A stretch of 64,000 nt of DNA from Acidobacteriota bacterium (lineage in GTDB: Bacteria > Actinomycetota > Acidimicrobiia > ATN3), in contig QEUQ01000006.1 in the NCBI GenBank assembly GCA_003577105.1, positions 14,286 to 78,285 on the forward strand, written 5' to 3'. Of the stretch, positions 1 to 64,000 are shown piece by piece. Below the pieces are notes generated by a model. It saw only the letters and a program-made list of their open reading frames with translations. It did not search any database and was not told where the DNA came from. Position 1 is the first letter of the stretch, and the number at the start of each line of letters is the position of its first letter. The translations under genes were made by a program, and so were the position numbers.

Positions 1-301
1 AGAGTCCGCAGAAGATGCAGCGCAACAAGTTGATCTCGTAGACGTAGCCGTAGCGCTCCCCAGGGGAAACGGGATTTCCGGGAGGATTGTCCTTGCCCCT
101 GACATAGATGCACTTGGCGGGGCAGACTGCGGCGCAAAGCTCGCATCCGATGCACTTCTCCATGCCGTCTGGATACCGGTTCAGCACATGCCTGCCATGA
201 AAGCGCACCGGCTTTTCCCGCACTTCCTTCGGATACTGGGTAGTCACCGGCTTGCGGAACATGTGCCGGAGAGTGACTGCGAAACCCGAGAACTTGCCCA
301 T
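1..301 (-). CDS. nuoI: NADH-quinone oxidoreductase subunit I (partial, runs off left edge)
   Basis: Manual translation from ATG at 301: [24 protein letters not shown]...[29 protein letters not shown]...[12 protein letters not shown]; NuoI 4Fe-4S motifs; follows nuoH. Confidence 0.95.
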
Positions 302-306
302 CAGGA

Positions 307-1371
307 TCAGCCCCCCGCCACGTGATTGGAGGCTTCGTTGATCCAAGCTTGGATCCCCGAGCTCAGCAACAACCAGACCAGGAGAACCGGTATCAGGCGC
401 TTCCAACCGAGGGACATGAGTTGGTCGTAGCGGAAGCGCGGGAGCGATGCTCGGATCCACATGAAGATGAAGACAAGAACTCCGGTCTTGGCGAAGAACC
501 AGAGCAACGGCCAAAGCCATGGCAGGAACGAGAAACCGGGGCCGTTCCAGCCGCCGAGAAAGACCGTGACGGCGATGGCCGAGATCGTGAACATGTTGGC
601 GAACTCGGCCAGGTAGAAGATCGCAAATCTGATGCCTGAATACTCGGTGTGAAACCCACCGACAAGCTCGGTTTCGGCCTCGACCAAATCAAATGGTGGC
701 CGGTTTGTTTCGGCGATGGCACAAATGAAGAATGCAAGCATCGGTATGACCTGAACCAGCCCGGTCCACCTGGGGACGAATCCGAGCCAAGTTCCGGATT
801 GAGCCTCGACCATGCCCCTCATGGAAAGCGTGCCCGTTGTCATAACCGCTGGTATCAGAGCGAGCCCCATGCAGGTCTCGTAGCTGATCATTTGAGCGCT
901 CGCGCGAATGCCGCCAATCAGTGGGTACTTCGACCCCGACGCCCATCCCGCAAGCGTGATGCCATAGACACCGATACTTGACATCGCCAGGAAGAAGAGG
1001 ATGCCAATGTTGAGGTCGGTGCCCTGGAGGAATATCTCGCGTCCGTTGATGGTGATTGAGTTACCGAAGGGGATGATCGCCACTACCAGAAACATTGGGA
1101 TCAACGAGAGAAGTGGCGCCAATATGTAGATAGGTCGGTCCACGGCTCGCGGAGTGACCGGCTCCTTGAAGAAGAGCTTGATCCCGTCAGCGAGCGTCTG
1201 GAGAATCCCCTTGGGGCCGGCCTGATTTGGCCCTATCCGAACCTGCATGAACGCAACGACTTTGCGCTCGATGTAGACGAGCGCCATCACGAGAATCAGG
1301 GTCGCGGCAAATAGGATGACGACCTTCAGGGCGCTTCCAAGAACCCACCAACCGTCGTGTGGCCCGGTCAT
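307..1371 (-). CDS. nuoH: NADH-quinone oxidoreductase subunit H
   Basis: [60 protein letters not shown] motifs. Confidence 0.97.
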
Positions 1372-3959
1372 GCGGGGCTCTCCAAGGTTTCGATCCGGAC
1401 CTCATTGACCGCGGCAGTCGAATCGATCAAGTCGGCGACGCGTATCGGGTGGAGCGCTGACTCGCCGGTTTCTTTCTCGTCTGCGCCTGAACTAGTTGCG
1501 ATCCGGTTGAACGGAACTGAAACACTTCCCTCCGGCACGCTGTCATCGGTCATGACTGCGATCTCGAGGTCCGCCCGCGCGCCTCTCAGACGCACGGCAA
1601 CGCCGTCTTCCACTCCTAGACGTGACATGTCGCGACTATTGAGGCGCGCGACGGCTTTCGTATCGATTCTGCGGAAGGCTGTACAGCGCCCGCTGACCTG
1701 GCCATCGCCATATAGCTTTCGACCGGCAATGACGCGGTGGTTGTACTGATCGGTTGCGATCGGCGGGTGTTCGATCTCTTGGGGGGCATAGGTGTCTGAT
1801 GCCCTCACCACGGTGCCCTTTGCCCCCTCGATGCTGGCCCGCGTCACCTCAGCGAACGCAGGGGCAGCTGCGGCCATCTCCTCGAAAACATCTTGATGGG
1901 AAGTCCAGCGCGCGGGTTTCCCAGAGATCCGAGAGGTCAGCTGATCCAGGAGATACCACTCGGGCTGTGAGCTGCCGGGGGGGGCAACTTTTGCCACTTG
2001 CCGCGTAACGCGCCCTTCGATATTGACGACGCAACCTGATTGCTCTCCGAAGGTCGCCGCAGGAAAGACGACGTCGGCCGCGGCAGCTGTCGGTGTCATG
2101 AAGATGTCAATCGCGACAATGAACCCAGTTCTGCCAATTGCCTCAAGACCAAGTGATCGGTCGGGGAAGTCGTCGATCAAGTCGGCACCCATGAGAACCA
2201 AGGCTCCCACGTTGCCCCTTGCTGCCTCTGTCACGATGCCGGAAGCATCGCGTCCCTCATGGCTCGGAACAGCCCGCCCCCACGCCTTTTCAATCGCTGC
2301 TCTTGATCCACCATCTCCATCTGCAAGGCGGGAACCGCCCGGGAGCAAGTCGGGTGCGCATCCGGCGAAAAGCGCACCCATCGTGTTCGCTCGATGCGCA
2401 ACTGGCAGAACTAGCCCCCCGATTGCCTCGGCCAGCTGTGTGGCCGAAGCACCCAGTTCGCCGTCGGACGTGGCGAGCCCGGTTCGCCCGGCAATCACGA
2501 CGGCGTTTTTGTCACAGGCCTCTGAAATGATCTCAACAGCTCTTTGAAAATCTGTTGCCGATGCTCCGGCTGGCGGGCGATCGGTGGGCTCCCGTTGGGC
2601 AGCGCCAGCGAGTGCGCTGAGAAGCTGCGCTGTCTCCCCTGCCCGATGGATGAGTGAAACCGCTGCATATCTGCTCAGTCCGGTCTGCATGGGCGAGCAC
2701 TCGATCAAGGGCACCCCATTCTTGAGTGCGGCTTGCTTCACCCTGAGATATAGGACCGGCAGCTCTTCTTTGAGGTCTGGACCCGCAACGACGATCGCGG
2801 CCGCCGAATCGAGATTGGCAATGCTCGCTCTGGGGTTCGCACCGACCAAAAAAGCTGCTTCGAGTCCGTCGCCGAGCTGAGCATCGACGTTGTTGGTCCC
2901 CGCGATGCGCGCTAGCTTGGAGAACGCATAGGCCGACTCGGTGGTAGAACGCGATCCACCAAGAAAGCCGAGAGCATCGGGGCCCTCCTTGGCTGCGCGC
3001 TTGATTCCGTCAGCCGCCGCGTCGAGTGCCTCGCCCCATGACGCTTCGACCAGCTCACCGTCTATTCGGATCATCGGAGCAGTCAGGCGGTCGTCATGAT
3101 GCAAATACTCGAATCCGAAGCGACCCTTGTCGCAGAGCCATCCCTGGTTGACCTCTTCAGAATCGACACCGAGGACTCGCAATACCCTGCTCGATGAGGA
3201 CTGGAGCTTGACCCGGCATCCAACCGCGCATTGAGCACAAGTGGATTCCACCTCTTCAAGATCCCATGGTCTCGCCTTGAAGCGATACGGAACGGCGGTC
3301 AGTGCTCCAACGGGGCAGGCCTCAATGGTGTTTCCCGAGAAGTACGACCGAAATGGCTCATCGGGGAAGGTCAAGACGTGCGTTCGATTGCCGCGCTCGA
3401 CAAAGGCAATCAAGGGGTCGCCTGCCACCTCATCGGCAAAGCGTGTGCAGCGATCACAAAGGATGCACCGCTCCCGGTCGAGCAGTACTAGCTCGCTTAG
3501 GGCAATCGGCTTCTCATAGTGGCGCTTCTCTTCGACAAAACGCGACTCACCCGGACCGTAAGCCATGGTCTGATCCTGCAGCGGGCACTCGCCACCTCTA
3601 TCGCAGACAGGGCAGTCGAGAGGATGGTTCGCCAGAAGTAGTTCAAGGACTGACTCTTGGACCTGTTGAACTATGGGAGTGTCAGTGTGAACCACCATCT
3701 CGTTTGAGCAGGGCGTGGTGCACGCTGGCGGAAGCCCCCGCTGGTCTTCGACTTCGACGAGGCACATGCGGCACTTGGCTACCGGCTTCATGCGCGGGTG
3801 CCAGCAGAAGTGGGGGATGTACTTACCAGCCTTGAGTGCTGCCTCTATGAGCAGGGTGCCAGGCTCGACCTCAGTTGTGACACCATCAATTGTCACCTTC
3901 AGACGTTCGGGGGAGGCTTGTGACTCCTCGGCCTCCGGACTCGCCTTTGTGTCAGCCAC
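1368..3959 (-). CDS. nuoG: NADH-quinone oxidoreductase subunit G
   Basis: CRMCLVE, HPLDCPVCDRGGECPLQD, CILCDRCTRF and CAQCAVGC...C Fe-S motifs, followed by a molybdopterin-oxidoreductase-like body. Confidence 0.96.
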   Translation of the reverse strand: MADTKASPEAEESQASPERLKVTIDGVTTEVEPGTLLIEAALKAGKYIPHFCWHPRMKPVAKCRMCLVEVEDQRGLPPACTTPCSNEMVVHTDTPIVQQVQESVLELLLANHPLDCPVCDRGGECPLQDQTMAYGPGESRFVEEKRHYEKPIALSELVLLDRERCILCDRCTRFADEVAGDPLIAFVERGNRTHVLTFPDEPFRSYFSGNTIEACPVGALTAVPYRFKARPWDLEEVESTCAQCAVGCRVKLQSSSSRVLRVLGVDSEEVNQGWLCDKGRFGFEYLHHDDRLTAPMIRIDGELVEASWGEALDAAADGIKRAAKEGPDALGFLGGSRSTTESAYAFSKLARIAGTNNVDAQLGDGLEAAFLVGANPRASIANLDSAAAIVVAGPDLKEELPVLYLRVKQAALKNGVPLIECSPMQTGLSRYAAVSLIHRAGETAQLLSALAGAAQREPTDRPPAGASATDFQRAVEIISEACDKNAVVIAGRTGLATSDGELGASATQLAEAIGGLVLPVAHRANTMGALFAGCAPDLLPGGSRLADGDGGSRAAIEKAWGRAVPSHEGRDASGIVTEAARGNVGALVLMGADLIDDFPDRSLGLEAIGRTGFIVAIDIFMTPTAAAADVVFPAATFGEQSGCVVNIEGRVTRQVAKVAPPGSSQPEWYLLDQLTSRISGKPARWTSHQDVFEEMAAAAPAFAEVTRASIEGAKGTVVRASDTYAPQEIEHPPIATDQYNHRVIAGRKLYGDGQVSGRCTAFRRIDTKAVARLNSRDMSRLGVEDGVAVRLRGARADLEIAVMTDDSVPEGSVSVPFNRIATSSGADEKETGESALHPIRVADLIDSTAAVNEVRIETLESPA

Positions 3960-3962
3960 GCT

Positions 3963-5312
3963 TCACCCCCTCGATGCCTTGCGATCTTGCGTCGTGATTC
4001 CCGTTCCCGCGGCCTTCGGGCATGCCCCCAGGCGAATGTGCTCCTCAAATTCCTCGCGAAACAATCTGAGTGGTGCTGCCATCGCCGTCACCGCGGAAGG
4101 CCCAAGAACGCAGATCGTCGTATAGGGCAGCACCTCTGACATCGCCATGCGACCTTCCGTCTTGAGCGCGGGAGTGATTCCCGAGCCCACGGAGAGAAGT
4201 AAATCGAGGTCCTCAGAGCGACCGGCCCCTTCCTCGATACGAGTGAGGATCTTGTACATCCAAGCGCAACCTTCGCGGCACGGCGTGCACTGTCCACACG
4301 ACTCATGCGAGAAGAACTTCACCAGGCGGGCCGCCGCTCGAACTGCGCAGGTTGTCTCATCCATGACGATCACGGCACCCGAACCGAGCATGGATCCAGC
4401 GGCGGCGATCGCATCGAAATCCAGCGGGGTGTCGAGATCCTCTTCAACGAACCAAACCGAAGAAGCTCCGCCTGGGATCACGGCCTTCAACTTGTTGCCG
4501 CCGCGCACCCCTAGGCCGTAATCGTCGATGAGCGATCTGAAGGTTGTCCCGAGTTCGACTTCATAGTTACCGGGACGATTCACATGGCCAGATAGGGAGA
4601 AGATCTTGGTTCCCCGCGACTTTTCGGTGCCAAGCGATGCGTACCAGGCACCTCCCTTGTTGACGATGTGCGGAACCGCCGAAATCGTCTCGACGTTGTT
4701 AACGATTGTGGGTTTGGCGTACAGCCCTTCCACCGCGGGAAAGGGTGGCTTGAGGCGAGGCTCGCCTCGCTGGCCCTCGAGGCTCGAGAGCAGCGCCGTC
4801 TCTTCTCCGCATATGTACGCACCGGCACCTCGATGAACAACGATATCGAGGTCAAACTCCGTACCGAGGATGTTCTTGCCGAGATAGCCGGCCCCATATG
4901 CGTCGCGAACTGCGTTCTCCAGGCGTGCCGCACCCAGAACCATCTCTCCCCGTATGTAAATCGCGGACCAATTCACCTTGAGGGCATAGGCCGCAATGAT
5001 CGTTCCCTCGACTAGCTGATGGGGATCGAACTCAATCAACTCTCTGTCTTTGAACGTACCTGGTTCGCCTTCATCAGCATTAATTACGAGATAGCGAGGA
5101 TAGACATCGGGAAGAAAGCCCCACTTCACCCCTGTTGGGAAGCCAGCACCGCCTCGCCCCCTGATTTCGCTGGTCTTGACCTCCTCGGCTACCTCCTCAG
5201 GGGTCATCGACTTGAGCGCCTTGGCGAGAGCTTCGTAGCCACCGAGTTCTTTGTAGCGATCGATACGCCATGCCTCAGGCTCAGATATGCGGGTGAGCAG
5301 AACTTCGGTCAA
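3963..5312 (-). CDS. nuoF: NADH-quinone oxidoreductase subunit F
   Basis: RGRGGAGFPTG, NADEGEPGTFKD, GAGAYICGEETAL, ESCGQCTPCREG motifs. Confidence 0.97.
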   Translation of the reverse strand: MTEVLLTRISEPEAWRIDRYKELGGYEALAKALKSMTPEEVAEEVKTSEIRGRGGAGFPTGVKWGFLPDVYPRYLVINADEGEPGTFKDRELIEFDPHQLVEGTIIAAYALKVNWSAIYIRGEMVLGAARLENAVRDAYGAGYLGKNILGTEFDLDIVVHRGAGAYICGEETALLSSLEGQRGEPRLKPPFPAVEGLYAKPTIVNNVETISAVPHIVNKGGAWYASLGTEKSRGTKIFSLSGHVNRPGNYEVELGTTFRSLIDDYGLGVRGGNKLKAVIPGGASSVWFVEEDLDTPLDFDAIAAAGSMLGSGAVIVMDETTCAVRAAARLVKFFSHESCGQCTPCREGCAWMYKILTRIEEGAGRSEDLDLLLSVGSGITPALKTEGRMAMSEVLPYTTICVLGPSAVTAMAAPLRLFREEFEEHIRLGACPKAAGTGITTQDRKASRG

Positions 5313-5887
5313 CTGCCTTCCCCTTCATTTGCCCCGAGGCCCTCAGGGATCGACGGCGCCCCGAGTGGCTCCGAGTAGAAGTCCGACGGAAGACCCTTGC
5401 CGCCCTCTGGACGCTCCCCGCGCATCGCCGAATCGACAATCGAGTCGGCTGCCTCGATAGTCACGTTTTCGAAGTACTCGCCATCGACCTGAAGGCACGG
5501 GGCGCCACCACATGCTGCGAGACACTCGACCTCCTCGAGGTAGACCTCCCCACCGGAAGTCGAGTGGCCACACTTGGAGCCGAGACGGTGCTCAATGCGC
5601 TCGAGAAGTTCGTCACTTCCCTGGAGCATGCACGAGATGTTGTTGCAGACAGAGATGATCTTCTTGCCAGCGGGTTCGCGAAGGTACATCGTGTAGAAAC
5701 TCGCGACCGAGAAGACCTGCGCCGGCTCCAGGCCGAGAATCTCTGCTACCTCCCGCATGCCATCTGGACTCAGCCAGCCATCTTGGGACTGAGCCAAGTG
5801 CAGGAGCGGCAGGACCGCTGATTCCGATTGCGGGTACTGGGCGACAATCCGGTCGGCTATGCGGCGATTCTCAGCAGAAAAACTCAT
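5309..5887 (-). CDS. nuoE: NADH-quinone oxidoreductase subunit E
   Basis: VASFYTMY, CNNISC...ECLAAC 2Fe-2S ligands; operon position. Confidence 0.95.
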   Translation of the reverse strand: MSFSAENRRIADRIVAQYPQSESAVLPLLHLAQSQDGWLSPDGMREVAEILGLEPAQVFSVASFYTMYLREPAGKKIISVCNNISCMLQGSDELLERIEHRLGSKCGHSTSGGEVYLEEVECLAACGGAPCLQVDGEYFENVTIEAADSIVDSAMRGERPEGGKGLPSDFYSEPLGAPSIPEGLGANEGEGS

Positions 5888-7236
5888 CGGTCCACGTCCC
5901 CCATCACCGGATCCGTGCTGGCAATCACGGCTACGGCATCGGCGAGCAGGCCGCCTTCCATCATGGGCGCTAGGCCTTGGAGATTCGCAAACGACGGTGC
6001 TCTCACGTGCAAGCGCCAGGGTTTCGAGGATCCACTTGAGACGAGATAGTTCGCGATCTCTCCTCTCGGGGACTCGATCGCGCAGTAAACCTCACCCGCA
6101 GGGACTTTGTATCCCTCGGTGAAGATCTTGAAGTGATGAATCAGTGCTTCCATTGATTCGTCAATCCGAATTCGGGGTGGCGGAGTGACCTTCTTGTCCT
6201 GACTCCGATAGTCACCTTCGGGCATTCGGTCGAGAACTTGCTTGACGATCTTGATGCTCTCTCGCATCTCGCCCACACGGACCTTGTAGCGGTCAAAGAC
6301 GTCGCCGTTTGTGCCGGTTATGACATCGAAGTCATACGTCTCATAACCGCAGTAGGGTTGGTCGACGCGAAGATCCCAAGCCTTGCCCGCTGCTCGCAGT
6401 ATCGGACCGGTCAGGCCGAGCGCGTAGCACTGCTCGACCGTAACGGAGCCGACGCCAATAGTCCGCTCACGCCAAATGGGGTTCTCCGTGAGCAGTTCTT
6501 CGTATTCGTCGATGTGCGCGGGAAAAGTCTCGACGATCTTCGCGACGTCTGATTCCCAGTCAGGCGGAAGGTCCGCAGCCACTCCGCCCGGACGGATGTA
6601 ATCGTTGTTCATGCGAAGCCCCGAGCACTTCTCAAAGAAGCTCAAGATCTCTTCTCGCTCGCGGAACCCATAGATCATCATCGAGATGGCCCCCAGGTCC
6701 ATGCCCTGGGTGGCAAGCGAAACCAGATGAGACGAGATCCGGTTTAGCTCAGCCATCAGCACCCTAATGGCCGTAGCTCTGGGAGGAATTTCGAGGTCGA
6801 GTAGCTTTTCGACAGTCAGCGCCCAGCAGAGCTCGTTGCTCATCGGGGCGAGATAGTCCATGCGGGTCACGTTGGTCGCGCCCTGCGTGAAGGTCAGAGT
6901 CTCCGCCGTCTTCTCCATGCCTGTGTGCAGATAGCCAATGACTGGTTTGACCCTGACAACGGTCTCGGCATCGAGCTCAAGCATCAGCCGCAGAACTCCG
7001 TGCGTCGACGGGTGCTGGGGACCCATATTGATGATCATCGTCTCGTCGTCATCGCTGACGTCGGACCATGGTTCGTTGGTCATCACGGCCTTGCGGGCAC
7101 CTGCTGCGTTGCCTTTCTCGTAGGCAAGCTCAAGGCTGCCGGTCTCGTCGCGCCCGCGCATCTTCTGCGCACCTTCATCGGTGCGAGCGCGATCTGCCTC
7201 CGCGGCGATTCCTTCGAGTTCCACTTGCTCAGGCAC
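5884..7236 (-). CDS. nuoD: NADH-quinone oxidoreductase subunit D
   Basis: NMGPQHPSTHGVLRL, GYLHTGMEK, ESPRGE, C-terminal DPVMGDVDR; has an N-terminal extension. Confidence 0.97.
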   Translation of the reverse strand: MPEQVELEGIAAEADRARTDEGAQKMRGRDETGSLELAYEKGNAAGARKAVMTNEPWSDVSDDDETMIINMGPQHPSTHGVLRLMLELDAETVVRVKPVIGYLHTGMEKTAETLTFTQGATNVTRMDYLAPMSNELCWALTVEKLLDLEIPPRATAIRVLMAELNRISSHLVSLATQGMDLGAISMMIYGFREREEILSFFEKCSGLRMNNDYIRPGGVAADLPPDWESDVAKIVETFPAHIDEYEELLTENPIWRERTIGVGSVTVEQCYALGLTGPILRAAGKAWDLRVDQPYCGYETYDFDVITGTNGDVFDRYKVRVGEMRESIKIVKQVLDRMPEGDYRSQDKKVTPPPRIRIDESMEALIHHFKIFTEGYKVPAGEVYCAIESPRGEIANYLVSSGSSKPWRLHVRAPSFANLQGLAPMMEGGLLADAVAVIASTDPVMGDVDR

Positions 7237-7248
7237 CGGTCACCACCA

Positions 7249-7791
7249 CTACTGCGGCCTCGGCGCGCCGGAAAACTGAACCGGAATTGCCCCAACTGCG
7301 AAATCCTTCCTCAGGGGATGTCCACTCCAGTCGTCCGGCATGAGAATCCTGCTCAGCTCTGGATGGCCGGTGAACTCGATGCCAAACATGTCGAACGCCT
7401 CCCGCTCGAACCAGTTGGCACCGGGCCAAACCGCGCACACGCTTGGGCACACCGGCGCTTCACCGTCGACGCCAATCCGAACCCTTAGGCGCGCGCCGTA
7501 CGAGCAGGAGATCAAGTTCACGACAACTTCGAAGCGAGTTCCCAGAGCTGATCCCGCCTCGTAACCCTGATAGTCAACCCCGCACATGTCGACGAGACTC
7601 TCGAAACCGGCCTCTTTCAGCTGTACGGCAACTTCCGCCCATGCTGCTGCGTCGATCGCAATGACAGCCTGCCCGTATTGATCAACTCGCTCGGCTCCGG
7701 AAATGCGCGCGAGAACGGCACCAAGCTCATCCGGCAATCCTTGCGCCTCTCCGAGCTTGTTATTTTCTTCACGAGCTTCGCTCTTGGACAT
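7249..7791 (-). CDS. nuoC: NADH-quinone oxidoreductase subunit C
   Basis: ANWFEREAFDMFGIEFTGHPELSRILMPDDWSGHPLRKDF. Confidence 0.96.
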   Translation of the reverse strand: MSKSEAREENNKLGEAQGLPDELGAVLARISGAERVDQYGQAVIAIDAAAWAEVAVQLKEAGFESLVDMCGVDYQGYEAGSALGTRFEVVVNLISCSYGARLRVRIGVDGEAPVCPSVCAVWPGANWFEREAFDMFGIEFTGHPELSRILMPDDWSGHPLRKDFAVGAIPVQFSGAPRPQ

Positions 7792-7835
7792 CGAGTCCTG
7801 TCTCTTTCCCTTGCTGATCAGCGGTTATGGCGCCG

Positions 7836-8342
7836 CTACGCCGGTTTCACCTCCAACGCCGGACCTGTCCGGCGCCGAAGCAGTTCGTCGTTTCGAATCA
7901 TTTCGTGGAGTGTCAGAATCCCGTTGATGAGTGACTCCGGCCCCGGCGGGCAGCCGGGGACGTAGACATCTACGGGCACGATCGTGTCAACTCCTTGAAC
8001 TAGCGCATAGTTATTGAACATGCCGCCGCTCGATGCACACGCACCCATCGAGATCACCCATTTGGGCTCGGGCATCTGGTCATAGATCTGACGCAAGACC
8101 GGTGCCATCTTTTGGCTGACGCGCCCCGCGACGATCATCAGATCGGCCTGGCGCGGGCTGGCCCGAAAGACCTCCATGCCAAACCTGCTGAGGTCGTAGT
8201 GCGCAGCTCCCGTCGCCATCATCTCGATAGCGCAGCAGGCGAGGCCAAATGTCGCCGGCCAGACCGAATTCCTCCGGGCCCAATTGACGAGCTTCTCGAT
8301 CTGCACCGTGAGGAAAGTGGCAGGGATCTGGTCGAGTCCCAC
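7836..8342 (-). CDS. nuoB: NADH-quinone oxidoreductase subunit B
   Basis: [27 protein letters not shown]. Confidence 0.97.
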
Positions 8343-8777
8343 TCAGGCCGCCTTCTCTGCTTCGTGCGCGGCATCGGGCTCACTCGCACTGCGCGAGCCG
8401 ACGAGCAACGCGCGCCTAGGAGCCCAGTCGAGTACTCCCTCGCGCCAGATGTATGCATAAGCGCCAAGGAGAATCAATAAGAAGACTGCCATCTCGACGA
8501 ACCCAAAAACGCCTAGTCGGCCGTACGCGACCGCCCATGGGTACATGAAGACGATCTCGATATCGAAGAGTATGAAAAGCATGGCGACCATGTAGAACCG
8601 GACGGGAAAGCGCTCGGGTGGTTCCTTGTCCGCGACGATCCCGCACTCGTAGGGCTCGAGCTTGGTTCGGGTGGGTCGCCTCGGTGCAAGGAACTTGGAG
8701 ACGAACATTGAGACGCCACCGAAGAGTGCTCCGACGACGAGCATCATTAGAATTGGCAGGTAATCGGCGATCGTCAA
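8343..8777 (-). CDS. nuoA: NADH-quinone oxidoreductase subunit A
   Basis: EPYECG, FILFDIEIVFMYPWA; start moved from the ORF track (8846) to TTG at 8777, which has GGAG upstream. Confidence 0.94.
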   Translation of the reverse strand: MTIADYLPILMMLVVGALFGGVSMFVSKFLAPRRPTRTKLEPYECGIVADKEPPERFPVRFYMVAMLFILFDIEIVFMYPWAVAYGRLGVFGFVEMAVFLLILLGAYAYIWREGVLDWAPRRALLVGSRSASEPDAAHEAEKAA

Positions 8778-8919
8778 GGCGCAGCGATCTCCAGTCTCGG
8801 CGGGAGTTGAATTGGAAGCGTAGGGTCGCGTGCGACCCGCCCGCAAACCGATTGCTGTACCGAATTTTGCCAGCTACTACGCGGTCCAGCGGTCATTCCG
8901 AAATCTGGGCGCAGGTCGT

Positions 8920-10170
8920 CTACCGCTTGCCCGGGAGCAAGGTCCCGAGGCGCTCAATGACGTAGTAGGCCCGCGACGTGACCCGCTTGTCAGCTGGATC
9001 TCCGAGGTGGGCAAGAACCATTAGCACCCACTGCATGAACGGCTTAGAGCGCATCCCCACGCTTCCCAGAAAACCCATGATTCGCGGATTTCCTATCAGT
9101 GCAGCGAAGATTCGCCCGGCTTTGTAGTAGCCGCCGTACATCGAATATACGCGTTCGGAGTAGCGGGCGATCTCCAGCCCGTTGCCGGTTCGCAGAGCTC
9201 GGCTCATCAACTCTGCCGCCACCTCGGCGGTCTCCATGGCGTAAGCAATTCCCTCGCCGTTGAAGGGGCTGATCGCGCCAGCGGCATCGCCGATCAGTAC
9301 CCAGTTGCTCCCCGCACGAGGACGGACCGAGATCCCCATAGGGAGCTTGCCACCACGCTCCGGCCCAAGGCTGTCCTCGGCTTCGAAGTCCCACGACGGT
9401 CCCGCCTGCGCGACGAAGGCCTCCATGAGCTTGGACGTGTTGACATCTTTCCAATCCCGATACGTCGACAAGAGACCGGCGCCGACGTTGACTGTGCCGT
9501 CGGCCATGGGGAAGACCCAGCCGTAAGCGGGAAGCGAATCTTCACCGTGGTACAGATCGAGATGGCTCTCCATCCACTCATCGGTGTCTCGCGGGCTGCG
9601 GAAGTAGGCTCGAGCTGCAAGACCCATCGGGTACGAGCGGTCACGCCTCGCGCCCAATGCCCTGCCGAATCGGGAAAGCGATCCGTCAGCTACGACCACG
9701 AAGCGTGCCCGCACCTCAATCTCGCCGTCCGCGTCTTTGGCTACCGCCCCTTTCAGTAGTCCGTCTTCGTAGAGAGGGGAGACCGCCTCGGTAGCCTCCC
9801 GGATCTCGGCGCCGAGATCCCTGGCGTAGTTGGCGATGTCGAGGTCGAGGATTCTTCGAGGCACGGTCATGCCATAGCTCGGGTAGATCGAATGCTCCGG
9901 CCACTCGAGCTCGAGCGAATGCCCGAAGCCGCACGCCCGGAGCCCTCGGACTCGGTGATACCCATCGAGCTTTGATTCCATTCCAATGTCAAGCAGCGCC
10001 TTGACTGAACGCGGAGTCAGACCGTCGCCGCAGACCTTCTCGCGCGGGTATCGCTTCTTCTCGAGAAGGAGTACATCGTGGCCTTCGCGAGCGAGCCGGC
10101 CCGCCGCGGCGCATCCCCCCGGACCGCCGCCAACGACCAGTACGTCTGATTTCTCGGTTCGCTTCGACAT
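8920..10170 (-). CDS. Geranylgeranyl reductase family flavoprotein (MenJ-like menaquinone side-chain reductase candidate)
   Basis: GGGPGG FAD loop, PREKVCGDGL, YGWVFP, GDAAGAISPFNGEGI; lies immediately upstream of nuoA. Confidence 0.88.
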   Translation of the reverse strand: MSKRTEKSDVLVVGGGPGGCAAAGRLAREGHDVLLLEKKRYPREKVCGDGLTPRSVKALLDIGMESKLDGYHRVRGLRACGFGHSLELEWPEHSIYPSYGMTVPRRILDLDIANYARDLGAEIREATEAVSPLYEDGLLKGAVAKDADGEIEVRARFVVVADGSLSRFGRALGARRDRSYPMGLAARAYFRSPRDTDEWMESHLDLYHGEDSLPAYGWVFPMADGTVNVGAGLLSTYRDWKDVNTSKLMEAFVAQAGPSWDFEAEDSLGPERGGKLPMGISVRPRAGSNWVLIGDAAGAISPFNGEGIAYAMETAEVAAELMSRALRTGNGLEIARYSERVYSMYGGYYKAGRIFAALIGNPRIMGFLGSVGMRSKPFMQWVLMVLAHLGDPADKRVTSRAYYVIERLGTLLPGKR

Positions 10171-10228
10171 CAGGCTATGAAGTCTGCCCGAGTCCGTAAG
10201 ACCCCGCTGACTGGTGTAGACGCGTGAC

Positions 10229-11062
10229 TCAGCCGCCCGCGAGCGTGCGCTCGTATGCGACGACTGCCTCTAGCTCGTCCGGTGAGAGGATGCTCCCAAA
10301 AGCCGGCATCGAACCGCGTGCCGGGTTCTTGTTGGCGCCCCACCCGTCGGGGAAGGCGGCGTTGCCTTTCTTGACAAACTCAACTTGAGAGGCCGCTTCG
10401 GGGAAGTCCTTTAGCAACGTCGTGTTGTTGGCCTTGGAAAGCGGAAGGCCGACACCGCCCTGTCCTGTAGCTCCGTGGCACGCCGCACATTGCTTCTCAA
10501 AGACCGCCTTGCCGTCAGGACCCTTCTTGGAGACATCGGCCCCCGGCTCAGGCAGCGCAGAACCGTCGCACGCGATCAGCTGACCGTCATCACCGACGTT
10601 GAGCTTGCCGGCCTGCCCGCACCTAACGCCGCTTGAGAACTGGCCGAGGTAGACCATGGCAATCACCGGGAGAACAACAAAGGCAAGCACTAGCCACTTC
10701 GGCGCTCCGCTGGTGACAACCTCCTTGATGCCACCCGCAATCTCGCTCTGATCAGCTTCCGGATATGGCACCTCGCCAACTCCGACGAGATCAATTGCCG
10801 GCGCTACAAGAGCCTTGGCCTCGGCGACAGTGACCTCCCGGGGGGGCGCCGGTGTTGACGCTGGAGGAGTCGCGGGTGAAGCCGGTGATGCCGGTGATGC
10901 CTGTGAAGCGACAGCTTCCTGAGCCGGCTCTTCGGCCGCGCCGCCACCTCCAGCTTCGGCCGTCGGGGTGTCAGCCGCTTCGCCGCCCTCGTCGTCGCCA
11001 CCCTCCGACTTGGAGCGTGCGGCCTGCGAGCGCTTCAGCAGATGCTCGGGGATCTCTACCAT
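10229..11062 (-). CDS. Membrane-anchored monoheme cytochrome c with long N-terminal low-complexity tether
   Basis: One TM helix (WLVLAFVVLPVIAMVYL), CAACH heme motif, GSMPAF axial Met; N-terminus MVEIPEHLLKRSQAAR followed by an acidic Ala/Pro linker. Confidence 0.9.
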   Translation of the reverse strand: MVEIPEHLLKRSQAARSKSEGGDDEGGEAADTPTAEAGGGGAAEEPAQEAVASQASPASPASPATPPASTPAPPREVTVAEAKALVAPAIDLVGVGEVPYPEADQSEIAGGIKEVVTSGAPKWLVLAFVVLPVIAMVYLGQFSSGVRCGQAGKLNVGDDGQLIACDGSALPEPGADVSKKGPDGKAVFEKQCAACHGATGQGGVGLPLSKANNTTLLKDFPEAASQVEFVKKGNAAFPDGWGANKNPARGSMPAFGSILSPDELEAVVAYERTLAGG

Positions 11063-11077
11063 GGCGAAGGGGCTCCT

Positions 11078-13009
11078 CTATTTCAGAGTGGACAGATAGC
11101 TGACGAGGTTCTGCATCTCTTCGTCTGAGAGATGTGAATACGAGGGCATCACCGACCAGTCGGCGGTCTCGTGCGGATCCTTCAGATGCGCTATGAGGGC
11201 ATCGGCATCTTTGGTTCCGTCGCGGCCGGCAAAGTGGGTTAGGTCAGGTCCGATACGACGGGTACCCATCATCTGGGGGTCGTCAAACGCGTAGTCGCCG
11301 GGAACGGAAACGGCACCGAGATATGCGTCGGCCTCGACGGGGCGGACTACCTGAGTATGGCAATTCCAACAACCCTCTCTCGCATAGATCAGACGCCCCT
11401 TGGCCTCGGGAGTATCGAGATTTGGAGCCGCTACCTGGCGTTCGTTGCCCAGCTTCGTCGGAGTCGTGAAGCTCTCGTTGGCGACTGGCAATGAGACCGC
11501 AAGCCACAGCCCCAAGCCGAAAATGACCGCTGATGCAACAAGTACCGCGGGTGCACTCTCTCTCTTCTCGCCCTCGCCGGCATCATCAAATGGCACAAGC
11601 CGCTCGCGTGCACCAAGCTCGCCCCCCATGACGGTTCGCACCAGGTTTGTGAGGAAGACCAGCGCTGCCACGGCGACAATTGCGATTCCAACCACGCGCA
11701 TAGTGGAGAACCACCTGAGCGGTTCGGCGACTCCTTGCCAAGCTGACCCAGTGACGACGGGTTTGGCATTGGTCGCGCCCGCCTGCCAAATGAATCCTGT
11801 TACGGCGCCACCGACCCAGGCCCCGGCCGCCAAAGTGACAACGCCTACGACCGTCAGGCCCAAATGCCAGTTGGCCAAGCTCGTCGAGACCCACTGACGG
11901 CCCGTCACCCTCGGGATCACCTCGTAAACGGATCCAGCAGCCCAGCACGAGAGGCCACCAATCAAGAGCAGTTCCGTATTGCCGAGTAGGAAGTCGGTCA
12001 GTCCGACGATCTGCTGGCTACTGCGGAGCGCGCCGAGAGGCATCATCAGCGAGTAGAGAAAGAGGAGTCCCCCGCCGGCCACGAAGAACCTGACAGGGAC
12101 CGAGCGCCCGACAGTTCCCCAGCGCCCCTTGAGGCTTCTGCTCAAGTTTGAGAGAACGGTCCACACCGGAATCGCACTCACGATCGAGAAGGCTATGGCG
12201 ATCGACTGGAGGCTCTCCTGCCCTGGACCAAAGATGCCGCGAATCTGCCCTGTGAATACCCAGAAGATCACTAGCGACCAAAAACCCACCATGGCAATCC
12301 GGCGAGAATAGAGCGGGGCACCGGCGATCTTTGGAATGAAGTAGTAGACAGCGCCAATCCCCGCTGCGAGCAGCCAGAGGCCTGCGACGTTCTGCGCATA
12401 GAAATTGGCCTGCGTTGACTGCCCAACACCCGCGTAAATCGGGAGGTTCGCCGCGACAATCATTATCGGAAGGGCTATGACAGCGAGACCGAAGTACCAG
12501 AGCGACGGATAGATTTGCGGTTCGGCCCGCTTAAGGATTGTGCCCACGACGGCCGCGGCAGTAACCAGGGACGAAATCACCAAGACTGCCGCAATGTAAA
12601 TGGGGAACTCGAGAAACTGCTGCCCTCCCCCAAAGCCAGCTCCTATCGCGCATATACCCGCTAGCGTGCCAAGGAACCAAAGCAGCGCGTTTCCCTTCAA
12701 TGCGGCCTCAGCAACGAGTGACGTACCGCAAAGCCTAGGAACGACGTAAATCGCTGCGGCGGTCAAAGCCATCGAAAGCCAGCCATAGAGGATCGCATCG
12801 AGGAACATCGATTGCGCTCGCCCATACGCGAGGAATGACAGCCCACCTAGCAAGTCCGGATAGATCAGCTGTGCGGCAGCTAGAAATCCGATGACAGCCC
12901 CGACTGCCAGCCAGATCCCCGAGAGGACCAAATACAGCTTGGCCGCCGAATCACCGCGGCTGCCGCTGTCGGAGTTTGAGGACTCACTCACTTCGGGTTC
13001 TTCAGTCAA
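11078..13009 (-). CDS. cbb3-type oxidase CcoN-like/CcoO fusion with degenerate (His-less) CcoN domain
   Basis: CcoN-like segments (YGRAQSMF, IYPSLWYF, YYFIPK...PLYS, TDFLLGN, YEVIPR) and intact CcoO (GRLIYAREGCWNCHTQVVRP, GTRRIGPDL, HLKDP, SVMPSY); start TTG at 13009 with GAGGG (ORF track extends to 13075). Confidence 0.88.
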   Translation of the reverse strand: MTEEPEVSESSNSDSGSRGDSAAKLYLVLSGIWLAVGAVIGFLAAAQLIYPDLLGGLSFLAYGRAQSMFLDAILYGWLSMALTAAAIYVVPRLCGTSLVAEAALKGNALLWFLGTLAGICAIGAGFGGGQQFLEFPIYIAAVLVISSLVTAAAVVGTILKRAEPQIYPSLWYFGLAVIALPIMIVAANLPIYAGVGQSTQANFYAQNVAGLWLLAAGIGAVYYFIPKIAGAPLYSRRIAMVGFWSLVIFWVFTGQIRGIFGPGQESLQSIAIAFSIVSAIPVWTVLSNLSRSLKGRWGTVGRSVPVRFFVAGGGLLFLYSLMMPLGALRSSQQIVGLTDFLLGNTELLLIGGLSCWAAGSVYEVIPRVTGRQWVSTSLANWHLGLTVVGVVTLAAGAWVGGAVTGFIWQAGATNAKPVVTGSAWQGVAEPLRWFSTMRVVGIAIVAVAALVFLTNLVRTVMGGELGARERLVPFDDAGEGEKRESAPAVLVASAVIFGLGLWLAVSLPVANESFTTPTKLGNERQVAAPNLDTPEAKGRLIYAREGCWNCHTQVVRPVEADAYLGAVSVPGDYAFDDPQMMGTRRIGPDLTHFAGRDGTKDADALIAHLKDPHETADWSVMPSYSHLSDEEMQNLVSYLSTLK

Positions 13010-13113
13010 TGCTCGCCCCTCAATTTCTGGAACGCGACATGAAATCGCTGCGGCGTCGGAGCTCCAAAGGCCCACGAAACGCTCCTGCTGCCGCGCCGGG
13101 CACTTGGCGCGGG

Positions 13114-13143
13114 ATTGTCCTCGTCCGGTGGCGGAAGTGTCAA
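13114..13143 (-). promoter_or_regulatory. Candidate housekeeping-sigma promoter for the ccoNO-like gene
   Basis: Minus strand TTGACA-N18-GACAAT in the gap between resC and the ccoNO-like gene. Confidence 0.55.
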
Positions 13144-13159
13144 GAACACCGAACCCTCC

Positions 13160-14017
13160 CTAGGTGCCTGCGTACGAGTGCAAGCCGGCAATCCAAAGGT
13201 TGACGGCGTAGAAATTCACAAGGATCGCCACCCCTCCGACTATCGCCAGTATTGCCGCGCCCCGCCCGCGCCAGCCTTGCGTCGCTCGAGCATGTAAGTA
13301 CGCGGCAAATATCATCAGAACGATGAAGGACATCGTCTCTTTGGGATCCCAGCCCCAGTAGCGGCCCCAGGCTTGCTCGCCCCAAATCGCTCCAGCGATG
13401 ACTCCCAGCGTCCAGATCGGGAATGCAAACATGATCATTCGGTACGAGGCCTGATCCAGGCGATCCGCGCTCGGCAAGCGCGAGACAAGCCCCCCATCAC
13501 TGGTGTCCTCGTCTGCAAAATCTGGATGCCTCGCCTCCCACCGACGCCGAACCAAGTACATGACCTCCAAGATCGCACCAAACAAGAGAAGTGATGCCCC
13601 GGCCATGACGAGAAAGACATGAAATGTCAGCCAGTTACTTCGAAGCGCCGGTTGGAGTTCGCCAGGATCGGCGTAAATGACCCAGCCGACCGACATAAGA
13701 ATCGCCGCGGCGGCAGCCACATATCCCCCGAGCGCCGTGAGGCCGAACTTGGCCTGACCTACGAACAAGTAGGCGGTGATCAACACGAAGGCCAGCGATG
13801 CCGTGAACTCATACATGTTCCCCCACGGTGCGTGCTCCGCCGCAAGGGTTCGGGTTATCAGAGAGAGGAGGTGAAGCGCCCATCCCAGCGAGAGAACGGC
13901 TGTGGCAAAGACCTTCCACTTACGCGTGCGCCAGGCGACGAAGCCGAAGTACCCCCCAGCCGCGACGAAGTAGAGGACGAGCGCCGACACGAAAGCTGCG
14001 TTTGATGTGCGATTCAA
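13160..14017 (-). CDS. resC: System II cytochrome c synthase ResC/CcsA
   Basis: WWD motif WGEQAWGRYWGWDPKET, HAPWGNMYE, conserved His (LTFHV, AYLH, GLHSY); TTG start overlaps the resB stop. Confidence 0.94.
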   Translation of the reverse strand: MNRTSNAAFVSALVLYFVAAGGYFGFVAWRTRKWKVFATAVLSLGWALHLLSLITRTLAAEHAPWGNMYEFTASLAFVLITAYLFVGQAKFGLTALGGYVAAAAAILMSVGWVIYADPGELQPALRSNWLTFHVFLVMAGASLLLFGAILEVMYLVRRRWEARHPDFADEDTSDGGLVSRLPSADRLDQASYRMIMFAFPIWTLGVIAGAIWGEQAWGRYWGWDPKETMSFIVLMIFAAYLHARATQGWRGRGAAILAIVGGVAILVNFYAVNLWIAGLHSYAGT

Positions 14018-15642
14018 CGAGTTGCCTTCTTTGCGACTGAGCCGGCCCCTCGAAGTGCGTCTGTGAGATCCGTTTCGATGCGCAAGAACTCCTCCTCGAA
14101 TATGTCCTTGCGCTGATATGCGACCCCGCCGAAGCGTAGCACCACCCCTTCGGTCCCACCCTCGACAACTTCGAACCAAAGTCGGCGCCGGTATGCGTAA
14201 AGCGCCGGATACAGACTGAGCATCATCACTGCGGCGGCGGCGGCGGCAACCGGAGTCCCGTAAGAGTCGCGCTTCACCGAGAAGACCGTGAAGCGCCTGA
14301 GGTCTATGAGTTCAACGTTGAGGCCGCCTCCAAGCTGAGTTGAGGTGCCCAGCTTCTCGTTGGCATTCGCAGGGAAGGTGGCGAACTTCTGTGCGACCTG
14401 TTCCAGGCCCGTCTTGTCGAGTTCATAGACGTTTTGCGGTTTGTCTAGTCCGAGGTCTCCCCGATACTCAGTCACGACGACGAGCGGGCGCTCGCCAAAG
14501 TCTCCAGTACTGATGAGGTCAAGAGCACCGGGCTCCCTAGCTCGGGGATCATCGGGATTGGTGGCGCGAAAGGGAACCAGCTTGAAATCGGGAAAGAGTG
14601 AGAGCTCCAGACCCACCGAGCCTGAGGCGGTGGAGGGCAACTTGATGACGCCGGCACTCGAGCCATTGGGGCCGCGCATTCCCAAGACCAATGGGCCGTC
14701 GTAAACGACGGTGCTTCCGTCGGTAACACGCACGACTGGGGCCCAGCCGTATCCGAGTTGGTAAAGCTTGACTCCCTTATAGGAGACGGGCTTGTTCACC
14801 CGCACTTCGTCCTCGAGGACCTCCCTGCCGTCGTCGAGGATCTTCACGCGTGAGGTGTAGCTCTTGGGCATGCCGTCGTCGCCGTAGGCGACATCGAAAT
14901 CCTCTACGGCGACGGTGAATCCAGCGTGAGGGTTGATCCATCGGGCGAAGGCACCCTCGCTGTACTCGTCGAAATTGACCCGGCCTCCCTCTACCCAGCT
15001 TGTCTTCTCGACTACCACCGCGCTTCCCTCGAATTTTGTGGTGATCGTCAGAGCTGCGGCCAGTGCCACCAAGAAGAATGACCAGTGAAACAGGACACTC
15101 CCTGTCTCGCGTGAGTGACCTCGCTCGGCGATCCACTGGTTCGCCCCATTGACTGGTGATGACCGCCAGCGTCTGCGGCCGAGAACCCGCCGCGCCTCTG
15201 TCACCGTTTCATCTGAACTCAGCTCCGATTCAACCTCGGTCGTGAAGCGGAGATCTGGGAGGCGGCCTCGCTCCGGTGCTTGCTTGATGCGACGCGCGTG
15301 GGAGAGAGCGGCCCGGGTCCTAGGTATCAGACATGCGCCGGTCACAAATAAAAGAAAGCCGGCCAGGGCGAGAAACCACCAGGAGGTGAAGACCTGAAAC
15401 AGGCCGAGGCGATCGAAAACCTCTCCCCAGAAGCGATGCTCCTCGATGAACTGGGCCACTTTCGAGGGCGCGGCGCTTCGCTGAGGAATCACACTGCCCA
15501 GAAGCGAGACGATCGCTACGGCGATGAGAAGCTGAATGGCAGTCCGCATCGAACGCAGGCGACGCCAGCCGTGCATGCGCTCCATAGCCCTAGGCGGCAC
15601 CGGCTCTGCTCCGAAGTCCTCACTCTCGTTCGATTCAGTCAA
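14014..15642 (-). CDS. resB: System II cytochrome c biogenesis protein ResB/Ccs1
   Basis: LRSMRTAIQLL...GSVIPQ, FTSWWF, GSVLFH, VRVNKP...YQ; large extracytoplasmic domain; between resA and resC. Confidence 0.92.
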   Translation of the reverse strand: MTESNESEDFGAEPVPPRAMERMHGWRRLRSMRTAIQLLIAVAIVSLLGSVIPQRSAAPSKVAQFIEEHRFWGEVFDRLGLFQVFTSWWFLALAGFLLFVTGACLIPRTRAALSHARRIKQAPERGRLPDLRFTTEVESELSSDETVTEARRVLGRRRWRSSPVNGANQWIAERGHSRETGSVLFHWSFFLVALAAALTITTKFEGSAVVVEKTSWVEGGRVNFDEYSEGAFARWINPHAGFTVAVEDFDVAYGDDGMPKSYTSRVKILDDGREVLEDEVRVNKPVSYKGVKLYQLGYGWAPVVRVTDGSTVVYDGPLVLGMRGPNGSSAGVIKLPSTASGSVGLELSLFPDFKLVPFRATNPDDPRAREPGALDLISTGDFGERPLVVVTEYRGDLGLDKPQNVYELDKTGLEQVAQKFATFPANANEKLGTSTQLGGGLNVELIDLRRFTVFSVKRDSYGTPVAAAAAAVMMLSLYPALYAYRRRLWFEVVEGGTEGVVLRFGGVAYQRKDIFEEEFLRIETDLTDALRGAGSVAKKATR

Positions 15643-16168
15643 TCGATCCCCCCGCCCGGGCGTACTCGATCATGCAGCTGAGGTCTGTCTTCTCGATCGG
15701 ACCCGGTATTGAGGCAACGACCCTCCCGTCGCGTGCGACAACAAAGGTTGACGGAGGGGCAGTCACCTTCCAAGTCGCGGCGAGTGCGGCCTCCCGGTCA
15801 TATATCGACGGAAAGGGAACGTCGAACTCGCGCTCAAAGGCTGCTGCCGCTGCCCTGTCATCGCGAATGTTCACCCCGATAAATTGGACTCCCTGAGATG
15901 ACAGCTCCCGGGCCGCTGCTGCGAGCATCGGGGTCTCCGTCCGGCAGGGGCCACACCACGACGCCCAAAAGTTCACCACGGTGACCTGTCCGGCAGTGCT
16001 CACAAGTGATACGGGGGTCTCGCCGGTCACGGGAGGCCCTTCGGTATTGGGAGCGGGACTGTCCCGAGAGATCACCCGACCGCTGCAAATCGCTGCCTCC
16101 CCGGAAGTGCAAGCCGGCAGAAGCATGATCAGCGCGACAAGTCCAAGAGAGAGCCGGCGCCGCGTCAT
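15635..16168 (-). CDS. resA: ResA/TlpA thiol-disulfide oxidoreductase (lipoprotein)
   Basis: VNFWASWCGPCRTE; LPAC lipobox. Confidence 0.9.
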   Translation of the reverse strand: MTRRRLSLGLVALIMLLPACTSGEAAICSGRVISRDSPAPNTEGPPVTGETPVSLVSTAGQVTVVNFWASWCGPCRTETPMLAAAARELSSQGVQFIGVNIRDDRAAAAAFEREFDVPFPSIYDREAALAATWKVTAPPSTFVVARDGRVVASIPGPIEKTDLSCMIEYARAGGSID

Positions 16169-16270
16169 CGCTCACACAAGGGGATCAACGGCGCTGGCCC
16201 TCGGTAGGCGCTGCGAGTCCGCGCTGATGATTCGGCTGAGTTTGCCGGGTACTTTCGGGCCGTGACTAGA

Positions 16271-16288
16271 ATGTGCATCGATTCACAA
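16271..16288. promoter_or_regulatory. Rex operator candidate at the resA / cytochrome bc divergent promoter
   Basis: ATGTGCA-TCGA-TTCACAA vs Rex consensus TTGTGAA-N4-TTCACAA (2 mismatches); overlaps a TAGAAT -10 hexamer (16267-16272). Confidence 0.7.
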
Positions 16289-16350
16289 GGTTACCGGAAG
16301 CGGCACATCCATCTTTCCGGATGCCGCAATTCATACGGAGGTATCAACAC

Positions 16351-16662
16351 GTGGGCTCGGGCAATAGGTCGTGGGTCGCTAGCGTCTATCTCGCTGCCCT
16401 CGCATTCGCCTTGTTGATCCTCGTCTATGGGGTCATACCGAGCGAGTTCATCGGCTGGTTCAACAAGAAGTACAACGACGCGAACCTCCGAAAGTTCGTA
16501 CGTGATCCGATCGTCGTCGTGTGGCACCTGGTGACAATCGCGGGTTTCGTCGTCTACGCCGTGCAGTACCAGAACTTCCGCGCGAAGCGAGCCAAGAAGG
16601 CCGCTGAGGCTGAGTCCGAGAGCGAATCGGCCTACGGCAGACCGCTGAAGTCGGAGGCCTGA
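16351..16662 (+). CDS. Small 2-TM hypothetical membrane protein, first gene of the cytochrome bc operon
   Basis: Two hydrophobic segments; GTG at 16351 preceded by GGAGG (ORF track starts at 16273, inside the operator). Confidence 0.75.
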   Translation: MGSGNRSWVASVYLAALAFALLILVYGVIPSEFIGWFNKKYNDANLRKFVRDPIVVVWHLVTIAGFVVYAVQYQNFRAKRAKKAAEAESESESAYGRPLKSEA

Positions 16663-16670
16663 GTAAGACC

Positions 16671-17078
16671 ATGGCCCGCGGAATCGTCACCGGATTGCCG
16701 GATACATTCACGGACTACGAGGTCGAGCTGATCGATCCCGGAACCCTGGAGAAGTCCGTACGCCCCAAGCAGTTCCTCCACATTGACCAGGAGGAATGCA
16801 TTATGTGTGAAGGGTGTGTGGACATTTGCCCGTGGCGGTGCATCCACATGCTCTCGACCGATTCGGTTCTGGACGCCGAAGGAATTGAGCGGCCCGGGGA
16901 GGATCCCGAGGACCACGTCGTCTTTGTTGTCGACGAAGACGAATGCACACGATGTCAACTTTGCGTGGACCGCTGCCCAACGGGCGTAATCATGCTCGGC
17001 AAGGTCGGCTTGGCGGTGCGCGGCGATACACATTCCAGAGACCAGAGGCACGGGTACGCATATGGCGTCAGGTTCTGA
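16671..17078 (+). CDS. 2[4Fe-4S] dicluster ferredoxin
   Basis: CIMCEGCVDICP and CTRCQLCVDRCP. Confidence 0.92.
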   Translation: MARGIVTGLPDTFTDYEVELIDPGTLEKSVRPKQFLHIDQEECIMCEGCVDICPWRCIHMLSTDSVLDAEGIERPGEDPEDHVVFVVDEDECTRCQLCVDRCPTGVIMLGKVGLAVRGDTHSRDQRHGYAYGVRF

Positions 17079-17121
17079 CGCGATGGCGGCTCGTACAGGA
17101 AGACACCGGAGGTAGTTCCAA

Positions 17122-17904
17122 GTGGCCAACGGAAACGGCGGCCTCGGCAGCAAGCTGTCCGATAAGGGAAAGCAGCTGACCGAGAAGGTCCAGTCGAGCC
17201 AGGCATGGACCTCCATTTTCCGCCCTGGTTCGATCTTCTCAAAGGGCTACTCCGACAGCCCTCGAAATCGCTCGTACGTGATCATGAACTCCCTCGTCTA
17301 TCACCTCCATCCGGTGAAGGTGAAGCGTCACGGGGTGAAGGTCAGCTACACGCTCTGCTTGGGTGGCCTTTCGTTTTTTCTGTTCATAGTCCTCACGATC
17401 ACGGGCATCTTCCTGATGTTCGTTTATCGGCCTACCGAAGCTCAGGCCTATCCGGACATGCAGGCCATGATGACCTCGGTTGCGTTCGGGACCCTCGTGC
17501 GAAATATGCACCGCTGGGGAGCGCACCTCATGGTGATCTCGGTCTTCTTGCACATGGCCCGCGTCTTTTACCACGGTGCGTACAAGTCGCCGCGTGAGTT
17601 CAACTGGGTCATTGGAGTCCAGCTCCTCATGCTCACACTCCTGCTCTCCTTCACGGGATACCTGCTTCCGTGGGATCAGCTGAGCCTCTGGGCCGTCACG
17701 GTGGGTACCAACATGATGGGCTACACACCCGTCTTCGGCCGCGAGATGCGTTTCGTTCTTCTCGGGAGTACGGAGATTTCCACCAACACCCTGCTTCGCT
17801 GGTATGTACTCCACGTGATCATGCTCCCATTCGTAGCCGTCATCTTCATGGCCATCCATTTCTGGAGAGTGCGCAAAGACGGCGGCATTTCCGGTCCGCT
17901 CTAG
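17122..17904 (+). CDS. Cytochrome b, short b6-type subunit of a Rieske/cyt b complex
   Basis: TLCLGG, RNMHRWGAHLMVISVFLHM, FTGYLLPWDQ, WYVLHV...AIHFWRVRKDGGISGPL. Confidence 0.93.
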   Translation: MANGNGGLGSKLSDKGKQLTEKVQSSQAWTSIFRPGSIFSKGYSDSPRNRSYVIMNSLVYHLHPVKVKRHGVKVSYTLCLGGLSFFLFIVLTITGIFLMFVYRPTEAQAYPDMQAMMTSVAFGTLVRNMHRWGAHLMVISVFLHMARVFYHGAYKSPREFNWVIGVQLLMLTLLLSFTGYLLPWDQLSLWAVTVGTNMMGYTPVFGREMRFVLLGSTEISTNTLLRWYVLHVIMLPFVAVIFMAIHFWRVRKDGGISGPL

Positions 17905-17922
17905 GCTGAGGTTCGAACGCCA

Positions 17923-18609
17923 ATGGTTGAAATACCAGAACACCTGCTGAAGCGCTCGCAAGCAGCGCGAAACAAGGCCGAATCGGACGGCGACGAAGCT
18001 CCAGCTGAAGATGCGGCGCCAGAAGCCGCGGAGCCGGCCAAGGTCGCCACAGCCACAGAGGCCGCGCCGCCGAAGCCGAAGAAGTCCGGAAACGGCGGCG
18101 GAGCCGCAACCAAGCTCCACACCCACCGATTGCTCACGGTAGTCAAGTCGGGCTCTATTCAGCCGCCCAAACCCGCACCGGTGGACAAGGTCAACGTCTG
18201 GCCGCACCTACTGGTGATTGAGTTTCTTGCGCTCTTGGCCTGCATGGTGTTCCTGGTGCTCTTCAGCATCTTCGTAAACGCGCCCTTGCTCGAAGAGGCC
18301 AACTACAACAAGACGCCGAACCCGTCGAAAGCGCCCTGGTACTTCCTTGGCCTCCAAGAACTGCTGGCCTACTTCGATCCGATGATTGCGGGGGTGACGA
18401 TTCCAGGCATGGGTCTGATCGGTCTCGCGCTTGCGCCGTATATCGACAAGAACCCGAGCAATCACCCCGAAGACCGCAAGTTCGCGATAGCGCTCTTCAC
18501 CTTTTTCATGATGTTTTGGACGGTCCTGGTGATCATCGGGTCGTTCTTCAGAGGTCCGGGCTACAACTTCGCGTGGCCCTGGGCCGATGGGATCTACTTC
18601 GACTTATGA
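17923..18609 (+). CDS. Cytochrome b subunit IV (PetD/QcrC-like C-terminal part)
   Basis: VWPHLL, TPNPSKAPWYFLGLQELL (Qo motif variant), PYID; N-terminal tether identical in its first 16 aa to the protein at 10229-11062. Confidence 0.9.
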   Translation: MVEIPEHLLKRSQAARNKAESDGDEAPAEDAAPEAAEPAKVATATEAAPPKPKKSGNGGGAATKLHTHRLLTVVKSGSIQPPKPAPVDKVNVWPHLLVIEFLALLACMVFLVLFSIFVNAPLLEEANYNKTPNPSKAPWYFLGLQELLAYFDPMIAGVTIPGMGLIGLALAPYIDKNPSNHPEDRKFAIALFTFFMMFWTVLVIIGSFFRGPGYNFAWPWADGIYFDL

Positions 18610-18619
18610 GGTCAGACGC

Positions 18620-19438
18620 GTGACAACTCGCCAACTCCTCCTTATAGCAATACCCACAGGGCTCGCCTTGCTTGTTCTGTTTGGAATAGTCGTTGCCGCT
18701 TCGCGGCGAGAGTCTGACCTCGAGCTCGGGCGGGACGAGGCCGAACGCGAAGCAGCTCTGGCTGCAGTACCAGGCGGTTCCTCCTCGGGTAGCCGGACTC
18801 GCAAGAAGACCGCCCCTGGCAACGTCGAGATGGAGAAGGTCACGCCCAAGTTCGATCCCGAACTCGAAGGGATGACCAGGCGCCAGGTCCTGAACCGGGG
18901 GATCGTTCTCGCTGCGCTCACGGGCCTTGCGGCGTTCGGCGGTGCGTGCCTCGCCTTCCTTTGGCCCAAGCTCTCGGGGGGATTTGGCTCGGTGATATCG
19001 GCCGGCAATATCAATGAGATAAAGGCACAGATCAAGAACGACAAGGCGCCCTTCTACAACCCCAGCGGGCGCTTCTATCTGATGACCTATGAAACCGAGC
19101 TCGACAATGCCGAAGGGGAAGTGCTCTACCCGACAGTCTTCACGCAGTTCAAAGAGACGGGCCTAATTGCGATGTACCAGAAGTGCCCGCACCTCGGATG
19201 CAGAGTGCCGTGGTGCAGCACTTCGCAGTGGTTTGAGTGCCCTTGCCACGGATCGAAATACAACTCCGCTGGTGAATGGACAGGCGGACCGGCACCACGC
19301 GGCATGTGGCATTTCCCGATCAAGCTGAACGGCGAGCAAGTCTCGGTGGACACCGGAACTCAAGTTGAAGGCCCGCCGAAGGGCACCTCGACTCCGGTTA
19401 ATGCCGAAGCCAAAGGCCCGCACTGCGTCGGGATTTAG
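18620..19438 (+). CDS. Rieske 2Fe-2S subunit
   Basis: KCPHLGC and ECPCHGSKY; internal Tat motif MTRRQVL + TM; extra N-terminal TM; GTG start with GAGGT upstream. Confidence 0.93.
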   Translation: MTTRQLLLIAIPTGLALLVLFGIVVAASRRESDLELGRDEAEREAALAAVPGGSSSGSRTRKKTAPGNVEMEKVTPKFDPELEGMTRRQVLNRGIVLAALTGLAAFGGACLAFLWPKLSGGFGSVISAGNINEIKAQIKNDKAPFYNPSGRFYLMTYETELDNAEGEVLYPTVFTQFKETGLIAMYQKCPHLGCRVPWCSTSQWFECPCHGSKYNSAGEWTGGPAPRGMWHFPIKLNGEQVSVDTGTQVEGPPKGTSTPVNAEAKGPHCVGI

Positions 19439-19482
19439 AAGTAGCTGTAGGACTGAAAAATGTACGGAGACCGGACTAGCAA

Positions 19483-20445
19483 ATGAACTCAAGCTTGACC
19501 CTGATCCTCGTGGCCGGCGTCGTGCTCTTTCTCGGCGCTGGATTCCTGTTCTTCTCTGGAACAGGGCCGCGCAAACCGAAGAAGGTAATACCGGCAAATC
19601 AGAAGCGTTACCACGACGACGAAACCCTCGAGGGGCCTGTGCTCACCAAGATCCTCGGGTGGTCGCTCATCTTCACTTTCATGCTTGCAGCGGCGCTACC
19701 GCTCTATTGGCTGACGGAACCACAGCGCCAGGTCAGCTTTGCCGAGAAGTACAACCACAATGCGGCCGAACGCGGCAAGAAGTTCTTTGCGGACGCAAAG
19801 GAAGATCCGGAGGGATTCGGGTGCGCCACGTGCCACGGAGGCGTCAAGGGCGGAACGACCCGATACGTGCTGCTTTCGGGGCCGGAAGAAGGCCGTGAAG
19901 TCACGTGGACCGCGCCCGCGCTCGATGACATCTTCTATCGCTTCAGCCGCGATCAAGTGCATGACATCCTTGTATATGGGCGTCCAAACACACCGATGCC
20001 TGCCTGGGGATTGCGAGGCGGCGGCCCGATGACCGAGCAAATGCTCAACGACGTCATTTCCTATCTTGAATCGATTCAGACCGATCCTGAGACAGCCAAG
20101 CAGAATGCCGGCGGAGGACAGGGTCTCTCGGGTCAGAAGCTCTTCGAGAAGAATTGCGCGCGGTGCCATACGCAAGGGTGGAGCTACAGGTATCCGGACG
20201 TGACCTGGAACAAGCCGGTCGTCATGGGGCCGGCGGGTGGAGGTTCTTTTGGGCCGAACTTGCGGGGATCCGTAACCCGCCAGTTCTACGACCCCGCCGA
20301 TCAAGTCAAATTCGTCTCTGACGGAAGCCAGTTCGGCAAGGCATACGGGCAGAACGGAGTCGGAACTGGGCGCATGCCGGGCATGGGGAAGATCCTCGAT
20401 GAAAAGGACATCATGGCAATCGTCGAATATGAGCGGAGTCTGTAG
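19483..20445 (+). CDS. Membrane-anchored diheme cytochrome c
   Basis: CATCH and CARCH, PMPAW and RMPG Met ligands, two N-terminal TM segments. Confidence 0.92.
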   Translation: MNSSLTLILVAGVVLFLGAGFLFFSGTGPRKPKKVIPANQKRYHDDETLEGPVLTKILGWSLIFTFMLAAALPLYWLTEPQRQVSFAEKYNHNAAERGKKFFADAKEDPEGFGCATCHGGVKGGTTRYVLLSGPEEGREVTWTAPALDDIFYRFSRDQVHDILVYGRPNTPMPAWGLRGGGPMTEQMLNDVISYLESIQTDPETAKQNAGGGQGLSGQKLFEKNCARCHTQGWSYRYPDVTWNKPVVMGPAGGGSFGPNLRGSVTRQFYDPADQVKFVSDGSQFGKAYGQNGVGTGRMPGMGKILDEKDIMAIVEYERSL

Positions 20446-20976
20446 ATGTATCTGATAGCTTCAGCCGCAGCCTCAAAGCTCTCACCCACAGCGCTCTTCA
20501 TGCGCGGGGTGATCGTAGTCATCGCTGCTTTCGTGATCTTCGTCGGTTCGGTCTGGCTTGTCCTCATGACTGACGTCGGGGCCAAGAAGGCCATCATGCT
20601 CGTCTTGACGGTGCTTTTCGCATTTATCTCGATGCTCTCGTTGCTCTGGTTCAGATATCCACAGCAAGCGCCAACACCCCATGGAACAGTCTGCCTTGGC
20701 GGCAAGGTCAATCCGGCCTTCGAGGAGAATGGTGGTGCAGCCGGGGAATCGTCTGTCAGCGTCAAGAAGAATGTCGGTGGATCCGAAGTCGATGAGAAGA
20801 TCAGTGCCTGCGAATCTGGCGTCTTCTTTACGAAGTACTTCTACCCAACCATCTTCCTTGTGACCAGTATCGTCCTCTCGCTGATTTCGGCGACTGGGCT
20901 GAATCGGATTGAGAAGGCCGAGAAGCTCGCCGATGAACTCGAGGCCGCTGGCGAGCTAGAGGCCGCCACCGCCTAA
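20446..20976 (+). CDS. 3-TM hypothetical membrane protein, last gene of the bc operon
   Basis: Starts directly after the cytochrome c stop; three hydrophobic segments; Cys pair in the loop. Confidence 0.75.
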   Translation: MYLIASAAASKLSPTALFMRGVIVVIAAFVIFVGSVWLVLMTDVGAKKAIMLVLTVLFAFISMLSLLWFRYPQQAPTPHGTVCLGGKVNPAFEENGGAAGESSVSVKKNVGGSEVDEKISACESGVFFTKYFYPTIFLVTSIVLSLISATGLNRIEKAEKLADELEAAGELEAATA

Positions 20977-22278
20977 CTAGGTTGTCGAAGCAGCTGCCGC
21001 TGCGATGTCGCAGGTTCGCTCGATTTCGTCGCGACCATGGGCGAGGCTGACGAAGATCGCCTCAAAAGGCGAGGGCGCCAGTAGCACGCCCCGAGAAAGC
21101 ATTTCGCCGAAGAAGCGTGAATACATTGCTGAATCCGCCCTCTTGGCATCCTCGTAGTTCCTGACCGGCTCATTCAGGAAGAAGATCCCTGCTAGCGTAC
21201 CTTCCTGCTGGACTGTGAACTCCAAGCCGGTGCCCTCAAGCGCATTTGCCAGGCCTGCCGCAAGGAGTTCGACCCTTCCCTCAAGCATCTGGTAAGTCTC
21301 GGCGCTCAAATCTCCCAGTACGGCGAGGCTCGCCGCCGTTGCGACCGGATTACCCGAAAGGGTCCCTGCCTGATAGACATCACCAGATGGGGCAAGGCAC
21401 TCCATGATTTCGGCTCGACCACCGAAAGCTGCGAGGGGAAGTCCGCCTCCGATCACCTTTCCAAGCGTCGTCAAATCCGGAGCGACCGAGTAATACGCCT
21501 GGGCGCCACCCAGCGCCATGCGGAAGCCGGTAATCACTTCGTCGAAGATCAACAGAGCCTCGTGGGCGTTAGTGACGGCGCGAAGACGAGACAAGAAGCC
21601 TGGCTCTGGTGGCACCAGGCCCATGTTGGCCGCAACCGGCTCAACGATCACGGCAGCGATCTCGCTGCCGTGACGAACGAAAATCTCATCTACGGCATCG
21701 ATGTCGTTGTACGGCAGCACCACGGTCGAGGAGACGGCGCCCGCTGGCACGCCTGCGGATCCTGATATTCCGAGCGTCGCCACGCCGCTTCCCGCAGCAG
21801 CAAGAAGTGCGTCTGAATGCCCGTGATAGCAGCCATCGAACTTCACAATCAGATCTCGCCCGGTAAACCCTCTGGCCAACCTCACTGCGCTCATCGTTGC
21901 CTCGGTACCCGAACTCACGAGGCGCACTTCATCAAGAGAGGGGACAGCGTCGCAAAGCAGCTCCGCGAGTCGGACTTCGGCCTCGGTCAGCAATCCGAAC
22001 GAAGTCCCACGAGTCGCAGCTGCCGCGATCGCTTCGGCTACGGGCGGGTGGGCATGGCCAAAGATACTCGCCCCCCACGACTGTATGTAGTCGATGTATC
22101 GCCGACCATCGCTATCCCACAGGTACGCTCCCTCGGCGCGTTCAGCGACGATTGGCTCGCGACCGACCGATGCAAATGCCCTGACGGGTGAATTGACTCC
22201 CCCGGGGATTACCTGTGATGCGCGCTTGAAGATGCTGTTGCCCAGCCGGTCCTCGTCATGAGAGGGCACGTGCTGCAT
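20977..22278 (-). CDS. hemL: Glutamate-1-semialdehyde 2,1-aminomutase
   Basis: IPGGVNSPVRAF, SSGTEATMSA, GCYHGH, DEVITGFR, GKVIGGGLP, YQAGTLSGNP. Confidence 0.97.
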   Translation of the reverse strand: MQHVPSHDEDRLGNSIFKRASQVIPGGVNSPVRAFASVGREPIVAERAEGAYLWDSDGRRYIDYIQSWGASIFGHAHPPVAEAIAAAATRGTSFGLLTEAEVRLAELLCDAVPSLDEVRLVSSGTEATMSAVRLARGFTGRDLIVKFDGCYHGHSDALLAAAGSGVATLGISGSAGVPAGAVSSTVVLPYNDIDAVDEIFVRHGSEIAAVIVEPVAANMGLVPPEPGFLSRLRAVTNAHEALLIFDEVITGFRMALGGAQAYYSVAPDLTTLGKVIGGGLPLAAFGGRAEIMECLAPSGDVYQAGTLSGNPVATAASLAVLGDLSAETYQMLEGRVELLAAGLANALEGTGLEFTVQQEGTLAGIFFLNEPVRNYEDAKRADSAMYSRFFGEMLSRGVLLAPSPFEAIFVSLAHGRDEIERTCDIAAAAASTT

Positions 22279-23233
22279 CCTTGGCGAAATAGGTAATGAT
22301 CAAGTTCGCGCCAGCGCGCCTGATCGCGGTGAGACTCTCGATCATCACGGGCTCGGCATCGAGATAGCCTGCTTCAGTGGCGGCCTTCAGAGCCGAATAC
22401 TCCCCCGAGACCTGATATGCCGCCACTGGCAGAGTGGTAACCGCCTTTATGTCAGAGATGATGTCAAGGTAGTGACCGGCCGGCTTCACCATGAGAATGT
22501 CGGCACCCTCATCCTCATCGAGGAGTGCCTCTCTCACGGCCTCGCCTCGGTTTCGATAATCCATTTGATATGAGCGGCGATCGCCGAAAGCCGGGGCGCA
22601 CTCGGCGGCATCACGAAATGGTCCGTAGAAGGCGGAGGCAAACTTCACCGAGTAGGCCATGATTGGGGTCATCTTGAAGCCTGCCGAATCCAAGGCGCCA
22701 CGAATCGCCCCGACCTGCCCGTCCATCATGCCGCTTGGTGCAATCAGTCCTGAGCCTGCCGTGGCTTGAGATATAGCGATCTCCGCGTAGCGCTCCAAGG
22801 TGGCGTCATTGTCTACTGCGCCCGATTCGCCAAGTACCCCGCAATGTCCGTGATCTGTGAACTCGTCTAGGCACAAGTCCGTTGATATGAGCAGTTCTGA
22901 TCCGAATGCATCGGCAAGCTCCATTACGGCTCTCTGAACTATCCCGTCCCGATCTGAAGCCTCGCTTCCCTCCGGATCCTTCGTTTTGGGAATTCCAAAG
23001 AGGATCACGGCCCGAACTCCAGCAGAGAGGAGCTCCTCGGCTTCCTTTCGAAGGCTCCTGATGCTGTGCTTGGAAACGCCTGGCATCGTGGGAATGGGCT
23101 CGGGATCGGTGAGGGACTCCTTGACGAAAAGAGGCGCCACCAATTGGTCAGGGCTCAGCGCTGTCTCCGCCACCAAGTTGCGCGCAAGTGCAGTTGATCG
23201 GAGCCTCTGAGGGCGTGAATGTGGGAAGTTCAT
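22256..23233 (-). CDS. hemB: Porphobilinogen synthase
   Basis: DLCLDEFTDHGHCG, APSGMMDG, FYGPFRDA, MVKP, AYQVSGEY; true start MNFPHSRP at 23233 (the longer ORF overlaps the upstream gene). Confidence 0.96.
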   Translation of the reverse strand: MNFPHSRPQRLRSTALARNLVAETALSPDQLVAPLFVKESLTDPEPIPTMPGVSKHSIRSLRKEAEELLSAGVRAVILFGIPKTKDPEGSEASDRDGIVQRAVMELADAFGSELLISTDLCLDEFTDHGHCGVLGESGAVDNDATLERYAEIAISQATAGSGLIAPSGMMDGQVGAIRGALDSAGFKMTPIMAYSVKFASAFYGPFRDAAECAPAFGDRRSYQMDYRNRGEAVREALLDEDEGADILMVKPAGHYLDIISDIKAVTTLPVAAYQVSGEYSALKAATEAGYLDAEPVMIESLTAIRRAGANLIITYFAKDAARALS

Positions 23234-23252
23234 GGGGCAATCGTACCGATCA

Positions 23253-23741
23253 TCAACCGGCGGGAACACCGGGCCACGGGGTGGGATCCTTGCCGATGGC
23301 CGCGCGCGTGAGGGCAAGACCGTCGCCGATAGCGGCGACCGCTTGGGCCACCTGCCGCCTGACCGCTGAACCTGCCAAGTTGCCCAGACCTCTGACCATG
23401 ACGCCTGCACAGCCAATCTCGGCGTCATCGACAACCGCTGCGAGATCGTCGAGGGAGGCCGCGTCGGAAATTCTCTGCTTGAACTCAGGCGGCGGAGTAG
23501 GTGAGTGCGTGGCCTTATCCTGCTCGGCCGCAAGACTCGCCCAGACCGCCGCCCGGTGCTTGTTGGCTTCAGCCAACGCTGCAACTGACAGCTGGAACGA
23601 TCTCAAGCGAGCTAGTTCAGCCCCGTCTCCTCGGCGACTCGCTTCAACGGCGAGAGCATCCGCGGCGGTAGCAACATCGGAAAGCGCGCGCGCTGCCGAT
23701 TCCTCATGAGCCACGAATTGGGCGATCGCCGCTGAGCTCAT
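23253..23741 (-). CDS. Hypothetical helical protein, possibly degenerate ferritin-like
   Basis: ATGA overlap with the upstream gene; Ala-rich helices with HEE and EANKH. Confidence 0.55.
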   Translation of the reverse strand: MSSAAIAQFVAHEESAARALSDVATAADALAVEASRRGDGAELARLRSFQLSVAALAEANKHRAAVWASLAAEQDKATHSPTPPPEFKQRISDAASLDDLAAVVDDAEIGCAGVMVRGLGNLAGSAVRRQVAQAVAAIGDGLALTRAAIGKDPTPWPGVPAG

Positions 23742-24322
23742 GCGAATGCCACAATCGAGCGATCTGAGTCCAGCGCTACCCTCAGCGCGGCAACATGAGT
23801 TGAGTCCGCGAACAAGTTCGAAGACAGCACAGGGGTCAGACGTAGTGTCAACATGTCGGCAATCGCGTTGCGATAAGCACTCGTTAGGGCGATCTCCCCT
23901 TCGAGCAGCGTACTCAGCGCCCGCCGCTGATCGCCTAAGGGCGTGGGCAGCACGTAGCGCTCACGCGCCTCGCCCGCCTGCCCACCGGCGTCGTTAATCA
24001 AGCGCCTCAACGCTTCGGAGTGCGCCACATGATGCCCACGAATCTCGCCGGCAAGGCGGGCCAGGTCTGGATCGAGACGCTCCCCAGCAATCACCTCATT
24101 CGCCAGCGCAATCTCGCGCAACTCAAGCTGGAGCAGCGTGTTCAATGTGTCAAAGTCTGGTGAGCCCTCGGGAATTCGGGGTGGGACTACGCCTATCGGA
24201 GGGGCCGCGACCCGCTGCGGGGCACAAGCGCTGAGCACTGGAGCAAGTAGAACCAGACCTGAGCAGATCGCTGCGCCGCTCAGTAAGTCCCTCCTGGTTG
24301 GGAAGGTGGCGTCTTCAGACAT
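23738..24322 (-). CDS. Tat-exported lipoprotein with ferritin-like (DUF4439-type) domain
   Basis: TRRDLL twin-Arg, LSAC lipobox, helices with LELRE, HHVAH, EGE..Y, DSTHVAAL; start overlaps the cobA/hemD stop. Confidence 0.72.
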   Translation of the reverse strand: MSEDATFPTRRDLLSGAAICSGLVLLAPVLSACAPQRVAAPPIGVVPPRIPEGSPDFDTLNTLLQLELREIALANEVIAGERLDPDLARLAGEIRGHHVAHSEALRRLINDAGGQAGEARERYVLPTPLGDQRRALSTLLEGEIALTSAYRNAIADMLTLRLTPVLSSNLFADSTHVAALRVALDSDRSIVAFA

Positions 24323-25829
24323 TCCCGAAGGCAGACCTGAGCGCGTCAACCAATCCCTCGATCGTGTGAGATTGGGCGACAACCGTGGGCTCGATACCCA
24401 GATCGCGTGCAGTTGCCGCAGTTGCAGGCCCGATGCACGCAACGACACCTGGCACGCACTTGTCGCCCATCAAATCAACGTAGTTGAGTACCGTCGAGGA
24501 CGATGCGAACGTGACTGCATCGATCTCGCCGACCTCGATCTGTGCGCGAATTGCAGACGTGTCAGATTCGGCGAAAACCGTCCGGTAGGCGGCCACTTCT
24601 TCGACATCGAAGCCCCGTTCGCGCAGACCGTCAGGGAGTACTCGACGCCCTTCTTCTGCCCTTATCAGAAGGACGACCTCGCCACGGCCGCTCTCTGGAA
24701 GCTCCGCTAGTAGACCCTCTGACGTCGAAACGGAAGCGGTGATGTCTGGGGTAATCCCTGACCGCTCAAGGGCATCGGCGGTGGCGGGTCCAATTGCCCC
24801 GACCTTGACGCCGGCAAATGCCCTTGAATCCATGGCCAAGGCAGCCATGGCTGTTCGGGTTCGCTCGACCCCGTTTGTGCTCGCGAACAAGACCCATGAG
24901 AAGCCGCCGCCCCCAAGGCGCTCCAGCGCATCGGTCAAGGATTCGGGGCTCGACGCCTCCTCGATTGAGATCAATGGAAATGTGACGACATCTGCGCCGA
25001 GGTCTTCTAGTAACACTGCTAGGGCACTCGCTTGCTCGCGCGCCCGAGTCACGAGTACCCGCTTGCCCCAGAGCGGAAGCCTCTCGACCCACGCAATCTG
25101 TTCTCTGAGCGCGGTGACCTCCCCGACTACGACGGCCGCCGGCGCCTTCAACTTGAACCTAGATGCCTCCCGAGGCAGGTTCTCCAGGGTTGCCATCACC
25201 ACACGCTGCTCAGGTCTAGTGCCCCATTCGATTGCAGCAACAGGAGTCTTTGGATCGCGTCCAGCACCCACAAGTGCGCTGCAAATCTCTGGAAGAGAGC
25301 CCACAGACATCATGAGAACTAGAGTTCCACCCAGCCTGCCAAGGCTCTCCCAGTCGACTCCGCTGCTCTCGAAATCCTCGTGCCCGGTAACCAGCGTCAC
25401 AGAAGTTGAGATCCCCCTGTGGGTCACTGGAATCCCGGCATACGCGGGGGCAGCAATTCCCGAGGTGATTCCCGGAATCACTTCAAACGCGACACCGGCC
25501 TCAGCGCACGCCAGGGCTTCTTCTCCGCCACGGCCAAAGACGAACGGATCCCCGCCCTTGAGGCGAGCAACCCTCTTGCCTTCAAGTGCCTTCTGGACGA
25601 TCAGACGGTTGATCTCGTCTTGGCCGAGACCTGGATTGCCCGGCTCCTTCCCCGCGTTGATCAATTCCGCATCGGGATGTGCGTGAGCAAGCAGCTCTGG
25701 TGCAGCTAGCCGGTCGTAGACGATCACATTCGCCTCTCGCAACCTCCGAGCACCCTTCAGGGTGAGCAATTCCGGATCCCCGGGCCCGGCGCCGATCAGC
25801 GAGACGAAGGGCTCAGCCACCGGACTCAC
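24315..25829 (-). CDS. cobA: Fused uroporphyrinogen-III C-methyltransferase / uroporphyrinogen-III synthase (CobA-HemD)
   Basis: GAGPGDPELLTLKG, RLKGGDPFVFGRGGEE; C-terminal VLVTRA, FASTNGV, IGPATA, FASSS. Confidence 0.95.
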   Translation of the reverse strand: MSPVAEPFVSLIGAGPGDPELLTLKGARRLREANVIVYDRLAAPELLAHAHPDAELINAGKEPGNPGLGQDEINRLIVQKALEGKRVARLKGGDPFVFGRGGEEALACAEAGVAFEVIPGITSGIAAPAYAGIPVTHRGISTSVTLVTGHEDFESSGVDWESLGRLGGTLVLMMSVGSLPEICSALVGAGRDPKTPVAAIEWGTRPEQRVVMATLENLPREASRFKLKAPAAVVVGEVTALREQIAWVERLPLWGKRVLVTRAREQASALAVLLEDLGADVVTFPLISIEEASSPESLTDALERLGGGGFSWVLFASTNGVERTRTAMAALAMDSRAFAGVKVGAIGPATADALERSGITPDITASVSTSEGLLAELPESGRGEVVLLIRAEEGRRVLPDGLRERGFDVEEVAAYRTVFAESDTSAIRAQIEVGEIDAVTFASSSTVLNYVDLMGDKCVPGVVACIGPATAATARDLGIEPTVVAQSHTIEGLVDALRSAFGNV

Positions 25830-26715
25830 TCGCCAACTCGGTCAGCAATTGGCCAGCGCCGCGGCCAAGCAGCTCCTCCCCGAGGGCCGTACCGTCAACA
25901 ACGGGATCCTCGATCTCTCGCTTGCCTGCGATTACTTGGTGTCCATCGGGGGAGTGAACTGTCGCATTCAAGACCAGGCGGCCATTGCAGATCGAAGCGT
26001 GGGCTCCAACCGGAGCGGAGCACCCGCCCCCAATCGCATTCACGCAAGCTCGTTCGGCCATGACTGCAGCGCGAGCTCCCGGATTGTCGATCTCTCTGAC
26101 CAAGCCAGAGCACTCGCTGCCTTTCGCGATCTCGACAGCGATTGCGCCTTGGCCCTGAGCGGGGAGCATGATCGACGGATCAATTCGATCGACCAAGAGT
26201 TGTCTGGCCAGGTCGAGTCGGTCGAGCGCCACCGCACCGACGACTACGGCATCACTTGAGTCGAGCGCGCGAAGTCGCGTCTCAATGTTGCCCCTCAATC
26301 CCTGAAACGTTAGGTCCGGCCTGAACGCCGCGAGCTGAGCCCGCCTGCGCGGACTGCCGGTTGAGACGAGCGCTCCGGGAGCGAGACCATCGAGACTGCA
26401 GCCCACCAGCGCATCGCGCGGGTCGTCGCGAAAGGGAATGGCGGCAATCTCGAACCTTGGATCCAGCGCTGAAGGCATGTCTTTGGCCGAATGCACCGCC
26501 ACGTCAGCCCTGCCATCAGCTAGAGCGTCCTCCAGTGCCTTTGTGAAGACACCGGCCGAACCCATAGCGGGCAAGGGCGTAGTGCGATCCGAATCGCCTT
26601 TGGTGGTCACCGGCACGAGCTCAACCTCACCGCCACGGTTCCGGAGCAACGACGCAACAGTCTCCGCTTGAGCAAGTGCAAGCGGGCTGTTACGCGTCGC
26701 TATCCGAACCCGCAT
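25813..26715 (-). CDS. hemC: Hydroxymethylbilane synthase
   Basis: ATRNSPLALAQ, VHSAKDMP, LRGNIETR, GGGCSAPVG. Confidence 0.96.
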   Translation of the reverse strand: MRVRIATRNSPLALAQAETVASLLRNRGGEVELVPVTTKGDSDRTTPLPAMGSAGVFTKALEDALADGRADVAVHSAKDMPSALDPRFEIAAIPFRDDPRDALVGCSLDGLAPGALVSTGSPRRRAQLAAFRPDLTFQGLRGNIETRLRALDSSDAVVVGAVALDRLDLARQLLVDRIDPSIMLPAQGQGAIAVEIAKGSECSGLVREIDNPGARAAVMAERACVNAIGGGCSAPVGAHASICNGRLVLNATVHSPDGHQVIAGKREIEDPVVDGTALGEELLGRGAGQLLTELASESGG

Positions 26716-27985
26716 CCCACTCGTCGGTCAGGTCGAAAAGCTTGGCCAACGATTCGGCGAGCAGTGCGCCATCGGCCGTTGCTGCGAGCTCGCGCATGCG
26801 CACCGTTGGAGTGTGAAGAAGCTTGTTAACCAGTGAGCGGGTGAGAGAGTCGACCAAGTCGAGATCGTCGTGTTCAAGATCGGCCAGCCTTCCCGAATAC
26901 CTGGCGATCTCGTCTGCGCGAGTCTCCTCCGCCGCCTTCCTCAGAGCCGCGATCAACCCGCTGTAACGAGCTGCCATCTCATCTTCGAGAAAACGGGTGA
27001 CTTCTCCGGCAATGATTTCGCGACCTCTCCGCGCCTCGGTGGCTCTCTTCTTGCGACCTTCATCGGCAAAGCTCCGAAGCCCGTCGATGTCAAGCAGGGT
27101 CACGCCTTCGATGTCCGCGGCAGATGGATCCACGTCGCGGGGAACCGCAATATCGATGATCATCAAGGGGCGATGGCCCCGCTCCTCGGCCATCTTTGAC
27201 ACGCGCTCGAAGCTGAGAACCAGATCATCGCTGCGTGTCGAGCAGACCAGGATGTCAGAGCGCGCGACCACTTCGTCTAGATCGGAAAGCTCAGCGGCTG
27301 CAGCTCCCACAACGCCGGCGAGCTCAATTGCCTTGTCAATGCTGCGGTTGACCACCGTCAACGTTGCGGCACCCGCGCCCTTCAATGCCCGCGCTCCGGC
27401 CTGCCCTGCCTCGCCTGCACCTAGGACAACCACATCCCTTCCGGAAAGGCCACCGAATTCTCGCCCGGCCAATGCAACAGCGGCAGACGAAACAGATGCG
27501 GCGTTTTCCGAAATACCGGTCTCGGTTCGAACTCGCTTTCCGACCTCGAGTGCCCGCCTGAAGACTGATGAGAGGGTGCGCTCGATGACGCCTTCCTCCT
27601 GAGCTGCCTTGAAGGCCCTGCGAACCTGACCGATTATCTCGGTCTCGCCAAGGACCATTGAGTCGAGTCCGGCGGTCACGTTGAAGAGGTGCGTGATAGC
27701 GGCGTCGTCGTAATAGGTGTACATCTGCTCAGCAAAGACTGCCGGCTCCAGGTGATGGAACTCGGAGAGGAAATCCCGAATCTCCGCTGCCGCGGGATGG
27801 AACCTGCTGGCATTTACATAGATCTCAACCCGATTGCAGGTCGAAAGGATCACTGCCTCGCCGACGTGCTCGCACTGGAGGATCCCGGCTAGCGCCTTGG
27901 GGAGGTCCTCGTCACGAAAGGAAAGCTGCTCGAGTACTGATACCTCGGCTACTTGATAGTTGAGGCCCGTGACTATGACAGACAA
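26690..27985 (-). CDS. hemA: Glutamyl-tRNA reductase
   Basis: STCNRVE, GLDSMVLGETEIIGQV, GAGE, DIAVPRDV, NKLLHTP. Confidence 0.96.
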   Translation of the reverse strand: MSVIVTGLNYQVAEVSVLEQLSFRDEDLPKALAGILQCEHVGEAVILSTCNRVEIYVNASRFHPAAAEIRDFLSEFHHLEPAVFAEQMYTYYDDAAITHLFNVTAGLDSMVLGETEIIGQVRRAFKAAQEEGVIERTLSSVFRRALEVGKRVRTETGISENAASVSSAAVALAGREFGGLSGRDVVVLGAGEAGQAGARALKGAGAATLTVVNRSIDKAIELAGVVGAAAAELSDLDEVVARSDILVCSTRSDDLVLSFERVSKMAEERGHRPLMIIDIAVPRDVDPSAADIEGVTLLDIDGLRSFADEGRKKRATEARRGREIIAGEVTRFLEDEMAARYSGLIAALRKAAEETRADEIARYSGRLADLEHDDLDLVDSLTRSLVNKLLHTPTVRMRELAATADGALLAESLAKLFDLTDEWDAGSDSDA

Positions 27986-28599
27986 TCTGCAATCCTTCTT
28001 CGTGCAGCTTCAAGATCGCCAGCCCTGATCATCTCGAGTACGTCATTTGACGCGGCAGCTTTCCACTTCTCTTCCATGCCCTCGGTGGAATGACCCCGCT
28101 CGTGCAGGCGATCACGGGCCTCTGACATCAGTTCCGTCAAGACCCCCCACTCCTCACCGATTTCTTCTTCGAGTCGCCCCTTTAGTATCGCAGCCATGGC
28201 GGGGCTTGCGCCCCCTGTCGAGACAGTGACCGTGACGGGACCTCTTCGAATCACTGCAGGGAGTATGAATCTGCAATTCTCCGGATCATCCGCGGAGTTC
28301 ACCAACACCCCAGCCGACTCCCCTTGCGAATAGACAAGCTCGTTGATCCCTGGATCATCGGTTGCGGTAACAGCGAGAGTGATTCCGTCGAGATCAGACT
28401 GCTCGTACCGGCGCTCCACCAACTCGACCGAATCCGACGCCACGAGGTCGCGCATCGCCTCAGAGATCCGCGGGGCCACTACCTTGACCGTTGCACCTCC
28501 CCGAAGGAGCCCGCGGGCCTTGCGAGCTGCCACCGGCCCACCGCCAACCACTAGGCACTTCCGACCGTCGAGCTGAATGTGAAGCGGGTACCACGACAT
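27973..28599 (-). CDS. sirC: Precorrin-2 dehydrogenase / sirohydrochlorin ferrochelatase (SirC/Met8-like)
   Basis: VVGGGPVAARK, ATDD, VNSADDPENCRF, STGGASP. Confidence 0.9.
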   Translation of the reverse strand: MSWYPLHIQLDGRKCLVVGGGPVAARKARGLLRGGATVKVVAPRISEAMRDLVASDSVELVERRYEQSDLDGITLAVTATDDPGINELVYSQGESAGVLVNSADDPENCRFILPAVIRRGPVTVTVSTGGASPAMAAILKGRLEEEIGEEWGVLTELMSEARDRLHERGHSTEGMEEKWKAAASNDVLEMIRAGDLEAARRRIADCLS

Positions 28600-29270
28600 C
28601 AGGTATGTGAACTGGAGAACTCAGGCGTGCCCGCCTCCCGGCGCTGCTGGTAAAACGAGAGAATTTGAAGCTCAATAGCAAGGTCGACTTTTCGAAGCGA
28701 CACACCTTCGGGAACGGAAATGACCACCGGTGCGAAATTGAGGATCGAGCGCACCCCGGCCTCAACCAGCAAGTCTGCGACCCGCTGGGCCTCCGACGCG
28801 GGAACAGCGATGATCCCAATCGCAATCCCGTCTTCCTTGGCGACATCGGCAATGGCATCCATCGGCCTGACGGTCAGACCGGCAAGCATCTCCCCTTGCT
28901 TCGAGGGATCGGAATCAAACAGCCCGACTATTCGAAATCCTCGAGCCGCGAATCCTTTGTAGTTCGCTAGCGCCGAGCCGAGGTTTCCCACGCCCACGAT
29001 CGCCACCGGCCGATCCTCGGTAAGGCCGAGTTCCCGGGAGACCTCGTGAAGCAGGTAGGTGACGTCATAGCCGACTCCACGGGTGCCGTAAGAGCCCAGA
29101 AACGACAGATCCTTGCGTACCTTCGCTGCATTGACACCTGCCATTTCGGCCAGACGCTCTGATGAGATCGTCGCGACTTCGCGGTCGGACAATTCGAGAA
29201 GACTTCGATAGTAAATAGGGAGGCGCGAGACCGTTGCTTCGGGGATTCGGCGTTCGCCGTCCGGCGTCAT
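28599..29270 (-). CDS. rex: Redox-sensing transcriptional repressor Rex
   Basis: IPEATVSRLPIY, VRKDLSFLGSYGTRGVGY, GVGNLG, ILNFAP; start MTPDG at 29270. Confidence 0.97.
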   Translation of the reverse strand: MTPDGERRIPEATVSRLPIYYRSLLELSDREVATISSERLAEMAGVNAAKVRKDLSFLGSYGTRGVGYDVTYLLHEVSRELGLTEDRPVAIVGVGNLGSALANYKGFAARGFRIVGLFDSDPSKQGEMLAGLTVRPMDAIADVAKEDGIAIGIIAVPASEAQRVADLLVEAGVRSILNFAPVVISVPEGVSLRKVDLAIELQILSFYQQRREAGTPEFSSSHT

Positions 29271-29380
29271 TGACGAGCAACTCCAGTAGATGTCGGGGAT
29301 CCGCACTACGGAACGATCAGACCTCGACGAGATCCGGCCCATGTGGGAGCACACAATGCACAAGTCCATATGATATGAGC

Positions 29381-29398
29381 TTGTGACTGAATTCTCAA
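29381..29398. promoter_or_regulatory. Rex operator candidate upstream of rex (autoregulation)
   Basis: TTGTGAC-TGAA-TTCTCAA vs TTGTGAA-N4-TTCACAA (2 mismatches). Confidence 0.7.
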
Positions 29399-29470
29399 AG
29401 TCACAATCACTTAATGCAACTCGTATTTTGAGCGTCATGACCGCTGGAAAGCGTGGAGGGAGACTCCCAG

Positions 29471-30307
29471 ATGTCCGTAGCTCTCGGCATCGTCGCGACC
29501 GCTGTCGCGGCGGTCTTCGCCCTCTCGATGTTCAGGCGATACCGGATTCGAGGCGGGAAGCACCATGCCGCCTGGGGCATATCGATGATCATGTTCGCGG
29601 TGGCGAGTGCCGCGCTCACTGCGGGTCTCGCCTTCGGGTGGAACTCCGAGATCTTCAAGGTCTACTACTTGTTCGGGGCGATTCTCAACGTTCCATATCT
29701 CGGATTGGGAAACGTCTACCTCCTTTGGGGCGACCGTGCTGGTTATGTCGGGCAGCTCATCCTTGGAGCTTTTCTAGTCGCATCGGTTGTGACAATTCTG
29801 ACTGCCCCCGTCACCAATCCGCCCTCGGGCAGCGAGATTCCCTCGGGCAAGGAGGTGTACGCGTCAGAGTCACATCCTGCTCTCCCAGCTGGATGTGAAG
29901 AAGTGCGTCCTCCTGATTGCCTCCCGTTCGTCAAACGAGATCCGGTAGCGGTACTGCCGAGGGTCTTTGCGGTGTTCGGCAACATCTTCGGGACACTCAT
30001 GGTTGTCGGAAGCACGGTTACTTCGGCCATCAGGTTCTTGCGGCGGCGCAAGACCGACCCCTTCGCGGGGCGCCTTGCTCTTGGAAACATCTTGATTGCG
30101 GCAGGGGTGATGATCGTGGCAAGCGGTGGCACCTCTGCCCGCCTTGGGACGACTTCGGTGCTCCCCATGACACTCGCAGCAGGCGTGAGCGTGATCTACT
30201 CGGGCTTCAGGGTCGCATCGAGGAAGCTCGCCGACGACGCGGAGAGCGGCGACGGAGAATCGATAGAACCGCAGGGCGAATCGGAAGCGCCGGGTGATCC
30301 CCAATGA
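29471..30307 (+). CDS. Polytopic (~7 TM) hypothetical membrane protein
   Basis: GGAGGG RBS before ATG 29471; repeated hydrophobic helices; Pro-rich loop with Cys pair. Confidence 0.8.
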   Translation: MSVALGIVATAVAAVFALSMFRRYRIRGGKHHAAWGISMIMFAVASAALTAGLAFGWNSEIFKVYYLFGAILNVPYLGLGNVYLLWGDRAGYVGQLILGAFLVASVVTILTAPVTNPPSGSEIPSGKEVYASESHPALPAGCEEVRPPDCLPFVKRDPVAVLPRVFAVFGNIFGTLMVVGSTVTSAIRFLRRRKTDPFAGRLALGNILIAAGVMIVASGGTSARLGTTSVLPMTLAAGVSVIYSGFRVASRKLADDAESGDGESIEPQGESEAPGDPQ

Positions 30308-31035
30308 AACCGTACGCAATCGTCACAGGTGGAGCCGGCGGAATCGGCAAAGCAATATCCGGCCGGCTGGTGGATGACGGATTCGACGTTCTCATCGCCG
30401 ATTTGGCTAGGGAAGCGGCAGAAGCAGTTGCGACAGAGCTAGGCGAGGGATGCGCGGCGATCGAAATTGACGTTTCCTCGCCAATCTCAATAGCGCGCGC
30501 GTTTGAGGAAGTGATTGGCGAACGTTCGGCCCCAGCGGTTCTCGTAAACAATGCGGGGTGGGACTTGACCATGCCGTTTGTAGAAAGCGACCTCGAATTC
30601 CGCCAGAAAGTGCTGGCCGTGAATCTTTCTGGTGCCATCGAATGCTCCTGGCATGCGAGCAGAGCAATGCTCGAAGCAGAAAGCGGCACGATCATCAACG
30701 TCGCGAGTGATGCAGGAAGAGTGGGTTCCACTGGCGAGGTGGTGTACTCGGGTGCCAAGGGAGGAGTGATTGCCTTCACAAAGGCGCTAGCTCGTGAGGT
30801 CGCCCCCGCAGTCAGGGTCAACTGTGTTTGCCCCGGCCCGACCGACACCCCCCTGTTGGGGGCGATCGCCGAGGAAAACCCCGCTTTGGTCCGTGCTCTC
30901 GAGCGGGCGATTCCGCTCAGGAGAATTGGCGCCCCCGCCGATGTTGCCGGCGTCGTCTCATTCCTCTGCTCTGACGACGCCGCCTATATGACAGGGCAGA
31001 CGATCTCGGTGAGCGGTGGCCTGACGATGGCCTGA
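30304..31035 (+). CDS. SDR family oxidoreductase (BadH/FabG-like)
   Basis: TGGAGGIG, NNAGWD, YSGAK, CPGPTDT. Confidence 0.93.
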   Translation: MKPYAIVTGGAGGIGKAISGRLVDDGFDVLIADLAREAAEAVATELGEGCAAIEIDVSSPISIARAFEEVIGERSAPAVLVNNAGWDLTMPFVESDLEFRQKVLAVNLSGAIECSWHASRAMLEAESGTIINVASDAGRVGSTGEVVYSGAKGGVIAFTKALAREVAPAVRVNCVCPGPTDTPLLGAIAEENPALVRALERAIPLRRIGAPADVAGVVSFLCSDDAAYMTGQTISVSGGLTMA

Positions 31036-31051
31036 GGCGGTCAGCTCTCGC

Positions 31052-32503
31052 TCAGCCGGAGCGCAACTCGCCTCTGCGAATCTTGCCGATGAATGTGTGC
31101 GGGAGCTGATCCACAAAATTGATCTCGACGGGGACCTTGTATCGAGAGATCCGGCCCGTGCAGAACTCCCGGATCACCTCTGAATCTCTCACGACGCCTG
31201 TCGAGACCACGTACGCAACGACTTCTTCCCCCGTCCGCGTACTCGGGCGGCCGACGACCGCCGCTTCGCGAATCTCCGAGTGCGCAAGAAGTACCTCCTC
31301 TACCTCGGCAGGAAAGACGTTGAAGCCCGAAACGATGATGATGTCTCTTGAACGATCGACCAAGTAGAGCCGACCCTCTTCGTCAGCAACTGCCACATCA
31401 CCAGTCTTCAGCCACCCGTTAACCAGCGTCTCAGAGGTTGCCTCGTCATCATTCCAATAACCGGCGAATAGGTTCGGTCCGCGCACCCAAACCTCGCCGG
31501 GGTCACCAAGCAGTGCTATCGAACCGTCACTTGAACGTAACTCGACTTCCACTCCGGGAAGTGGCCGGCCCACGCTTCCCGGGGTCGGTTCTGGATCCAT
31601 GCGTGTAGTTGACACGACCGGAGATGCCTCGGTCAGCCCATATCCTTCCCAGAGCGGCTTGCCGAAATGCTCGCCGAATCCCTCATAGGTCTCGATGTCG
31701 AGTGGCGCCGCTCCGCTCACAGCGACTCTCACGGATTTCAGCACCTTCTGCGGCGGCTCGAGCGATAGCCAGCCGGCAAAGACCTGGGGCGTGCCCAGCA
31801 CTACGCTCACCTTGAATCGCTCGATTGCCTCCAGCCAGGCAGCTCCGCCATGAGCGTACGGAAAGGCCAGAGTCGTACCTGTGTAGAGGCTATAGCCGGC
31901 TACCACGTTGAGACCGAAGATGTGGAAGAAGGGGAGCATGGCAAAGCCGACATCGTCTGGCTCGGCCTTCATGCCCGGATGCGCATCGAGCTGATCGAGG
32001 TTTGCGCGCAAGCTCCCGTGCGTCAGCACGGCCGCCCTCGCCTCACCAGTGGTCCCAGAGGTCATGAGCATTGCCGCAGGATCGTCATCATCGACATCGA
32101 GTGTTTCGGGCCCGGGGTCGGATTCGACCAATTGGGCCGGATCGAAAATCTCTGCACCTACCCCGCGAGCGGCCTCAGCTGCTGAGCCATCCGCCACTGC
32201 GATTCCCGTCTCGGTGCTGACCAGCCCCCGTGCAAGCTCCGCGCCAGGCGACAGCACGTTTAGCGGAACGGCCACCGCGCCGAGGCCCAGAGCTGCGACA
32301 TAGGTCTCTACGAAGGCTGGTCCTGAAGTCAGAATTGCCACCCTGTCGCCGTGCCTGACCCCAGCTCGCGAAAGCCCGCCTCGTATTCGAAGAACGCGCT
32401 CGGCCAGCTCGCCGTTTGTGGTAGCACCATCGGAGGTGAGAAATGCGGTTCTACCGGGATTCGTTGCCGCAGCGCGGAGCAGCCGAGCCGCCAAGTTCGC
32501 CAC
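31052..32503 (-). CDS. AMP-dependent acyl-CoA synthetase (long-chain fatty acid-CoA ligase-like)
   Basis: TSGTTG, GYGLTE, TGD, SGFNVFPAEVE, GKI. Confidence 0.93.
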   Translation of the reverse strand: MANLAARLLRAAATNPGRTAFLTSDGATTNGELAERVLRIRGGLSRAGVRHGDRVAILTSGPAFVETYVAALGLGAVAVPLNVLSPGAELARGLVSTETGIAVADGSAAEAARGVGAEIFDPAQLVESDPGPETLDVDDDDPAAMLMTSGTTGEARAAVLTHGSLRANLDQLDAHPGMKAEPDDVGFAMLPFFHIFGLNVVAGYSLYTGTTLAFPYAHGGAAWLEAIERFKVSVVLGTPQVFAGWLSLEPPQKVLKSVRVAVSGAAPLDIETYEGFGEHFGKPLWEGYGLTEASPVVSTTRMDPEPTPGSVGRPLPGVEVELRSSDGSIALLGDPGEVWVRGPNLFAGYWNDDEATSETLVNGWLKTGDVAVADEEGRLYLVDRSRDIIIVSGFNVFPAEVEEVLLAHSEIREAAVVGRPSTRTGEEVVAYVVSTGVVRDSEVIREFCTGRISRYKVPVEINFVDQLPHTFIGKIRRGELRSG

Positions 32504-32624
32504 TTGTCACTTTCCCTCTTGCCGCGTGAAGACGCATCAATCTACCCGAGCCCGAGCGGTCTTCCGCCAACATCGCTGGACTACCATGGCAGACGATAAG
32601 CAGACACTTGGAGGTAGTGCACCA

Positions 32625-33584
32625 ATGCGAATGGGCCGGAGACTCTCAGCGATGGCTTTGGGATTGCTCATGGCAACAAGCTTCGTCATCTCAACGGCTT
32701 CCTGCACCAAGAACTCAACCCCCGACGAGAAGACGGTCACCCCGTCTCCTATACCCAGCACTCAGACCGGACCTGGGCTGATTGGCCCCATGAAGCGAGT
32801 CAAAGTCGGCGAGGTCGACTATGCCTACCACGCCTTTGGCAGTGGCAAACCTCTAGTAATGATCATGGGGTTCTCGGGCACGATGTCGATTTGGGATACG
32901 CGCCTGTTGGCAAACCTCGCCTTGGATCATCAGGTCACAATCTTCGACAACCGCGGAATCGGTTTCAGCACGGACACCGCAACAGGACCCCTCACGATGG
33001 AGTCAATGGCCGACTCTACTGTTGCCTTGATCGAGGCCCTCGGCCTTTCAAGACCCGATATCGTCGGCTGGTCTATGGGGGGCGAGATAGCTCTGACAAT
33101 TGCCACCAGGCAGGGGCACAAGGTGGACAAGGTAGTTGCCATTTCTGCCGACCCTGGATCGGCCAACGCTATCTATGCAAGTGAGGATATCGACCGAGAG
33201 CTGAGCGACCCCAACACAACATTTGACCAGCTCATGCATCTACTGTTTCCTGAGGACGCTAAGGAGGCAGAGAAGCAGTACCTCGATTCGCTAAAGGGAA
33301 TTCAGCAGCCTCCGCCCAATCCGCAAGGGATCGCACGCCAAGCCGCTGCCGAAGACGCGTACTCGACGAGCAACTCCAACTGGGACAAGCTCGGATCGAT
33401 CAAGAACCCGGTTTTGCTAATGACAGGCAACAAGGATCTAGTAGTACCGGCCGAGAACTCAGCCGTCATGGCTGGGAAGATTCCGGGGGCTTGGCTCGCG
33501 CAGTTCCCGGGAACGGGGCATGGCCTCCCCGCTCAGGAACCTGATCGCGTCGCCGCTGTGATCAAGAACTTCTTAGCCATCTAG
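32625..33584 (+). CDS. Secreted/lipoprotein alpha/beta hydrolase
   Basis: GGAGG RBS before ATG 32625; TASC lipobox-like; FDNRGIG, GWSMGG nucleophile, D and GHG catalytic residues. Confidence 0.9.
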   Translation: MRMGRRLSAMALGLLMATSFVISTASCTKNSTPDEKTVTPSPIPSTQTGPGLIGPMKRVKVGEVDYAYHAFGSGKPLVMIMGFSGTMSIWDTRLLANLALDHQVTIFDNRGIGFSTDTATGPLTMESMADSTVALIEALGLSRPDIVGWSMGGEIALTIATRQGHKVDKVVAISADPGSANAIYASEDIDRELSDPNTTFDQLMHLLFPEDAKEAEKQYLDSLKGIQQPPPNPQGIARQAAAEDAYSTSNSNWDKLGSIKNPVLLMTGNKDLVVPAENSAVMAGKIPGAWLAQFPGTGHGLPAQEPDRVAAVIKNFLAI

Positions 33585-33908
33585 CTCGTCTCGGTCAGCA
33601 CCGAGATCGTTGCGAAGAAGATCCTCGCGTCCGATCCGCTTGGTATATGCAGCCCTGCCGATCATGTGTGCCGCCACCGGCGCGGTCATCAGCTGAAAAG
33701 CGATCACCAGCAGCAACCTTGACGCGAGCCCGACAGATGGATGTGCGACCACCGCGGCAATTGCAACCAGGACCAAGCCGAGTACTCCGGGCTTGGTGGC
33801 TACATGGATTCTGGCGAAAAAGCCTCGCAGTCTGAGAAGTCCGATGCCGGCAACGGCGGCAAGACCGGCACCGGATACTGCAAAGAGGGTGGCAACCAAC
33901 CCCCTCAT
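33573..33908 (-). CDS. mrpG: Mrp Na+/H+ antiporter subunit G
   Basis: GLLRL..FFARIHVATK, TAPVAAHMIGRAAY. Confidence 0.92.
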   Translation of the reverse strand: MRGLVATLFAVSGAGLAAVAGIGLLRLRGFFARIHVATKPGVLGLVLVAIAAVVAHPSVGLASRLLLVIAFQLMTAPVAAHMIGRAAYTKRIGREDLLRNDLGADRDELDG

Positions 33909-34198
33909 GAAGTCTCCTCGAGTTCATCGGAATCGTCGGCCTGCTGCTCAACGTAGCGAGCCAGAGCGGTCGTACCCAGGAACCCCAAGATGCTTATGAC
34001 CAGCATGACATCCACAAACGGGGTGCCCGCGTCTGGCGAAAAGACGATGTAGAGGGCAATGCTCATCGTGATCAGTGTGATGAGCGTATCTGCCGCCAGC
34101 ACCCTGTCAGGCATGGTCGGACCCATGAGGAGCCTGAGGACAATGACCGAGCCGCCGCAAGCCACTAGGCAGAGTGCAGCCACTGGCCCCCAACTCAT
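33905..34198 (-). CDS. mrpF: Mrp antiporter subunit F
   Basis: GPTMPDRVLAAD, GFLGTTALARY. Confidence 0.92.
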   Translation of the reverse strand: MSWGPVAALCLVACGGSVIVLRLLMGPTMPDRVLAADTLITLITMSIALYIVFSPDAGTPFVDVMLVISILGFLGTTALARYVEQQADDSDELEETS

Positions 34199-34767
34199 CG
34201 CGACACCTTCGCGCCGGATTCCTTGGGTCGAATTGCGCGAACCGCCAGACGCTCGAGCGTGGCGACGGTCTCCTGCACACTGGATCCCTCTGTGAATCGC
34301 AGCGTGTGTACATAGAGTTTGCGAGGCGCATCCGAGATCTCAATAGTGAGGGTTCCCGGCGTCATGCTCACGCTGTTTGCGACGATCGTCGCAACGAGTG
34401 CCGAGCCCGTCTGCATCTCGCATTCGATGATTGCCTGTCTGATTTTGGGCCGCGGACTTAGGGTCTGAATCGTCAGGTCCAATGTCGAACGAATAAGGAG
34501 ATAGGCAAAGACAGCCAGATAGATGGCCGCGCGAAAAGGATTGATCCGAAAACTCTCATCCTCGCTGAACTTGGCGTCGCCAACGGCCGGCGGCACTAAG
34601 CCTTGATCGACCAAATCCTCGAGTGCGCCAGGCTTCGCTCGCCTCGACCATGCGATCACCACAACAAATCCGACGATCGCGCCTGTCAACAAGTTCGCCG
34701 GGCTCAAGTCGCCCCACAGCCCGGCCCAGATCAAAGCTAGTGGAATTGTGCGGAGAATGACCTTCAT
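34195..34767 (-). CDS. mrpE: Mrp antiporter subunit E
   Basis: ANSVSMTPGTL, LYVH. Confidence 0.92.
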   Translation of the reverse strand: MKVILRTIPLALIWAGLWGDLSPANLLTGAIVGFVVVIAWSRRAKPGALEDLVDQGLVPPAVGDAKFSEDESFRINPFRAAIYLAVFAYLLIRSTLDLTIQTLSPRPKIRQAIIECEMQTGSALVATIVANSVSMTPGTLTIEISDAPRKLYVHTLRFTEGSSVQETVATLERLAVRAIRPKESGAKVSR

Positions 34768-36296
34768 TTCAGAACCGCCGCCGCGTAGATCTTCGGGTCC
34801 ATGATTTGTTCGGCGGCGCGTAGTGAGAGCTCGTAGAGCGGTCCTGCTACAAGCGCGATTGCGAGGGTGATTCCAACTAGGCCCGCGGCGGCAATTGCCA
34901 GGTGCTTGACGCTTCGGTTGAGCGCTGCATCTATCGGTTCACTCTCGTCATGTTCTGGGAGCTCAGCCTTTTCAGCTGGCGTTTCATCTAGATTCTCATG
35001 CTCGGGAGAACCCCAGAACGCGCCACCCCAGATCTTCATCATCGAATAGAGAGTGAGGATGCTGACGATTGCAGCAACAGCAGTAGCCGCGAATTCCCGG
35101 CCGTCGATACCAGCGCGGATAAGGGCAAGCTTCGCCGCGAAACCGCTGAACGGCGGAAACCCTGCAAGGCTGAGCGCCGCAAGTATGAAGAGTGCTGAGA
35201 GCCATGGCCTGCGATGGGCTATGCCTCCAAGCTTCTTCAGAGATGTGGTCCGGTGCTCTTCCTCGATCACGCCGCCGACGAGAAAAAGCGAAGCCTTGAC
35301 GGGGATTTGATGGAGCATGAAGAAGATCGCTCCAGCGAGACCGGCCGCAGTAGCGATGCCTACCCCGAAGATCATGTACCCAACCTGGGATACGACATGA
35401 AACGAAAGGATCCGCTTCATGTCGGACTGCGCAATGGCGCCAAGGACTCCCACGACCATCGTTAGTGCCGCAATCACGACCATGACCTTGCCAGCGCTGA
35501 CAGCTGGAAACATCACTGACTTCATCCTGATGATTCCGTAGACGCCGACCTTGGTAAGCAAGCCCGCAAAGACAGCCGTGACCGGGCTGCGTGCCACGGG
35601 ATAGCTGTCAGGAAGCCACATGAACAAAGGGAAGATGGCTGCCTTGACCCCCAAGATGAAGAAGAGAAAGGCCCACAGAACTTCCTGGACATTTGGCGGA
35701 AGTGCAGATATCCCCCCGGCGAGTTGGGCGAAGGAGACGGTTCCCGTCATGTAGTAGGCCAAGGCAATCGCTATGAGAAAGAGTGCCGAGATGACCACAT
35801 TGATCACCACATAGGTGATGCCGGCCCGGATCCCATCAGCTCCGGCTGTGAAAGTTAGCAAGAAGAAGCTCGCAAGCAAGATGATCTCGAACGCCACGAA
35901 GAAGTTGAAGAGGTCCCCCGTGATCGTGGCAAGGACCACACCTGTCGCCATCGCGAGATACGAGGGGTGGAAAGCCGAGGCTTCGTCGTCGGTTCCGGGC
36001 TCCACGATCGCGAAAATCAACACGCAGAGCAGAACAGCAAGCGCAACTGTCAAGACCAGCGCCGACAAGAGATCGAAAACGAGAGTGATGCCAACGCCTG
36101 CCGGCCATCCGCCAACTCGACTCACCAGAATCCCGCCACTCCTAACCTCGAGGAGAAGCAAGACCGAAAGCACCAGGCAGGCCGACAAAGCGACGACTGC
36201 TATTACCCTCTGGAGCCAGAATCTCCCGAACGCCAGAAGAGCTGCAGCCGTGCCTGTGAAGGGGATCCAAAGCAGATACGGAAGGGCTGAGCGCAC
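34764..36296 (-). CDS. mrpD: Mrp antiporter subunit D
   Basis: GDLFNFFVAFE, KAAIFPLFMWLPDSY, LLTKVG, GFPPFSGF..K. Confidence 0.94.
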   Translation of the reverse strand: MRSALPYLLWIPFTGTAAALLAFGRFWLQRVIAVVALSACLVLSVLLLLEVRSGGILVSRVGGWPAGVGITLVFDLLSALVLTVALAVLLCVLIFAIVEPGTDDEASAFHPSYLAMATGVVLATITGDLFNFFVAFEIILLASFFLLTFTAGADGIRAGITYVVINVVISALFLIAIALAYYMTGTVSFAQLAGGISALPPNVQEVLWAFLFFILGVKAAIFPLFMWLPDSYPVARSPVTAVFAGLLTKVGVYGIIRMKSVMFPAVSAGKVMVVIAALTMVVGVLGAIAQSDMKRILSFHVVSQVGYMIFGVGIATAAGLAGAIFFMLHQIPVKASLFLVGGVIEEEHRTTSLKKLGGIAHRRPWLSALFILAALSLAGFPPFSGFAAKLALIRAGIDGREFAATAVAAIVSILTLYSMMKIWGGAFWGSPEHENLDETPAEKAELPEHDESEPIDAALNRSVKHLAIAAAGLVGITLAIALVAGPLYELSLRAAEQIMDPKIYAAAVLK

Positions 36297-36728
36297 CTAG
36301 GTTTCCCCCCTCTCGTCATCCTCCTCCAGCAGGTCTAGCTCGTCGCCGAGCTGATCGAGGTCCCGATCACGCTCGCCTCTCAGTCGAGCGATCCGCCGGT
36401 CCTCAAGATCATCTTCAACCTCGTCATTGCCCTTGAGAATGAGTGCTCGATACGCGAGTCCGAGGGCGAAAACTGTCAACCCGAACGAGATGACAATTGC
36501 TGTCAGCACGAAGGCCTGAGGAAGCGGATCCGAAATCGCCACCGCCACCCAAGTTCCGTTGATGATCGGAGCGCGTCCTAGGGAAGCGCCTCTAGCTATG
36601 AGCGTGAGGTTTGCGGCGTGGGTCAGTAGCCCGAAACCCAGGACTATTCGGGTCAGGCTTCGCTGCATGGCTAGATAGAGCCCTGCCGAAACCATGAGCG
36701 CAACCAAGAACGCAAGACTCAGACTCAT
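36297..36728 (-). CDS. mrpC: Mrp antiporter subunit C
   Basis: DPLPQAFVLTAIVISFG. Confidence 0.94.
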   Translation of the reverse strand: MSLSLAFLVALMVSAGLYLAMQRSLTRIVLGFGLLTHAANLTLIARGASLGRAPIINGTWVAVAISDPLPQAFVLTAIVISFGLTVFALGLAYRALILKGNDEVEDDLEDRRIARLRGERDRDLDQLGDELDLLEEDDERGET

Positions 36729-36729
36729 C

Positions 36730-37148
36730 TCAGGGCCCTCTGCTAGTCAGGGCGAGGAGCGCCTCGTTGACCGAGCCGGCAACGACCAACAAGATGCCGG
36801 TATCGAAAACGAGGCTGGTGGGGAACTTCACCTGGCCAAAGAACGGGATCGCAACGGTGAAGATCTCCTGCCCAAGCAGGTCTCCACCGAAGAAAACCGG
36901 AACAATGCCGCTAATGACGGCAACTCCGAAGCCCACCCCGACGAGTAGTACCGGGCGCACGAACTGAATCCGCATGAGCCCCGCCCGCCCCTGCGCCACA
37001 TAGAAAAGGCTGAATAGGCCCGCAACCACCAGACCGGAGACAAACCCTCCCCCCGGAGCGTTGTGAGCTGACACGAGCAGGAAGAGAGCGAGCAGGCTCA
37101 GGATCGGAGCGAGGCCCCGAAGCGCAACGTCGAATATGACCGACCGCT

Positions 37149-37152
<4 letters not shown>
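36730..37152 (-). CDS. mrpB: Mrp antiporter subunit B
   Basis: HNAPGGGFVSGL, FDTG. Confidence 0.92.
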
Positions 37153-39439
<2,287 letters not shown>

Positions 39440-39443
<4 letters not shown>

Positions 39444-41296
39444 GACGACGTCTGCTCTCGCTCGATGAATGCTTCATGCCACATCTGCCAAGCGAGCAAG
39501 AGCCAGATGCGTCTTCCCAGGGAGTCATCTCCGTCTCGATGAGCTTTGACTACCTCGCCGATCCCTGAGGGATTCCAGTAGCCCTGCGTGCGTATTCGCT
39601 CGGCAGCTAGTAGTTCGGCCACAAGTTCGGCCAGGTCCTCGCGTAACCAGCGATTGAGGGGAACAGTGAAACCATGCTTCTTTCGCCGGTGAACCTCAGG
39701 CGGCAACAGATCGGCTGCGATTGACCGGAGGATTCGTTTTCCCGCGCCAAGACGTACCTTCTCGTGCTGAGGGAAGCGGGCAAGCAACTCGACCAATTTG
39801 TGGTCGAGGAATGGCACCCTGGCTTCGAGGCCGTGGGCCATCGTCATGCGGTCCACCTTGTGCAATAGGCCGTCTGCGAGGTAGCCCGCCGTGTCAATAG
39901 CCAGCATCTCCCCAAGCGCGTCCGGATGCCCGTGCTCGGGCGCAAGAAGTGGTTCAGCCGGAGAAAGGTCGAGGTCTCGAGCCAAGACGGCAGACCGCTC
40001 GGCCGGCAGAAAGATCTCGTCAAAGTGGAGACTGGCTTCTGCCGCGCCCGCGTTGATTATTGAGGCGATCTTCGCGGCGCGATGCTCCCCCGCCATTGCC
40101 GCAATAGCCTTGATGCCCGTGCCGCGCAATGAGCCGGGTGATCCCGCTATTCGCTTTGCGGCAAGGATCATCTGATACTTGCGATACCCCCCGAATACCT
40201 CGTCCCCGCCTTCACCAGTGAGTACAACCTTCACATGCTCTCGGGCAGCCTTGCCGATCAACCATGTCGGAAAGGCGGCTTCATCACCGACAGGTTCGTC
40301 ATAAGCACGGGCTACGGACCCCGCTATCTCGACCGGTGCTGCATCCACAACGATCTCGGTGTGCTCAGCGCCCAAAGAGCGCGCTACTTCGAGAGCGTTC
40401 TCCCGCTCATCAAGCTCGCCGGCTGCCGGCGAGAATCCCACAGTGAATGTCCTGATCGGCTGCTCAGAGCTTCTTGCCATCAGCGCGGCAACCACTGAGG
40501 AGTCAATCCCGCCGGAGAGGAAGACCCCAAGCGGCACGTCACTCATCAGATGCTCCCTGACAGCCTCGTCGAGAGCCGCAAGCGTCTCATCTTCCGGACT
40601 TGACGAAGGGGCCGCATCGAAATCGAGGGTCCACCAGCGCTTGACTTCGAGTCCCCCCGCACTCCATATGGCCATGTGCCCGGCGGGGAGCTTCTCGATG
40701 CTCTCAAATGGACTCAGCGGCGCCGGGAGGTAGCCCCAAGCGAGAAAGGTCGAGATTGAGTCCGCCTCCGCCGAAACCCGCTGCACTGCCGTGAGCGCCT
40801 TGGCTTCTGATGCGAATTCAATGCCGCAATCTTGTCTCCGCAGAAGGTAGAGCGGTTTGATTCCCAGGCGGTCCCTCGCAAGAACGAGGCGCTCGCCGTC
40901 AAAAATCGCCACAGCAAACATGCCCCTCAGCCGAGAGATCGCGTCGGTACCGAGGTCTTCATAGAGGTGCGCTATTACCTCTACATCGGACCTGCTTCTG
41001 AAGGAGTGACCGCGCGCCTCCAGAGCTCGCCGCAGTTCCCCGCAGTTGTAGATCTCGCCATTGCAGACAACTGTGATTCGCCCATCTTCACTTGCTATCG
41101 GCTGATGGCCGCCTTCGATGTCAATGATCGAAAGCCGCCGCATGCCAAGGGCAATCTCTGCGCCGGCGGGTCCTCGCATGAGAGCTACACCTTGATCGTC
41201 AGGGCCTCTGTGCTCCATCGAGGCGAGCATCGCCGCCATGCGCTCGCTCGCACCGTCAATCGGAGATGGCGTGGCCCAGCCGGCGATGCCACACAT
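39440..41296 (-). CDS. asnB: Asparagine synthase (glutamine-hydrolysing) family amidotransferase
   Basis: N-terminal MCGIAG, HRGPD, NGEIYN, SGGIDS, GEGGDE, DRMTMAHGLEARVPFLD. Confidence 0.93.
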
Positions 41297-41961
41297 CAGA
41301 GGTCACCCCCTTGGCTGGCAGTGCCTGGCCGAATTGCCTTGCGCGAAAAGGAGATGAGCGACTCCCTACCCGCGCTATCCCATTCCTCGATCACGAGGCC
41401 GTTCTGCTCAAGTTGCCTTCGCAAGAGCCAATCCATGCTCCAGACGGCACTCGCCAAATGCCTTCCTGAGAGCGCGTTGAGAGCAGGCGTTAGGTAGTGA
41501 AGGGGCTTCTTCCATCCAAATGGAACCCTTCGAGTTACGCGCGTGATCCGATTTGTGACCAGTGCAGCCACGCCGCCCGGAGCCAAGACCCTCGCGATCT
41601 CTCTGACTGTCCGCGCCTGACTCGGCGAATGATGCAGGGAGACTCTGCAGAAGACGAGATCGAATGTCTCCGCCCGGTAGGGCAAGCTCGCGAGGTCGCC
41701 GATCACAAAGCGCGCCTCTTCGGTTCCCACCAGATACTCCTGTGCAATCGCAAGGAATTGTGGACTTCGGTCCTGCCACACAACTTGTGCTACACCGGCC
41801 TGTGCGAAGAGCCGTGTCCAAGTTCCAGGGCCAGCCGCCAGGTCGAGAACGGTCGCCCCCGCAAGCGATACGGGCAAGCGATCGAGCAGCCCGCGATAGC
41901 GCCCCGAGGCCGCCTGAGCAATCTCATATTCGGCATATTCGGCGATGTCTTGCGGTTTCAC
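41296..41961 (-). CDS. Class I SAM-dependent methyltransferase
   Basis: VLDLAAGPG, GDLASLPY...FDLV, RVLAPGG; overlaps both neighbours. Confidence 0.9.
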   Translation of the reverse strand: MKPQDIAEYAEYEIAQAASGRYRGLLDRLPVSLAGATVLDLAAGPGTWTRLFAQAGVAQVVWQDRSPQFLAIAQEYLVGTEEARFVIGDLASLPYRAETFDLVFCRVSLHHSPSQARTVREIARVLAPGGVAALVTNRITRVTRRVPFGWKKPLHYLTPALNALSGRHLASAVWSMDWLLRRQLEQNGLVIEEWDSAGRESLISFSRKAIRPGTASQGGDL

Positions 41962-44591
41962 TCCCCTCCAGCCTCTCCATCGCCGGCCAGACGGGGTTCG
42001 TCAGGCCCCGACCACAAGGCGGCCCGCGAGAAGTCCTCGGGCGTGTCATCTGCTTCAGCAATCGAAGCTGCAAGCCTGAGAGCCTCGATGAGCAGGGTGC
42101 TCTCGCGCTCGTTGCTGAACTCTTCAGCCGCGTGCCTCTCCCCTGATTTGCCCAGGTTCGCTCGCATCTCCGCATCAGATGCGAGCGCCGACAGAGCAGT
42201 AGCAAGAGCATCTACATCACCGATCTCACAAAGAATCCCGGTTTGACCGTCAATCACGGCCTCGGGGATACCTCCGGCACGGGTGGCGACAACCGGGATG
42301 CCAAGTGCCATTGCCTCGAGAACGGCATTGGGCATGCCTTCATGCTCGGAGGTGAGCAACACCACGTCGCACGAGGAAATAAGCGCGGGTAGGTTCTCGA
42401 CCATGCCGGGCATTAGAACCCGGTCGCCGAGGTCCTTGGCGGCAAGTTCCACCTCGGCAAGATAGGCCTTCTCGACCCCGAGCGCTGCCGCGCCCGCGAG
42501 CACCAATCGGGACCCCGATGCGCTTGGTCCGGTCATCTTTCGAAATGCCTCGACCGCGGTCTTCTGCGACTTGAGGGGATCGATCCGGCCGGGTAGGACG
42601 ATCAAGAATTGGTCATCACCGATTCCTAGCCGGCTCCTGGCGTCGGCTCTTCCCGCAGCGGCTCGCGCTCGAACCTCCTCGAAATTGACTCCGTTATGCA
42701 CAACGCGAATTCGCCTGGGGTCGATCCCCCTGCGAGCGGCAGATCTCGCGACTGCATGCGAATTCACCACGACGACCTCACCAAGTGTCAGCGGTTCAAG
42801 GAGGCGGGCCGGCCGAGATCGCGGGTGCGAAGTTCGAATGTTAGAGATGAGCGGCGCCCCTGCTCGCCGGGCTGCCAACCCACCCCAGAAATTGCCGGCA
42901 AACAGGTAGGTCAGCCAGACCGAGACTCGATCGCGCTCGTTGCCGTCCCCGACACCGCGACGAGCCGCCCGGAGTGGAAGCGACAGATCAAACCGGCCCC
43001 TCCTCCCGATCACCTCGACTTCGCCGCGGCGATTCGCCTCCACTTCGTGTACTCCACCGCTGAACGCCAAGATTCGCGTCGAAATGTCCCGTGCCTCAAG
43101 ATCCTCGGCGAGCTGCAGGGCATGACGCTCCGTTCCACCTTCACCAAGCGTCGGCAAAACCAGTAGCGCGCGTGCCGAAGCCTCCGACTTCCTCGGTCTG
43201 ATTGGCACAAAGGCCAACAGCAACACGACGGGTACGAACGCGCCGCGGAGCCTGTATGCAGTTCCGACATTGCCTTGTGCCAACGCGTAGAAGAAGACCG
43301 TGCCGGTCAGAAATACCAGCGGGATCAGCGCACGGGAAAGATGACGGCGCGCGAGGCGAATCCCGCCCCCGATCCCGAGCACGAGGAACAAGTACCAAAG
43401 AAGCTGATCGGGAATGATCACAAGACGCGCCGCGGTCGCGTGTTCCGCGAGCGACCCGGAGGCTGTCTGAAACGGGTACGGACGGAGCAACGTCAACGCG
43501 AGGCCTTGCGGCAAGCGAGAGAGCATGCTCCTGACCAGCTGAGGATTGGCCGGCTCTGGCACCGAAGTCGCCTCTACGCGAGGCGACTCGCTGCCCGTAG
43601 CCTCATCGGCCTCAAGACTGTGCGCTTTGTCGAGTGCACCAGGGCGCACGGCGTCGAGGACGCCCACCCCCATGACCCCATATCCCGCCGCCCAGAGGGC
43701 GGTCATGACGGCAAGGCAAAGTACAGCTGCGGCAGCCACAGGCTGGAGTCGCGAATCCGAAGCTTGATGCACTTGCGACCTTGGGGATCGGCGGCTCCCT
43801 TGCGCTATGGCGGCAGCACCCAGGGCCCCGACGATGACCGCCCCCCCGAGCGAAAATGCAATGGAGTCGCGCAAAGGACTGAGAAGAAAGATCACGCACC
43901 AGGTGATCGCGCCGCCGGCAACCAGAGCGCGAAGCCCGGCGGCTGCGACGGTCCGGGCAGCAACGCCTAGCCCCGCGACAAGTAGGAGCGTGACAAAGCC
44001 CTCCTTGAGTCCCGAAGAACTCCAGAGCACGATCGACGGCATTACGCACATGACTGCAGCCGCGCGGCGGGCCGCGCGCCTTCCCACAACGAAGCGACCC
44101 AGACTCCATAGCGCAAGTACCCCGAGAGCACCCGCCAACGCGGAGGCAAAGCGAAGGGATCCGAGGCCGCGCCCGCCTACCCAGACAAACGGTGCATATA
44201 GGTAGCCAGCGCTAGCGGTCATGAAATTGAGAGGGTTGTCGCCTACCGGCCGTCCCGCAATCGAGTCCAGGACTGCCCCGGCCGCCACCAAGTAGTCACC
44301 TTCATCGGGAAAGATCGGCCGGCCACCCCCCGCGAAGAGCGAGAGCGCCCCAGCTGCCCAGGCGCGGACCGCGAATCCCAGCGCAAAGAGCCGCGCACCC
44401 GTCAAGTCCCGGTGCATCAAGAAGAGCGTGCCCGCAATCACAAACCCCGTCGGCAGTAACGCGGCTCTCAATCCAACTGGCAGGGCGGCCAATACAGCTG
44501 CCGTTAGCAGCACAACCGTGATCGGATCGCGGAAGATGACCGGAGAATCGGCATGTGGGGAAGGGGCGAGACTACTCGCGTCCTCGGGCAT
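41958..44591 (-). CDS. Polytopic membrane domain (GT-C/polymerase-like) fused to GT4 glycosyltransferase
   Basis: N-terminal multi-TM region with FPDEGDY and LKE; C-terminal GGTER, HNGV, EGMPNAVLEAM; probable start ATG 44591 (ORF track 44615). Confidence 0.85.
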   Translation of the reverse strand: MPEDASSLAPSPHADSPVIFRDPITVVLLTAAVLAALPVGLRAALLPTGFVIAGTLFLMHRDLTGARLFALGFAVRAWAAGALSLFAGGGRPIFPDEGDYLVAAGAVLDSIAGRPVGDNPLNFMTASAGYLYAPFVWVGGRGLGSLRFASALAGALGVLALWSLGRFVVGRRAARRAAAVMCVMPSIVLWSSSGLKEGFVTLLLVAGLGVAARTVAAAGLRALVAGGAITWCVIFLLSPLRDSIAFSLGGAVIVGALGAAAIAQGSRRSPRSQVHQASDSRLQPVAAAAVLCLAVMTALWAAGYGVMGVGVLDAVRPGALDKAHSLEADEATGSESPRVEATSVPEPANPQLVRSMLSRLPQGLALTLLRPYPFQTASGSLAEHATAARLVIIPDQLLWYLFLVLGIGGGIRLARRHLSRALIPLVFLTGTVFFYALAQGNVGTAYRLRGAFVPVVLLLAFVPIRPRKSEASARALLVLPTLGEGGTERHALQLAEDLEARDISTRILAFSGGVHEVEANRRGEVEVIGRRGRFDLSLPLRAARRGVGDGNERDRVSVWLTYLFAGNFWGGLAARRAGAPLISNIRTSHPRSRPARLLEPLTLGEVVVVNSHAVARSAARRGIDPRRIRVVHNGVNFEEVRARAAAGRADARSRLGIGDDQFLIVLPGRIDPLKSQKTAVEAFRKMTGPSASGSRLVLAGAAALGVEKAYLAEVELAAKDLGDRVLMPGMVENLPALISSCDVVLLTSEHEGMPNAVLEAMALGIPVVATRAGGIPEAVIDGQTGILCEIGDVDALATALSALASDAEMRANLGKSGERHAAEEFSNERESTLLIEALRLAASIAEADDTPEDFSRAALWSGPDEPRLAGDGEAGGE

Positions 44592-44620
44592 AGCCCGATT
44601 ATCGCCGCGGCCCATGAATG

Positions 44621-45106
44621 TCAGGCGGGTATTGCGCCAGGAGGGCGCGAGCCCTTTCGATACCGGATGCGCGCGACACCGACAACGGAGGTGGTCGGCA
44701 CCGGGCCGTGGCTTCTGCTGTCCGTGCTTCTGGCGGGATTGTCACCCAAGACAAAGAGGTGGCCTGGCGGAACAGTCAGCGCTGAATTCGCATCCAAGTT
44801 GATGATGTCGCTCTCGACCCCGGCTACTCGCTTGATGACTCGCAAGCCGGGCTGGCTCGGAGGCTCGATGACCACCAAATTCCCCTTCTTGATCAGTCCC
44901 AGAGTCGATGAGAGGCTCTCACAAATCAGATAGTCACCCGGGTACAACGCCGGCGACATGCTCTCTCCGCTTACTTCAAAGCGAGTGATGAAGCGGCGTG
45001 TAAGCGCTATGGCGAGGGCAAGACAAAGCCCGGCGCCGATCCAACCGCCAATACATCTATCTCGATCTCGGCTCCGTAAGGACATAACAAGATGGCAACA
45101 TGCCAT
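44621..45106 (-). CDS. sodX: Nickel superoxide dismutase maturation protease (S26 family)
   Basis: SGESMSPALYPGD, IKR, GDN...STDSRSHG; divergent from sodN; exact start uncertain. Confidence 0.85.
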   Translation of the reverse strand: MACCHLVMSLRSRDRDRCIGGWIGAGLCLALAIALTRRFITRFEVSGESMSPALYPGDYLICESLSSTLGLIKKGNLVVIEPPSQPGLRVIKRVAGVESDIINLDANSALTVPPGHLFVLGDNPARSTDSRSHGPVPTTSVVGVARIRYRKGSRPPGAIPA

Positions 45107-45136
45107 ATCGGCCGTCTTTAGGTGGAGGAAATCAAG

Positions 45137-45589
45137 ATGAACAGGATCGCCGCACTAGTCGAGCGGGTAGTTCGCCCGAAGCAGAAGGCGCACGCTCACT
45201 GCGATCTTCCCTGCGGGGTTTACGACCCGACAGAGGCTCGCATTGCAGCTCAGACAGTGTTCAATGCCACGAAGAAGCTGATTGACCTAGACGCGTCGGG
45301 GCTTGAGAGGGAGAACACCTCGGGGCGCATGGTTGCCGTCAAGGAAGAGCATGCGCAGAAGTGCAAGGAGCACCTTTGGGTCCTTTGGAGCGACTACTTC
45401 AAGCCAGAAGACGCTGAAGCCCACCCCGAACTGCACGGCGTTATTTGGAACGCAACGAAGCTCTGCTCTGCTGCAAAGCGGGGAGTCGACCTCGAAGTCG
45501 CTCAGAAACTGCTCGATGCGGTTGACGAGATCGACAAGATCTTCTGGAGCACGCCGGGAGCTTCCGCGGCCGCAGTAGTCCAGAAGTAG
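45137..45589 (+). CDS. sodN: Nickel superoxide dismutase precursor
   Basis: Propeptide ending AHA then nickel hook HCDLPCGVYDP; LWSDYFK; GGAGG RBS. Confidence 0.96.
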   Translation: MNRIAALVERVVRPKQKAHAHCDLPCGVYDPTEARIAAQTVFNATKKLIDLDASGLERENTSGRMVAVKEEHAQKCKEHLWVLWSDYFKPEDAEAHPELHGVIWNATKLCSAAKRGVDLEVAQKLLDAVDEIDKIFWSTPGASAAAVVQK

Positions 45590-45652
45590 CGGCGAACAGA
45601 GTGGGCCGGAATCACCAGCTTAGTCACCAGCTTGGAGAAGAAGGAGAGACCG

Positions 45653-46120
45653 ATGCCGAAGCTTGATACCGGCGACAAGGCCCCCGTGTTCGACCTCAAG
45701 GATCAAGACGGGAAGGATGTTTCGCTCACAGATTTCAAAGGGGAGAAGGTAATCCTGTACTTCTACCCGAAAGACGACACGCCGGGATGCACAACGCAGG
45801 CCTGCGATTTCCGCGACTCCCTTGAGCGAATCGGCGCCGCTGGCTTCACCGTTCTTGGAGTATCGAAAGACGGGGCGGATTCGCACCAGAAGTTCATCGA
45901 GAAGTACTCGATTCCTTACACGCTCTTGACCGATCCCGAAAATGAGGTAGGAAAGTCCTACGGTGCCTTCGGTGAAAAGACGATGTATGGCAAGAAGACA
46001 GTTGGCGTGATCCGCTCAACCTTTGTCATTGACGAAGACGGGAAGATCGAACGGGCTTACTACAACGTCAAAGCGGCAGGGCATGTGGACAAGCTCAGGG
46101 GTGACCTGGGTTTGGCCTGA
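45653..46120 (+). CDS. bcp: Thioredoxin-dependent thiol peroxidase (BCP/PrxQ)
   Basis: YFYPKDDTPGCTTQAC, RSTFVID. Confidence 0.95.
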   Translation: MPKLDTGDKAPVFDLKDQDGKDVSLTDFKGEKVILYFYPKDDTPGCTTQACDFRDSLERIGAAGFTVLGVSKDGADSHQKFIEKYSIPYTLLTDPENEVGKSYGAFGEKTMYGKKTVGVIRSTFVIDEDGKIERAYYNVKAAGHVDKLRGDLGLA

Positions 46121-46146
46121 GGCTCCGCCGTCCGGCGACGCAAGGA

Positions 46147-46686
46147 TTGCCCGCACGGCCAATTGCCGACCAGACAAGACTCGACTCGATCATGCTCCCT
46201 GAGTACGTCGATGCTCTTGAGTCGCGCTCGATGGGCGAGCTTCGATGCATGAAGCAGGAATGCGACGAAGAGGAGGCTGCGCTCTCCTACGCCCGAAGAT
46301 TGCTCCAGGGCAAGATCGACTTGATCTCGGCTGAGCTGCACGCACGGACCGGCGAGACGGCCGGGGCGGGCGCTTCCGACATCGCTCAGGCACTATCAGG
46401 ATCAGGGCCCGGCGGATTCAGGGGCCGGTTTCCGCGAATAATGGTCCCGCCTGAGACCCGTGAGACGCGCGAAGTCCTCGCGTTGCTCGCAGACCCGGTC
46501 TTGATGAATCTCGAAACCGTGACCAACGACGAGCTTCGCTCGGCCGCAGATCGCCTGGTTGGTGTGGAGAAGCAGATCTCCGAACTCAGATCAGGCATCC
46601 ATGATCAAACGGGACTTGTTGAGAGCGAGATCGCCAGACGCTATGCCAGCGGCGAAGTCACGGTCGATGAGGTCCTGCAAGCCTGA
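46147..46686 (+). CDS. rsiG: RsiG/AmfC-like c-di-GMP-binding anti-sigma factor
   Basis: EAALSYARRLLQGKID matches ExxxSxxRxxxQxxxD; second degenerate copy EKQISELRSGIH; C-terminal EIARRY..GEVTVDEVL; follows bcp. Confidence 0.82.
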   Translation: MPARPIADQTRLDSIMLPEYVDALESRSMGELRCMKQECDEEEAALSYARRLLQGKIDLISAELHARTGETAGAGASDIAQALSGSGPGGFRGRFPRIMVPPETRETREVLALLADPVLMNLETVTNDELRSAADRLVGVEKQISELRSGIHDQTGLVESEIARRYASGEVTVDEVLQA

Positions 46687-46735
46687 CCTTAGGCGCTTGC
46701 TTCACTTCTCCGCAGCTTCAGCATGAACTCTGGCA

Positions 46736-46779
46736 TGGCCGCAACGTAGACCGCAGCATTGGCCGCAACGTAGACCGCA
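46736..46779. repeat. Intergenic tandem duplication, 24-bp period (TGGCCGCAACGTAGACCGCA x2)
   Basis: Identical 20-mers at 46736 and 46760. Confidence 0.9.
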
Positions 46780-46868
46780 ACAATCACCTGATCGCCACTT
46801 TGCGTAGTCCTGCAAGCACCTATCGAATGTGATATCCAGCACAATCAACTAAATTCTGCAAATTTTGC

Positions 46869-46897
46869 TTGCAACTGTTTAACACTACTGCTACTCT
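46869..46897 (+). promoter_or_regulatory. Promoter for a leaderless XRE regulator mRNA
   Basis: TTGCAA-N17-TACTCT with extended TG, 7 nt before ATG 46905; GCAAA-T-TTTGC palindrome abuts the -35. Confidence 0.6.
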
Positions 46898-46904
46898 CGG
46901 TGGC

Positions 46905-47381
46905 ATGGCAGAGCGAAGCGAATTCCGATTCAAGGACGTCGGCTCATTCATTCGCGAACAGCGAAACGCGGCGGAGATGAGCCTTCGAAAGCTGGCGGAC
47001 CAGGCCGGCGTGTCCAACCCTTACCTCTCGCAGATCGAGAGAGGCCTGCGCAAGCCGAGTGCAGAGATCCTGCAGGCGATTGCCAAGGCACTTCGGATTT
47101 CGGCGGAGACGCTCTACCTCAAGGCGGGCATCCTCGAAGAACGCGACGACGAAGGTGAAGTCGTCGAAGCAATCTTGCGAGACGCGACTATCACCGACCG
47201 GCAGAAGCAGAACCTCATAGACATCTATGAGAGCTTCCGCAAGGGCTCGGAGAAGTCCGAAGCGCTCACCGACGAGACCAAGAGTTCAACCGAATCAGCG
47301 GTGGACGAAAGTTCGAATCACTCCGGCGGATTCGAACCTGAGCACAGAGATGAAGTGAGTCCGGCCGTATCCGGACTCTGA
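46905..47381 (+). CDS. XRE-family HTH regulator (Rv0474/MLDSR-like)
   Basis: SLRKLADQAGVSNPYLSQIERGLRKPSAEILQAIAKALRISAETLY; upstream of the HbhA-like gene. Confidence 0.92.
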   Translation: MAERSEFRFKDVGSFIREQRNAAEMSLRKLADQAGVSNPYLSQIERGLRKPSAEILQAIAKALRISAETLYLKAGILEERDDEGEVVEAILRDATITDRQKQNLIDIYESFRKGSEKSEALTDETKSSTESAVDESSNHSGGFEPEHRDEVSPAVSGL

Positions 47382-47441
47382 GATATTGACCACGCCGGGC
47401 GACAAGCATGCGCCTGGCTGAGAACCCAAGGAGGTTCAAAA

Positions 47442-47939
47442 ATGGACACCAAGGAACGCATCGAGCAGATCTTCTACGCCGCCATTGGAGCGGGTGATCT
47501 GTGGGCCGAGAGGGCAACCGAGCTTACCGACGAGACCGCACGCTCCAAGCGGGTGGAGAATCTCGCCAAGCGCGGGCAGAAGCGCATTAACAAGATCGAG
47601 AAGCGCATCGATAAGCAGCGCAAGGATCTCGACAAGCGTCGCGAGCAGTTTGAGACGCGCCTGAGCGAGACCCTCAACGACCAATTCACCCTGCCACAGC
47701 TCGAGGAAGTACTGAACCAGGTCCAAGAGGCCATCAAGCCGATCGCAGACCGGCTCGGTGTGGAGGCTCCCGATCTAGCAGCGCGCGCACGTGCTCGCTC
47801 GGAGAAGAAGTCAACGACCAAGGCGAAGAAGTCACCCGCAAAGAAGTCACCGGCGAAGAAGTCACCCGCAAAGAAGTCACCGGCGAAGGCAGCTCCCGAA
47901 AAGGTCGCCGTGTCGAGCGAGGAGTCGGTGGACGCCTAG
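47442..47939 (+). CDS. HbhA/MLDS-like coiled-coil protein with basic C-terminal repeats
   Basis: N-terminal FYAAIGAGDL, coiled coil, (AKKSP)4 tail; follows the Rv0474-like regulator. Confidence 0.72.
   Translation: MDTKERIEQIFYAAIGAGDLWAERATELTDETARSKRVENLAKRGQKRINKIEKRIDKQRKDLDKRREQFETRLSETLNDQFTLPQLEEVLNQVQEAIKPIADRLGVEAPDLAARARARSEKKSTTKAKKSPAKKSPAKKSPAKKSPAKAAPEKVAVSSEESVDA
47823..47888 (+). repeat. Coding 15-bp tandem repeat (AKKSP)x4 with perfect 30-bp higher-order period
   Basis: GCGAAGAAGTCACCC GCAAAGAAGTCACCG x2, then GCGAAG. Confidence 0.92.
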
Positions 47940-47998
47940 CACTCCAACCCACGCAGAAGTGCGTTCGTAGCTTTCCCCGGCACGAATGCACCCTCGAG

Positions 47999-48035
47999 AG
48001 AGGCGGGGCCGCGGCGGCCCCGCCTCTTCTTATTT
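47999..48035 (+). terminator. Intrinsic terminator after the HbhA-like gene
   Basis: 13-bp perfect stem AGAGGCGGGGCCG / CGGCCCCGCCTCT followed by TCTTATTT. Confidence 0.85.
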
Positions 48036-48115
48036 GTCAGGATCCCGATGATCTAGTGGCGAATTGCAGCTTCGACAGCTTCGTGCCGGCGAATCGCGCC
48101 AACTAGGCTGCTGTC

Positions 48116-49150
48116 ATGAGAATTCACGAAGATGAGAGCGCAATCACCGAACTCAGCTCCTGGTGGACGGAGCACTCCCGCGACGACTTCGGCCCGTTTG
48201 GCCTGCCTGAGTGGATCGAGGCATACCGCCGGAGCTTCGGCGGAGATTCAGAGCTTTGCATCCTCGAGATAGACCGTTCCGATGTGTCTCGGACTGCTGG
48301 GACTATAGACTCCGACCCGAAGGGCGACAACATCGAGGAGCCAGTAGCGCTCATCCCAATGGAGATGTATCCAGGGGGGCTGCTTCGCTTCGCCGGAGGC
48401 ACTGAGGTCACCGATTACGCGGGTCCGGTATGCGCCGACGAAGACGTGCCTGCTGCGGCAACTGGGTTGGCGCGCTGGCTCTCGGACAATCGAAGCAGCT
48501 GGTCAACGTGCTCTTTTGAAGCCGTCCCGGAAGACATCGGATTCGGCAAGGCACTGGTGGACGAACTTGACCGCCTTGGGATCACTGCCTCTCGCGAAGC
48601 GCGAGAAATCTGCGCTGTTCTCGATGTTCCCTCTGATTTCGAGTCGTACTTAGCGGGGCTATCCAAGAAGGAACGGCACGAGCTGCGAAGAAAGCGTAAC
48701 CGGTTCGCTAGAGAGGCCGGTGAGCCCGAGCTGGTCGCTGCGCGCCCAGAGGAACTCGACGGCGATCTCGAACTCTTCTTCGACTGGCATCGTCAGGCTC
48801 AGGGCGCGAAGGGAGGGTTCATGGACGGGCAGATGGAAGTCTTTTTCACCGACGTGGCGAAGACGTTCACGGAGAGCGGTCTAATGCGCCTCGAATTTGT
48901 CGAAGCTGACGGCAAGCGATTCGCGGCCAGCTTCGGTTTCTCAAGCCGCGGACGGCGCTTCCTGTACAACTCCGCATTTCTCCAAGAAGCGAGGGCACTT
49001 TCCCCGGGAATGGTCATGATCTGGCTGATGTTGGAGGAAGGGCTCCGGGAGGGAGTGGCGCAGTTGGATTTTCTTCAAGGAGACGAGCGATACAAGTTCC
49101 AGCTTGGGGCCCGTGTCCGCGGGCTTGAAAGCATTGAAATTCGGCAATGA
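48116..49150 (+). CDS. GNAT acetyltransferase, CelD/BcsL type
   Basis: PEW, TDY, FESYL..LSKKERHELRRK, YNSAF...SPG, DFLQGDERYK. Confidence 0.85.
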   Translation: MRIHEDESAITELSSWWTEHSRDDFGPFGLPEWIEAYRRSFGGDSELCILEIDRSDVSRTAGTIDSDPKGDNIEEPVALIPMEMYPGGLLRFAGGTEVTDYAGPVCADEDVPAAATGLARWLSDNRSSWSTCSFEAVPEDIGFGKALVDELDRLGITASREAREICAVLDVPSDFESYLAGLSKKERHELRRKRNRFAREAGEPELVAARPEELDGDLELFFDWHRQAQGAKGGFMDGQMEVFFTDVAKTFTESGLMRLEFVEADGKRFAASFGFSSRGRRFLYNSAFLQEARALSPGMVMIWLMLEEGLREGVAQLDFLQGDERYKFQLGARVRGLESIEIRQ

Positions 49151-49204
49151 CCGCAAGCAGGGTACGATCTTTGCCCGTCTCAGTCTGAACGGATGTGAGT
49201 TGTC

Positions 49205-50509
49205 GTGGCTGTTCAGCGCGTAGCCGTCATTAGCATGCATACCTGCCCTCTGGAGCAACCGGGCACCGGCGACTCCGGCGGACTCAACGTCTACGTGATG
49301 TCACTTGCAAACGCGCTCGCTAGGCGTGGCATTCAAAGCGACATCTTCACGCGCAAGGCGAGCTCGCTCAATTCGCCGGTAGTCATGGCGGCACCGGGCG
49401 TCAGGATTTTCCATGTCGAGGCGGGCGAGGCCGATGTCGTCGAGAAAGACCGCCTTCCGCTGCTAAGTCCCGCGTTCATCGCCGGTGTGGGAGAGGCGCT
49501 CGAGGCTCGCTCAGTCAGTTACGACGCCGTGCATTCTCATTACTGGATGAGTGCCCGGGCCGGCAAGGCCCTTGCCGGCAGGCTCGGTGTGCCCCATGTG
49601 ATGACGTTTCATTCACTTGGGCAAGCCAAGAACAGCACACTTGCTACGGGAGATCTCCCCGAGCCGAGACATCGCCTGTTAGGAGAGAGACGGGCAGTGG
49701 ATGCGGCCGATCACATCGTCGCCTCCACTGAGGCCGAAGCCTCAATGCTCATGAACCATTACGGAGCGTGCAGTCGCCGGATAAGCGTCATCGCACCCGG
49801 AGTAGACACCGCCATCTTCACCCCCCAGGCGCGCGGCGCCGCAGACAGCCGCCTGGGCGTGCGCAATCGCGACGGGGATTTCACATTGGTGATTGCCGGG
49901 CGCATCCAGCCGCTAAAGGGAATCGACATAGGCATCAGCGCGCTCGCTGAATTGCAGAAGGATCCACACCTTGCGGGACGGGTCAAGTTGGCTGTAGTTG
50001 GAGGGCCGAGTGGACCAAACGGCGAGGCAGAACTCGAAAGCCTGCGACAGCTGACTATCAGGTCGGGCCTGGCTGAGCTTGTCGATTTCAAAGAGCCCGT
50101 TCCCCAGCGGGATCTCGCGCACCACTACCGAAGTGCCGACTTGGTCGTCGTCCCGTCCCGCTCCGAATCGTTCGGGCTGGTTGCGCTGGAGGCGCAGGCA
50201 TCAGGGACGCCCGTGATCGCTTCCAGTGCCGGCGGCCTGCCGGAGGTGATCCGCGCCGGGCACACCGGCACGATCGTGGAATCGCTCGCGCCGCAGGCAT
50301 TTGCCCAGGCGATCGGGGAGCTGCTCCTCGACGACGAGAAGCGCGCCGAGTTCGGAAGGAACGCCGCCAGGCACGCGGCCGAATTCACCTGGGGCGCAAC
50401 TGCAGAGAAGGTCCTAGGTCTTTACGAGGCCCGCGAAGCAGCGGAAGCCGCTGAATCCTGCAAGGTGGAAGAGATCGCGGAGTCAGGTACTACTGCGAGG
50501 CGGATGTGA
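49205..50509 (+). CDS. mshA: D-inositol-3-phosphate glycosyltransferase (mycothiol synthesis, GT4)
   Basis: ISMHTCPLEQPGTGDSGGLNVYV, HSHYW, GRIQPLKG, SESFGLVALEAQASGTPV; followed by a YbjN-domain gene as in other actinomycetes. Confidence 0.85.
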   Translation: MAVQRVAVISMHTCPLEQPGTGDSGGLNVYVMSLANALARRGIQSDIFTRKASSLNSPVVMAAPGVRIFHVEAGEADVVEKDRLPLLSPAFIAGVGEALEARSVSYDAVHSHYWMSARAGKALAGRLGVPHVMTFHSLGQAKNSTLATGDLPEPRHRLLGERRAVDAADHIVASTEAEASMLMNHYGACSRRISVIAPGVDTAIFTPQARGAADSRLGVRNRDGDFTLVIAGRIQPLKGIDIGISALAELQKDPHLAGRVKLAVVGGPSGPNGEAELESLRQLTIRSGLAELVDFKEPVPQRDLAHHYRSADLVVVPSRSESFGLVALEAQASGTPVIASSAGGLPEVIRAGHTGTIVESLAPQAFAQAIGELLLDDEKRAEFGRNAARHAAEFTWGATAEKVLGLYEAREAAEAAESCKVEEIAESGTTARRM

Positions 50510-51042
50510 TTCGGGGCTCTCGAACAATCGTCAGACCAGTTGAAGACAGAGATTTCCCGTTGTTTCATGAGTGGATGAACGACCCTGACATCTCGTGGTG
50601 GATGGACTACGAGGGGCCATTCACACTTGATGAGATTGAGCGGGACATAGAGAAGGCGCACGAAGAAGGGCTGCCCTTCACGATCGAGTTCGAGAGCAAG
50701 CCGATAGGGCGAATCGGCCTCAACCGTTTCAGGCAGCAGTCGCGCGTCGCATCGACATATCTCTTTATCGGCGATCCGGCGGCGCGTGGCCGAGGTCTTG
50801 CGACGGATGCAATGACGGCACTACTCGAATTCGCCTTCAACGACCGGAGGGTCAGAATGATCGACCTTATGGTCCTCGCCGAGAACGATGCCGCCATCAG
50901 AACCTACAAGGCGTGCGGATTTCGAGAAGATGGCCGCCTGCGCGAACGCTCCTGGAAGGGCGACCACTGGATGGATCATCTCTGGATGAGCATCACCGCT
51001 GAAGAATTCAGCGCGCTGAAAGACCCGAGCAGTGGTAGCTAG
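50506..51042 (+). CDS. GNAT N-acetyltransferase (RimJ/RimL-like)
   Basis: RGRGLATDA, NDAAIRTYKACGFREDG. Confidence 0.9.
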   Translation: MIRGSRTIVRPVEDRDFPLFHEWMNDPDISWWMDYEGPFTLDEIERDIEKAHEEGLPFTIEFESKPIGRIGLNRFRQQSRVASTYLFIGDPAARGRGLATDAMTALLEFAFNDRRVRMIDLMVLAENDAAIRTYKACGFREDGRLRERSWKGDHWMDHLWMSITAEEFSALKDPSSGS

Positions 51043-51526
51043 GCTGACCCCCGAGCAATCACGTGTCCTAGCTGTGCTAGAGGGATATCTTCGGGAGCAG
51101 TACGAGGAATTGGACTCGGTCGTAGCAGTCGAGCCGGACGGCGCCAACCGATGGATGATCCGGCTGACCGGACAGACGAAGGATTTCACAACAATCTGGT
51201 TCACTGTGGGAGACCGGACGCTCCAGTACGAGTCGTACTTCATGCCGGATCCCGAAGAAAACCACGAGGAGCTGTACCGGTACTTGCTCTTCAAGAACGC
51301 CAACATGTACTCATCACGCTTCAGCCTTGCCGACGACCACGACATATTCATTACCGGTCAACTCCCGCTCGCGGCAGTTGACGCAGATGAGATCGATCGC
51401 GTTGTCGGTACAATTTATGCAAATGTGGAGTCGTACTTTGGTCGCGCGATTCGCATTGGTTACGCGTCACGATTTGCCTCTAACGAGCAGGAAGATGAGG
51501 CCGGGCCGATTCCCGGCTCGCTCTAG
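51032..51526 (+). CDS. YbjN domain-containing protein
   Basis: MPDPEENHEELYRYLLFKN, GQLP, IDRVVG; mshA-linked. Confidence 0.8.
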   Translation: MVARLTPEQSRVLAVLEGYLREQYEELDSVVAVEPDGANRWMIRLTGQTKDFTTIWFTVGDRTLQYESYFMPDPEENHEELYRYLLFKNANMYSSRFSLADDHDIFITGQLPLAAVDADEIDRVVGTIYANVESYFGRAIRIGYASRFASNEQEDEAGPIPGSL

Positions 51527-51607
51527 CGAGACTTCTAACCCCGCCGTCTAATGCAACGTGTTGCGTGTGATTACGTTGCTTTATCGCAAATTGGCTGAAA
51601 TTGGCCC

Positions 51608-51637
51608 TTGACAGTTATCTCGGAGCGGGGCTAATTT
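51608..51637 (+). promoter_or_regulatory. Strong sigmaA-like promoter with no downstream plus-strand CDS
   Basis: TTGACA-N18-TAATTT. Confidence 0.6.
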
Positions 51638-51643
51638 CGGGGC

Positions 51644-51772
51644 GAGAGCGGACGTTCATCCATTCACTATTGAAGTGTCCGGTCCGAGAGGCCCAAGAAG
51701 CTAAGGCCCTACTACGGCGTTTGGGGAAGTGCGTCGGAACGGTAACCGAGGTTTCTTGGGCCTCTTGGGCTT
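51644..51772 (+). ncRNA. Candidate structured small RNA (family not recognised)
   Basis: Hairpin 51649-51681, then a 21-bp stem 51682-51702/51750-51770 (17 WC + 4 G-U pairs) enclosing two small hairpins; directly after the promoter. Confidence 0.55.
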
Positions 51773-52368
51773 CCGTGGGCCGCCGCCACGATGAGCATGA
51801 GCGAGAAGCCGACGAGTACCGGAAGGTGAACCATCTCGGCAACCAGGGACGTGCTCCCCATGACCAGATCCCGCACAGTTCCAGCGAGAGTTAGGGCAGA
51901 AATCACAGCCATGAACGCCATGCGCCCTCGTGTCCGCCCGTCCCAGGCCGTCATAGCAAAGACAACTGCCACAGCAAGTTCGAAAGCCGCCAACTCGGCT
52001 CCCGAGTGAGGACCTGTCTGCACTCCAAACAAGCCACCCGATCCGGCGAGGTGCATGAACGCAAGGCCGGCGTTGAGTACCGCCACAATCATCAGACTCA
52101 GACGCGTCGTCAGCGGTATGTCTCCTTGCTGACGTGCAGAATCCCACTCGGCCATGATCCGGGGAGTGAGGTCCGGAATCTCTCTGGCGAGCCCGATCCT
52201 TATGCTCCGATCGATGCGCTCAGAGGCGTCTATCCAGCTCGCGCAGCTGCTGCATTCGCCGGCATGTGCAAGCGCGATCGCGACATCTCCCGCTGGGGTT
52301 CCGTCGGTGGGCAGACCTCCGTCGCGAGCGGAGGTGACAATCTCGCGAACCTTGTTGCAGTCCATCAT
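51712..52368 (-). CDS. Zinc-binding (zf-HC2) membrane anti-sigma factor
   Basis: DCNKVRE...SARDG...HAGECSSC (HxxxCxxC), then ~4 TM helices; ATGA overlap with the sigma gene. Confidence 0.85.
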   Translation of the reverse strand: MMDCNKVREIVTSARDGGLPTDGTPAGDVAIALAHAGECSSCASWIDASERIDRSIRIGLAREIPDLTPRIMAEWDSARQQGDIPLTTRLSLMIVAVLNAGLAFMHLAGSGGLFGVQTGPHSGAELAAFELAVAVVFAMTAWDGRTRGRMAFMAVISALTLAGTVRDLVMGSTSLVAEMVHLPVLVGFSLMLIVAAAHGSPRGPRNLGYRSDALPQTP

Positions 52369-52949
52369 GTCGCCTCCTCTGCTTCCCGGGCAGGCAAGAC
52401 CTCGCGATAGGCATCGACGAGGAGTTCCCGAGCCCTGAAAACCCTCGACTTCACCGTGCCCGTCTTGACGCCAAGCGCTGTAGCAGCCTCTTCATAAGGG
52501 AGGCCGACAACCTGGGTCAGCACTATCGCGTCGCGCATCTCCGCGGGGAGATCGTTGAGCAAGACTCCAATCTCCACCGAGGCCGACGGAAACTCCTCAG
52601 CCTCCGCGACCACTTGGTCGTCATCTGCCTTCAGAGGCGGGCGCTTACGCAAGGCCTCCAGCACGTCTGCAATCACACGGCGCTCGATTGCAATCAACCA
52701 TGTGGTGACGGCTGAGTCCCCCCTGAAGCGCTTGATCGACCTGACAGCACGGGCCCACGTCTCTTGGGCGATCTCGTCAGCGAGTTCCTGGTCATGCACC
52801 ACGCTCAGGGCGTAACGCCACACGGCCGGCTGGCATTCGCGGGCAAGGCGCTCAAAAGCTCGCCGGTCACCCTTTCGGGCGGCCTGCGCCAAGATCTCAA
52901 CGGATTCCATAGTGTCTGGTTTGTCGCCTGGCGCTGGCATTGGGTTCAT
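52365..52949 (-). CDS. ECF RNA polymerase sigma factor (SigC-like)
   Basis: AQETW, FRGDSAVTTWL, LTQVVGLPYEEAA..GVKTGTVKSRVFRAR. Confidence 0.9.
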   Translation of the reverse strand: MNPMPAPGDKPDTMESVEILAQAARKGDRRAFERLARECQPAVWRYALSVVHDQELADEIAQETWARAVRSIKRFRGDSAVTTWLIAIERRVIADVLEALRKRPPLKADDDQVVAEAEEFPSASVEIGVLLNDLPAEMRDAIVLTQVVGLPYEEAATALGVKTGTVKSRVFRARELLVDAYREVLPAREAEEAT

Positions 52950-53010
52950 TTCCGACTACTACCGGTCTTGCAGGGTCAAGGTGCCAAAGCTCCGCAATAC
53001 AATCTCGCAC

Positions 53011-53526
53011 ATGTCTAACGGCACCGATGACACAGAACCACCTATTGCCGGCCAATTACGATCCGCGGGCTTGCGGGCCACCCGTGCCCGAATTGCAATC
53101 GGCGAAGCGCTTACCGAAGCTGACGCCCCGATGGGATTGGCAGATCTCGCGACCCTGCTCGAACATCAACAGCTGCCGCGCAGCACCGTATTCCGGGCGG
53201 TCAGCGAGCTGACGACGGCTGGCATCTTGAACCGTTACGAGTTCGAGGAGGGGTTCGCGCGATATGAGATCGCCAACGGCGCTCGCGGCCACCATCACCA
53301 TTTCATTTGCAGGGAATGCCGGGGGGTTCTCGACCTGGATGGCCTCGGAGAGCTCGAGAGGCACATGGGGCGTGCCGAAGCGTCAATCGAGACAACCCAC
53401 GGCCATGTAGTCGAAGGGCACAGGTTGGATCTTTTCGGGTTGTGTTCGCGGTGCGCGTCCGATGCGAAAAAGGCTCAAGATCGCAACGCAGGCAGGAACT
53501 CGGACAAGCGAGGCAATCGGCAATGA
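53011..53526 (+). CDS. Fur-family metalloregulator
   Basis: GLRATRAR, STVFRAV, HHHHFICRECR, GLCSRC; ATG 53011 lies 7 nt after TACAAT. Confidence 0.92.
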   Translation: MSNGTDDTEPPIAGQLRSAGLRATRARIAIGEALTEADAPMGLADLATLLEHQQLPRSTVFRAVSELTTAGILNRYEFEEGFARYEIANGARGHHHHFICRECRGVLDLDGLGELERHMGRAEASIETTHGHVVEGHRLDLFGLCSRCASDAKKAQDRNAGRNSDKRGNRQ

Positions 53527-53996
53527 GCGCCCCCGAGGTCAAACTTCGCCAGGTTCGTCCGTCGGATTTCAAGTGGCTGATCAAGACTGCACTCAAGCGC
53601 GAATTCGCCGGCGTTCAGTACTCGTGGATCGAGTGGCCTCTCCAGCCAATTGCTGCACCGGTTCGGGCCGCGGCAGGCCCCTTTGTACCCGCATGCGTGA
53701 TCATCGTTGACGGTGAGTTGGCCGGTTATATCGGCAGATCGCCGCTCTCGGGCAATCTCGAGTACTTCCTCTTGAACTGGGCCCAGGGGCGAGGCGTCGG
53801 GCGCAAAGCAATCTCCGAATTCCTAGCTCATCACCGCGCCGGAGACAAGGCGCGTAAGTTCGTCATCCGAAAGAAGAACAAGCGGTCGCTACGTGTCCTC
53901 CAAGGGGCTCTTGACGAACTCGGATGGAGCGAGAAGTCCGACTACAAGATTGTTGAAAAGCCCCTCCGCACGGTGGTTGAAGTCGGACCCGGTTGA
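53523..53996 (+). CDS. GNAT-like hypothetical protein
   Basis: ATGA overlap with fur; AQGRGVG, NKRSLRV. Confidence 0.7.
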   Translation: MSAPEVKLRQVRPSDFKWLIKTALKREFAGVQYSWIEWPLQPIAAPVRAAAGPFVPACVIIVDGELAGYIGRSPLSGNLEYFLLNWAQGRGVGRKAISEFLAHHRAGDKARKFVIRKKNKRSLRVLQGALDELGWSEKSDYKIVEKPLRTVVEVGPG

Positions 53997-54002
53997 GCCG
54001 TA

Positions 54003-55106
54003 TCAGTTGATTCTCAGCTGTGTGACGTAGATGTTTGTGGCCGAGAGCTGACCGTCGATCCAGACGCGGTCTCTCTCCTCGAGCGGAGATGAGTAGTTGT
54101 ATACGAGCCACTCTCCCGTACCAACTTCGACTATTCCGGCAAAGGCCGTATCACCGCGGGAGGGAAGATCAGCGAGCCATTCGATTGTGAGCGTCTCGGG
54201 ATCCACTTCCCATAGAGCTGTGCGCTTCGGCGTAACCCAGTAGGCGGCCTGAAACAGACGCGTCCGAAGTACCTGTGGGAGCGACCGGAGTCCGAGATCG
54301 TAGTTGCCGCTGAGACCCGCCTGCCTGCGAGCAATCACGAAATAGCGACCCGCATGGGCGAACATGAGCGGAGAGTCAAGTTTGCGGCGATCACTCTCGA
54401 AGCGCCAGCGAGTCCAGTCATGAGCATCGGACCGACAGACATCGGTACCCCATCCCCCGTGGGGCCCCTCTTTGCGAGTCACCGCGAGCAAGCCGCCGTC
54501 GTTCAAGAGCGCGTAGTCGGTCTCGGTCCCTCCGGTATGAACGGCCCGCCTCTCGCCTTGGATGGGTGCCCAATGAAACCCGTCACTGCTCTCCCAGATC
54601 TCCACCTCCGTCGGCCTGGGGTGATTCGTGTAGATGGTCTCGCCACCTGAATAGACCGACATGAGGGCGCGCCCTGCGATCACTCTCGGCCGCCAAACGA
54701 CATATCCGGGCTCGGAAATCGCAACCGGCTCGCTCCAGCCATCACTACCTCGGCGAGTCGCGAAGATCCTCCCGGGTTCAAACTTGACCGGACTCGTACC
54801 GGCCTCAAACCAGTAGAGGAACAGCTGCTCATCCCAGAGCAGAAAGCGCGGCTCGCGAAGATCCCGATCTGGCGAGATGACCTTTTCAAATTCCCAGGTC
54901 TCGCCCATGTCCGGACTTGAGATGATGTTCACCAAACTCTCTGAACCCGCAAAGTGGTTGGGCGAAGTCCTCCAGGCCAGCCAGAGGCGGCCATTGTGGA
55001 GCGCAACATCGAGATTGTTGTTGGATCGCATTACGCGACACTTCGATGGGATGCGCGGGCCAGGTACTAACTGCTTTGTGTCACCGATCTCTATTCCCAT
55101 TGCCAC
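54003..55106 (-). CDS. Beta-propeller (BNR/sialidase-like) protein of unknown function
   Basis: Asp-box-like SPDMGETW and SSDGFHW; DLREP; GDTAF. Confidence 0.7.
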   Translation of the reverse strand: MAMGIEIGDTKQLVPGPRIPSKCRVMRSNNNLDVALHNGRLWLAWRTSPNHFAGSESLVNIISSPDMGETWEFEKVISPDRDLREPRFLLWDEQLFLYWFEAGTSPVKFEPGRIFATRRGSDGWSEPVAISEPGYVVWRPRVIAGRALMSVYSGGETIYTNHPRPTEVEIWESSDGFHWAPIQGERRAVHTGGTETDYALLNDGGLLAVTRKEGPHGGWGTDVCRSDAHDWTRWRFESDRRKLDSPLMFAHAGRYFVIARRQAGLSGNYDLGLRSLPQVLRTRLFQAAYWVTPKRTALWEVDPETLTIEWLADLPSRGDTAFAGIVEVGTGEWLVYNYSSPLEERDRVWIDGQLSATNIYVTQLRIN

Positions 55107-55128
55107 CTCGACCTCACTCCTGTCGCCA

Positions 55129-55944
55129 TCACTGTGCGGAGTGGCGGCGGCCCCCTACCCTTGACCAGATCGGAATCGCGACAACCATCGCCAAATAGAG
55201 CACGATCGCCAGAAGCACAATCGTCGCCCCAGGCGGCCAATCGAGGCGAATTGCCAGCCACACGCCTGCGATCCCACCAGACGCTCCGAAGGCCGACCCT
55301 AGGAGTAACGAGGCCTTGAAGCTCCTTGCAACGCGCTGGGCGGCAGCTGCTGGGATCACGAGAAGCGCCGCTATCAGCAGAACGCCAACGGCGCGTATCC
55401 CGGCTACGACCACCGATGCTGCCAATGCCGTGAGCAGCGTTGCTGTGGGGCCCACCGGTACTCCCGCAACCGCTGCGGCCTTTTCATCTAGGACCATCAA
55501 GAAGAAGGTCCGATATCCAGCGAGCGTCACCAAGGCAGCACCCCCGAGCACCGCCGCGATCAACAAGAGGTCAGAGGCGGTGATTGTCAAGAGCGATCCG
55601 AAGAGCAACGTCAGGGCAGATGAGGCATACGACTGCGTGGCCGAGAGCATCACGACGCCCGCTGCGATTCCCGCGTAGTAAATGACCGAAAGCGCAACGT
55701 CTGCTCTGGCGCGCGCAAACCTCTGGAGCCACTCGAGCAGTACAGCGCCGGCGACTGTGATACCAAGTGTCAGAGGCAGCGGCGAGACCGAGAGGAGAGC
55801 CGCGCCGGCCGCTCCTGCAAATGCGAGGTGCCCCAGGCCGTCACCAATCAAGGCCTGACGGCGCTGAACAATGAATGCGCCAACGACGGGCGCAAGCCCA
55901 CCGACCAAGATCGCCCCGCCGTAGGCGCGCGCGATATAGCTCAC
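55129..55944 (-). CDS. znuB: Zn/Mn-type metal ABC transporter permease
   Basis: GDGLGHLAFAG, LLFGS, VGVLLIAALLVIPAA, PPGATIV. Confidence 0.9.
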   Translation of the reverse strand: MSYIARAYGGAILVGGLAPVVGAFIVQRRQALIGDGLGHLAFAGAAGAALLSVSPLPLTLGITVAGAVLLEWLQRFARARADVALSVIYYAGIAAGVVMLSATQSYASSALTLLFGSLLTITASDLLLIAAVLGGAALVTLAGYRTFFLMVLDEKAAAVAGVPVGPTATLLTALAASVVVAGIRAVGVLLIAALLVIPAAAAQRVARSFKASLLLGSAFGASGGIAGVWLAIRLDWPPGATIVLLAIVLYLAMVVAIPIWSRVGGRRHSAQ

Positions 55945-56741
55945 GGTTCTTCCCGCTTCGCCGGCAGGTCGTCACGTGCTGAGTAGAGGGCCTCGCTCTC
56001 ATCCCAGAGAGACAAGTGCTCAGAACCGAGTCCGTGATGATGGTGAGAGTCTTCTTCATGGCGCGGCGGAGGGCCATCAAACTTGATTGCCCCTGCAAGA
56101 ACAATCAAACGGTTCACAAGGTCGGCCAGCGGGCCGTACTCGTGGGCTATGAGTACGACGGTCTTGTCGTGTTCTGAGCAAAGGCCAGCGAGTACGTCTT
56201 TGAAGTGAATCCGCGCACGGAGATCAACGCCCGTCATGGGCTCGTCAAGGAATATCAGGTCCGGTTCGGAGGCGAGAGCCCTCGCGAGATGCACCCTCTG
56301 CTGCTGCCCACCGGAAAGCTCCCCGACTCGCTCCTTCACGAGATCAGAAATCCCGGTCATTTCCATTGCGTTACTCACCGCCTTCTTATCTGGCGTGCCC
56401 GGGAATCTCAGCGGACCAAGCCTCGCCCAGCGCCCCGCACTGACGACTTCGGCAACAGTCGCGGGAAAATCGACAGCCGAGTAGGGCCGCTGGGGCACAT
56501 AGCCCACACGCCAGCGCTGACGCAGGCGCCGGGGAGGAACTCCGAGAAGCTCTATTGAACCCCCTGAGGGCCTGAGGAGGCCCAGCATCAACTCGAAGAG
56601 CGTGGACTTGCCGCCGCCGTTCGGACCTGTGATCGCTACGAATTCGCCCGTCGCAATTTCCAAGCTGACGCCGTCGAGAACAGGCTCGCCTCCGTAGGAA
56701 AACGACACTTGGTCGCAGCTGACAACGGGTCTGTCACTCAC
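55941..56741 (-). CDS. znuC: Metal ABC transporter ATP-binding protein
   Basis: GPNGGGKS, LSGGQQQR, LDEP; His-rich tail. Confidence 0.9.
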   Translation of the reverse strand: MSDRPVVSCDQVSFSYGGEPVLDGVSLEIATGEFVAITGPNGGGKSTLFELMLGLLRPSGGSIELLGVPPRRLRQRWRVGYVPQRPYSAVDFPATVAEVVSAGRWARLGPLRFPGTPDKKAVSNAMEMTGISDLVKERVGELSGGQQQRVHLARALASEPDLIFLDEPMTGVDLRARIHFKDVLAGLCSEHDKTVVLIAHEYGPLADLVNRLIVLAGAIKFDGPPPRHEEDSHHHHGLGSEHLSLWDESEALYSARDDLPAKREEP

Positions 56742-57642
56742 ACTCCAGCGCCCTCCTCAGGGAGTCGAGATTTCCTCGCATCGCCGCCAGATAGTCCTTG
56801 CCTTGCTGCTGAATCTCGATCGGGTCAAGCTGGGCTGTACTCCCGCCTACCTCGCGCGCAAGGATCTCCGCGGCCGCTGTATCTCCACCGGGCTCGACAA
56901 AGATCGTTGACGCGCCTGTTTCCCTGGCTACCCGTCGCGCGATCTCGAGACTGGCAGGTGTCGGCTCCGCGTGGGGTGAAAGCCCGCTGAGCGAGACCTG
57001 CGTCAACTCATAGCGGTCCGTGAGATAGCCAAAGGCCGCGTGAGAAACAATTATCGTTCGCCGCTTGCACGTCTTCAGGCCGGCTTTGAACTCCGAGTCG
57101 ATCCGACTCAGCTCGCCCTTGAACTGCTCCAAATTGCGCGAGTAGGTACCGCGGGCGTCGGGGTCGAGGCGAATGAGCCGTTCAGCGATCCCCTCACCTG
57201 CTTCGGCCATCAACATCGGATCAAGCCAGAAGTGTGGATCCCTCCCCCCTTGGGCGTCGCCGCCAATAATGGGAGTCAGTCCCGCAAGAGCATCGTAGGT
57301 CTCACGACTTCCGATCGGGAGTCCGGCGACAGCCTTTTCGATTGACGGCTGAAAGCCGCCGCCGACCATCACGACGAGCTCCGCTGCCTGCAGCGCTCCG
57401 ATATCGCGCGGGGTCAGCTCGATGTCGTGCGGCTCCGTACCCGGCGGTGTCAGATCCTTTACGACTACCTGCGCCTTGCCAACTTCGTCAGCTGCGTATG
57501 CAAGTGGATAAGCGGACGCGACAACCGAAACGGTCGAGCTGCCAGCGCGCGTCGAGTCATAAGCTGCCGGAGTCTGGGGCTCAGAGCAGCCCGCAATGAA
57601 TACGAATAGGAGACTGCAAGCGGCCAAGACGCGAATTCGCAC
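56734..57642 (-). CDS. znuA: Cluster A-I metal ABC substrate-binding lipoprotein
   Basis: IAGC lipobox, EPH, DPHFW, SHAAFGY, LDPIE. Confidence 0.9.
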   Translation of the reverse strand: MRIRVLAACSLLFVFIAGCSEPQTPAAYDSTRAGSSTVSVVASAYPLAYAADEVGKAQVVVKDLTPPGTEPHDIELTPRDIGALQAAELVVMVGGGFQPSIEKAVAGLPIGSRETYDALAGLTPIIGGDAQGGRDPHFWLDPMLMAEAGEGIAERLIRLDPDARGTYSRNLEQFKGELSRIDSEFKAGLKTCKRRTIIVSHAAFGYLTDRYELTQVSLSGLSPHAEPTPASLEIARRVARETGASTIFVEPGGDTAAAEILAREVGGSTAQLDPIEIQQQGKDYLAAMRGNLDSLRRALECE

Positions 57643-57733
57643 TCGCGAGATCCTTTCGCGAAAGGTCGCGGTAGTTCGGTATTTCGTCAGTTAACTTAGA
57701 CTCAGTCCCAATACGAGTCAAGTGGTCATACTG

Positions 57734-58831
57734 CTACTTCCGGCGCCTCTTCGAATGATCACGCGAGTTCTTCTTCTGCGAGTGCTGGGCTCGCTTAGCT
57801 TTCTTCGAGCCTTCTAGAGCCCGCTTCCAATCCTTTTGAAGCTCCTTCAGCCACGAACTCGCCTCAGCCTCAAGGTCATCGGCCTCATCTTCCCCGACGA
57901 GATCGATGAGTTCATCGCGGCTTTGATCGTCGGCGCCCTCGGCAACCATTCGCAGGGCTGCCGCGAGTGTCCATTCGTCTTCGACAAGAAGGGGCGAGTC
58001 GCGAAGCGCCGTGCCGAGCATTTGGCCGGCCCTGTCGATCTCGCCTGCAGCTGCAAGCATTGCAGCCAGCTCTACCCAGTTGGAGTCGGGTATATCGCAT
58101 GACCGCCTGAAATCCGATGCAGCCTGCTTTAGCTCGCGCAACTCACCCTTGGCAAATGCGAGATTGCATCTCTCGAAGGCGACTTCTGCGGGATCGGCAC
58201 CCGAGAGCGCTGCCTCGTCGAGCCATGCCTCGGCCTCATCGAGTGAGTCCTCAGCGATCGCTATGCCAGCCATCTCGGCGGCCATTGCTGCCACTCCGTG
58301 GCGGCGCATTGCGTGTTCTACCCACCACCTGGCAAGGAAGGTGTCTCCTCGCGAATCCCGATCGAGCAGCGCCCCGACAAGTTGCCTTCGGTTGTGCGAA
58401 TCATCGGGGTCCACCGCAACGGCCTTCCACAGGATCTCGATGACGCTGTCGCTGTCGTCGGCGCCCAGTGCCTCCTCCAGCTCAGACGTCAACCGGGCGA
58501 GCTCGCGGCGCCTGCGCATCTTGCCGAGCGCTCCTGCGTAGCGACTTGGATCGGGCGTCTCGGGCGCGATGTCCTCGAGCAATTCGAAGAGGGCATCCTC
58601 GGCGTCGTCAAGACGGTCTGCCGGCACTCGCACACGGATCAGCTCATGACTTGACCGCCCCTCAAGGCCAACGCGGGTCTGAATGCCTGCCTCCTCTAGG
58701 GCGTCTTGCATGGCGTCGGCGCGCTTGGGCGTCAAGTACCGGCCGACTGCCGTCCATGAAGACTCTGGACTTTGCTCGGCTTCCTGCTCGTCGTCGTCAA
58801 GATCGTCGTCGCGGGAGTCGTCCCTGCTCAA
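57734..58831 (-). CDS. Hypothetical protein with helical (TPR-like) repeats
   Basis: AAAGGA RBS; acidic N-terminus, small alpha/beta domain, helical repeats, basic C-terminus. Confidence 0.7.
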   Translation of the reverse strand: MSRDDSRDDDLDDDEQEAEQSPESSWTAVGRYLTPKRADAMQDALEEAGIQTRVGLEGRSSHELIRVRVPADRLDDAEDALFELLEDIAPETPDPSRYAGALGKMRRRRELARLTSELEEALGADDSDSVIEILWKAVAVDPDDSHNRRQLVGALLDRDSRGDTFLARWWVEHAMRRHGVAAMAAEMAGIAIAEDSLDEAEAWLDEAALSGADPAEVAFERCNLAFAKGELRELKQAASDFRRSCDIPDSNWVELAAMLAAAGEIDRAGQMLGTALRDSPLLVEDEWTLAAALRMVAEGADDQSRDELIDLVGEDEADDLEAEASSWLKELQKDWKRALEGSKKAKRAQHSQKKNSRDHSKRRRK

Positions 58832-58967
58832 AATGGTCCTTTCTGGTCATCAGTCATTCGCGAGGCATGTGCCTAACATGTTGGCAAGCACCCGCCAAGT
58901 GCGTCGGCAACGGAAGAACCTAGCACCGCCTCCAATAGTGTCACAGGGGGATGACAGAATTAGCAGC

Positions 58968-59819
58968 GTGATGAAGAGTTTCATTGCCAATTTCCGGGGT
59001 TTTCGAGTTCGTCGTAGACGCGGCCGTCCATGTGAGGCCGGTGCACGGGGTGGGGCTAGCGCGCGAGCTGGGGTCGGTGCACGGGGTGGGGCCGGTGCGC
59101 GAGCTGGGGCCGGTGCACGGGGTGGGATCGGCGCGCGAGCCGGGGCCGGTGCGCGGGGTGGGGTCGGTGCGCCAGGCAGCGCCAGTGTGCGAAGCAGAGC
59201 TGGCATACGAGCTGCCGCGTTCCTAGCCGCACTTGCCGCATCCGGCGCCCTTTATGCCTGCGCGCCCGTAGAAGACGCGAATGATCAATCGCAAAGCGGC
59301 CGGCCTAGTGCCTCTTCAAGTCCACGACCTTCTGCTTCCGCGACAGCCCGAGGCCCATCGGCAAGCGCGAACTCACCTGCCCAGAGCGCAACTTCGGGAG
59401 ATAACAGCGAACGCGAACAGCGAGTGGTCGTCAAGGTCATTGACGGTGACACCATCGACGTCGCGAGGCCCGGTGAAACCGCAAAGGAAAGAATCCGCCT
59501 GATCGGGGTGGACACCCCTGAGACGAAAGACCCCCGCAAACCCGTTCAGTGCTTCGGCAAAGAGGCTTCGGAGTTCACTTCCCGCCTGATCGGCAGGACT
59601 GTCTGGCTCGAATACGACGTCGAACGCAAGGATCGTTACGGCAGGACTCTCGCACACGTCTTCCTCGACGACGGCGCATTCTTCAACTTGATACTTGCAG
59701 AGGAAGGCTACGCACAGCCCCTGACGATTCCTCCAAATGTCCGATACGCAGATAGGTTCGTCGAGGGAGCCCGCAAAGCACGCGAAGAGGGGCGGGGGCT
59801 CTGGAGCAGCTGCGGTTGA
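58968..59819 (+). CDS. Thermonuclease (SNase) family lipoprotein
   Basis: VIDGDT, RLIGVDTPE, DRYGRTLA, RGLW; LYAC lipobox; start uncertain (58968/58971 or GTG 59187). Confidence 0.88.
   Translation: MMKSFIANFRGFRVRRRRGRPCEAGARGGASARAGVGARGGAGARAGAGARGGIGARAGAGARGGVGAPGSASVRSRAGIRAAAFLAALAASGALYACAPVEDANDQSQSGRPSASSSPRPSASATARGPSASANSPAQSATSGDNSEREQRVVVKVIDGDTIDVARPGETAKERIRLIGVDTPETKDPRKPVQCFGKEASEFTSRLIGRTVWLEYDVERKDRYGRTLAHVFLDDGAFFNLILAEEGYAQPLTIPPNVRYADRFVEGARKAREEGRGLWSSCG
59037..59172 (+). repeat. G-rich 18-bp minisatellite (~7.5 units, alternating A/B types)
   Basis: GCCGGTGCACGGGGTGGG alternating with GCCGGTGCGCGAGCTGGG variants. Confidence 0.92.
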
Positions 59820-59853
59820 CGGCAGTGGGGAGTAAGTCGCTCTAGCGGTCATG

Positions 59854-59887
59854 TTGCGACTGATATCACTTGCGACTGATATCACTT
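59854..59887. repeat. Perfect 16-bp tandem duplication TTGCGACTGATATCAC x2
   Basis: Copies at 59854-59869 and 59870-59885, followed by TT. Confidence 0.92.
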
Positions 59888-60098
59888 CAGCTCCTGCAGG
59901 CACCTCGGATGCGAACCGAGCGCATGAGACCTAGATCTGAATTCAAGAACCGAACCGAGTGCCGGTCGAGTTCGCAAGATCGAGGTCCGAATCTGTGAGC
60001 TGAATCGGGCTCTCAAGGTCGAAATCTGGAATTCGAGAGCGAACTAGACCTCTCAAAGTTTGACTTGGCCGGCAAAGCGCCCTAGGGTCTCTTGACTT

Positions 60099-61337
60099 GT
60101 GGAACTGAGACGAACCCCGTCCCAGCGCAGGCTGCCTGTGATTCTCGCAGGCGTCTTCATGCTCCTCCTTCTTCCCGTCGGAAGCGCAAACGCGGCCGGA
60201 AGCGGAGGCTTTTCGGTGACCCCACCCGGCGTCCGGCCTGCGCCTGCCAACACATCCAAGAAATCTGGCAGCCAGCAATCAAGTTCCCCCAGCAAGCTGA
60301 GCGACAACCAGAAGAAGCAGGCAGCCAAGGAAGCTGAGCTCTCCGCCGCAAAGCAGACAGATCTTGAACTCGAGGCAAGCCTCAAAGCGCTCGACACACA
60401 GCTTGGGGAATCCGAGCAGAAACTCGTTGCAGCACGGGCCCGGTCAGAAAAGGCCGATAGCGACGTTGCCGACGTCAAGGAGTCCATAAGCCAGTCGCAG
60501 GCCGAGGTAGAAAAGCACACCACCTCGGTGAATGCCAGTGCAGTCGATATCTACAAGCACCCCGACCGTGGAAGCGTCGACGCAATTCTTGGATCTGAGA
60601 ACATTTCTGATGCAGGCAGACGCGTGGGCATGGTCAATCGGGTAATAGAGGCAGACCAGAGCCAGCTCCGGAGGTTGTCGGCACTCAAACAAGACCTGAA
60701 AGAAGATGAGGACCGACTGGTAGCGGCACAGGAAGAGGCCAGGTCCGCGAAGGAAGCACAGGAGCACGAGCAAGAACGCCTCGAGACGCTCAAAGTGAAG
60801 CAAGAGGCAACCCTCAAGGCCAACGAGGCTCGAATTCGTCAGCTCCAGTCCGAGGTAGATGCCCTAGAGAAGGAAGAGGCTGCAATTCAGGCGACTCTCG
60901 CTCGCTCCGGCGCGGCCACTCCAGGAGCAGGCCCGCAAGGAAACGTCAATGTCCGCGGCAATGGCAAGTTCGGCTGGCCCGTTGGCGGCCCTGTCACATC
61001 CGAGTTCGGACAGAGGTGCCTAGGCGGCAGCTGCCGTATGCACAACGGGATCGACATCAGTGCCCCCACCGGAACCCGAGTCGGGGCTGCAGGGTCCGGC
61101 ACCGTCATTTCGGCTGGTTCACAGGGCGGCTACGGCAACACGGTCATCATCAATCATGGAGATGGCTACGCCACTCTCTACGGGCATCTCTCATCCATCT
61201 CAGTGACATCCGGCCAATCTGTTGGCAGGGGGACGATCGTCGGCACGGTCGGCAGTACCGGACATTCGACCGGTCCGCATCTGCACTTTGAGGTCCGGGT
61301 CGGCGGATCGGCGCAGAATCCACGCCTATACCTCTGA
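60099..61337 (+). CDS. Secreted coiled-coil M23 peptidoglycan peptidase
   Basis: Signal peptide (ANA), long coiled coil, HNGID, GYGN, YGHL, STGPHLHFEV. Confidence 0.94.
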   Translation: MELRRTPSQRRLPVILAGVFMLLLLPVGSANAAGSGGFSVTPPGVRPAPANTSKKSGSQQSSSPSKLSDNQKKQAAKEAELSAAKQTDLELEASLKALDTQLGESEQKLVAARARSEKADSDVADVKESISQSQAEVEKHTTSVNASAVDIYKHPDRGSVDAILGSENISDAGRRVGMVNRVIEADQSQLRRLSALKQDLKEDEDRLVAAQEEARSAKEAQEHEQERLETLKVKQEATLKANEARIRQLQSEVDALEKEEAAIQATLARSGAATPGAGPQGNVNVRGNGKFGWPVGGPVTSEFGQRCLGGSCRMHNGIDISAPTGTRVGAAGSGTVISAGSQGGYGNTVIINHGDGYATLYGHLSSISVTSGQSVGRGTIVGTVGSTGHSTGPHLHFEVRVGGSAQNPRLYL

Positions 61338-61413
61338 ACATCTGGATTCAAGAGACAAGCACTCGCTGATCGGCTTGTGACGGCCGGCCCCGGGGTGGAG
61401 CCGGCCTTGAAGA

Positions 61414-63333
61414 TCAGCTGATTCCGTACGCGAGAGCCACGGTGCCGCCGTCGGCGTCAGAGCGCCAGAAGTAGAGAGGCTTCTCTACAGCGATCTCCTT
61501 GTCGGAACTGATCACCACACTCAAGCGCTTGGCATCGCCAGCCAGCGTGTTCACCTTGAATGTGCCCCGACTATTTGCGGGAACCGTACCGTTGCGCACC
61601 ATCACCTGACCGGCCTCGTCGAGGAAGCGGAATGTCACCTTTGCCTCGCCGCTGTTGCTGTTGGCAACAGTCAGCCAAGTATCGGTGTAGGCCCTCGTAT
61701 CGAGGTCTGGTACGAACGCGTGGCGGTACTTCAACGTGGCACCTGGCGCGTCATGCCCGCCGGTCCAGCCGTTGTAGCTGAAGTACATCGGTCGCTCGAC
61801 AACAACTGGCTTGTTTGAGCTCACATTCGCTGAGAGGCTCTTGTTCGGAACCTTGGAGTTGACAAGGCGGGTGAAGCGCGCTTGACCAGCAACCTCGAAG
61901 GTCTCAGATACCGGAGCGCCATCGTCAAGCAGGTACTTGAGTGTGACCGTCGCTGCCGATGAGCCAGGATTTTGAATGGTGATCCACTCATCGAATCCCG
62001 GTCCCGTATAGCCCTCGGCGAAATCGAAATTGGTGCCGGGCGAGGTAACTCCCGCTCCAACGTGGCCACCCTTGTAAGACCCGCTGCCATTCCTTGGGCT
62101 ATAGGTGAAATACATGGGCCGCTCGACAAGTACTGGGACCCCGCTGGTGCTCTCGACTCTTGTCGAAACATCGCTGCCAGGAACGTCATTGTTGACGTTG
62201 ATCGTGATACGCCTGTTGGCGCCCACCGAATACCCCTCTTTGACGACTGTCGCGCCACCCGGCTTCATGTACGTAACTTTCAGCGGGGCAGCCGACGAGT
62301 TGGGGTTGATTACGGTGATCCAGGTGTCAAAACCGGGTCCGGTATAACCCTCTGCCAGGTAGAAGTCCGTGGCAAGTTCGGTCTTGCCTACAAGCGCCGA
62401 GCCGCCGTCAATTGAGCCCTTGTACCTAAAGACCATCGATCGCTCAGCTACCACTGGTGAATTTGCTGTGACTTTGGCGCCAATTTCCTTGTCATCGCCT
62501 ACCACGTCGCGAGCATCCACTGTGACTCGGCTCATTGGGCCGACGGTGAGATTCTTGGTCACCGATGAACCCTGAAGATAGAAGGTCACAACAACCTCGG
62601 CATTCGTCTCACGCGGATTCATGATCGTGTAGTCGGTGTCGAACTCCGGCCCTGTGAAGCCTTCTGCGAAATACCAGGTGTTATTGGGGACTGCACCTTC
62701 GCCGGGCCCGGCCACAACTGGAGATTCCGAGACCGGGGCCGTGCCGGGAAATCCAAGATTCGGGTTCGCGATATTGAAGAAGTCAAGTGTCACCCACATG
62801 CGCCCGTCGGCTCCGTAGACGACGCCAATTCCCACGTAGTTGTAGGTGGCGCTCATCAGGGTTTCGCAGTGCGATTTTGAGGTCAGAAATGAAGTTCCGT
62901 TGTCGCTGCTCGACAGGGGTGACAGTGGGCACGGCGGGACTGGCGACGGTATCGGATTGCAGCTGCGCTGCCCGCATTGAATCCGCTGAATAGCTGCATC
63001 ACCGGAGAGCGGCTTTGTCGTGTAACCGATGTTTTGAGCAGCGTTTTGCCAAATCTGAGGAACTCGCTCCCAGTCTGCGCTGTGGGCGAAGTTGCCGGTC
63101 TGGGCCATGTTGAATGAGTGCTGCCGCGCCACCTGAATCGCAGGTAGCCAGAGCTTAAGTGGTGGCAGGCCTGCGGCGACTCTCTGCTGGTTTGTGTATT
63201 GGAGCAAGCGCTCTTCATCTACCGCAGGGTCGAACGCGTGCGCCGGCTTCGTTGCCATTGCGAGCGTTGCGAGGATCGTGATCGCAGCTGTCGTGACGAT
63301 AATTCGGACTACGTGTCGGGTAATGCTTGTCAT
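61414..63333 (-). CDS. Secreted CAP (SCP)-domain protein with four C-terminal beta-rich repeats
   Basis: Signal peptide (AHA), NQQRVAAGLPPL...HSFNM...FAHS...QNIG...SKSHCETLM...YVGIG; repeats WYFAEGYTG.FD...NP...VERPMYF. Confidence 0.85.
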   Translation of the reverse strand: MTSITRHVVRIIVTTAAITILATLAMATKPAHAFDPAVDEERLLQYTNQQRVAAGLPPLKLWLPAIQVARQHSFNMAQTGNFAHSADWERVPQIWQNAAQNIGYTTKPLSGDAAIQRIQCGQRSCNPIPSPVPPCPLSPLSSSDNGTSFLTSKSHCETLMSATYNYVGIGVVYGADGRMWVTLDFFNIANPNLGFPGTAPVSESPVVAGPGEGAVPNNTWYFAEGFTGPEFDTDYTIMNPRETNAEVVVTFYLQGSSVTKNLTVGPMSRVTVDARDVVGDDKEIGAKVTANSPVVAERSMVFRYKGSIDGGSALVGKTELATDFYLAEGYTGPGFDTWITVINPNSSAAPLKVTYMKPGGATVVKEGYSVGANRRITINVNNDVPGSDVSTRVESTSGVPVLVERPMYFTYSPRNGSGSYKGGHVGAGVTSPGTNFDFAEGYTGPGFDEWITIQNPGSSAATVTLKYLLDDGAPVSETFEVAGQARFTRLVNSKVPNKSLSANVSSNKPVVVERPMYFSYNGWTGGHDAPGATLKYRHAFVPDLDTRAYTDTWLTVANSNSGEAKVTFRFLDEAGQVMVRNGTVPANSRGTFKVNTLAGDAKRLSVVISSDKEIAVEKPLYFWRSDADGGTVALAYGIS

Positions 63334-63393
63334 AGGACCTTGTCTCCCCAGCGGAGCTCTCGACTATTGGTACTGGCTGCGATCCTGAAGTAA

Positions 63394-63421
63394 CTATCGG
63401 CAAATCTTGGGACACGACTTA
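63394..63421 (-). promoter_or_regulatory. Candidate WhiG/sigma28-type promoter
   Basis: Minus strand TAAG-N16-GCCGATAG about 60 nt upstream of the CAP gene start. Confidence 0.55.
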
Positions 63422-63607
63422 AGTACCGGGTACCACAAGGACCTTCGTAACTGTTGCGATAGCGGCTTTCCCAGCTTAGCGCGGGTGCGCGGCAGCCAAT
63501 TCCGGCCAACAAAGACGTATGCTACAAAGCTGTGGCAGTGACTCAACAAGGGTACTTAAGCTCAGTAACTAGTTACATGTACCAGAGGTGGGAGCCGTGA
63601 TTGCACC

Positions 63608-64000
63608 GTGAGTGACAGATTGAAGTTGTCCGTGCTGGGCGGCGGCAAGATGGGTGAGGCTTTCATCGCCGGCCTCATAGCTGCGGCGGCTGCCGGCGAG
63701 TTGGAGAGTGCTAGATCGGCGGTTGCTGAGTCGGACATTGCGAGCCCAGCGAGGAGAGCGGGCGGATCGGTGACGGTCGGCAAGTCCGACATACGCGTAG
63801 CCGAGGTCGATCCGGACCGGCGGGAATACCTCGAGACACAATTCGGTATCGCGACGACCCCTAGAGCAGACGAAGCGGCAAGCGGTGCCTCGGCGATCCT
63901 CCTAGCCGTCAAGCCAGGAGATGTGCCCGAGTGCCTCGAAACATGCCGCGATGCCTTGGATCCAAGCACCTTGGTGATCTCTATTGCCGCGGGCATCAGG
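63608..64000 (+). CDS. proC: Pyrroline-5-carboxylate reductase (partial, runs off right edge)
   Basis: Manual translation: VSDRLKLSVLGGGKMGEAF...ILLAVKP...LVISIAAGI. Confidence 0.92.
   Translation, partial: MSDRLKLSVLGGGKMGEAFIAGLIAAAAAGELESARSAVAESDIASPARRAGGSVTVGKSDIRVAEVDPDRREYLETQFGIATTPRADEAASGASAILLAVKPGDVPECLETCRDALDPSTLVISIAAGIR

Follow-up and report, generated by a model that had tools for sequence, protein, structure and literature searches.

A CcoN-like protein encoded in an Acidimicrobiia MAG cannot, judged from its sequence, be a catalytic oxidase, and is instead a conserved protein with a cbb3 fold. Databases name it as an O2-reducing enzyme, but it probably serves as a scaffold that carries a cytochrome. 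Its gene lies in a window of 64,000 nt (the whole stretch of DNA analysed, from contig QEUQ01000006.1), where it belongs to the minus arm of a divergent pair of operons whose plus arm encodes a Rieske/cytochrome b complex. The open reading frame list and Pfam returned the same gene content and order for both arms as the first-pass annotation, which had been made from the sequence alone (Table 1).

Table 1. Features of the divergent locus and of its surroundings in the window.
Feature	Coordinates	Strand or arm	Evidence and remarks
nuoA to nuoI	2-8846	minus arm	
FAD-dependent geranylgeranyl-reductase-like gene	8920-10170	minus arm	
Tethered monoheme cytochrome c (277 aa, CAACH)	10229..11062	-	Pfam Cytochrom_C + Cytochrome_CBB3
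N-terminal peptide MVEIPEHLLKRSQAAR of tethered cytochrome c	11015..11062	-	Cytoplasmic by topology
Pseudo-CcoN-CcoO fusion (665 aa)	11078..13075	-	Pfam COX1 139 bits + FixO 85 bits
Pseudo-CcoN membrane domain, residues 45-485	11621..12943	-	Alignment to 3mk7_A, model
CcoO-type cytochrome c domain, residues 557-665, CWNCH	11081..11407	-	FixO match at 557-655
resA-resB-resC, System II cytochrome c maturation	13160..16168	-	Pfam Redoxin, ResB, Cytochrom_C_asm
ResC	13160-14179	-	Real start probably further in than this ORF implies
ResB	14014-15642	-	
ResA	15635-16168	-	
Palindrome TGTGCATCGATTCACA, Rex-like or CRP-like operator candidate	16272..16287	between arms	
memA, small membrane protein	16351..16662	+	Likely start GTG 16351 after GGAGG; longest ORF from 16273
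2x[4Fe-4S] ferredoxin (135 aa)	16671..17078	+	Pfam Fer4 families
Cytochrome b6, four-helix N-terminal half of cytochrome b	17122..17904	+	Pfam Cytochrome_B
Subunit IV (SUIV), C-terminal part of cytochrome b	17923..18609	+	Pfam Cytochrom_B_C
SUIV N-terminal motif	17923-17970	+	
SUIV Qo motif APWY	18331-18342	+	
Rieske [2Fe-2S] protein (CPHLGC ... CPCHGS)	18587..19438	+	Pfam Rieske
Membrane-anchored diheme cytochrome c (CATCH, CARCH)	19483..20445	+	Pfam, two Cytochrom_C stretches
memB, membrane protein, last operon gene	20446..20976	+	
Rex-type redox repressor gene, candidate operator reader	28599..29438	-	PF06971 + CoA_binding

The description of this protein as a CcoN without histidines, and hence as a non-catalytic heme-copper oxidase fold, was borne out by ligand loss, a retained cbb3 fold and conservation. 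In alignment with Pseudomonas stutzeri CcoN (3mk7_A), H60, H207, H257, H258, H345 and H347, which we take to coordinate heme b, heme b3 and CuB, are replaced by F, Q, I, R, N and E, and the position of what is presumably the cross-linked Tyr is occupied by W; canonical CcoN controls carry HHHHHH in the same six columns. All six positions are replaced in 9/9 relatives as well, and 92 of 150 library representatives have no His in these columns, with at most one in the best 49 of the 150. Substitutes vary (A, G, S, Q and others), and because they are not conserved there is no alternative ligand set. Only W266, T360, G427 and G443 are invariant in 20 family members, with no conserved His.

The fold has been kept. 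The Pfam COX1 match (cut-off 34.8 bits) indicates a 12-helix subunit I fold, and the AF2 model of the window protein has 12 helices with pLDDT >90 over most of them. Foldseek aligned this model to the 3mk7 chains in the PDB with TM(target) 0.90-0.91 (rmsd 2.3-2.7 over ~460 columns) and to the CcoN chains of 8smr and 6xkw with TM 0.89-0.90. The sequence falls below the equivalog cut-off of NCBIfam ccoN (TIGR00780, 165.1 bits; cut-off 583.15) and that of the fused I/II model PRK14485 (258.8 bits; cut-off 1080). Family members share 25-33% pairwise identity and the motifs SYGRL, YYxLPRLTG, GFWSL and FGPxPDW. Pseudo-CcoN is not a decaying gene, given its open frames, wide spread and confident model.

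Ligand-less CcoN in open frames is present in 140 of the 401 Acidimicrobiia genomes sampled (including one unpublished genome, G253) and, for other Actinomycetota classes, in 32 of 401 phylum genomes (including the unpublished G477). Within Acidimicrobiia, families f3, f10, f12 and f15 are among those that bear it. Pseudo-CcoN was divergently adjacent to the ferredoxin, b6, SUIV, Rieske and diheme cytochrome c genes in 18 of 19 loci that were chosen by pseudo-CcoN match and spanned at least 10 families; the same divergon was found in another class (G531). At one locus, L116 (G302), pseudo-CcoNO and the tethered cytochrome c lie at a distance from all b6 genes. The window has ResB-ResC immediately upstream of pseudo-CcoN, as do 4/5 loci of family f68 (L120, L121, L123 and L133), and ResC only in L122 and L124. 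Among loci chosen by b6, the b6 operon with its ferredoxin is conserved class-wide, and it occurs without pseudo-CcoN in the cultured Aquihabitans sp. G128 and in MAGs labelled Ilumatobacteraceae, Iamiaceae and Candidatus Microthrix. Ilumatobacter and Iamia likewise have cultured members. We consider pseudo-CcoN an accessory module because it was found in 0/80 Acidimicrobiales-type loci (Microthrix, Aquihabitans, Iamia or Ilumatobacter type); it is dispensable in much of the class, where complex III and the oxidase must therefore work without it. A search of genome contigs with the whole pseudo-CcoNO as query gave 176 pattern matches, none of which was confirmed.

The constant partner of pseudo-CcoN is a one-electron carrier. 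In the fusion protein, the 12-helix domain is followed by a linker helix (~508-532 in the model) and a CcoO-type monoheme c domain; the FixO match (cut-off 29.6 bits) and CWNCH identify a CcoO helix and c domain, and the NCBIfam ccoO score (79.3 bits) is under its cut-off of 200.65. Fusions make up 40 of the 150 library representatives, CxxCH is kept in 8/8 fused members aligned (window protein included), and in most loci a CcoO with CxxCH is either fused to pseudo-CcoN or encoded by the next gene. These patterns agree with the earlier suggestion that the His-less CcoN holds a c-type heme; in one lineage a cupredoxin is fused and CcoO is a separate gene. Pseudo-CcoN of G001, a sister genome in the same order, is fused to a cupredoxin with an H...C..H..M pattern, presumably the ligands of a blue-copper site. 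The tethered cytochrome c, which occupies the CcoP position of a ccoNOP operon, comprises an N-terminal motif, a ~100-residue low-complexity linker, one transmembrane helix and a c domain, and its best matches are to CcoP, both weak (NCBIfam E 9.6e-10; PDB 6xkw_p E 4e-5).

Two resemblances between the arms that had been pointed out at first pass were found again. SUIV and the tethered cytochrome c share the N-terminal peptide MVEIPEHLLKRSQAAR, identical at 16/16 positions, with 18/20 residues matching. The DNA of the two copies has 10 third-codon differences in 16 codons, so the match reflects selection on the peptide and not a recent copy. A tblastn search of the whole genome returned these two copies only (E 1.7e-16 and 2.1e-14); the next matches (E 0.038 to 1.7) lay in short or implausible non-gene frames and were rejected. 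Neither a Pfam family nor a usable Atlas match was found for this N-terminal module. In families bearing pseudo-CcoN, a strict regular expression for the motif matches 6/18 and misses a variant form, P..[LM]V.RSA.ARA, which by eye is carried by 9 of the remaining 12. Other families have a longer form of the peptide with two helices. The second resemblance is between the cytochrome c domains of the two arms, which are paralogous (32% identity over 114 residues, E 5e-11).

The canonical actinobacterial complex is QcrCAB, which has an unsplit cytochrome b and is docked to an aa3 oxidase. The first-pass annotation saw a different architecture here; for the plus arm this holds in that the complex is split, b6-type and not QcrCAB, but it is no special extra, being standard across Acidimicrobiia and containing the only cytochrome b found in the genome. 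NCBIfam scores are far under the cut-offs for QcrB (110.9/500), QcrA (20.5/275) and QcrC (28.4/200), and cytochrome b is split after helix D into two genes. The best PDB match of cytochrome b6 is the spinach protein (E 1.3e-47, versus ~1e-21 for actinobacterial QcrB), with which all four heme bL/bH His align. The Cys of TLCLGG (17356-17358) aligns with that of YCLGG in spinach b6, and this CxGG Cys, a predicted attachment site for covalent heme ci, is present in 83/84 loci. The Qo motif is not PEWY: A137, P138, W139 and Y140 are invariant in 44 SUIV sequences, which on sequence grounds places the complex in the published and so far uncharacterised APWY clade. The best NCBIfam match of the Rieske protein is the b6f iron-sulfur subunit, and no PDB relative of the diheme cytochrome c was found by sequence. 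Searches with memA retrieved no Pfam or NCBIfam family, with weak homologues in the same position in some loci; memB matches no known family, and its N-terminal ~60 residues are ~30% identical to proteins in the same position in many loci.

The ferredoxin gene lies directly upstream of cytochrome b6 in 79/80 b6-chosen and 18/19 pseudo-CcoN-chosen loci. Its N- and C-terminal extensions are conserved (tail HGYxYG(M/V)R) in a 44-sequence alignment with a mean column identity of 68%, and database names for its family are generic only. Gene order suggests that the ferredoxin may exchange electrons with the complex; a multimer prediction for cytochrome b6, SUIV and ferredoxin (44-row alignments) scored 0.16 and 0.10 against a mark of 0.32, which counts neither for nor against such an exchange.

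A Rex-like operator had also been claimed between the arms. The palindrome TGTGCATCGATTCACA is indeed there, but in the window alone its pattern is not above chance (2 occurrences versus 0.52 expected; 12/100 shuffles reach 2). Across related loci, TGTG-N8-CACA stands upstream of the operon in 16/90, mostly as TGTGCAnnnnTTCACA, with ~1 expected by chance from simple arithmetic. ATGTGCATCGATTCACAA has two mismatches to TTGTGAA-N4-TTCACAA, which we take to be the Rex consensus, and also fits the CRP-type TGTGA-N6-TCACA. The Rex-type protein encoded in the window is a candidate reader of the palindrome. In a promoter and terminator scan, promoter-like hits were not above shuffles (2 found versus 3.1 expected); among them is a hexamer pair in the spacer between ResC and pseudo-CcoNO.

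As anticipated, acceptors lie elsewhere in the genome, where contig C77 encodes an aa3 oxidase and contig C30 a NosZ with nos_propeller and CuA domains. At 95% completeness, the genome search returned one cytochrome b, one true COX1, no cytochrome bd and no match to NrfD/ACIII, and on this inventory the genome needs an electron wire. In G001, genes for CoxII-cytochrome c, CoxI, CoxIII, CoxIV and CtaG are inserted between pseudo-CcoN and CcoO, an insertion seen in 1/19 loci only, and the pseudo-CcoN cupredoxin is 38% identical (E 2e-20) to the CoxII-fused cupredoxin of the window's genome. Substitution of a missing CoxII c domain by the CcoO on pseudo-CcoN was ruled out; the CoxII match extends through a fused c domain in 42/46 of the pseudo-CcoN-bearing genomes among G001-G120.

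We favour, with moderate confidence, a model in which the catalytically dead remnant of a cbb3 oxidase positions carriers, c-heme or copper, between complex III and the terminal oxidase. The plus arm would encode complex III, a b6-type menaquinol:cytochrome c oxidoreductase that includes a diheme cytochrome c; its genes are predicted to be co-transcribed with those for two small membrane proteins and a dedicated 2x[4Fe-4S] ferredoxin of the cytoplasm. The minus arm would combine cytochrome c maturation with a ccoN-ccoO-ccoP-like operon in which CcoN is predicted to lack heme b, heme b3 and CuB and to act as a membrane scaffold for a periplasmic one-electron carrier, a part played by the CcoO heme c in this genome and by a cupredoxin in G001. 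This carrier and the CcoP-like tethered cytochrome c would relay electrons that leave complex III through its diheme cytochrome c on to the terminal oxidase, perhaps also to NosZ, with pseudo-CcoN probably sitting against both complexes. The sequences show the lost ligands, the kept fold, the conservation, the linkage of the genes and the domain swap with CoxII. The order of the genes, a single operon insertion and the fused domain common to two proteins suggest a supercomplex; contacts between the complexes, like the direction in which electrons flow, are inferred. The scaffold reading has a precedent in the solved bc1-cbb3 supercomplexes, where, according to the available text of PMC10556555, CcoN is in contact with cytochrome c1, of which one loop is packed in between CcoO and CcoP, and an N-terminal tail holds a cytochrome c.

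Neighbourhood and shared promoters can also reflect respiratory co-regulation without binding. The pseudo-CcoN, CcoO and tethered cytochrome c could accordingly form an independent electron-transfer unit, serving NosZ, a nitrite reductase or another process and sharing only its regulation with the b6 operon. The NosZ of this genome needs a c-type or copper donor, L116 holds the module away from b6 genes, and a promoter-like hexamer pair, of a kind not above chance there, lies upstream of pseudo-CcoNO; we nonetheless think this unlikely, as adjacency to the b6 operon persists in 18/19 loci over deep divergence, caa3 genes are embedded in the G001 module and its cupredoxin is shared with CoxII. 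Less probable again is a non-redox role, either as a platform on which c-type cytochromes or copper centres are assembled or inserted or as a membrane organiser. It would account for the resABC genes adjoining pseudo-CcoN here and in another class, and for a membrane domain left with no conserved polar or ligand residues, but resABC is not adjacent in most pseudo-CcoN loci, and what constantly accompanies pseudo-CcoN is a redox carrier domain, to which many members are fused.

The two remaining explanations concern pseudo-CcoN itself. Pseudo-CcoN could be a relic of evolution that does little or nothing, as all its catalytic residues are gone and the gene has been lost in many families of the class; intact frames at such low pairwise identity, the preserved fold, the conserved motifs and the repeated fusions to working carrier domains make this very improbable. 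That the protein is still a reductase, binding metals through unconventional ligands, is hardly credible: a few members do keep one or two His (L125 at both heme-b columns; partial patterns in 29/150 library representatives), but the window protein and most of the family have no possible ligand in the six columns, where residues vary freely.

The scaffold model can be extended to a joint proposal that we regard as quite unlikely in its entirety. A b6-type complex with heme ci would carry a bound cytoplasmic ferredoxin as a hard-wired ferredoxin-to-quinone (or bifurcating) route, the peptide common to SUIV and the tethered cytochrome c would dock both to one partner, and a cbb3-derived pseudo-enzyme would both fasten this complex to the aa3/caa3 oxidase and bear the heme c or copper centre that connects the two, together making an undescribed machine of Acidimicrobiia and related Actinomycetota. 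A ferredoxin-to-quinone route has long been sought for b6f in cyclic electron flow.

Among known systems, the bc1-cbb3 supercomplexes of P. aeruginosa (8smr) and R. capsulatus (6xkw) likewise combine a Rieske/cytochrome b complex with an adjacent set of CcoN, CcoO and CcoP subunits, wired by c cytochromes that are tethered to the membrane; the adjacency is known here from genes, which keep the N-O-P-like operon order, and the pseudo-CcoN model superposes on the CcoN chains. They differ in that CcoN here lacks heme b, heme b3 and CuB, so that the unit cannot reduce O2 and the acceptor must be a separate aa3/caa3 oxidase, and in that the partner is of b6 type with a diheme cytochrome c, not bc1, and is encoded by a divergently linked operon. 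Actinobacterial QcrCAB-aa3 (bcc-aa3) comes from the same phylum, has a diheme cytochrome c subunit and needs no soluble cytochrome c; in contrast, cytochrome b here is split and b6-like, QcrA/B/C model scores are low and the gene order is different. The b6f and the Firmicute or heliobacterial b6c complexes share four-helix b6 with SUIV, a Rieske protein like that of b6f and the Cys in the place expected for heme ci, whereas this complex has APWY instead of PEWY/PDWY, a diheme cytochrome c instead of cytochrome f, a SUIV extended by a long N-terminal tail on the cytoplasmic side and an operon-encoded ferredoxin.

The APWY clade of Kao & Hunte (2014; PMC4122944) has the same split cytochrome b, Qo APWY motif and CxGG Cys, and split cytochrome b with APWY has already been published for this group; the available text lists one Acidimicrobidae strain (Ilumatobacter) with split cytochrome b of PEWY or APWY type. 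That text suggests reverse operation of APWY complexes, whereas here the complex has the sole cytochrome b of an aerobe; the available text makes no mention of a ferredoxin gene, a ligand-less CcoN or a shared N-terminal motif. Rieske/cytochrome b complexes with Fe-S or flavin partners in the cytoplasm, namely the anammox R/b complexes and the 'PDWF-FeS' cytochrome b fusions of PMC4122944, also couple an Fe-S protein genetically to the n-side of cytochrome b, but their Fe-S module is fused to cytochrome b or resides in an NAD(P)-linked subunit, unlike the free 135-residue 2x[4Fe-4S] protein encoded here.

We found no description of this system in the literature searched, in which no paper joined Acidimicrobiia, cbb3 and 'complex III' and the terms 'pseudo-CcoN' and 'CcoN-like' did not occur; these operons may be shown in supplements and in subscription papers (ten Brink 2013, Dibrova 2013). 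[quoted passage not shown] NCBI and JGI records name family members 'cbb3-type cytochrome c oxidase subunit I', and MAG papers list cbb3 oxidases without question for genomes of this kind. One example is the available text of PMC8357290, where the genes listed may or may not belong to the pseudo-CcoN family.

Ligand-less proteins would not support high-affinity O2 respiration. The microaerobic capacity that has been inferred for abundant Acidimicrobiia of marine, freshwater and soil habitats, among them family f7 with its 1-Mb genomes, may therefore be wrong. Here an aerobe has an APWY-type complex as its sole complex III, with a dedicated ferredoxin; cultured relatives that possess the plus-arm operon and lack pseudo-CcoN make the APWY and ferredoxin question testable. 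If the scaffold reading is true, a heme-copper oxidase subunit has persisted as a scaffold devoid of cofactors for hundreds of millions of years. It would then be a clear example of a pseudo-enzyme in respiration and would also give a handle on how supercomplexes are constructed.

Complex III of this organism is encoded by the plus arm of the divergon, and this arm occurs class-wide. ORF listing and Pfam recovered every gene named in the first-pass annotation, in a 2.87-Mb MAG of 104 contigs (G000; completeness 95%, contamination 0.42%), of which the window covers C65:14286-78285. From the centre outward, the minus arm encodes ResA, ResB, ResC, a COX1+FixO fusion (665 residues) and a monoheme cytochrome c (277 residues; the tethered cytochrome c), followed by a geranylgeranyl-reductase-like flavoprotein and nuoA to nuoI. 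The flavoprotein keeps its position in many loci and may be a MenJ-type menaquinone side-chain saturase. The plus arm encodes a small membrane protein, a 2x[4Fe-4S] ferredoxin (135 residues), cytochrome b6, subunit IV, a Rieske protein, a diheme cytochrome c and a second membrane protein; its genes overlap or lie 0 to 44 bases apart, and a convergent hemL is the next gene.

Coordinates of features in the window and of related loci on other contigs
Feature	Sequence	Position	Strand
Geranylgeranyl-reductase-family flavoprotein	window	8920-10170	
Tethered cytochrome c	window	10229-11062	-
Pseudo-CcoN-CcoO fusion	window	11078-13075	-
Sigma-70-like hexamer pair	window	13114-13143	
Palindrome (candidate operator)	window	16272-16287	
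Plus arm	window	16273/16351-20976	+
hemL and hemB region	window	20977-29438	
Rex-type repressor gene	window	28599-29438	
CoxII-CoxI-CoxIII	G000:C77	62348-66055 (L129:6349-10056)	
NosZ-type nitrous oxide reductase	G000:C30	L106:61-1713	
Second Rieske-domain ORF	G000:C86	61277-61531	
Canonical CcoN of L130	G432:C38	3722-5557 and on	

The first-pass annotation placed the electron acceptor elsewhere in the genome. Genome searches for oxidases and cytochrome b returned one genuine COX1 (contig C77) and one cytochrome b, the plus-arm copy; no second cytochrome b, cytochrome bd or NrfD/ACIII-type protein was found in this 95% complete MAG. A second Rieske-domain ORF (114 aa) has no cytochrome b nearby. 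The cytochrome b6 matches chloroplast/cyanobacterial b6 at E 1.3e-47, as against about 1e-21 for actinobacterial QcrB, and retains the four heme His. The Cys of its TLCLGG aligns with the YCLGG Cys of b6, the heme ci site, and 83 of 84 related loci share it; the Qo motif of subunit IV, APWY, is invariant (n = 44 sequences). The split b6-like cytochrome b is already known, since the available portion of Kao and Hunte (PMC4122944) reports that Rubrobacteridae and one Acidimicrobidae strain have split cytochrome b carrying APWY or PEWY, and defines an 'APWY clade', all of whose members it calls uncharacterised; the partners found here go unmentioned in that portion. Among 80 loci fetched by likeness to cytochrome b6 alone (full 10 kb upstream present in 53), nearly all retain the order ferredoxin, b6, subunit IV, Rieske, diheme c.

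In 79 of these 80 loci the gene immediately upstream of b6 encodes the ferredoxin, and the pairing extends to all three other-class Actinomycetota genomes having this b6. The protein is under strong constraint (mean column identity 68%), with invariant residues in an N-terminal extension and in the C-terminal tail HGYxYG(M/V)R; the 2049 clusters of its family go by generic or mistaken public names (ferredoxin, 4Fe-4S binding protein, NuoI, PreA). Judged by synteny and constraint, the ferredoxin has about an even chance of working as a partner of the b6-type complex.

An identical N-terminal peptide had been said to link the two arms, and it does: subunit IV and the tethered cytochrome c share 16 identical residues with 10 synonymous-site differences, and no third copy was found in the genome. 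The motif M-x-E-[IV]-P-E-H-L-[LR]-[KR]-R-[AS] starts subunit IV in 83 of 84 printed N-termini, frequently in tandem repeats. In the b6-chosen loci, a copy lies upstream on the opposite strand in 61 of 80, and the motif heads 23 of the 23 divergent cytochrome c genes recognisable by tblastn. In families bearing the ligand-less CcoN-like protein described below, the form found on both proteins is longer, P..L[LV].RSA.A[RK]A.A.G.....[VI]L....G; this variant matched no Pfam family and nothing in the Atlas. By topology both peptide copies are probably cytoplasmic: in b6f, subunit IV begins on the n-side, and the tethered protein needs its c domain on the outer face of the membrane. Being basic and amphipathic, the peptide may bind the acidic ferredoxin, a candidate partner.

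The COX1+FixO fusion joins CcoO to a CcoN-like domain (pseudo-CcoN) that the first-pass annotation had called His-less. Alignment bears this out: F, Q, I, R, N and E stand where P. stutzeri CcoN has its ligand residues H60, H207, H257, H258, H345 and H347. Across an alignment of 20 family members no His is conserved and only W266, T360, G427 and G443 are invariant, with motifs such as SYGRL, YYxLPRLTG, GFWSL and FGPxPDW still present. The AF2 model is confident across the helices, its top PDB matches are CcoN chains (TM(target) 0.89-0.91), and the ESM Atlas model of the pseudo-CcoN-CcoO protein agrees with it. Pseudo-CcoN is a conserved, cofactor-less relative of cbb3 subunit I, and the protein is almost certainly not an oxidase. 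Ligand-less members are labelled 'cbb3-type cytochrome c oxidase subunit I' in NCBI and JGI records. In the spacer between ResC and the fusion, a hexamer pair (TTGACA-18-GACAAT) could by its sequence be the module's own promoter; such matches are not above chance regionally.

When 1.84 billion representatives were searched with a profile, 3613 matched at E<=1e-3, 638 of them at E<=1e-30. Among the best 150 of the 3613, the six ligand columns hold no His in 92, all six in 29 and a partial set in 29; ranks 1-49 have at most one, the first all-six row is rank 50, and 40 are long forms with CxxCH. On a FastTree phylogeny built from 137 of these rows together with controls (ligand columns removed; partial rows left out of the change count), two changes suffice for ligand-less versus canonical states, the method being crude and the tree unrooted. 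In the Atlas, the pseudo-CcoN domain has COX1-only clusters as its feature-based neighbours, with Verrucomicrobiota their most frequent phylum, so ligand-less CcoN relatives may exist outside Actinomycetota.

Within the class, a match occurs in 140 of the 401 genomes sampled, a tally that counts G000 and the unpublished G253. Families with matches include f3 (46/48), f7 (45/65), f10 (8/12), f12 (21/25) and f15 (9/9); f8 (0/38), f9 (0/22), f11 (0/21), f16 (0/17) and f20 (0/18) have none. The phylum sample has matches in 32 of 401 genomes, counting unpublished G477. Loci of f68, f112 and one f66 locus (L127) are ligand-less; the other f66 locus (L125, G464:C54) has His at two of the six columns, those of the low-spin heme b ligands, and none in those of CuB or heme b3; it may be an intermediate or an alignment artefact. 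Canonical HHHHHH proteins occur in two genomes (f60 and f82), neither with a b6-type cytochrome b or ferredoxin match. L130, from another Actinomycetota class, encodes a canonical HHHHHH CcoN. Counted from the match start, its frame runs on without a stop for 1135 residues or more and includes CxxCH; this points to a very long CcoN-CcoO-(more) fusion, and the genome has no b6-type cytochrome b.

The gene adjacency behind the proposed undescribed supercomplex spanning both arms recurred when loci were chosen by pseudo-CcoN match: in 9 of 9 and 9 of 10 loci (two sets; sole exception L116), pseudo-CcoN, CcoO (fused or the next gene) and the tethered cytochrome c are divergent from the ferredoxin-b6 operon. 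The entire divergon, resABC included, recurs in a genome of another class (L133). The adjacency did not recur in the 80 b6-chosen loci, where pseudo-CcoN was found in none (best tblastn E-value 0.49) and the other side retains only the tethered cytochrome c; the module is therefore accessory, in part of the class. The candidate operator, a palindrome matching alike the Rex-type and CRP-type half-site pattern (as usually given), is found at a comparable position in 16 of 90 loci. Behind the plus-arm operon come hemL and hemB, and beyond them, 8 kb away, a Rex-type repressor gene (PF06971 + CoA_binding); rex-hem linkage is known from Streptomyces.

Pseudo-CcoN is tied to the terminal oxidase by the only other genome of the order, G001, through a caa3-gene insertion and a cupredoxin common to CoxII and pseudo-CcoN. 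Genes for CoxII-cytochrome c, CoxI (544 bits), CoxIII, CoxIV and CtaG sit there between pseudo-CcoN and CcoO, and pseudo-CcoN has a C-terminal cupredoxin in place of CcoO. In G000 it is CoxII that bears a homologous cupredoxin (38% identity, E 2e-20), which shares the H...C..H..M pattern; the same carrier domain is therefore on CoxII in one genome and on pseudo-CcoN in its sister. We rejected a complementary-loss idea, CoxII having its own c domain in 42 of the 46 pseudo-CcoN-bearing genomes among G001-G120. The only true oxidase of G000 is CoxII-CoxI-CoxIII, with the extra cupredoxin (PF13473) at the C-terminus of a 352-aa CoxII where most relatives have a cytochrome c domain. The genome also encodes a NosZ-type nitrous oxide reductase (nos_propeller + CuA-like domain), a possible second acceptor for c-type or copper carriers.

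By a slight preference, we regard a four-step wire as the most likely mechanism. The b6-type complex would oxidise menaquinol, and electrons would exit via the Rieske protein and then the diheme cytochrome c, cross the CcoO heme carried by the dead CcoN as well as the tethered CcoP-like cytochrome c, and arrive at the aa3 oxidase, whose CoxII here has the extra cupredoxin, and perhaps also at NosZ. The dead CcoN would act as a membrane platform, a role for which the solved bc1-cbb3 supercomplexes offer the analogue.

What the first reader, a model, noticed from the sequence alone, without database searches (positions are those of the whole stretch)
11015..17970. Identical 16-aa N-terminal peptide MVEIPEHLLKRSQAAR on two unrelated respiratory proteins
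Seen: the monoheme cyt c (11015-11062, minus) and cyt b subunit IV (17923-17970, plus) begin with the same 16 residues, while 10 of the 16 codons differ synonymously (e.g. GTA/GTT, GAG/GAA, ATC/ATA, CAT/CAC). This points to protein-level selection rather than recent copying. In both proteins the peptide is followed by an acidic Ala/Pro-rich flexible linker and precedes the first TM helix, so it is likely cytoplasmic. Inference: a short docking or oligomerisation helix on a tether that binds a shared partner (ferredoxin, complex I, an assembly factor) or pairs the two proteins, or an N-terminal targeting/proteolysis tag.
Basis: partly seen in the sequence, partly recalled or inferred. Interest (0 to 1): 0.85.

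Follow-up and report, generated by a model that had tools for sequence, protein, structure and literature searches.

The report
Shared tethered helix on respiratory enzymes
Two different respiratory membrane proteins of this Acidimicrobiia-type bacterium carry the same short helix at the end of a long floppy inner tail, and related bacteria hang the same module on further electron-transfer enzymes, so it looks like an undescribed docking tag that may wire the respiratory chain together.

Summary
Confirmed. Both ORFs begin with MVEIPEHLLKRSQAAR. 38 of 48 bases agree and all 10 differences are synonymous third positions.

It is not a private oddity. All 120 listed subunit IV homologues start with the motif, and 106 carry a second, internal copy. 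55 of 65 listed cytochrome c homologues have it. In the phylum sample the motif was found only in the window's own class.

It is the core helix of an older module. About half of the class carries a 46-residue form that folds as a three-helix bundle (pLDDT 93.5). It sits, in one to seven copies on Ala/Pro-rich linkers, on:
- subunit IV
- the CcoO-like and CcoP-like oxidase cytochromes
- a membrane protein of the b6c operon
- both ends of 2-oxoacid:ferredoxin oxidoreductase alpha

In other classes a sister element links subunit IV with complex I subunit NuoI. Two phage contigs encode motif-led small ORFs.

No Pfam, PDB or literature match was found. Best reading: a modular docking tag that gathers electron-transfer enzymes at the inner membrane face. 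The partner is unidentified. My leading candidate is the operon's ferredoxin-like subunit, and self-association is the main rival.

The parts
11015..11062 (-). 16-codon shared peptide (MVEIPEHLLKRSQAAR) at the N-terminus of the monohaem cytochrome c
   Evidence: motif profile A1 scores 61 bits
10709..11014 (-). acidic Ala/Pro/Gly-rich linker of the cytochrome c (residues 17-118)
   Evidence: 78% APGSTED, net charge -14; pLDDT below 50 over most of it
10634..10699 (-). single membrane helix of the cytochrome c (about residues 122-143)
   Evidence: helix 121-142 in the AlphaFold2 model, whose numbering is residue minus 1
10229..11062 (-). whole 277-aa membrane-anchored monohaem cytochrome c; third subunit, by gene position, of the cbb3-like oxidase
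   Evidence: PF00034/PF13442 at residues 183-273; one CxxCH; lies directly downstream of the CcoN-CcoO fusion
11078..13075 (-). CcoN-CcoO fusion protein (cbb3-type oxidase subunits I and II), 665 aa
   Evidence: PF00115 plus PF02433; NF011053 at 259 bits, below its cut-off
17923..17970 (+). 16-codon shared peptide at the N-terminus of cytochrome b subunit IV
   Evidence: profile A1 scores 55 bits
17971..18114 (+). acidic Ala/Pro-rich linker of subunit IV (residues 17-64)
   Evidence: 81% APGSTED, net charge -3
18115..18198 (+). conserved juxtamembrane segment of subunit IV (LHTHRLLTVVKSGSIQ...DKVNV) ahead of helix E
   Evidence: conserved in homologues of this class and of other classes
17923..18609 (+). 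PetD-like subunit IV of the split cytochrome b6c complex, 228 aa
   Evidence: PF00032; thousands of homologues (8000 candidates scored, all with E <= 0.001)
16671..17078 (+). cytoplasmic 2x[4Fe-4S] ferredoxin-like protein, first conserved gene of the b6c operon; candidate partner only
   Evidence: Fer4 families and NuoI-like TIGR01971; net charge -13; conserved position in the operon
17122..17904 (+). cytochrome b6
   Evidence: PF00033
18587..19438 (+). Rieske iron-sulfur subunit
   Evidence: PF00355
19483..20445 (+). dihaem cytochrome c of the b6c complex
   Evidence: two PF00034/PF13442 stretches
20446..20976 (+). 176-aa membrane protein, last gene of the operon; its relatives in other lineages carry 3-7 copies of the module
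   Evidence: BLASTP to P0329 (E 2e-5) and P0242 (E 1e-3); shared sequence blocks with the L060 homologue

Best explanation
What it is (shown). The 16 residues are the short form of a conserved, portable module. It is a helix with one invariant face (I-P-x-H-L-L-x-R-S/A-x-x-A-R/K), displayed at the end of a long disordered acidic tail on the cytoplasmic side of the membrane.

In about half of the class the module is a 46-residue three-helix mini-domain, and the window's peptide corresponds to its middle helix. The module sits on subunits of the two partner complexes, the cytochrome b6c complex and the cbb3-type oxidase. In some lineages it also sits on a further b6c-operon membrane protein and on 2-oxoacid:ferredoxin oxidoreductase. 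In other classes a sister element joins subunit IV with NuoI of complex I.

How it most likely works (inferred). It is a docking tag. Each copy binds, through its conserved face, the same cytoplasmic partner, so that the tagged enzymes are held together at the inner face of the membrane on flexible lines. Copy number would set the avidity.

My leading candidate for the partner is the acidic, anchorless 2x[4Fe-4S] ferredoxin-like protein encoded first in the b6c operon. That would place a ferredoxin hub next to the quinone-reducing side of the b6c complex.

The confidence of 0.45 is for the docking-to-a-shared-partner mechanism as a whole. I put the statement that this is a selected, modular interaction element at about 0.85, and the ferredoxin-like subunit as the partner at about 0.25.
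For: Selection and conservation:
- Only synonymous differences separate the two copies.
- 120 of 120 subunit IV homologues start with the motif. 106 of 120 carry a second copy 30-55 residues further in.
- 55 of 65 cytochrome c homologues have the short form and 3 have the long form.
- In 142 distinct instances His4, Ala12 and Arg/Lys13, which my search pattern did not fix, are kept in 134, 126 and 136. Positions 3, 7, 10, 11 and 14 vary. The conserved residues fall on one side of a helical wheel.

Modularity:
- The long form is found in 62 of 121 class genomes and folds as a three-helix bundle with pLDDT 93.5.
- Carriers read in detail: subunit IV, a CcoO-like subunit, cytochrome c with 1-4 copies, a 385-aa multi-pass membrane protein, and KorA with one unit at each end.
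- P0242 and P0329 carry 7 and 3 units. A 151-aa soluble protein carries a C-terminal copy.
- Two phage contigs encode small ORFs that start with the motif.

Link to respiration:
- The oxidase and b6c operons are divergent neighbours in three other families.
- G028 and G046, from two families in which the motif pattern is rare or not found (2 of 13 and 0 of 2), gave no subunit IV match.
- In other classes the subunit IV N-terminal element recurs 1-3 times on the C-tail of NuoI. It was found in 51 of 140 genomes outside the class.
- Elements are 63% identical within a genome (11 pairs) against 37% between genomes (44 pairs), in four genomes.

For the ferredoxin-like candidate:
- It is the only product of the conserved operon without a membrane helix.
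- Its net charge is -13, facing the basic face of the module.
- Other carriers are ferredoxin-type or ferredoxin-using enzymes (NuoI, KorA).
- An 11-13-residue insertion near its C-terminus occurs in exactly the six long-form rows of 17 aligned.
Against: - No partner has been shown. Everything about binding is inference from anatomy and distribution.
- The match between the ferredoxin insertion and the long form may reflect a single split in the tree.
- Family f57 has the ferredoxin-like gene in 8 of 10 genomes but neither element type was found there.
- Homologues of the ferredoxin-like protein occur in 57 of 140 genomes outside the class, where the IPEHLL form was not found.
- The oxidase cytochromes have no obvious need for a ferredoxin.
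- The 1-Mb f7 genomes hold at least one further small Fer4 frame (87 aa), so KorA has other possible acceptors.
- Higher identity of the elements within a genome fits self-association at least as well as a shared partner.
- In one genome two units are identical in 137 of 138 bases, so gene conversion also homogenises copies.
Confidence: 0.45

Rival explanations
1. Self-association ('velcro'). The modules bind each other, not a third protein. The tails of subunit IV, the oxidase cytochromes, NuoI or KorA pair or bundle, and so tie the complexes into a loose supercomplex or patch.
For: - Elements on different proteins of one genome resemble each other more than the same protein's elements do across genomes: 63% against 37%. 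Subunit IV against NuoI in the same genome is 48-68%; subunit IV against subunit IV between genomes is 33-56%.
- Derived extensions are shared by subunit IV and cytochrome c within one clade. RSREAMARAKA.KGE occurs in P0010, P0011, P0016 and in P0130-P0137.
- Copy numbers are multivalent, from one to seven.
- The conserved small residues (S/A, A) suit tight helix-helix packing.
Against: - The long form is predicted to fold on its own as a closed three-helix bundle, so its conserved core may simply be intramolecular.
- A single 14-residue helix is a weak self-association unit.
- Over most of the class the residues after the core differ between subunit IV (RAQAAREKA) and cytochrome c (RSRERRAALG).
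- Part of the within-genome likeness may come from gene conversion.
Confidence: 0.25
2. The tag docks to a shared partner other than the operon's ferredoxin-like protein. This could be another cytoplasmic or membrane-surface protein of the class, such as a scaffold or cytoskeletal protein or an assembly factor.
For: - Phage ORFs and several unrelated soluble proteins of unknown family carry the tag. This is what one expects of a general hub.
- The motif is restricted to one class in the phylum sample: 11 of 11 class genomes and 0 of 140 others.
Against: - In complete genomes the carriers are almost only respiratory proteins.
- No candidate gene travels with the carriers apart from the operon's own genes.
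Confidence: 0.15
3. Non-specific electrostatic role. The basic helix binds anionic lipid or nucleic acid, or the tail acts only as an entropic spacer.
For: - Arg/Lys residues are conserved at i and i+5, in both the class's own form and the sister element.
- The linkers are long and disordered.
Against: - Pro, His, Ser/Ala and Ala are kept by identity, not merely by charge or hydrophobicity.
- The core holds only three strongly hydrophobic residues.
- The helix sits on an acidic tail, with net charge -14 in the cytochrome c.
Confidence: 0.08
4. N-terminal signal. The peptide is a targeting, membrane-insertion or degradation tag that is read at the N-terminus.
For: It lies at the extreme N-terminus in both window proteins, in all 120 listed subunit IV homologues and in most of the cytochrome c homologues.
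Against: - 106 of 120 subunit IV homologues have an internal second copy.
- C-terminal copies occur on a soluble protein, on KorA and on P0188.
- Arrays reach seven units.
- The sister element sits at the C-terminus of NuoI.
Confidence: 0.04
5. Recent copying or gene conversion without function.
For: Conversion does occur: in G005 two units agree in 137 of 138 bases.
Against: - In the window 10 of 16 codons differ, and all differences are synonymous.
- The motif is conserved across the class.
Confidence: 0.02

Closest known systems
Rubisco-binding motif of pyrenoid proteins in Chlamydomonas (EPYC1 repeats, and the same motif on membrane and starch-sheath proteins); recalled, no paper read here
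   Same: A short helical motif sits on disordered linkers, in one to many copies. Structurally unrelated proteins share it, membrane proteins among them, and it brings them to one place.
   Different: That system is eukaryotic and its partner (Rubisco small subunit) is known. There is no sequence relation. Here the partner is unknown and the clients are respiratory and ferredoxin-linked enzymes.
FtsZ C-terminal peptide on its disordered linker (binds FtsA, ZipA, SepF); recalled. The window genome's own FtsZ ends in DDLDIPSFLK
   Same: An acidic linker followed by (D/E)-I-P-x-aromatic/His-L and a short helix; a hub-binding peptide on a tether.
   Different: His replaces the anchoring Phe in 134 of 142 distinct instances. 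The position is N-terminal or internal. The helix is longer and has conserved R-S-x-x-A-R. Binding to division proteins was not tested.
Docking domains of modular polyketide synthases, and dockerin-cohesin pairs; recalled
   Same: Small helical modules at protein termini on linkers that co-evolve within a system and bring separate enzymes together.
   Different: No sequence or fold match was found: Foldseek gave 0 matches at E <= 0.001. Those systems are not respiratory.
Membrane-anchored cytochrome cy and CcoP of Rhodobacter-type bc1-cbb3 supercomplexes; recalled
   Same: Membrane-anchored cytochromes c with long Ala/Pro-rich tethers that serve both a bc complex and a cbb3 oxidase.
   Different: There the tether lies on the outer (periplasmic) side and carries the haem domain. 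Here the tail is cytoplasmic and carries a conserved helix.
Ferredoxin-bearing cytochrome b6c operon of Acidimicrobiia and related actinobacteria, compared by earlier notes of this scan with anammox Rieske/cytochrome b complexes
   Same: It is the same operon: ferredoxin-like gene, cytochrome b6, subunit IV, Rieske, dihaem c and unknown membrane proteins.
   Different: The summaries shown do not mention the shared tail module. Word searches of the notes found none.

Membership tests
PetD / cytochrome b C-terminal part (PF00032), subunit IV of split b6-type complexes | Match to PF00032 above the gathering score; PEWY-type Qo loop after the first helix | tested here: met
   32.9 bits against a cut-off of 20.7. 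An APWY loop is read in the sequence. This concerns the carrier protein, not the peptide.
CcoP (cbb3 oxidase subunit III, TIGR00782) | Two haem c domains and a score above the curated cut-off | tested here: not met
   One CxxCH. 38.2 bits against a cut-off of 179.95. It is CcoP-like by gene position only.
Any curated protein domain covering the peptide or the three-helix unit (Pfam-A, NCBIfam) | A profile match over the N-terminal module | tested here: not met
   No family covers the module in the window proteins or in the long-form carriers, even at E <= 5.
Solved structures | Sequence or fold match to a PDB chain | tested here: not met
   phmmer with the 30-residue N-terminus gave 0 hits at E <= 10. 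Foldseek with the unit model gave 0 matches at E <= 0.001; the best natural look-alikes are ANTAR-type three-helix domains at E about 5.
Tat or Sec signal peptides | N-terminal basic region (twin-Arg for Tat; recalled) directly followed by a hydrophobic core and a cleavage site | tested here: not met
   The motif is followed by 48-102 residues of acidic low-complexity linker. It also occurs internally and at C-termini.
FtsZ C-terminal-peptide mimics | D-[IV]-P-x-F-L at the extreme C-terminus (recalled; the window genome's own FtsZ is) and binding to SepF or FtsA | tested here: inconclusive
   I-P-x-x-L is shared. Phe is replaced by His in 134 of 142 distinct instances, and the position is N-terminal. 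Binding was not tested.
Modular docking tags (functional class, not a sequence family) | The same short element on unrelated proteins, at either terminus, in variable copy number, on flexible linkers, with one conserved face | tested here: met
   The defining property, binding to a partner, could not be tested with these tools.

The most novel reading that the evidence does not exclude
Deep-branching Actinomycetota wire their electron-transfer enzymes together with a family of tethered mini-domains. The enzymes are complex I (NuoI), the ferredoxin-bearing cytochrome b6c complex, the cbb3-type oxidase and 2-oxoacid:ferredoxin oxidoreductase. All the tags dock on the b6c-bound ferredoxin-like subunit. 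This would give a ferredoxin-fed port into the quinone pool and a 'respirasome on strings'. Phages would carry the same tag to plug their own proteins into it.
Probability: 0.15. Interest if true: 0.92.

Novelty: new variant of a known kind. Interest (0 to 1): 0.8.

Why it matters
Respiratory supercomplexes are usually explained by contacts within or across the membrane. Here the evidence points to a different principle. A small portable module on long cytoplasmic tethers is shared by subunits of complex III and complex IV. In sister lineages it is shared with complex I and with a ferredoxin-reducing enzyme.

If it is a docking tag, it offers a simple, genetically tractable handle on several questions:
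- how these bacteria organise electron flow;
- what the unexplained ferredoxin-like subunit of the b6c complex does;
- how phages might tap into host energy metabolism.

The peptide is short enough for direct pull-down, ITC and NMR work. Cultured relatives exist; the record titles include Aquihabitans sp. G128, a complete genome.

Tried and rejected
Complex prediction:
- The ferredoxin-like protein (alignment A2) with the 32-residue peptide (alignment A1) gave no verdict: score 0.00, controls not run. I do not count it either way.

Searches that found nothing useful:
- PDB sequence search, 0 hits.
- ESM Atlas on P0157 residues 1-46, no usable hit.
- Foldseek on the unit model, nothing significant.
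- Pfam and PHROGs on the extra carriers (P0187-P0190, P0214, P0285, P0290, the phage ORFs, L031): no family apart from weak sub-threshold hits.
- Cluster look-up: no useful names; the one name given was 'hypothetical protein'.
- Papers: 'IPEHLL' anywhere in a word, 0 papers. Acidimicrobiia + cytochrome b + N-terminal + motif, 0. Acidimicrobiia + cytochrome + supercomplex, 0. Two broader searches listed nothing relevant in title or abstract. I read listings only, and supplements were not available.
- Viral scans: the long form gave none and P0285 gave none. P0189 only re-found the contig of L043.

Chance or artefact hits set aside:
- Own-genome contig C30.
- L027, an alternative frame over a UppP-like gene by my reading, and L029.
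- Six contigs titled Bifidobacterium that in fact carry the cytochrome c or subunit IV genes, so they are probably mis-binned.

Ideas dropped:
- The acidic C-terminal helix of the 176-aa operon protein as partner. It is not conserved in homologues.
- The operon ferredoxin as the only ferredoxin of the 1-Mb genomes. Another 87-aa Fer4 frame exists.
- NuoI of the window's own genome as a carrier. Neither NuoI-like gene has the element.
- An FtsZ-tail mimic. This remains only a superficial likeness.

I redid it with references.
- The search for related loci on genome contigs would not take the short queries. A DNA pattern scan replaced it.

Full report
**1. Observation**

The coding DNA agrees at 38 of 48 positions. 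All ten differences are third-codon positions and all are synonymous. None of 200,000 random sets of ten base changes preserved the peptide. The following residues diverge.

In-frame stops lie 5 and 6 codons upstream of the two ATGs, and a GGAG/GAGG lies 11-12 bases upstream of each. A 32-column profile of the motif (A1) finds only these two places in the 2.87-Mb genome, at 61 and 55 bits; the next hit scores 16 bits. A third hit to a degenerate DNA pattern is a 12-codon chance frame.

**2. The carriers and their setting**

- The minus-strand protein (277 aa) has one CxxCH and a C-terminal cytochrome c domain. It lies directly downstream of a 665-aa CcoN-CcoO fusion. By position it is the third subunit of a cbb3-like oxidase, but it fails the CcoP model: 38 bits against a cut-off of 180.
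- The plus-strand protein (228 aa) is the PetD-like subunit IV of a split cytochrome b6c complex.
- The b6c operon reads: 129-aa membrane protein, 2x[4Fe-4S] ferredoxin-like protein, cytochrome b6, subunit IV, Rieske, dihaem cytochrome c, 176-aa membrane protein.
- Earlier notes of this scan describe the same ferredoxin-bearing operon in other genomes. The summaries shown do not mention the shared peptide.
- Both tails are low-complexity and acidic.
- An AlphaFold2 model of the cytochrome c shows an N-terminal helix, about 70 residues with pLDDT below 50, one membrane helix and a confident haem domain (numbering is residue minus 1).
- The cytoplasmic location of both tails is inferred from topology. 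The haem domain must lie outside, and the PetD N-terminus lies on the n-side (recalled from b6f/bc1 structures).

**3. Conservation**

- All 120 listed subunit IV homologues start with x-[TV]-E-[IV]-P-E-H-L-[LR].
- 106 of the 120 carry a second copy (typically R-I-P-A-H-L-L-E-R-S-x-A-A-K) 30-55 residues further in. 14 have one copy.
- Of 65 listed cytochrome c homologues, 55 have the short motif near the N-terminus, 3 have a longer variant and 7 (unrelated multi-haem proteins) have none.
- A degenerate DNA pattern for the motif hits 203 of 301 genomes of the class. The reversed-pattern control columns are nearly all zero.
- In a phylum sample the profile hits 11 of 151 genomes. These are G000 and all 10 other genomes of its class; none of the 140 outside the class is hit.
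The titles read Ilumatobacteraceae, Microthrixaceae, Acidimicrobiales, Iamia, Desertimonas and Aquihabitans sp. G128. Six contigs titled Bifidobacterium carry the same cytochrome c or subunit IV genes and are probably mis-binned.
- Over 142 distinct instances the residues on one side of a helical wheel are kept (I, P, H, L, L, R, S/A, A, R/K) and the other side varies. Several of these positions were fixed by my search pattern. His, Ala12 and Arg/Lys13 were not, and they are kept in 134, 126 and 136 of 142.

**4. The peptide is the core of a larger module**

Some families of the class did not match the DNA pattern well. In those I read in detail (f3, f7, f10, f12), subunit IV begins with a longer unit, for example V-E-I-P-E-S-L-L-R-R-S-A-E-A-R-A-K-A-L-G-V-P-V-E-D-V-L-A-E-M-K-G-E. 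The oxidase cytochromes begin with a 46-residue unit that has one more helix in front.

- A profile of this unit (A5) hits 62 of 121 class genomes: f3 13/13, f7 28/28, f10 4/5, f12 3/3, f15 5/5, f6 5/7. It does not hit the window's genome.
- AlphaFold2 folds the unit as a three-helix bundle (helices 2-12, 16-30, 34-42; pLDDT 93.5, pTM 0.70; 12-row alignment). The window's peptide corresponds to the middle helix.
- Foldseek finds no PDB match at E <= 0.001.
- Pfam and NCBIfam have no family for it.

**5. Who carries it**

Read in detail:
- Subunit IV, with one or two units.
- A separate CcoO-like subunit where CcoN and CcoO are not fused (L060, L063).
- The CcoP-like cytochrome c, with one to four tandem units (L061 three, L119 four).
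- A 385-aa multi-pass membrane protein (L116).
- In the 1-Mb genomes of family f7, the alpha subunit of 2-oxoacid:ferredoxin oxidoreductase, with one unit at each end. I verified this for G080 (TIGR03710, 649 bits). Seven more f7 genomes show the unit in frames of 665-920 aa that I did not open.

From the 1.84-billion-protein library, the short-form profile gives 676 proteins at E <= 0.001 and 83 at E <= 1e-10. Among the best 150, a crude sort gives 24 subunit IV-like, 9 cytochrome c-like and 117 others. By reading, most of the others are fragments of subunit IV N-termini. Some are different proteins:
- P0242 (seven units) and P0329 (three units) sit on a membrane domain related to the operon's last gene.
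- P0188 has four copies at the C-terminus of a soluble domain.
- P0189, P0214 and P0285 have two or three N-terminal copies ahead of unknown soluble domains.
- P0290 has two copies ahead of a large membrane protein.

One class genome (G258) has a 151-aa soluble protein with a C-terminal copy. Its homologue in the window's genome lacks the tail.

Two IMG/VR phage contigs encode small ORFs that begin with the motif. One is a 231-kb contig; the other lies beside terminase-like ORFs, by my reading of the translations.

**6. Link to respiration and to other classes**

- In three other families the oxidase genes and the b6c operon are divergent neighbours. In the window the cytochrome c biogenesis genes lie between them.
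- G028 (f16) and G046 (f19) gave no subunit IV match, and the motif pattern is rare or not found in those families (f16 2/13, f19 0/2).
- The same operon, ferredoxin-like gene included, occurs in other classes of the phylum. There subunit IV starts with a different two-helix element, for example I-D-Q-E-V-Y-D-R-L-I-A-G-G-T-S-E-R-I-A-R-A-K-A-K-A-A-A-V-R-K.
- That element recurs on the C-terminal tail of NuoI: three copies in G349, two in G386, one in G405. In G314 it sits on a small membrane protein. The G349 protein scores 93 bits against the NuoI model, whose cut-off is 113.
- A profile of this element (A6) hits 51 of 151 genomes of the phylum sample and none of the 11 in the window's class. 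This tally, and the tally, include six genomes marked unpublished: G301, G317, G345, G383, G412 and G438. None of the loci I describe comes from them.
- The two element types share the pattern [RK]-[SA]-x-x-[AV]-R in the basic helix, by my reading of alignments A1, A5 and A6.
- Within a genome the elements are 63% identical (11 pairs). Between genomes they are 37% identical (44 pairs). This rests on four genomes.
- Gene conversion contributes in places: two units of G005 agree in 137 of 138 bases. It does not explain the window.

**7. Mechanism**

Shown: the module is selected and portable. It occurs at either terminus, in variable copy number, on flexible cytoplasmic linkers, and has one conserved face. 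It is concentrated on electron-transfer enzymes.

Inferred: it is a docking tag. I favour docking to a shared partner, with the operon's ferredoxin-like protein as the leading candidate. The reasons are:
- It is the only anchorless product of the conserved operon.
- It is acidic, with net charge -13.
- The other carriers are ferredoxin-type (NuoI) or ferredoxin-using (KorA) enzymes.
- An insertion near its C-terminus is present in exactly the six long-form rows of 17 aligned.

Against this candidate:
- The insertion pattern may be a single event in the tree.
- Family f57 has the ferredoxin-like gene in 8 of 10 genomes but neither element was found.
- The oxidase cytochromes have no evident need for ferredoxin.
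- The f7 genomes hold another small Fer4 frame.

Self-association of the modules is the main rival and explains the within-genome likeness well. A targeting or degradation signal is disfavoured by the internal, C-terminal and arrayed copies. The one complex prediction I could run gave no verdict, and I list it only under what was tried.

**8. Novelty and verdict**

I found no family, structure or paper that describes the motif or the unit. For the papers I saw search listings only.

The kind of thing is known elsewhere, all recalled: a shared short docking element on disordered tethers, as in the pyrenoid Rubisco-binding motif, the FtsZ tail and polyketide synthase docking domains. I know of no counterpart on respiratory complexes.

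The partner, and therefore the mechanism, remains open.

Noticed in passing
window 11078-13075 (-); L060, L063: CcoN and CcoO are fused into one 665-aa protein in the window. In G007 and G005 CcoO is a separate protein that carries its own N-terminal three-helix unit, so the fusion would have removed one tail.
   Followed up: partly
window 16671-17078 (+); alignment A2: The ferredoxin-like protein ends in a conserved H/N-G-Y-x-Y-G-x-R-[FWL] motif that is specific to the class; homologues in other classes match only to about residue 112. Six of the 17 aligned rows carry an extra 11-13 residues with P-W-[DE]-x-D, and these are exactly the long-form lineages.
   Followed up: partly
L063:11245-11382 and 12267-12404 (genome G005): The N-terminal units of the CcoO-like subunit and the cytochrome c are identical in 137 of 138 bases; only the start codon differs. 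This is a recent gene conversion or duplication between neighbouring genes.
   Followed up: partly
own genome C103:12965-13429 and C65:14230-14586 (at the low-coordinate end of the window): The genome holds two NuoI-like genes. One is 66% identical to the tail-bearing NuoI of another class but has no tail. The other lies in the window's nuo operon and has an unrelated C-terminal extension.
   Followed up: no
L141, L151, L152, L172, L173, L187 (genome contigs): Contigs of assemblies titled Bifidobacterium carry Acidimicrobiia-type cytochrome c or subunit IV genes with the motif. They are probably mis-binned contigs.
   Followed up: partly
L043:5001-5324 and 5436-6530 (231-kb IMG/VR contig): The phage ORF that starts with the motif lies next to an ORF with a J-domain-like signature (HPD) followed by a kinase-like region. 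This is my reading only; no family search was run on that neighbour.
   Followed up: no
P0230 (metagenome protein): After two motif copies the protein continues with a stretch that looks like a TIR-type domain. This is my recollection of such sequences and was not tested.
   Followed up: no
window 13160-16168 (-): CcsA-like, CcsB-like and thioredoxin-like ORFs (assigned by reading; CcsA/CcsB/TlpA were used as tblastn queries) lie between the oxidase genes and the b6c operon. In three other families those two gene sets are direct divergent neighbours.
   Followed up: partly
L061 and L062 (G037, G110): nuoA and nuoB follow the last gene of the b6c operon on the same strand.
   Followed up: partly

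What the first reader, a model, noticed from the sequence alone, without database searches (positions are those of the whole stretch)
11078..13009. cbb3 CcoN homolog lacking all six metal-ligating histidines and the cross-link Tyr, fused to an intact CcoO
By-eye alignment to canonical CcoN motifs: GRLRPLHTN -> GRAQSMFLD (heme b His->F); WWYGHNAVG -> NFYAQNVAG (CuB His->Q); YIWAGPHH -> WVFTGQIR (Tyr->W, CuB HH->IR); HYTDWTIGHVH -> GLTDFLLGNTE (b3/b His->N,E); KEYAE -> QQFLE. The whole ~480-aa membrane domain contains one His (NWHLG). Yet the frame is open, the TM pattern is preserved, and CcoO keeps CWNCH, RIGPDL and the axial Met (SVMPSY). Established: all heme-copper oxidases and NO reductases need these His. 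Inference: a pseudoenzyme repurposed as a scaffold, channel, quinone-binding or regulatory subunit.
Basis: partly seen in the sequence, partly recalled or inferred. Interest (0 to 1): 0.9.

Follow-up and report, generated by a model that had tools for sequence, protein, structure and literature searches.

The report
Metal-free cbb3 oxidase relic kept as scaffold
This gene encodes a full-length copy of the catalytic subunit of a cbb3-type oxygen reductase that has lost every haem and copper ligand yet is strongly conserved, fused to a working cytochrome c and always encoded beside the cell's cytochrome b/Rieske complex, so it is most likely a non-catalytic wiring scaffold that annotation pipelines mistake for a high-affinity oxidase.

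Summary
The ORF 11078-13009/13075 (-) is a CcoN-CcoO fusion (Pfam COX1 2e-40, FixO 7e-24). HMMER alignment to the Pseudomonas stutzeri cbb3 structure replaces all six metal-ligating His and the cross-link Tyr. Residues 1-555 contain one His. The CcoO part keeps CWNCH and the Met motif.

It is not decay. The predicted fold matches CcoN (TM 0.91-0.92). The protein sits in a well-supported clade of 69 cluster representatives, all ligand-free. Congeneric orthologues give dN/dS 0.07-0.16.

Relatives that lose the CcoO fusion carry a type-1 cupredoxin there instead. In the window's own genome, that cupredoxin sits on the real aa3 oxidase's subunit II.

In all 9 class relatives fetched with ordinary matches, plus one 1.1-Mb genome, and in 11 of 16 loci from other classes, the gene lies beside the ferredoxin-cytochrome b6-subunit IV-Rieske-dihaem c operon or the adjoining GGR/nuo genes. 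In one relative it brackets a caa3 operon.

Best reading (about 0.5): a non-catalytic 12-helix scaffold that holds c-haem or copper carriers in the Rieske/b-to-aa3 electron path. No paper describing such a family turned up in seven searches.

The parts
11078..13009 (-). Ligand-free CcoN-CcoO fusion gene (psCcoNO). Likely TTG start at 13009 (643 aa); an alternative GTG start at 13075 gives 665 aa. Stop codon at 11078-11080.
11621..12946 (-). CcoN-like 12-helix membrane domain (aa 44-485 of the 665-aa frame). All six His ligand sites and the Tyr are replaced; it contains a single His (H404).
   Evidence: Pfam COX1 2.2e-40. Alignment to 3mk7_A. AF2 pLDDT 90.9 with Foldseek TM 0.91-0.92 to 3mk7 CcoN. 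His count.
12797..12823 (-). GRAQSMFLD: the site of the first low-spin haem b ligand, His replaced by Phe.
12380..12406 (-). NFYAQNVAG: the site of the first CuB ligand, His replaced by Gln.
12239..12265 (-). FWVFTGQIR: cross-link Tyr replaced by Trp, and the CuB His-His pair replaced by Ile-Arg.
11972..12004 (-). GLTDFLLGNTE: the haem b3 and second haem b ligand sites, His replaced by Asn and Glu.
11483..11554 (-). Predicted transmembrane helix (aa 508-531) that returns the chain to the outer face. It is the anchor helix of the CcoO part.
   Evidence: DSSP helix 508-531 in the AF2 model
11081..11410 (-). CcoO-like monohaem cytochrome c core (aa 556-665) with CWNCH (11357-11371), RIGPDL (11240-11257) and SVMPSY (11138-11155). 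It lacks the C-terminal part of canonical CcoO.
   Evidence: Pfam FixO 6.8e-24, profile 50-146 of 219. PDB CcoO chains matched at 53-147 of 203. Motif positions.
10229..11062 (-). Membrane cytochrome c (277 aa), the next gene downstream. It has an N-terminal cytoplasmic motif MVEIPEHLLKRSQAAR, one TM helix and one c-haem domain. It is the CcoP-like partner.
   Evidence: Pfam Cytochrom_C 8.3e-14. Adjacent to psCcoN/O in the 9 class loci and in L118. Predicted contact: score 0.76 against best control 0.00. Motif.
13160..16168 (-). System II cytochrome c maturation genes directly upstream on the same strand: CcsB (13160-14179), ResB (14014-15642) and a ResA-like thiol-disulfide oxidoreductase (15635-16168).
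   Evidence: Pfam Cytochrom_C_asm 2.5e-45 and ResB 1.6e-86. Redoxin 1.2e-24.
16671..20445 (+). Divergent Rieske/cytochrome b operon: 2x[4Fe-4S] ferredoxin (16671-17078), cytochrome b6 (17122-17904), subunit IV with the same N-terminal motif (17923-18609), Rieske protein (18587-19438) and dihaem cytochrome c (19483-20445).
   Evidence: Pfam. NCBIfam ExtP/ExtQ. Conserved next to psCcoN in relatives.

Best explanation
The gene encodes a non-catalytic descendant of the cbb3 oxidase catalytic subunit. The 12-helix CcoN fold is kept. The low-spin haem b, the haem b3-CuB centre and the cross-linked Tyr cannot be bound at their usual sites, so it cannot reduce O2 or NO.

What selection preserves is the membrane platform and what it carries. 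In this genome the cargo is a CcoO-type c-haem domain. In some relatives it is a type-1 cupredoxin. A one-helix membrane cytochrome c, encoded next door, docks on the platform as CcoP does on CcoN.

I infer that this haem-c-only 'CcoNOP-like' module is an accessory electron-relay subunit. It would sit between, or be attached to, the Rieske/cytochrome b6 complex and the aa3/caa3 oxidase of these Acidimicrobiia-type actinobacteria.

Shown here: loss of the ligands, the retained fold, clade membership, purifying selection on orthologues, the conserved gene neighbourhood, and the domain swaps.

Inferred: physical association with the two complexes, and the direction of electron flow.
For: 1. Ligand loss. 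All six His and the Tyr are replaced in a 1.3e-42 alignment to 3mk7_A. There is one His in aa 1-555.

2. Fold kept. AF2 gives pLDDT 90.9 and pTM 0.92. Foldseek's best hits are 3mk7 CcoN chains, target TM 0.91-0.92, rmsd 2.2-3.1 A.

3. Old clade. Of 144 CcoN-length relatives, 86 have at most one of the six His. Sixty-nine of these form one clade, all ligand-free (FastTree support 98), and the window protein is inside it. IQ-TREE with a site-heterogeneous model puts 28 of 28 sampled members on one side of a branch, SH-aLRT 98.

4. Purifying selection on orthologues. Nei-Gojobori dN/dS is 0.065-0.161 in 8 congeneric pairs from 4 genera. The adjacent haem-binding CcoO gene gives 0.087-0.227. For the window protein, close homologues are 76-92% identical in the CcoN part and 77-95% in the CcoO part. 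A divergent ligand-free copy is kept in a 1.1-Mb genome.

5. The redox cargo keeps its ligands while the platform lost its own. CXXCH and Met are kept here. The Cu ligands H...C..H..M are kept in the cupredoxin-fused relatives P0006, P0007 and G001.

6. No new site. The residues conserved specifically in the clade are only Gly, Pro, Leu, Phe and Ser. Other invariant polar residues of intact CcoN are also lost, at the positions equivalent to P0001 88, 134, 153, 189, 236, 310, 338, 344, 358 and 460.

7. Neighbourhood within the class. In 9 of 9 class relatives whose loci I fetched, and in G040, psCcoN(O) plus the cytochrome c lie divergent to ferredoxin-b6-SUIV-Rieske-dihaem c. All nine, and G040, are ligand-free.

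8. Neighbourhood in other classes. Among 16 loci from other classes of the phylum, 11 lack the binuclear-centre ligands. Those same 11 lie beside the Rieske/b operon or beside its usual neighbours GGR/nuo or the cytochrome c maturation genes. Seven of the 11 showed Rieske/b genes within the DNA fetched. The 3 ligand-intact copies lie elsewhere.

9. Link to the real oxidase. In G001 (same order) the gene string is psCcoN-cupredoxin, CoxB(+cyt c), CoxA, CoxC, CoxD, CtaG, psCcoO, cytochrome c.

10. Domain swap. In the window's genome, the cupredoxin sits on CoxB instead. It is 38% identical (E=3e-22) to the one on G001's psCcoN.

11. Predicted contact with the neighbouring cytochrome c: score 0.76 and best control 0.00. 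That mark was reached by 58 of 80 solved complexes and 2 of 110 mismatched pairs. The runs agree in at least 89% of contacts, and partner pLDDT is at least 79. Because cbb3 structures are solved, this shows likeness to the CcoN-CcoP arrangement, not that this copy binds.

12. Shared tag. A ~35-residue cytoplasmic N-terminal motif occurs only on SUIV, on the cytochrome c and on split psCcoO.
Against: - No experiment, no expression data and no physical evidence of any complex.
- The module is dispensable for the Rieske/b complex. Cytochrome b6 was found in 41 of 41 class genomes. A psCcoN match was found in only 16 of 41. Fourteen of 15 upstream regions fetched lack it: all 14 from genomes without a match. 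The fifteenth, G040, had a weak match.
- The neighbourhood also holds nuo, a geranylgeranyl-reductase-like gene, and cytochrome c maturation and haem synthesis genes. The synteny could therefore reflect a conserved 'respiratory island' rather than a shared complex.
- Only one genome (G001) has the caa3 genes inside the cluster.
- The complex prediction may be recall of solved cbb3 structures.
- dN/dS was measured on orthologues in other families, not on the window gene itself. No close DNA relative could be fetched.
- A cofactor bound without His ligands cannot be excluded from sequence alone.
Confidence: 0.5

Rival explanations
1. Neo-functionalised membrane protein. The emptied haem/copper cavities now serve another purpose, such as binding quinone, lipid or another cofactor, or conducting protons or ions. 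The attached c-haem or copper domain would feed or sense that new site.
For: - Selection on the membrane domain is as strong as on the haem c domain, or stronger.
- The former ligand sites are mostly small residues (Ala, Gly, Ser) across the clade, which could leave cavities.
- A clade-specific loop insertion with a conserved Gly lies at aa 436-445.
Against: - No polar, charged or metal-binding residue is conserved specifically in the clade.
- Residues at the former ligand sites vary freely between subclades.
- Many polar residues invariant in intact CcoN are also lost, which argues against a retained proton path.
Confidence: 0.2
2. Assembly or maturation factor. The protein would chaperone c-type cytochromes or the aa3 oxidase rather than sit in the mature chain. 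This would explain its position directly after ResA-ResB-CcsB.
For: - ResA, ResB, CcsB and psCcoN are adjacent and co-directional in the window, in G001 and in four loci of another family.
- In G001 the gene precedes coxB, and CtaG precedes psCcoO.
Against: - In 7 of the 9 class relatives, no maturation gene is adjacent, while the Rieske/b operon always is.
- The protein carries its own redox domain with intact ligands, which an assembly factor does not need.
- Haem-handling proteins usually rely on conserved His, and the membrane domain has none that is conserved.
Confidence: 0.12
3. Free-standing membrane-anchored cytochrome c (or cupredoxin) that shuttles electrons to other acceptors and is not attached to either complex. 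The CcoN remnant would be only a large anchor.
For: - The carrier domain is interchangeable.
- Many class genomes do without the module.
Against: - A single helix is enough to anchor a cytochrome c, as in the neighbouring 277-aa protein.
- Keeping about 440 residues of membrane domain at dN/dS near 0.1, even in a 1.1-Mb genome, implies that the platform itself matters.
Confidence: 0.12
4. Recently inactivated gene on its way to loss, or a still-active oxidase using unconventional ligands.
For: The family has been lost in many lineages of the class.
Against: - The clade has 69 representative clusters at 50% identity, and all lack the ligands.
- Frames are intact across families at 20-41% identity.
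- dN/dS is 0.065-0.161.
- No alternative ligand is conserved at any of the seven sites.
- No FixS/CcoS match was found in the 95%-complete genome.
Confidence: 0.04

Closest known systems
cbb3-type cytochrome c oxidase subunits CcoN and CcoO (C-family haem-copper oxidase; Pseudomonas stutzeri structure 3MK7/5DJQ), including the fused CcoNO forms (NCBIfam NF011053)
   Same: - Clear homology: phmmer 1.3e-42 to CcoN and 1.4e-14 to CcoO.
- The same 12-helix fold, TM 0.91-0.92.
- The same N-to-O fusion order as NF011053.
- CXXCH and the Met motif in the CcoO part.
- A downstream membrane cytochrome c in the place of CcoP, with a predicted CcoP-like contact.
   Different: - None of the six His ligands and no cross-link Tyr.
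- Further invariant polar residues are lost.
- Scores lie far below the curated cut-offs: 258.8 against 1080, and 165.1 against 583.
- The CcoO part lacks its C-terminal third.
- The partner cytochrome c has one haem domain, not two.
- No FixS match in the genome.
Haem-copper oxidase derivatives with altered active sites (cNOR, qNOR, NOD, and the eNOR/sNOR/gNOR/nNOR families described in PMC11214002)
   Same: They also descend from oxygen reductases, and they change active-site residues (passages of PMC11214002 read).
   Different: According to the passages read, those families lack the Tyr or change the metal ligand set, but they keep the haems and a metal site and remain enzymes. Here every ligand is gone. 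The supplement of that paper could not be seen.
bc1-cbb3 respiratory supercomplexes (Rhodobacter capsulatus 6XKW, Pseudomonas aeruginosa 8SMR)
   Same: A cbb3-type module working directly with a Rieske/cytochrome b complex through membrane-anchored c-type cytochromes. These entries are among the best sequence and fold matches.
   Different: There the cbb3 part is the terminal oxidase. Here it cannot be, and a separate aa3/caa3 oxidase is present. Physical association here is inferred from gene order only.
Non-catalytic enzyme homologues used as structural subunits of respiratory complexes (for example the peptidase-like core proteins of mitochondrial complex III). This is recalled knowledge and was not checked with tools.
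   Same: An enzyme fold kept for structure after loss of catalysis, inside an electron-transport assembly.
   Different: Different fold and organisms. For the present protein, membership of an assembly is not yet shown.

Membership tests
C-family haem-copper oxidase catalytic subunit CcoN | Homology and 12-helix fold of subunit I | tested here: met
   Pfam COX1 2.2e-40. 3mk7_A 1.3e-42. Foldseek TM 0.91-0.92.
C-family haem-copper oxidase catalytic subunit CcoN | Two His axial ligands of low-spin haem b | tested here: not met
   Replaced by Phe and Glu. These columns are 100% and 89% His in 36 intact relatives. Which His ligates which metal is recalled from the literature.
C-family haem-copper oxidase catalytic subunit CcoN | His ligand of high-spin haem b3 and three His ligands of CuB | tested here: not met
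   Replaced by Asn, and by Gln, Ile and Arg. These columns are 100% His in 36 intact relatives.
C-family haem-copper oxidase catalytic subunit CcoN | Active-site Tyr cross-linked to a CuB His | tested here: not met
   Trp at that column. Tyr in 97% of intact relatives.
C-family haem-copper oxidase catalytic subunit CcoN | Curated family score (TIGR00780 ccoN; NF011053 fused I/II) | tested here: not met
   165.1 bits against a cut-off of 583.15. 258.8 bits against a cut-off of 1080.
C-family haem-copper oxidase catalytic subunit CcoN | O2 (or NO) reduction, with haem b and Cu content | not testable with these tools
   Needs purified protein.
CcoO / FixO monohaem subunit | FixO homology above the Pfam threshold, with a CXXCH haem c site and the distal Met motif | tested here: met
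   PF02433 85 bits against a cut-off of 29.6. CWNCH at aa 569-573 and SVMPSY at aa 641-646. That this Met is the axial ligand is taken from the alignment and from recall.
CcoO / FixO monohaem subunit | Full-length CcoO, including the C-terminal part, and the curated equivalog score | tested here: not met
   Profile positions 50-146 of 219 only. Chain residues 53-147 of 203. TIGR00781 79.3 bits against a cut-off of 200.65.
Ligand-free CcoN clade (unnamed; defined here) | Placement inside the clade whose members all lack the six His | tested here: met
   69-row clade, support 98. 28 of 28 sampled rows on one side of a branch, SH-aLRT 98.
Ligand-free CcoN clade (unnamed; defined here) | Gene next to the ferredoxin-b6-SUIV-Rieske-dihaem c operon, with a downstream one-helix cytochrome c | tested here: met
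   Window. 9 of 9 class loci plus L118. 11 of 16 loci from other classes in the same neighbourhood (Rieske/b operon or GGR/nuo/maturation genes); the downstream cytochrome c was not found in those 11.

The most novel reading that the evidence does not exclude
Acidimicrobiia-type actinobacteria may build a previously unseen respiratory supercomplex. In it, a gutted cbb3 oxidase with no haem b and no copper would be the structural hub joining a ferredoxin-bearing Rieske/cytochrome b6 complex to an aa3/caa3 oxidase. Electrons would hop through c-haems and a blue-copper domain mounted on the dead oxidase. A shared ~35-residue cytoplasmic tag on subunit IV, the cytochrome c and CcoO would pin the parts to one partner. 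On this reading an ancestral bc-cbb3 supercomplex lost its oxidase chemistry but kept the oxidase as wiring.
Probability: 0.3. Interest if true: 0.88.

Novelty: new variant of a known kind. Interest (0 to 1): 0.78.

Why it matters
1. It would be a clear case of a haem-copper oxidase subunit I kept for millions of generations with no redox cofactor of its own. That is a pseudoenzyme inside the central machinery of respiration. It gives a natural experiment on what the subunit I scaffold does apart from catalysis.

2. It makes a testable prediction of a new supercomplex architecture in a widespread, mostly uncultured actinobacterial class.

3. It has a practical consequence. JGI annotations of family members read 'cbb3-type cytochrome oxidase subunit 1' or 'subunit I/II'. 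MAG studies report cbb3 oxidases in actinobacterial bins from annotation alone (PMC8357290, passages read). I could not check whether those genes belong to this family. Where they do, inferences of high-affinity, microaerobic respiration would be wrong. Checking the six His columns would correct them.

4. Ligand loss has happened several times in the C family, so the phenomenon is general.

Tried and rejected
1. Recent decay: rejected by clade depth, intact frames and dN/dS.

2. dN/dS on the window gene itself: not possible. The first metagenome scan, with the single protein, found no relative. The second, with alignment A4, found one locus at 30% identity. The one genome-contig scan, with alignment A3, returned mostly ordinary CcoNO fusions from other phyla: 80 of 83 ORFs were HHYHHHH. 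I used them only as a control.

3. Population variants from public runs: laying contigs of X3-X6 gave only short fragments identical to the window, with no listed differences. No RNA holder was listed, so nothing can be said about expression.

4. Stepwise loss (intact, then haem-b-only, then none): FastTree places a clade that mostly keeps only the first and last His as sister to the ligand-free clade, with support 83. IQ-TREE leaves this unresolved. I do not claim it.

5. Known Pfam family for the shared N-terminal motif: none at E up to 1.

6. cbb3 assembly genes in the genome: FixS has no match. FixH has one marginal match at 21.2 bits, left uninterpreted.

7. Literature: seven searches found no description of a His-less CcoN family. 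Subscription journals are not covered. The supplements of PMC11214002 and PMC8357290 could not be opened and may bear on this.

10. Taxon names are not given for G handles. 'Acidimicrobiia' rests on source names of cytochrome b6 relatives at 79-80% identity and is an inference.
Full report
**What is there.**

The finding lies in one ORF on the minus strand, 11078..13075, 665 aa from a GTG. A TTG at 13009 follows GAGGGG by 6 nt and coincides with the start of the close homologue P0004. I number residues in the 665-aa frame.

Pfam finds COX1 (E=2.2e-40, aa 44-444) and FixO/CcoO (E=6.8e-24, aa 557-655). NCBIfam's best model is the fused cbb3 subunit I/II family, far below its cut-off at 258.8 against 1080 bits. 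The ccoN and ccoO equivalogs are also far below theirs.

**Check of the observation.**

phmmer against all PDB chains ranks the Pseudomonas stutzeri cbb3 CcoN (3mk7_A) first at 1.3e-42.
- His to Phe in GRxxxxH.
- His to Gln in WYGHN.
- Tyr to Trp, and His-His to Ile-Arg, in YxWxGxHH.
- His to Asn and His to Glu in GHxH.

Which His binds which metal, and the P. stutzeri numbering, are recalled from the literature, not from a call. In 36 ligand-intact relatives from my own search, five of these His columns are 100% His, the sixth is 89% His, and the Tyr column is 97%.

The only His in residues 1-555 is H404. The CcoO part keeps CWNCH, RIGPDL and SVMPSY. It covers only the haem-binding core: profile positions 50-146 of 219, and chain residues 53-147 of 203.

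**Not a decaying gene.**

*Fold.* AlphaFold2 with a 69-row alignment gives mean pLDDT 90.9 and pTM 0.92. Foldseek against the PDB returns the three 3mk7 CcoN chains first, with target TM-score 0.91-0.92 and rmsd 2.2-3.1 A.

*How common ligand loss is.* An exhaustive HMMER search of 1.84 billion cluster representatives found 2732 relatives at E<=1e-3. I classified the best 150, plus the 13 hits of the word-indexed search, by the seven columns. Of 144 rows long enough to judge:
- 86 have at most one of the six His.
- 36 have at least five.
- 22 are intermediate.

*The clade.* In a FastTree tree, 69 rows form one clade with support 98. All are ligand-free, and the window protein is inside. An IQ-TREE tree with a site-heterogeneous model on 67 sampled rows again puts all 28 sampled members on one side of a branch, SH-aLRT 98.

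*Other losses.* Ligand loss also occurs in at least two other places in the tree, nested among intact oxidases.

*Stepwise loss not shown.* FastTree suggests that a clade mostly keeping only the two low-spin haem ligands is sister to the ligand-free clade (support 83). IQ-TREE does not resolve this, so I leave stepwise loss as an idea only.

**Selection.**

No DNA of a close relative of the window gene could be fetched. I therefore measured Nei-Gojobori dN/dS on ligand-free orthologues from species of the same genus, in four genera of two other families of the phylum.
- The CcoN-like gene gives 0.065-0.161 in 8 pairs, with dS 0.30-1.36.
- The neighbouring haem-binding CcoO-like gene gives 0.087-0.227.

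For the window protein itself, four homologues at 74-91% overall identity are 76-92% identical in the CcoN part and 77-95% in the CcoO part. A very divergent copy, with 3 His in the 477-residue open frame and none at the ligand columns, is kept together with CcoO-like and cytochrome c genes in a genome of about 1.1 Mb.

**What is conserved.**

Across the 69-member clade, the residues conserved at 70% or more but not in intact CcoN are Leu, Gly, Pro, Phe and Ser only. Many other polar residues invariant in intact CcoN are lost, at the positions equivalent to P0001 88, 134, 153, 189, 236, 310, 338, 344, 358 and 460. The former ligand positions vary freely between subclades, and are mostly Ala, Gly or Ser. 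I see no sign of a new conserved site.

**The cargo is swappable and keeps its ligands.**

The closest homologues outside the immediate group (P0006 at 57%, P0007 at 40%, and the copy in G001) have the same ligand-free membrane domain. They end in a type-1 cupredoxin with the H...C..H..M ligand pattern, instead of CcoO. More distant members have CcoO fused, or encoded as the next gene.

**Neighbourhood.**

*In the window.* The gene order on the minus strand is ResA-like, ResB, CcsB, psCcoNO, a 277-aa one-helix cytochrome c, a geranylgeranyl-reductase-like flavoprotein, then nuoA and nuoB. On the plus strand, running the other way, lie a 129-aa membrane protein, a 2x[4Fe-4S] ferredoxin, cytochrome b6, subunit IV, a Rieske protein, a dihaem cytochrome c and a 176-aa protein.

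*In the class.* Among 40 genomes of the same class, 15 had a match to the protein at E<=1e-10 (16 of 41 with the window's own genome). I fetched the nine with ordinary matches. All nine have psCcoN (fused to CcoO or followed by it) and the cytochrome c divergent to the same Rieske/b operon. All nine lack the six His. The weak matches in the 1.1-Mb genomes lie within about 4 kb of cytochrome b6. For G040, the one such genome fetched, one search shows psCcoN in the divergent position. Cytochrome b6 itself is in 41 of 41 genomes at 71-89% identity.

*Where it is missing.* In all 14 upstream regions fetched from genomes without a match, an HMM of the clade found nothing. The cytochrome c or the flavoprotein gene then sits next to the ferredoxin gene. 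The fifteenth region fetched, from G040, held the copy. The module is therefore accessory.

*Across the phylum.* In 301 genomes of the phylum, 33 have a match (this tally includes one genome flagged unpublished, G117). Of 16 loci fetched from other classes:
- 11 lack the binuclear-centre ligands, and these same 11 lie in the same neighbourhood. Seven showed Rieske/b genes within the DNA fetched, and the other four showed GGR/nuo or the maturation genes.
- 3 are ordinary HHYHHHH oxidases with multihaem partners, and lie elsewhere.
- 2 are intermediate.

**Link to the real oxidase.**

The window's genome has one ordinary A-type oxidase on another contig. Its subunit II carries a C-terminal cupredoxin.

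In G001, the only other genome of the same order, one gene string reads: psCcoN-cupredoxin, CoxB with a cytochrome c domain, CoxA, CoxC, CoxD, CtaG, a separate CcoO-like protein, and the cytochrome c.

The cupredoxin on the window genome's CoxB and the one on G001's psCcoN are 38% identical (E=3e-22), with the same ligand pattern. One carrier domain is attached to psCcoN in one genome and to oxidase subunit II in the other. This is a fusion-swap argument that the two proteins work side by side. It is suggestive, not proof.

**Predicted contact.**

- Score 0.76, best of three controls 0.00.
- That mark was reached by 58 of 80 solved complexes and 2 of 110 mismatched pairs.
- The runs agree in at least 89% of contacts, and partner pLDDT is at least 79.
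- The cytochrome's helix (aa 124-146) packs on aa 287-314 of the membrane domain, and its linker touches the CcoO part.

Because cbb3 structures with CcoP are solved, this shows that the CcoN-CcoP-like arrangement is still compatible. It does not show that the proteins bind.

**A shared tag.**

A ~35-residue motif (consensus ..PExLxxRSAxARA......LAxWAG) occurs in these loci only at the cytoplasmic N-termini of subunit IV, of the cytochrome c and, where it is a separate gene, of the CcoO-like protein. In 3 of the 4 relatives where CcoO is fused and has no free N-terminus, the cytochrome c carries two or three tandem copies. The window has one. No Pfam family matches it. This hints at one common cytoplasmic partner for subunits of the Rieske/b complex and of the pseudo-cbb3 module. 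I could not test this.

**Interpretation.**

The shown facts fit best a non-catalytic platform derived from CcoN. It would carry a c-haem or copper carrier, bind a CcoP-like cytochrome c, and act as an accessory relay or adapter in the path from the Rieske/b6 complex to the aa3/caa3 oxidase. I put this at about 0.5.

The rivals are:
- a new cofactor or conduction function in the emptied core (0.2);
- an assembly role suggested by the adjacent maturation genes (0.12);
- a free-standing anchored carrier (0.12);
- decay or residual activity (0.04).

**Known or new.**

Seven full-text searches found no description of a ligand-free CcoN family. In the passages I read of the recent survey of the superfamily (PMC11214002), the new families lack the Tyr or alter the metal site but remain haem enzymes. 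Its supplement was closed. Sources annotate family members as cbb3 subunit I, or I/II, or I/plastocyanin. A MAG study lists cbb3 oxidases in actinobacterial bins from annotation (PMC8357290, passages). Whether those genes are of this kind I could not check.

The organism is an Acidimicrobiales-like actinobacterium, judging by the source names of cytochrome b6 relatives. It occurs in bioreactor sludge metagenomes.

I rate it a new variant of a known kind, of high interest to bioenergetics and of practical use for annotation.

Noticed in passing
window 11015-11062 (-) and 17923-17970 (+); L095-L103 and L118: The first 16 residues of the 277-aa cytochrome c and of subunit IV are identical (MVEIPEHLLKRSQAAR). 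The DNA is only 38 of 48 identical, so this is not a recent copy. Across relatives, a ~35-residue motif (PExLxxRSAxARA...LAxWAG) marks the N-termini of subunit IV, of the cytochrome c and of split CcoO-like proteins. It is present in 2-3 tandem copies on the cytochrome c in 3 of the 4 relatives where CcoO is fused. In G040, the CcoO-like protein and the cytochrome c share an identical N-terminal stretch of about 66 residues. No Pfam match.
   Followed up: partly
L105:7349-8404 (G000 contig C77): Subunit II of the genome's real A-type oxidase ends in a plastocyanin/amicyanin-like cupredoxin domain (aa 256-348). In G001, subunit II ends in a cytochrome c domain, and the cupredoxin sits on the ligand-free CcoN instead.
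   Followed up: partly
window 16671-20976 (+): The Rieske/cytochrome b complex is of the split b6 + subunit IV type. It is preceded by a 135-aa 2x[4Fe-4S] ferredoxin and a 129-aa membrane protein of no family, and followed by a dihaem cytochrome c and a 176-aa protein of no family. NCBIfam names the b6 'selenite/tellurite reduction operon cytochrome ExtP' (301.7 bits against a cut-off of 290). That name looks like an over-specific label for a general respiratory complex found in 41 of 41 class genomes.
   Followed up: partly
proteins P0080, P0139, P0150, P0140, P0126; L155 and L163: A separate clade of CcoN homologues keeps His only at the first and last of the six columns (the two low-spin haem ligands) and has lost the binuclear-centre ligands. 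These are possibly haem-b-only electron carriers. Two intact oxidases nest within that clade.
   Followed up: no
L071:285-1760 (+) (Chthoniobacteraceae MAG); proteins P0085, P0101, P0111, P0120, P0125: Ligand-free CcoN homologues also occur in a clade nested among intact cbb3 oxidases, and in a Verrucomicrobiota MAG (L071, not placed in a tree). The loss has happened more than once.
   Followed up: no
L155-L160 and L166 (family f27 loci): In this family, about 5 kb of unexamined genes separate the CcoO-like gene from a stand-alone cupredoxin-like gene that precedes the geranylgeranyl-reductase-like gene and nuoA.
   Followed up: no
window 14014-14179: The longest ORFs of ResB and CcsB overlap by 166 nt. 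The CcsB start is probably further downstream than the TTG at 14179.
   Followed up: no
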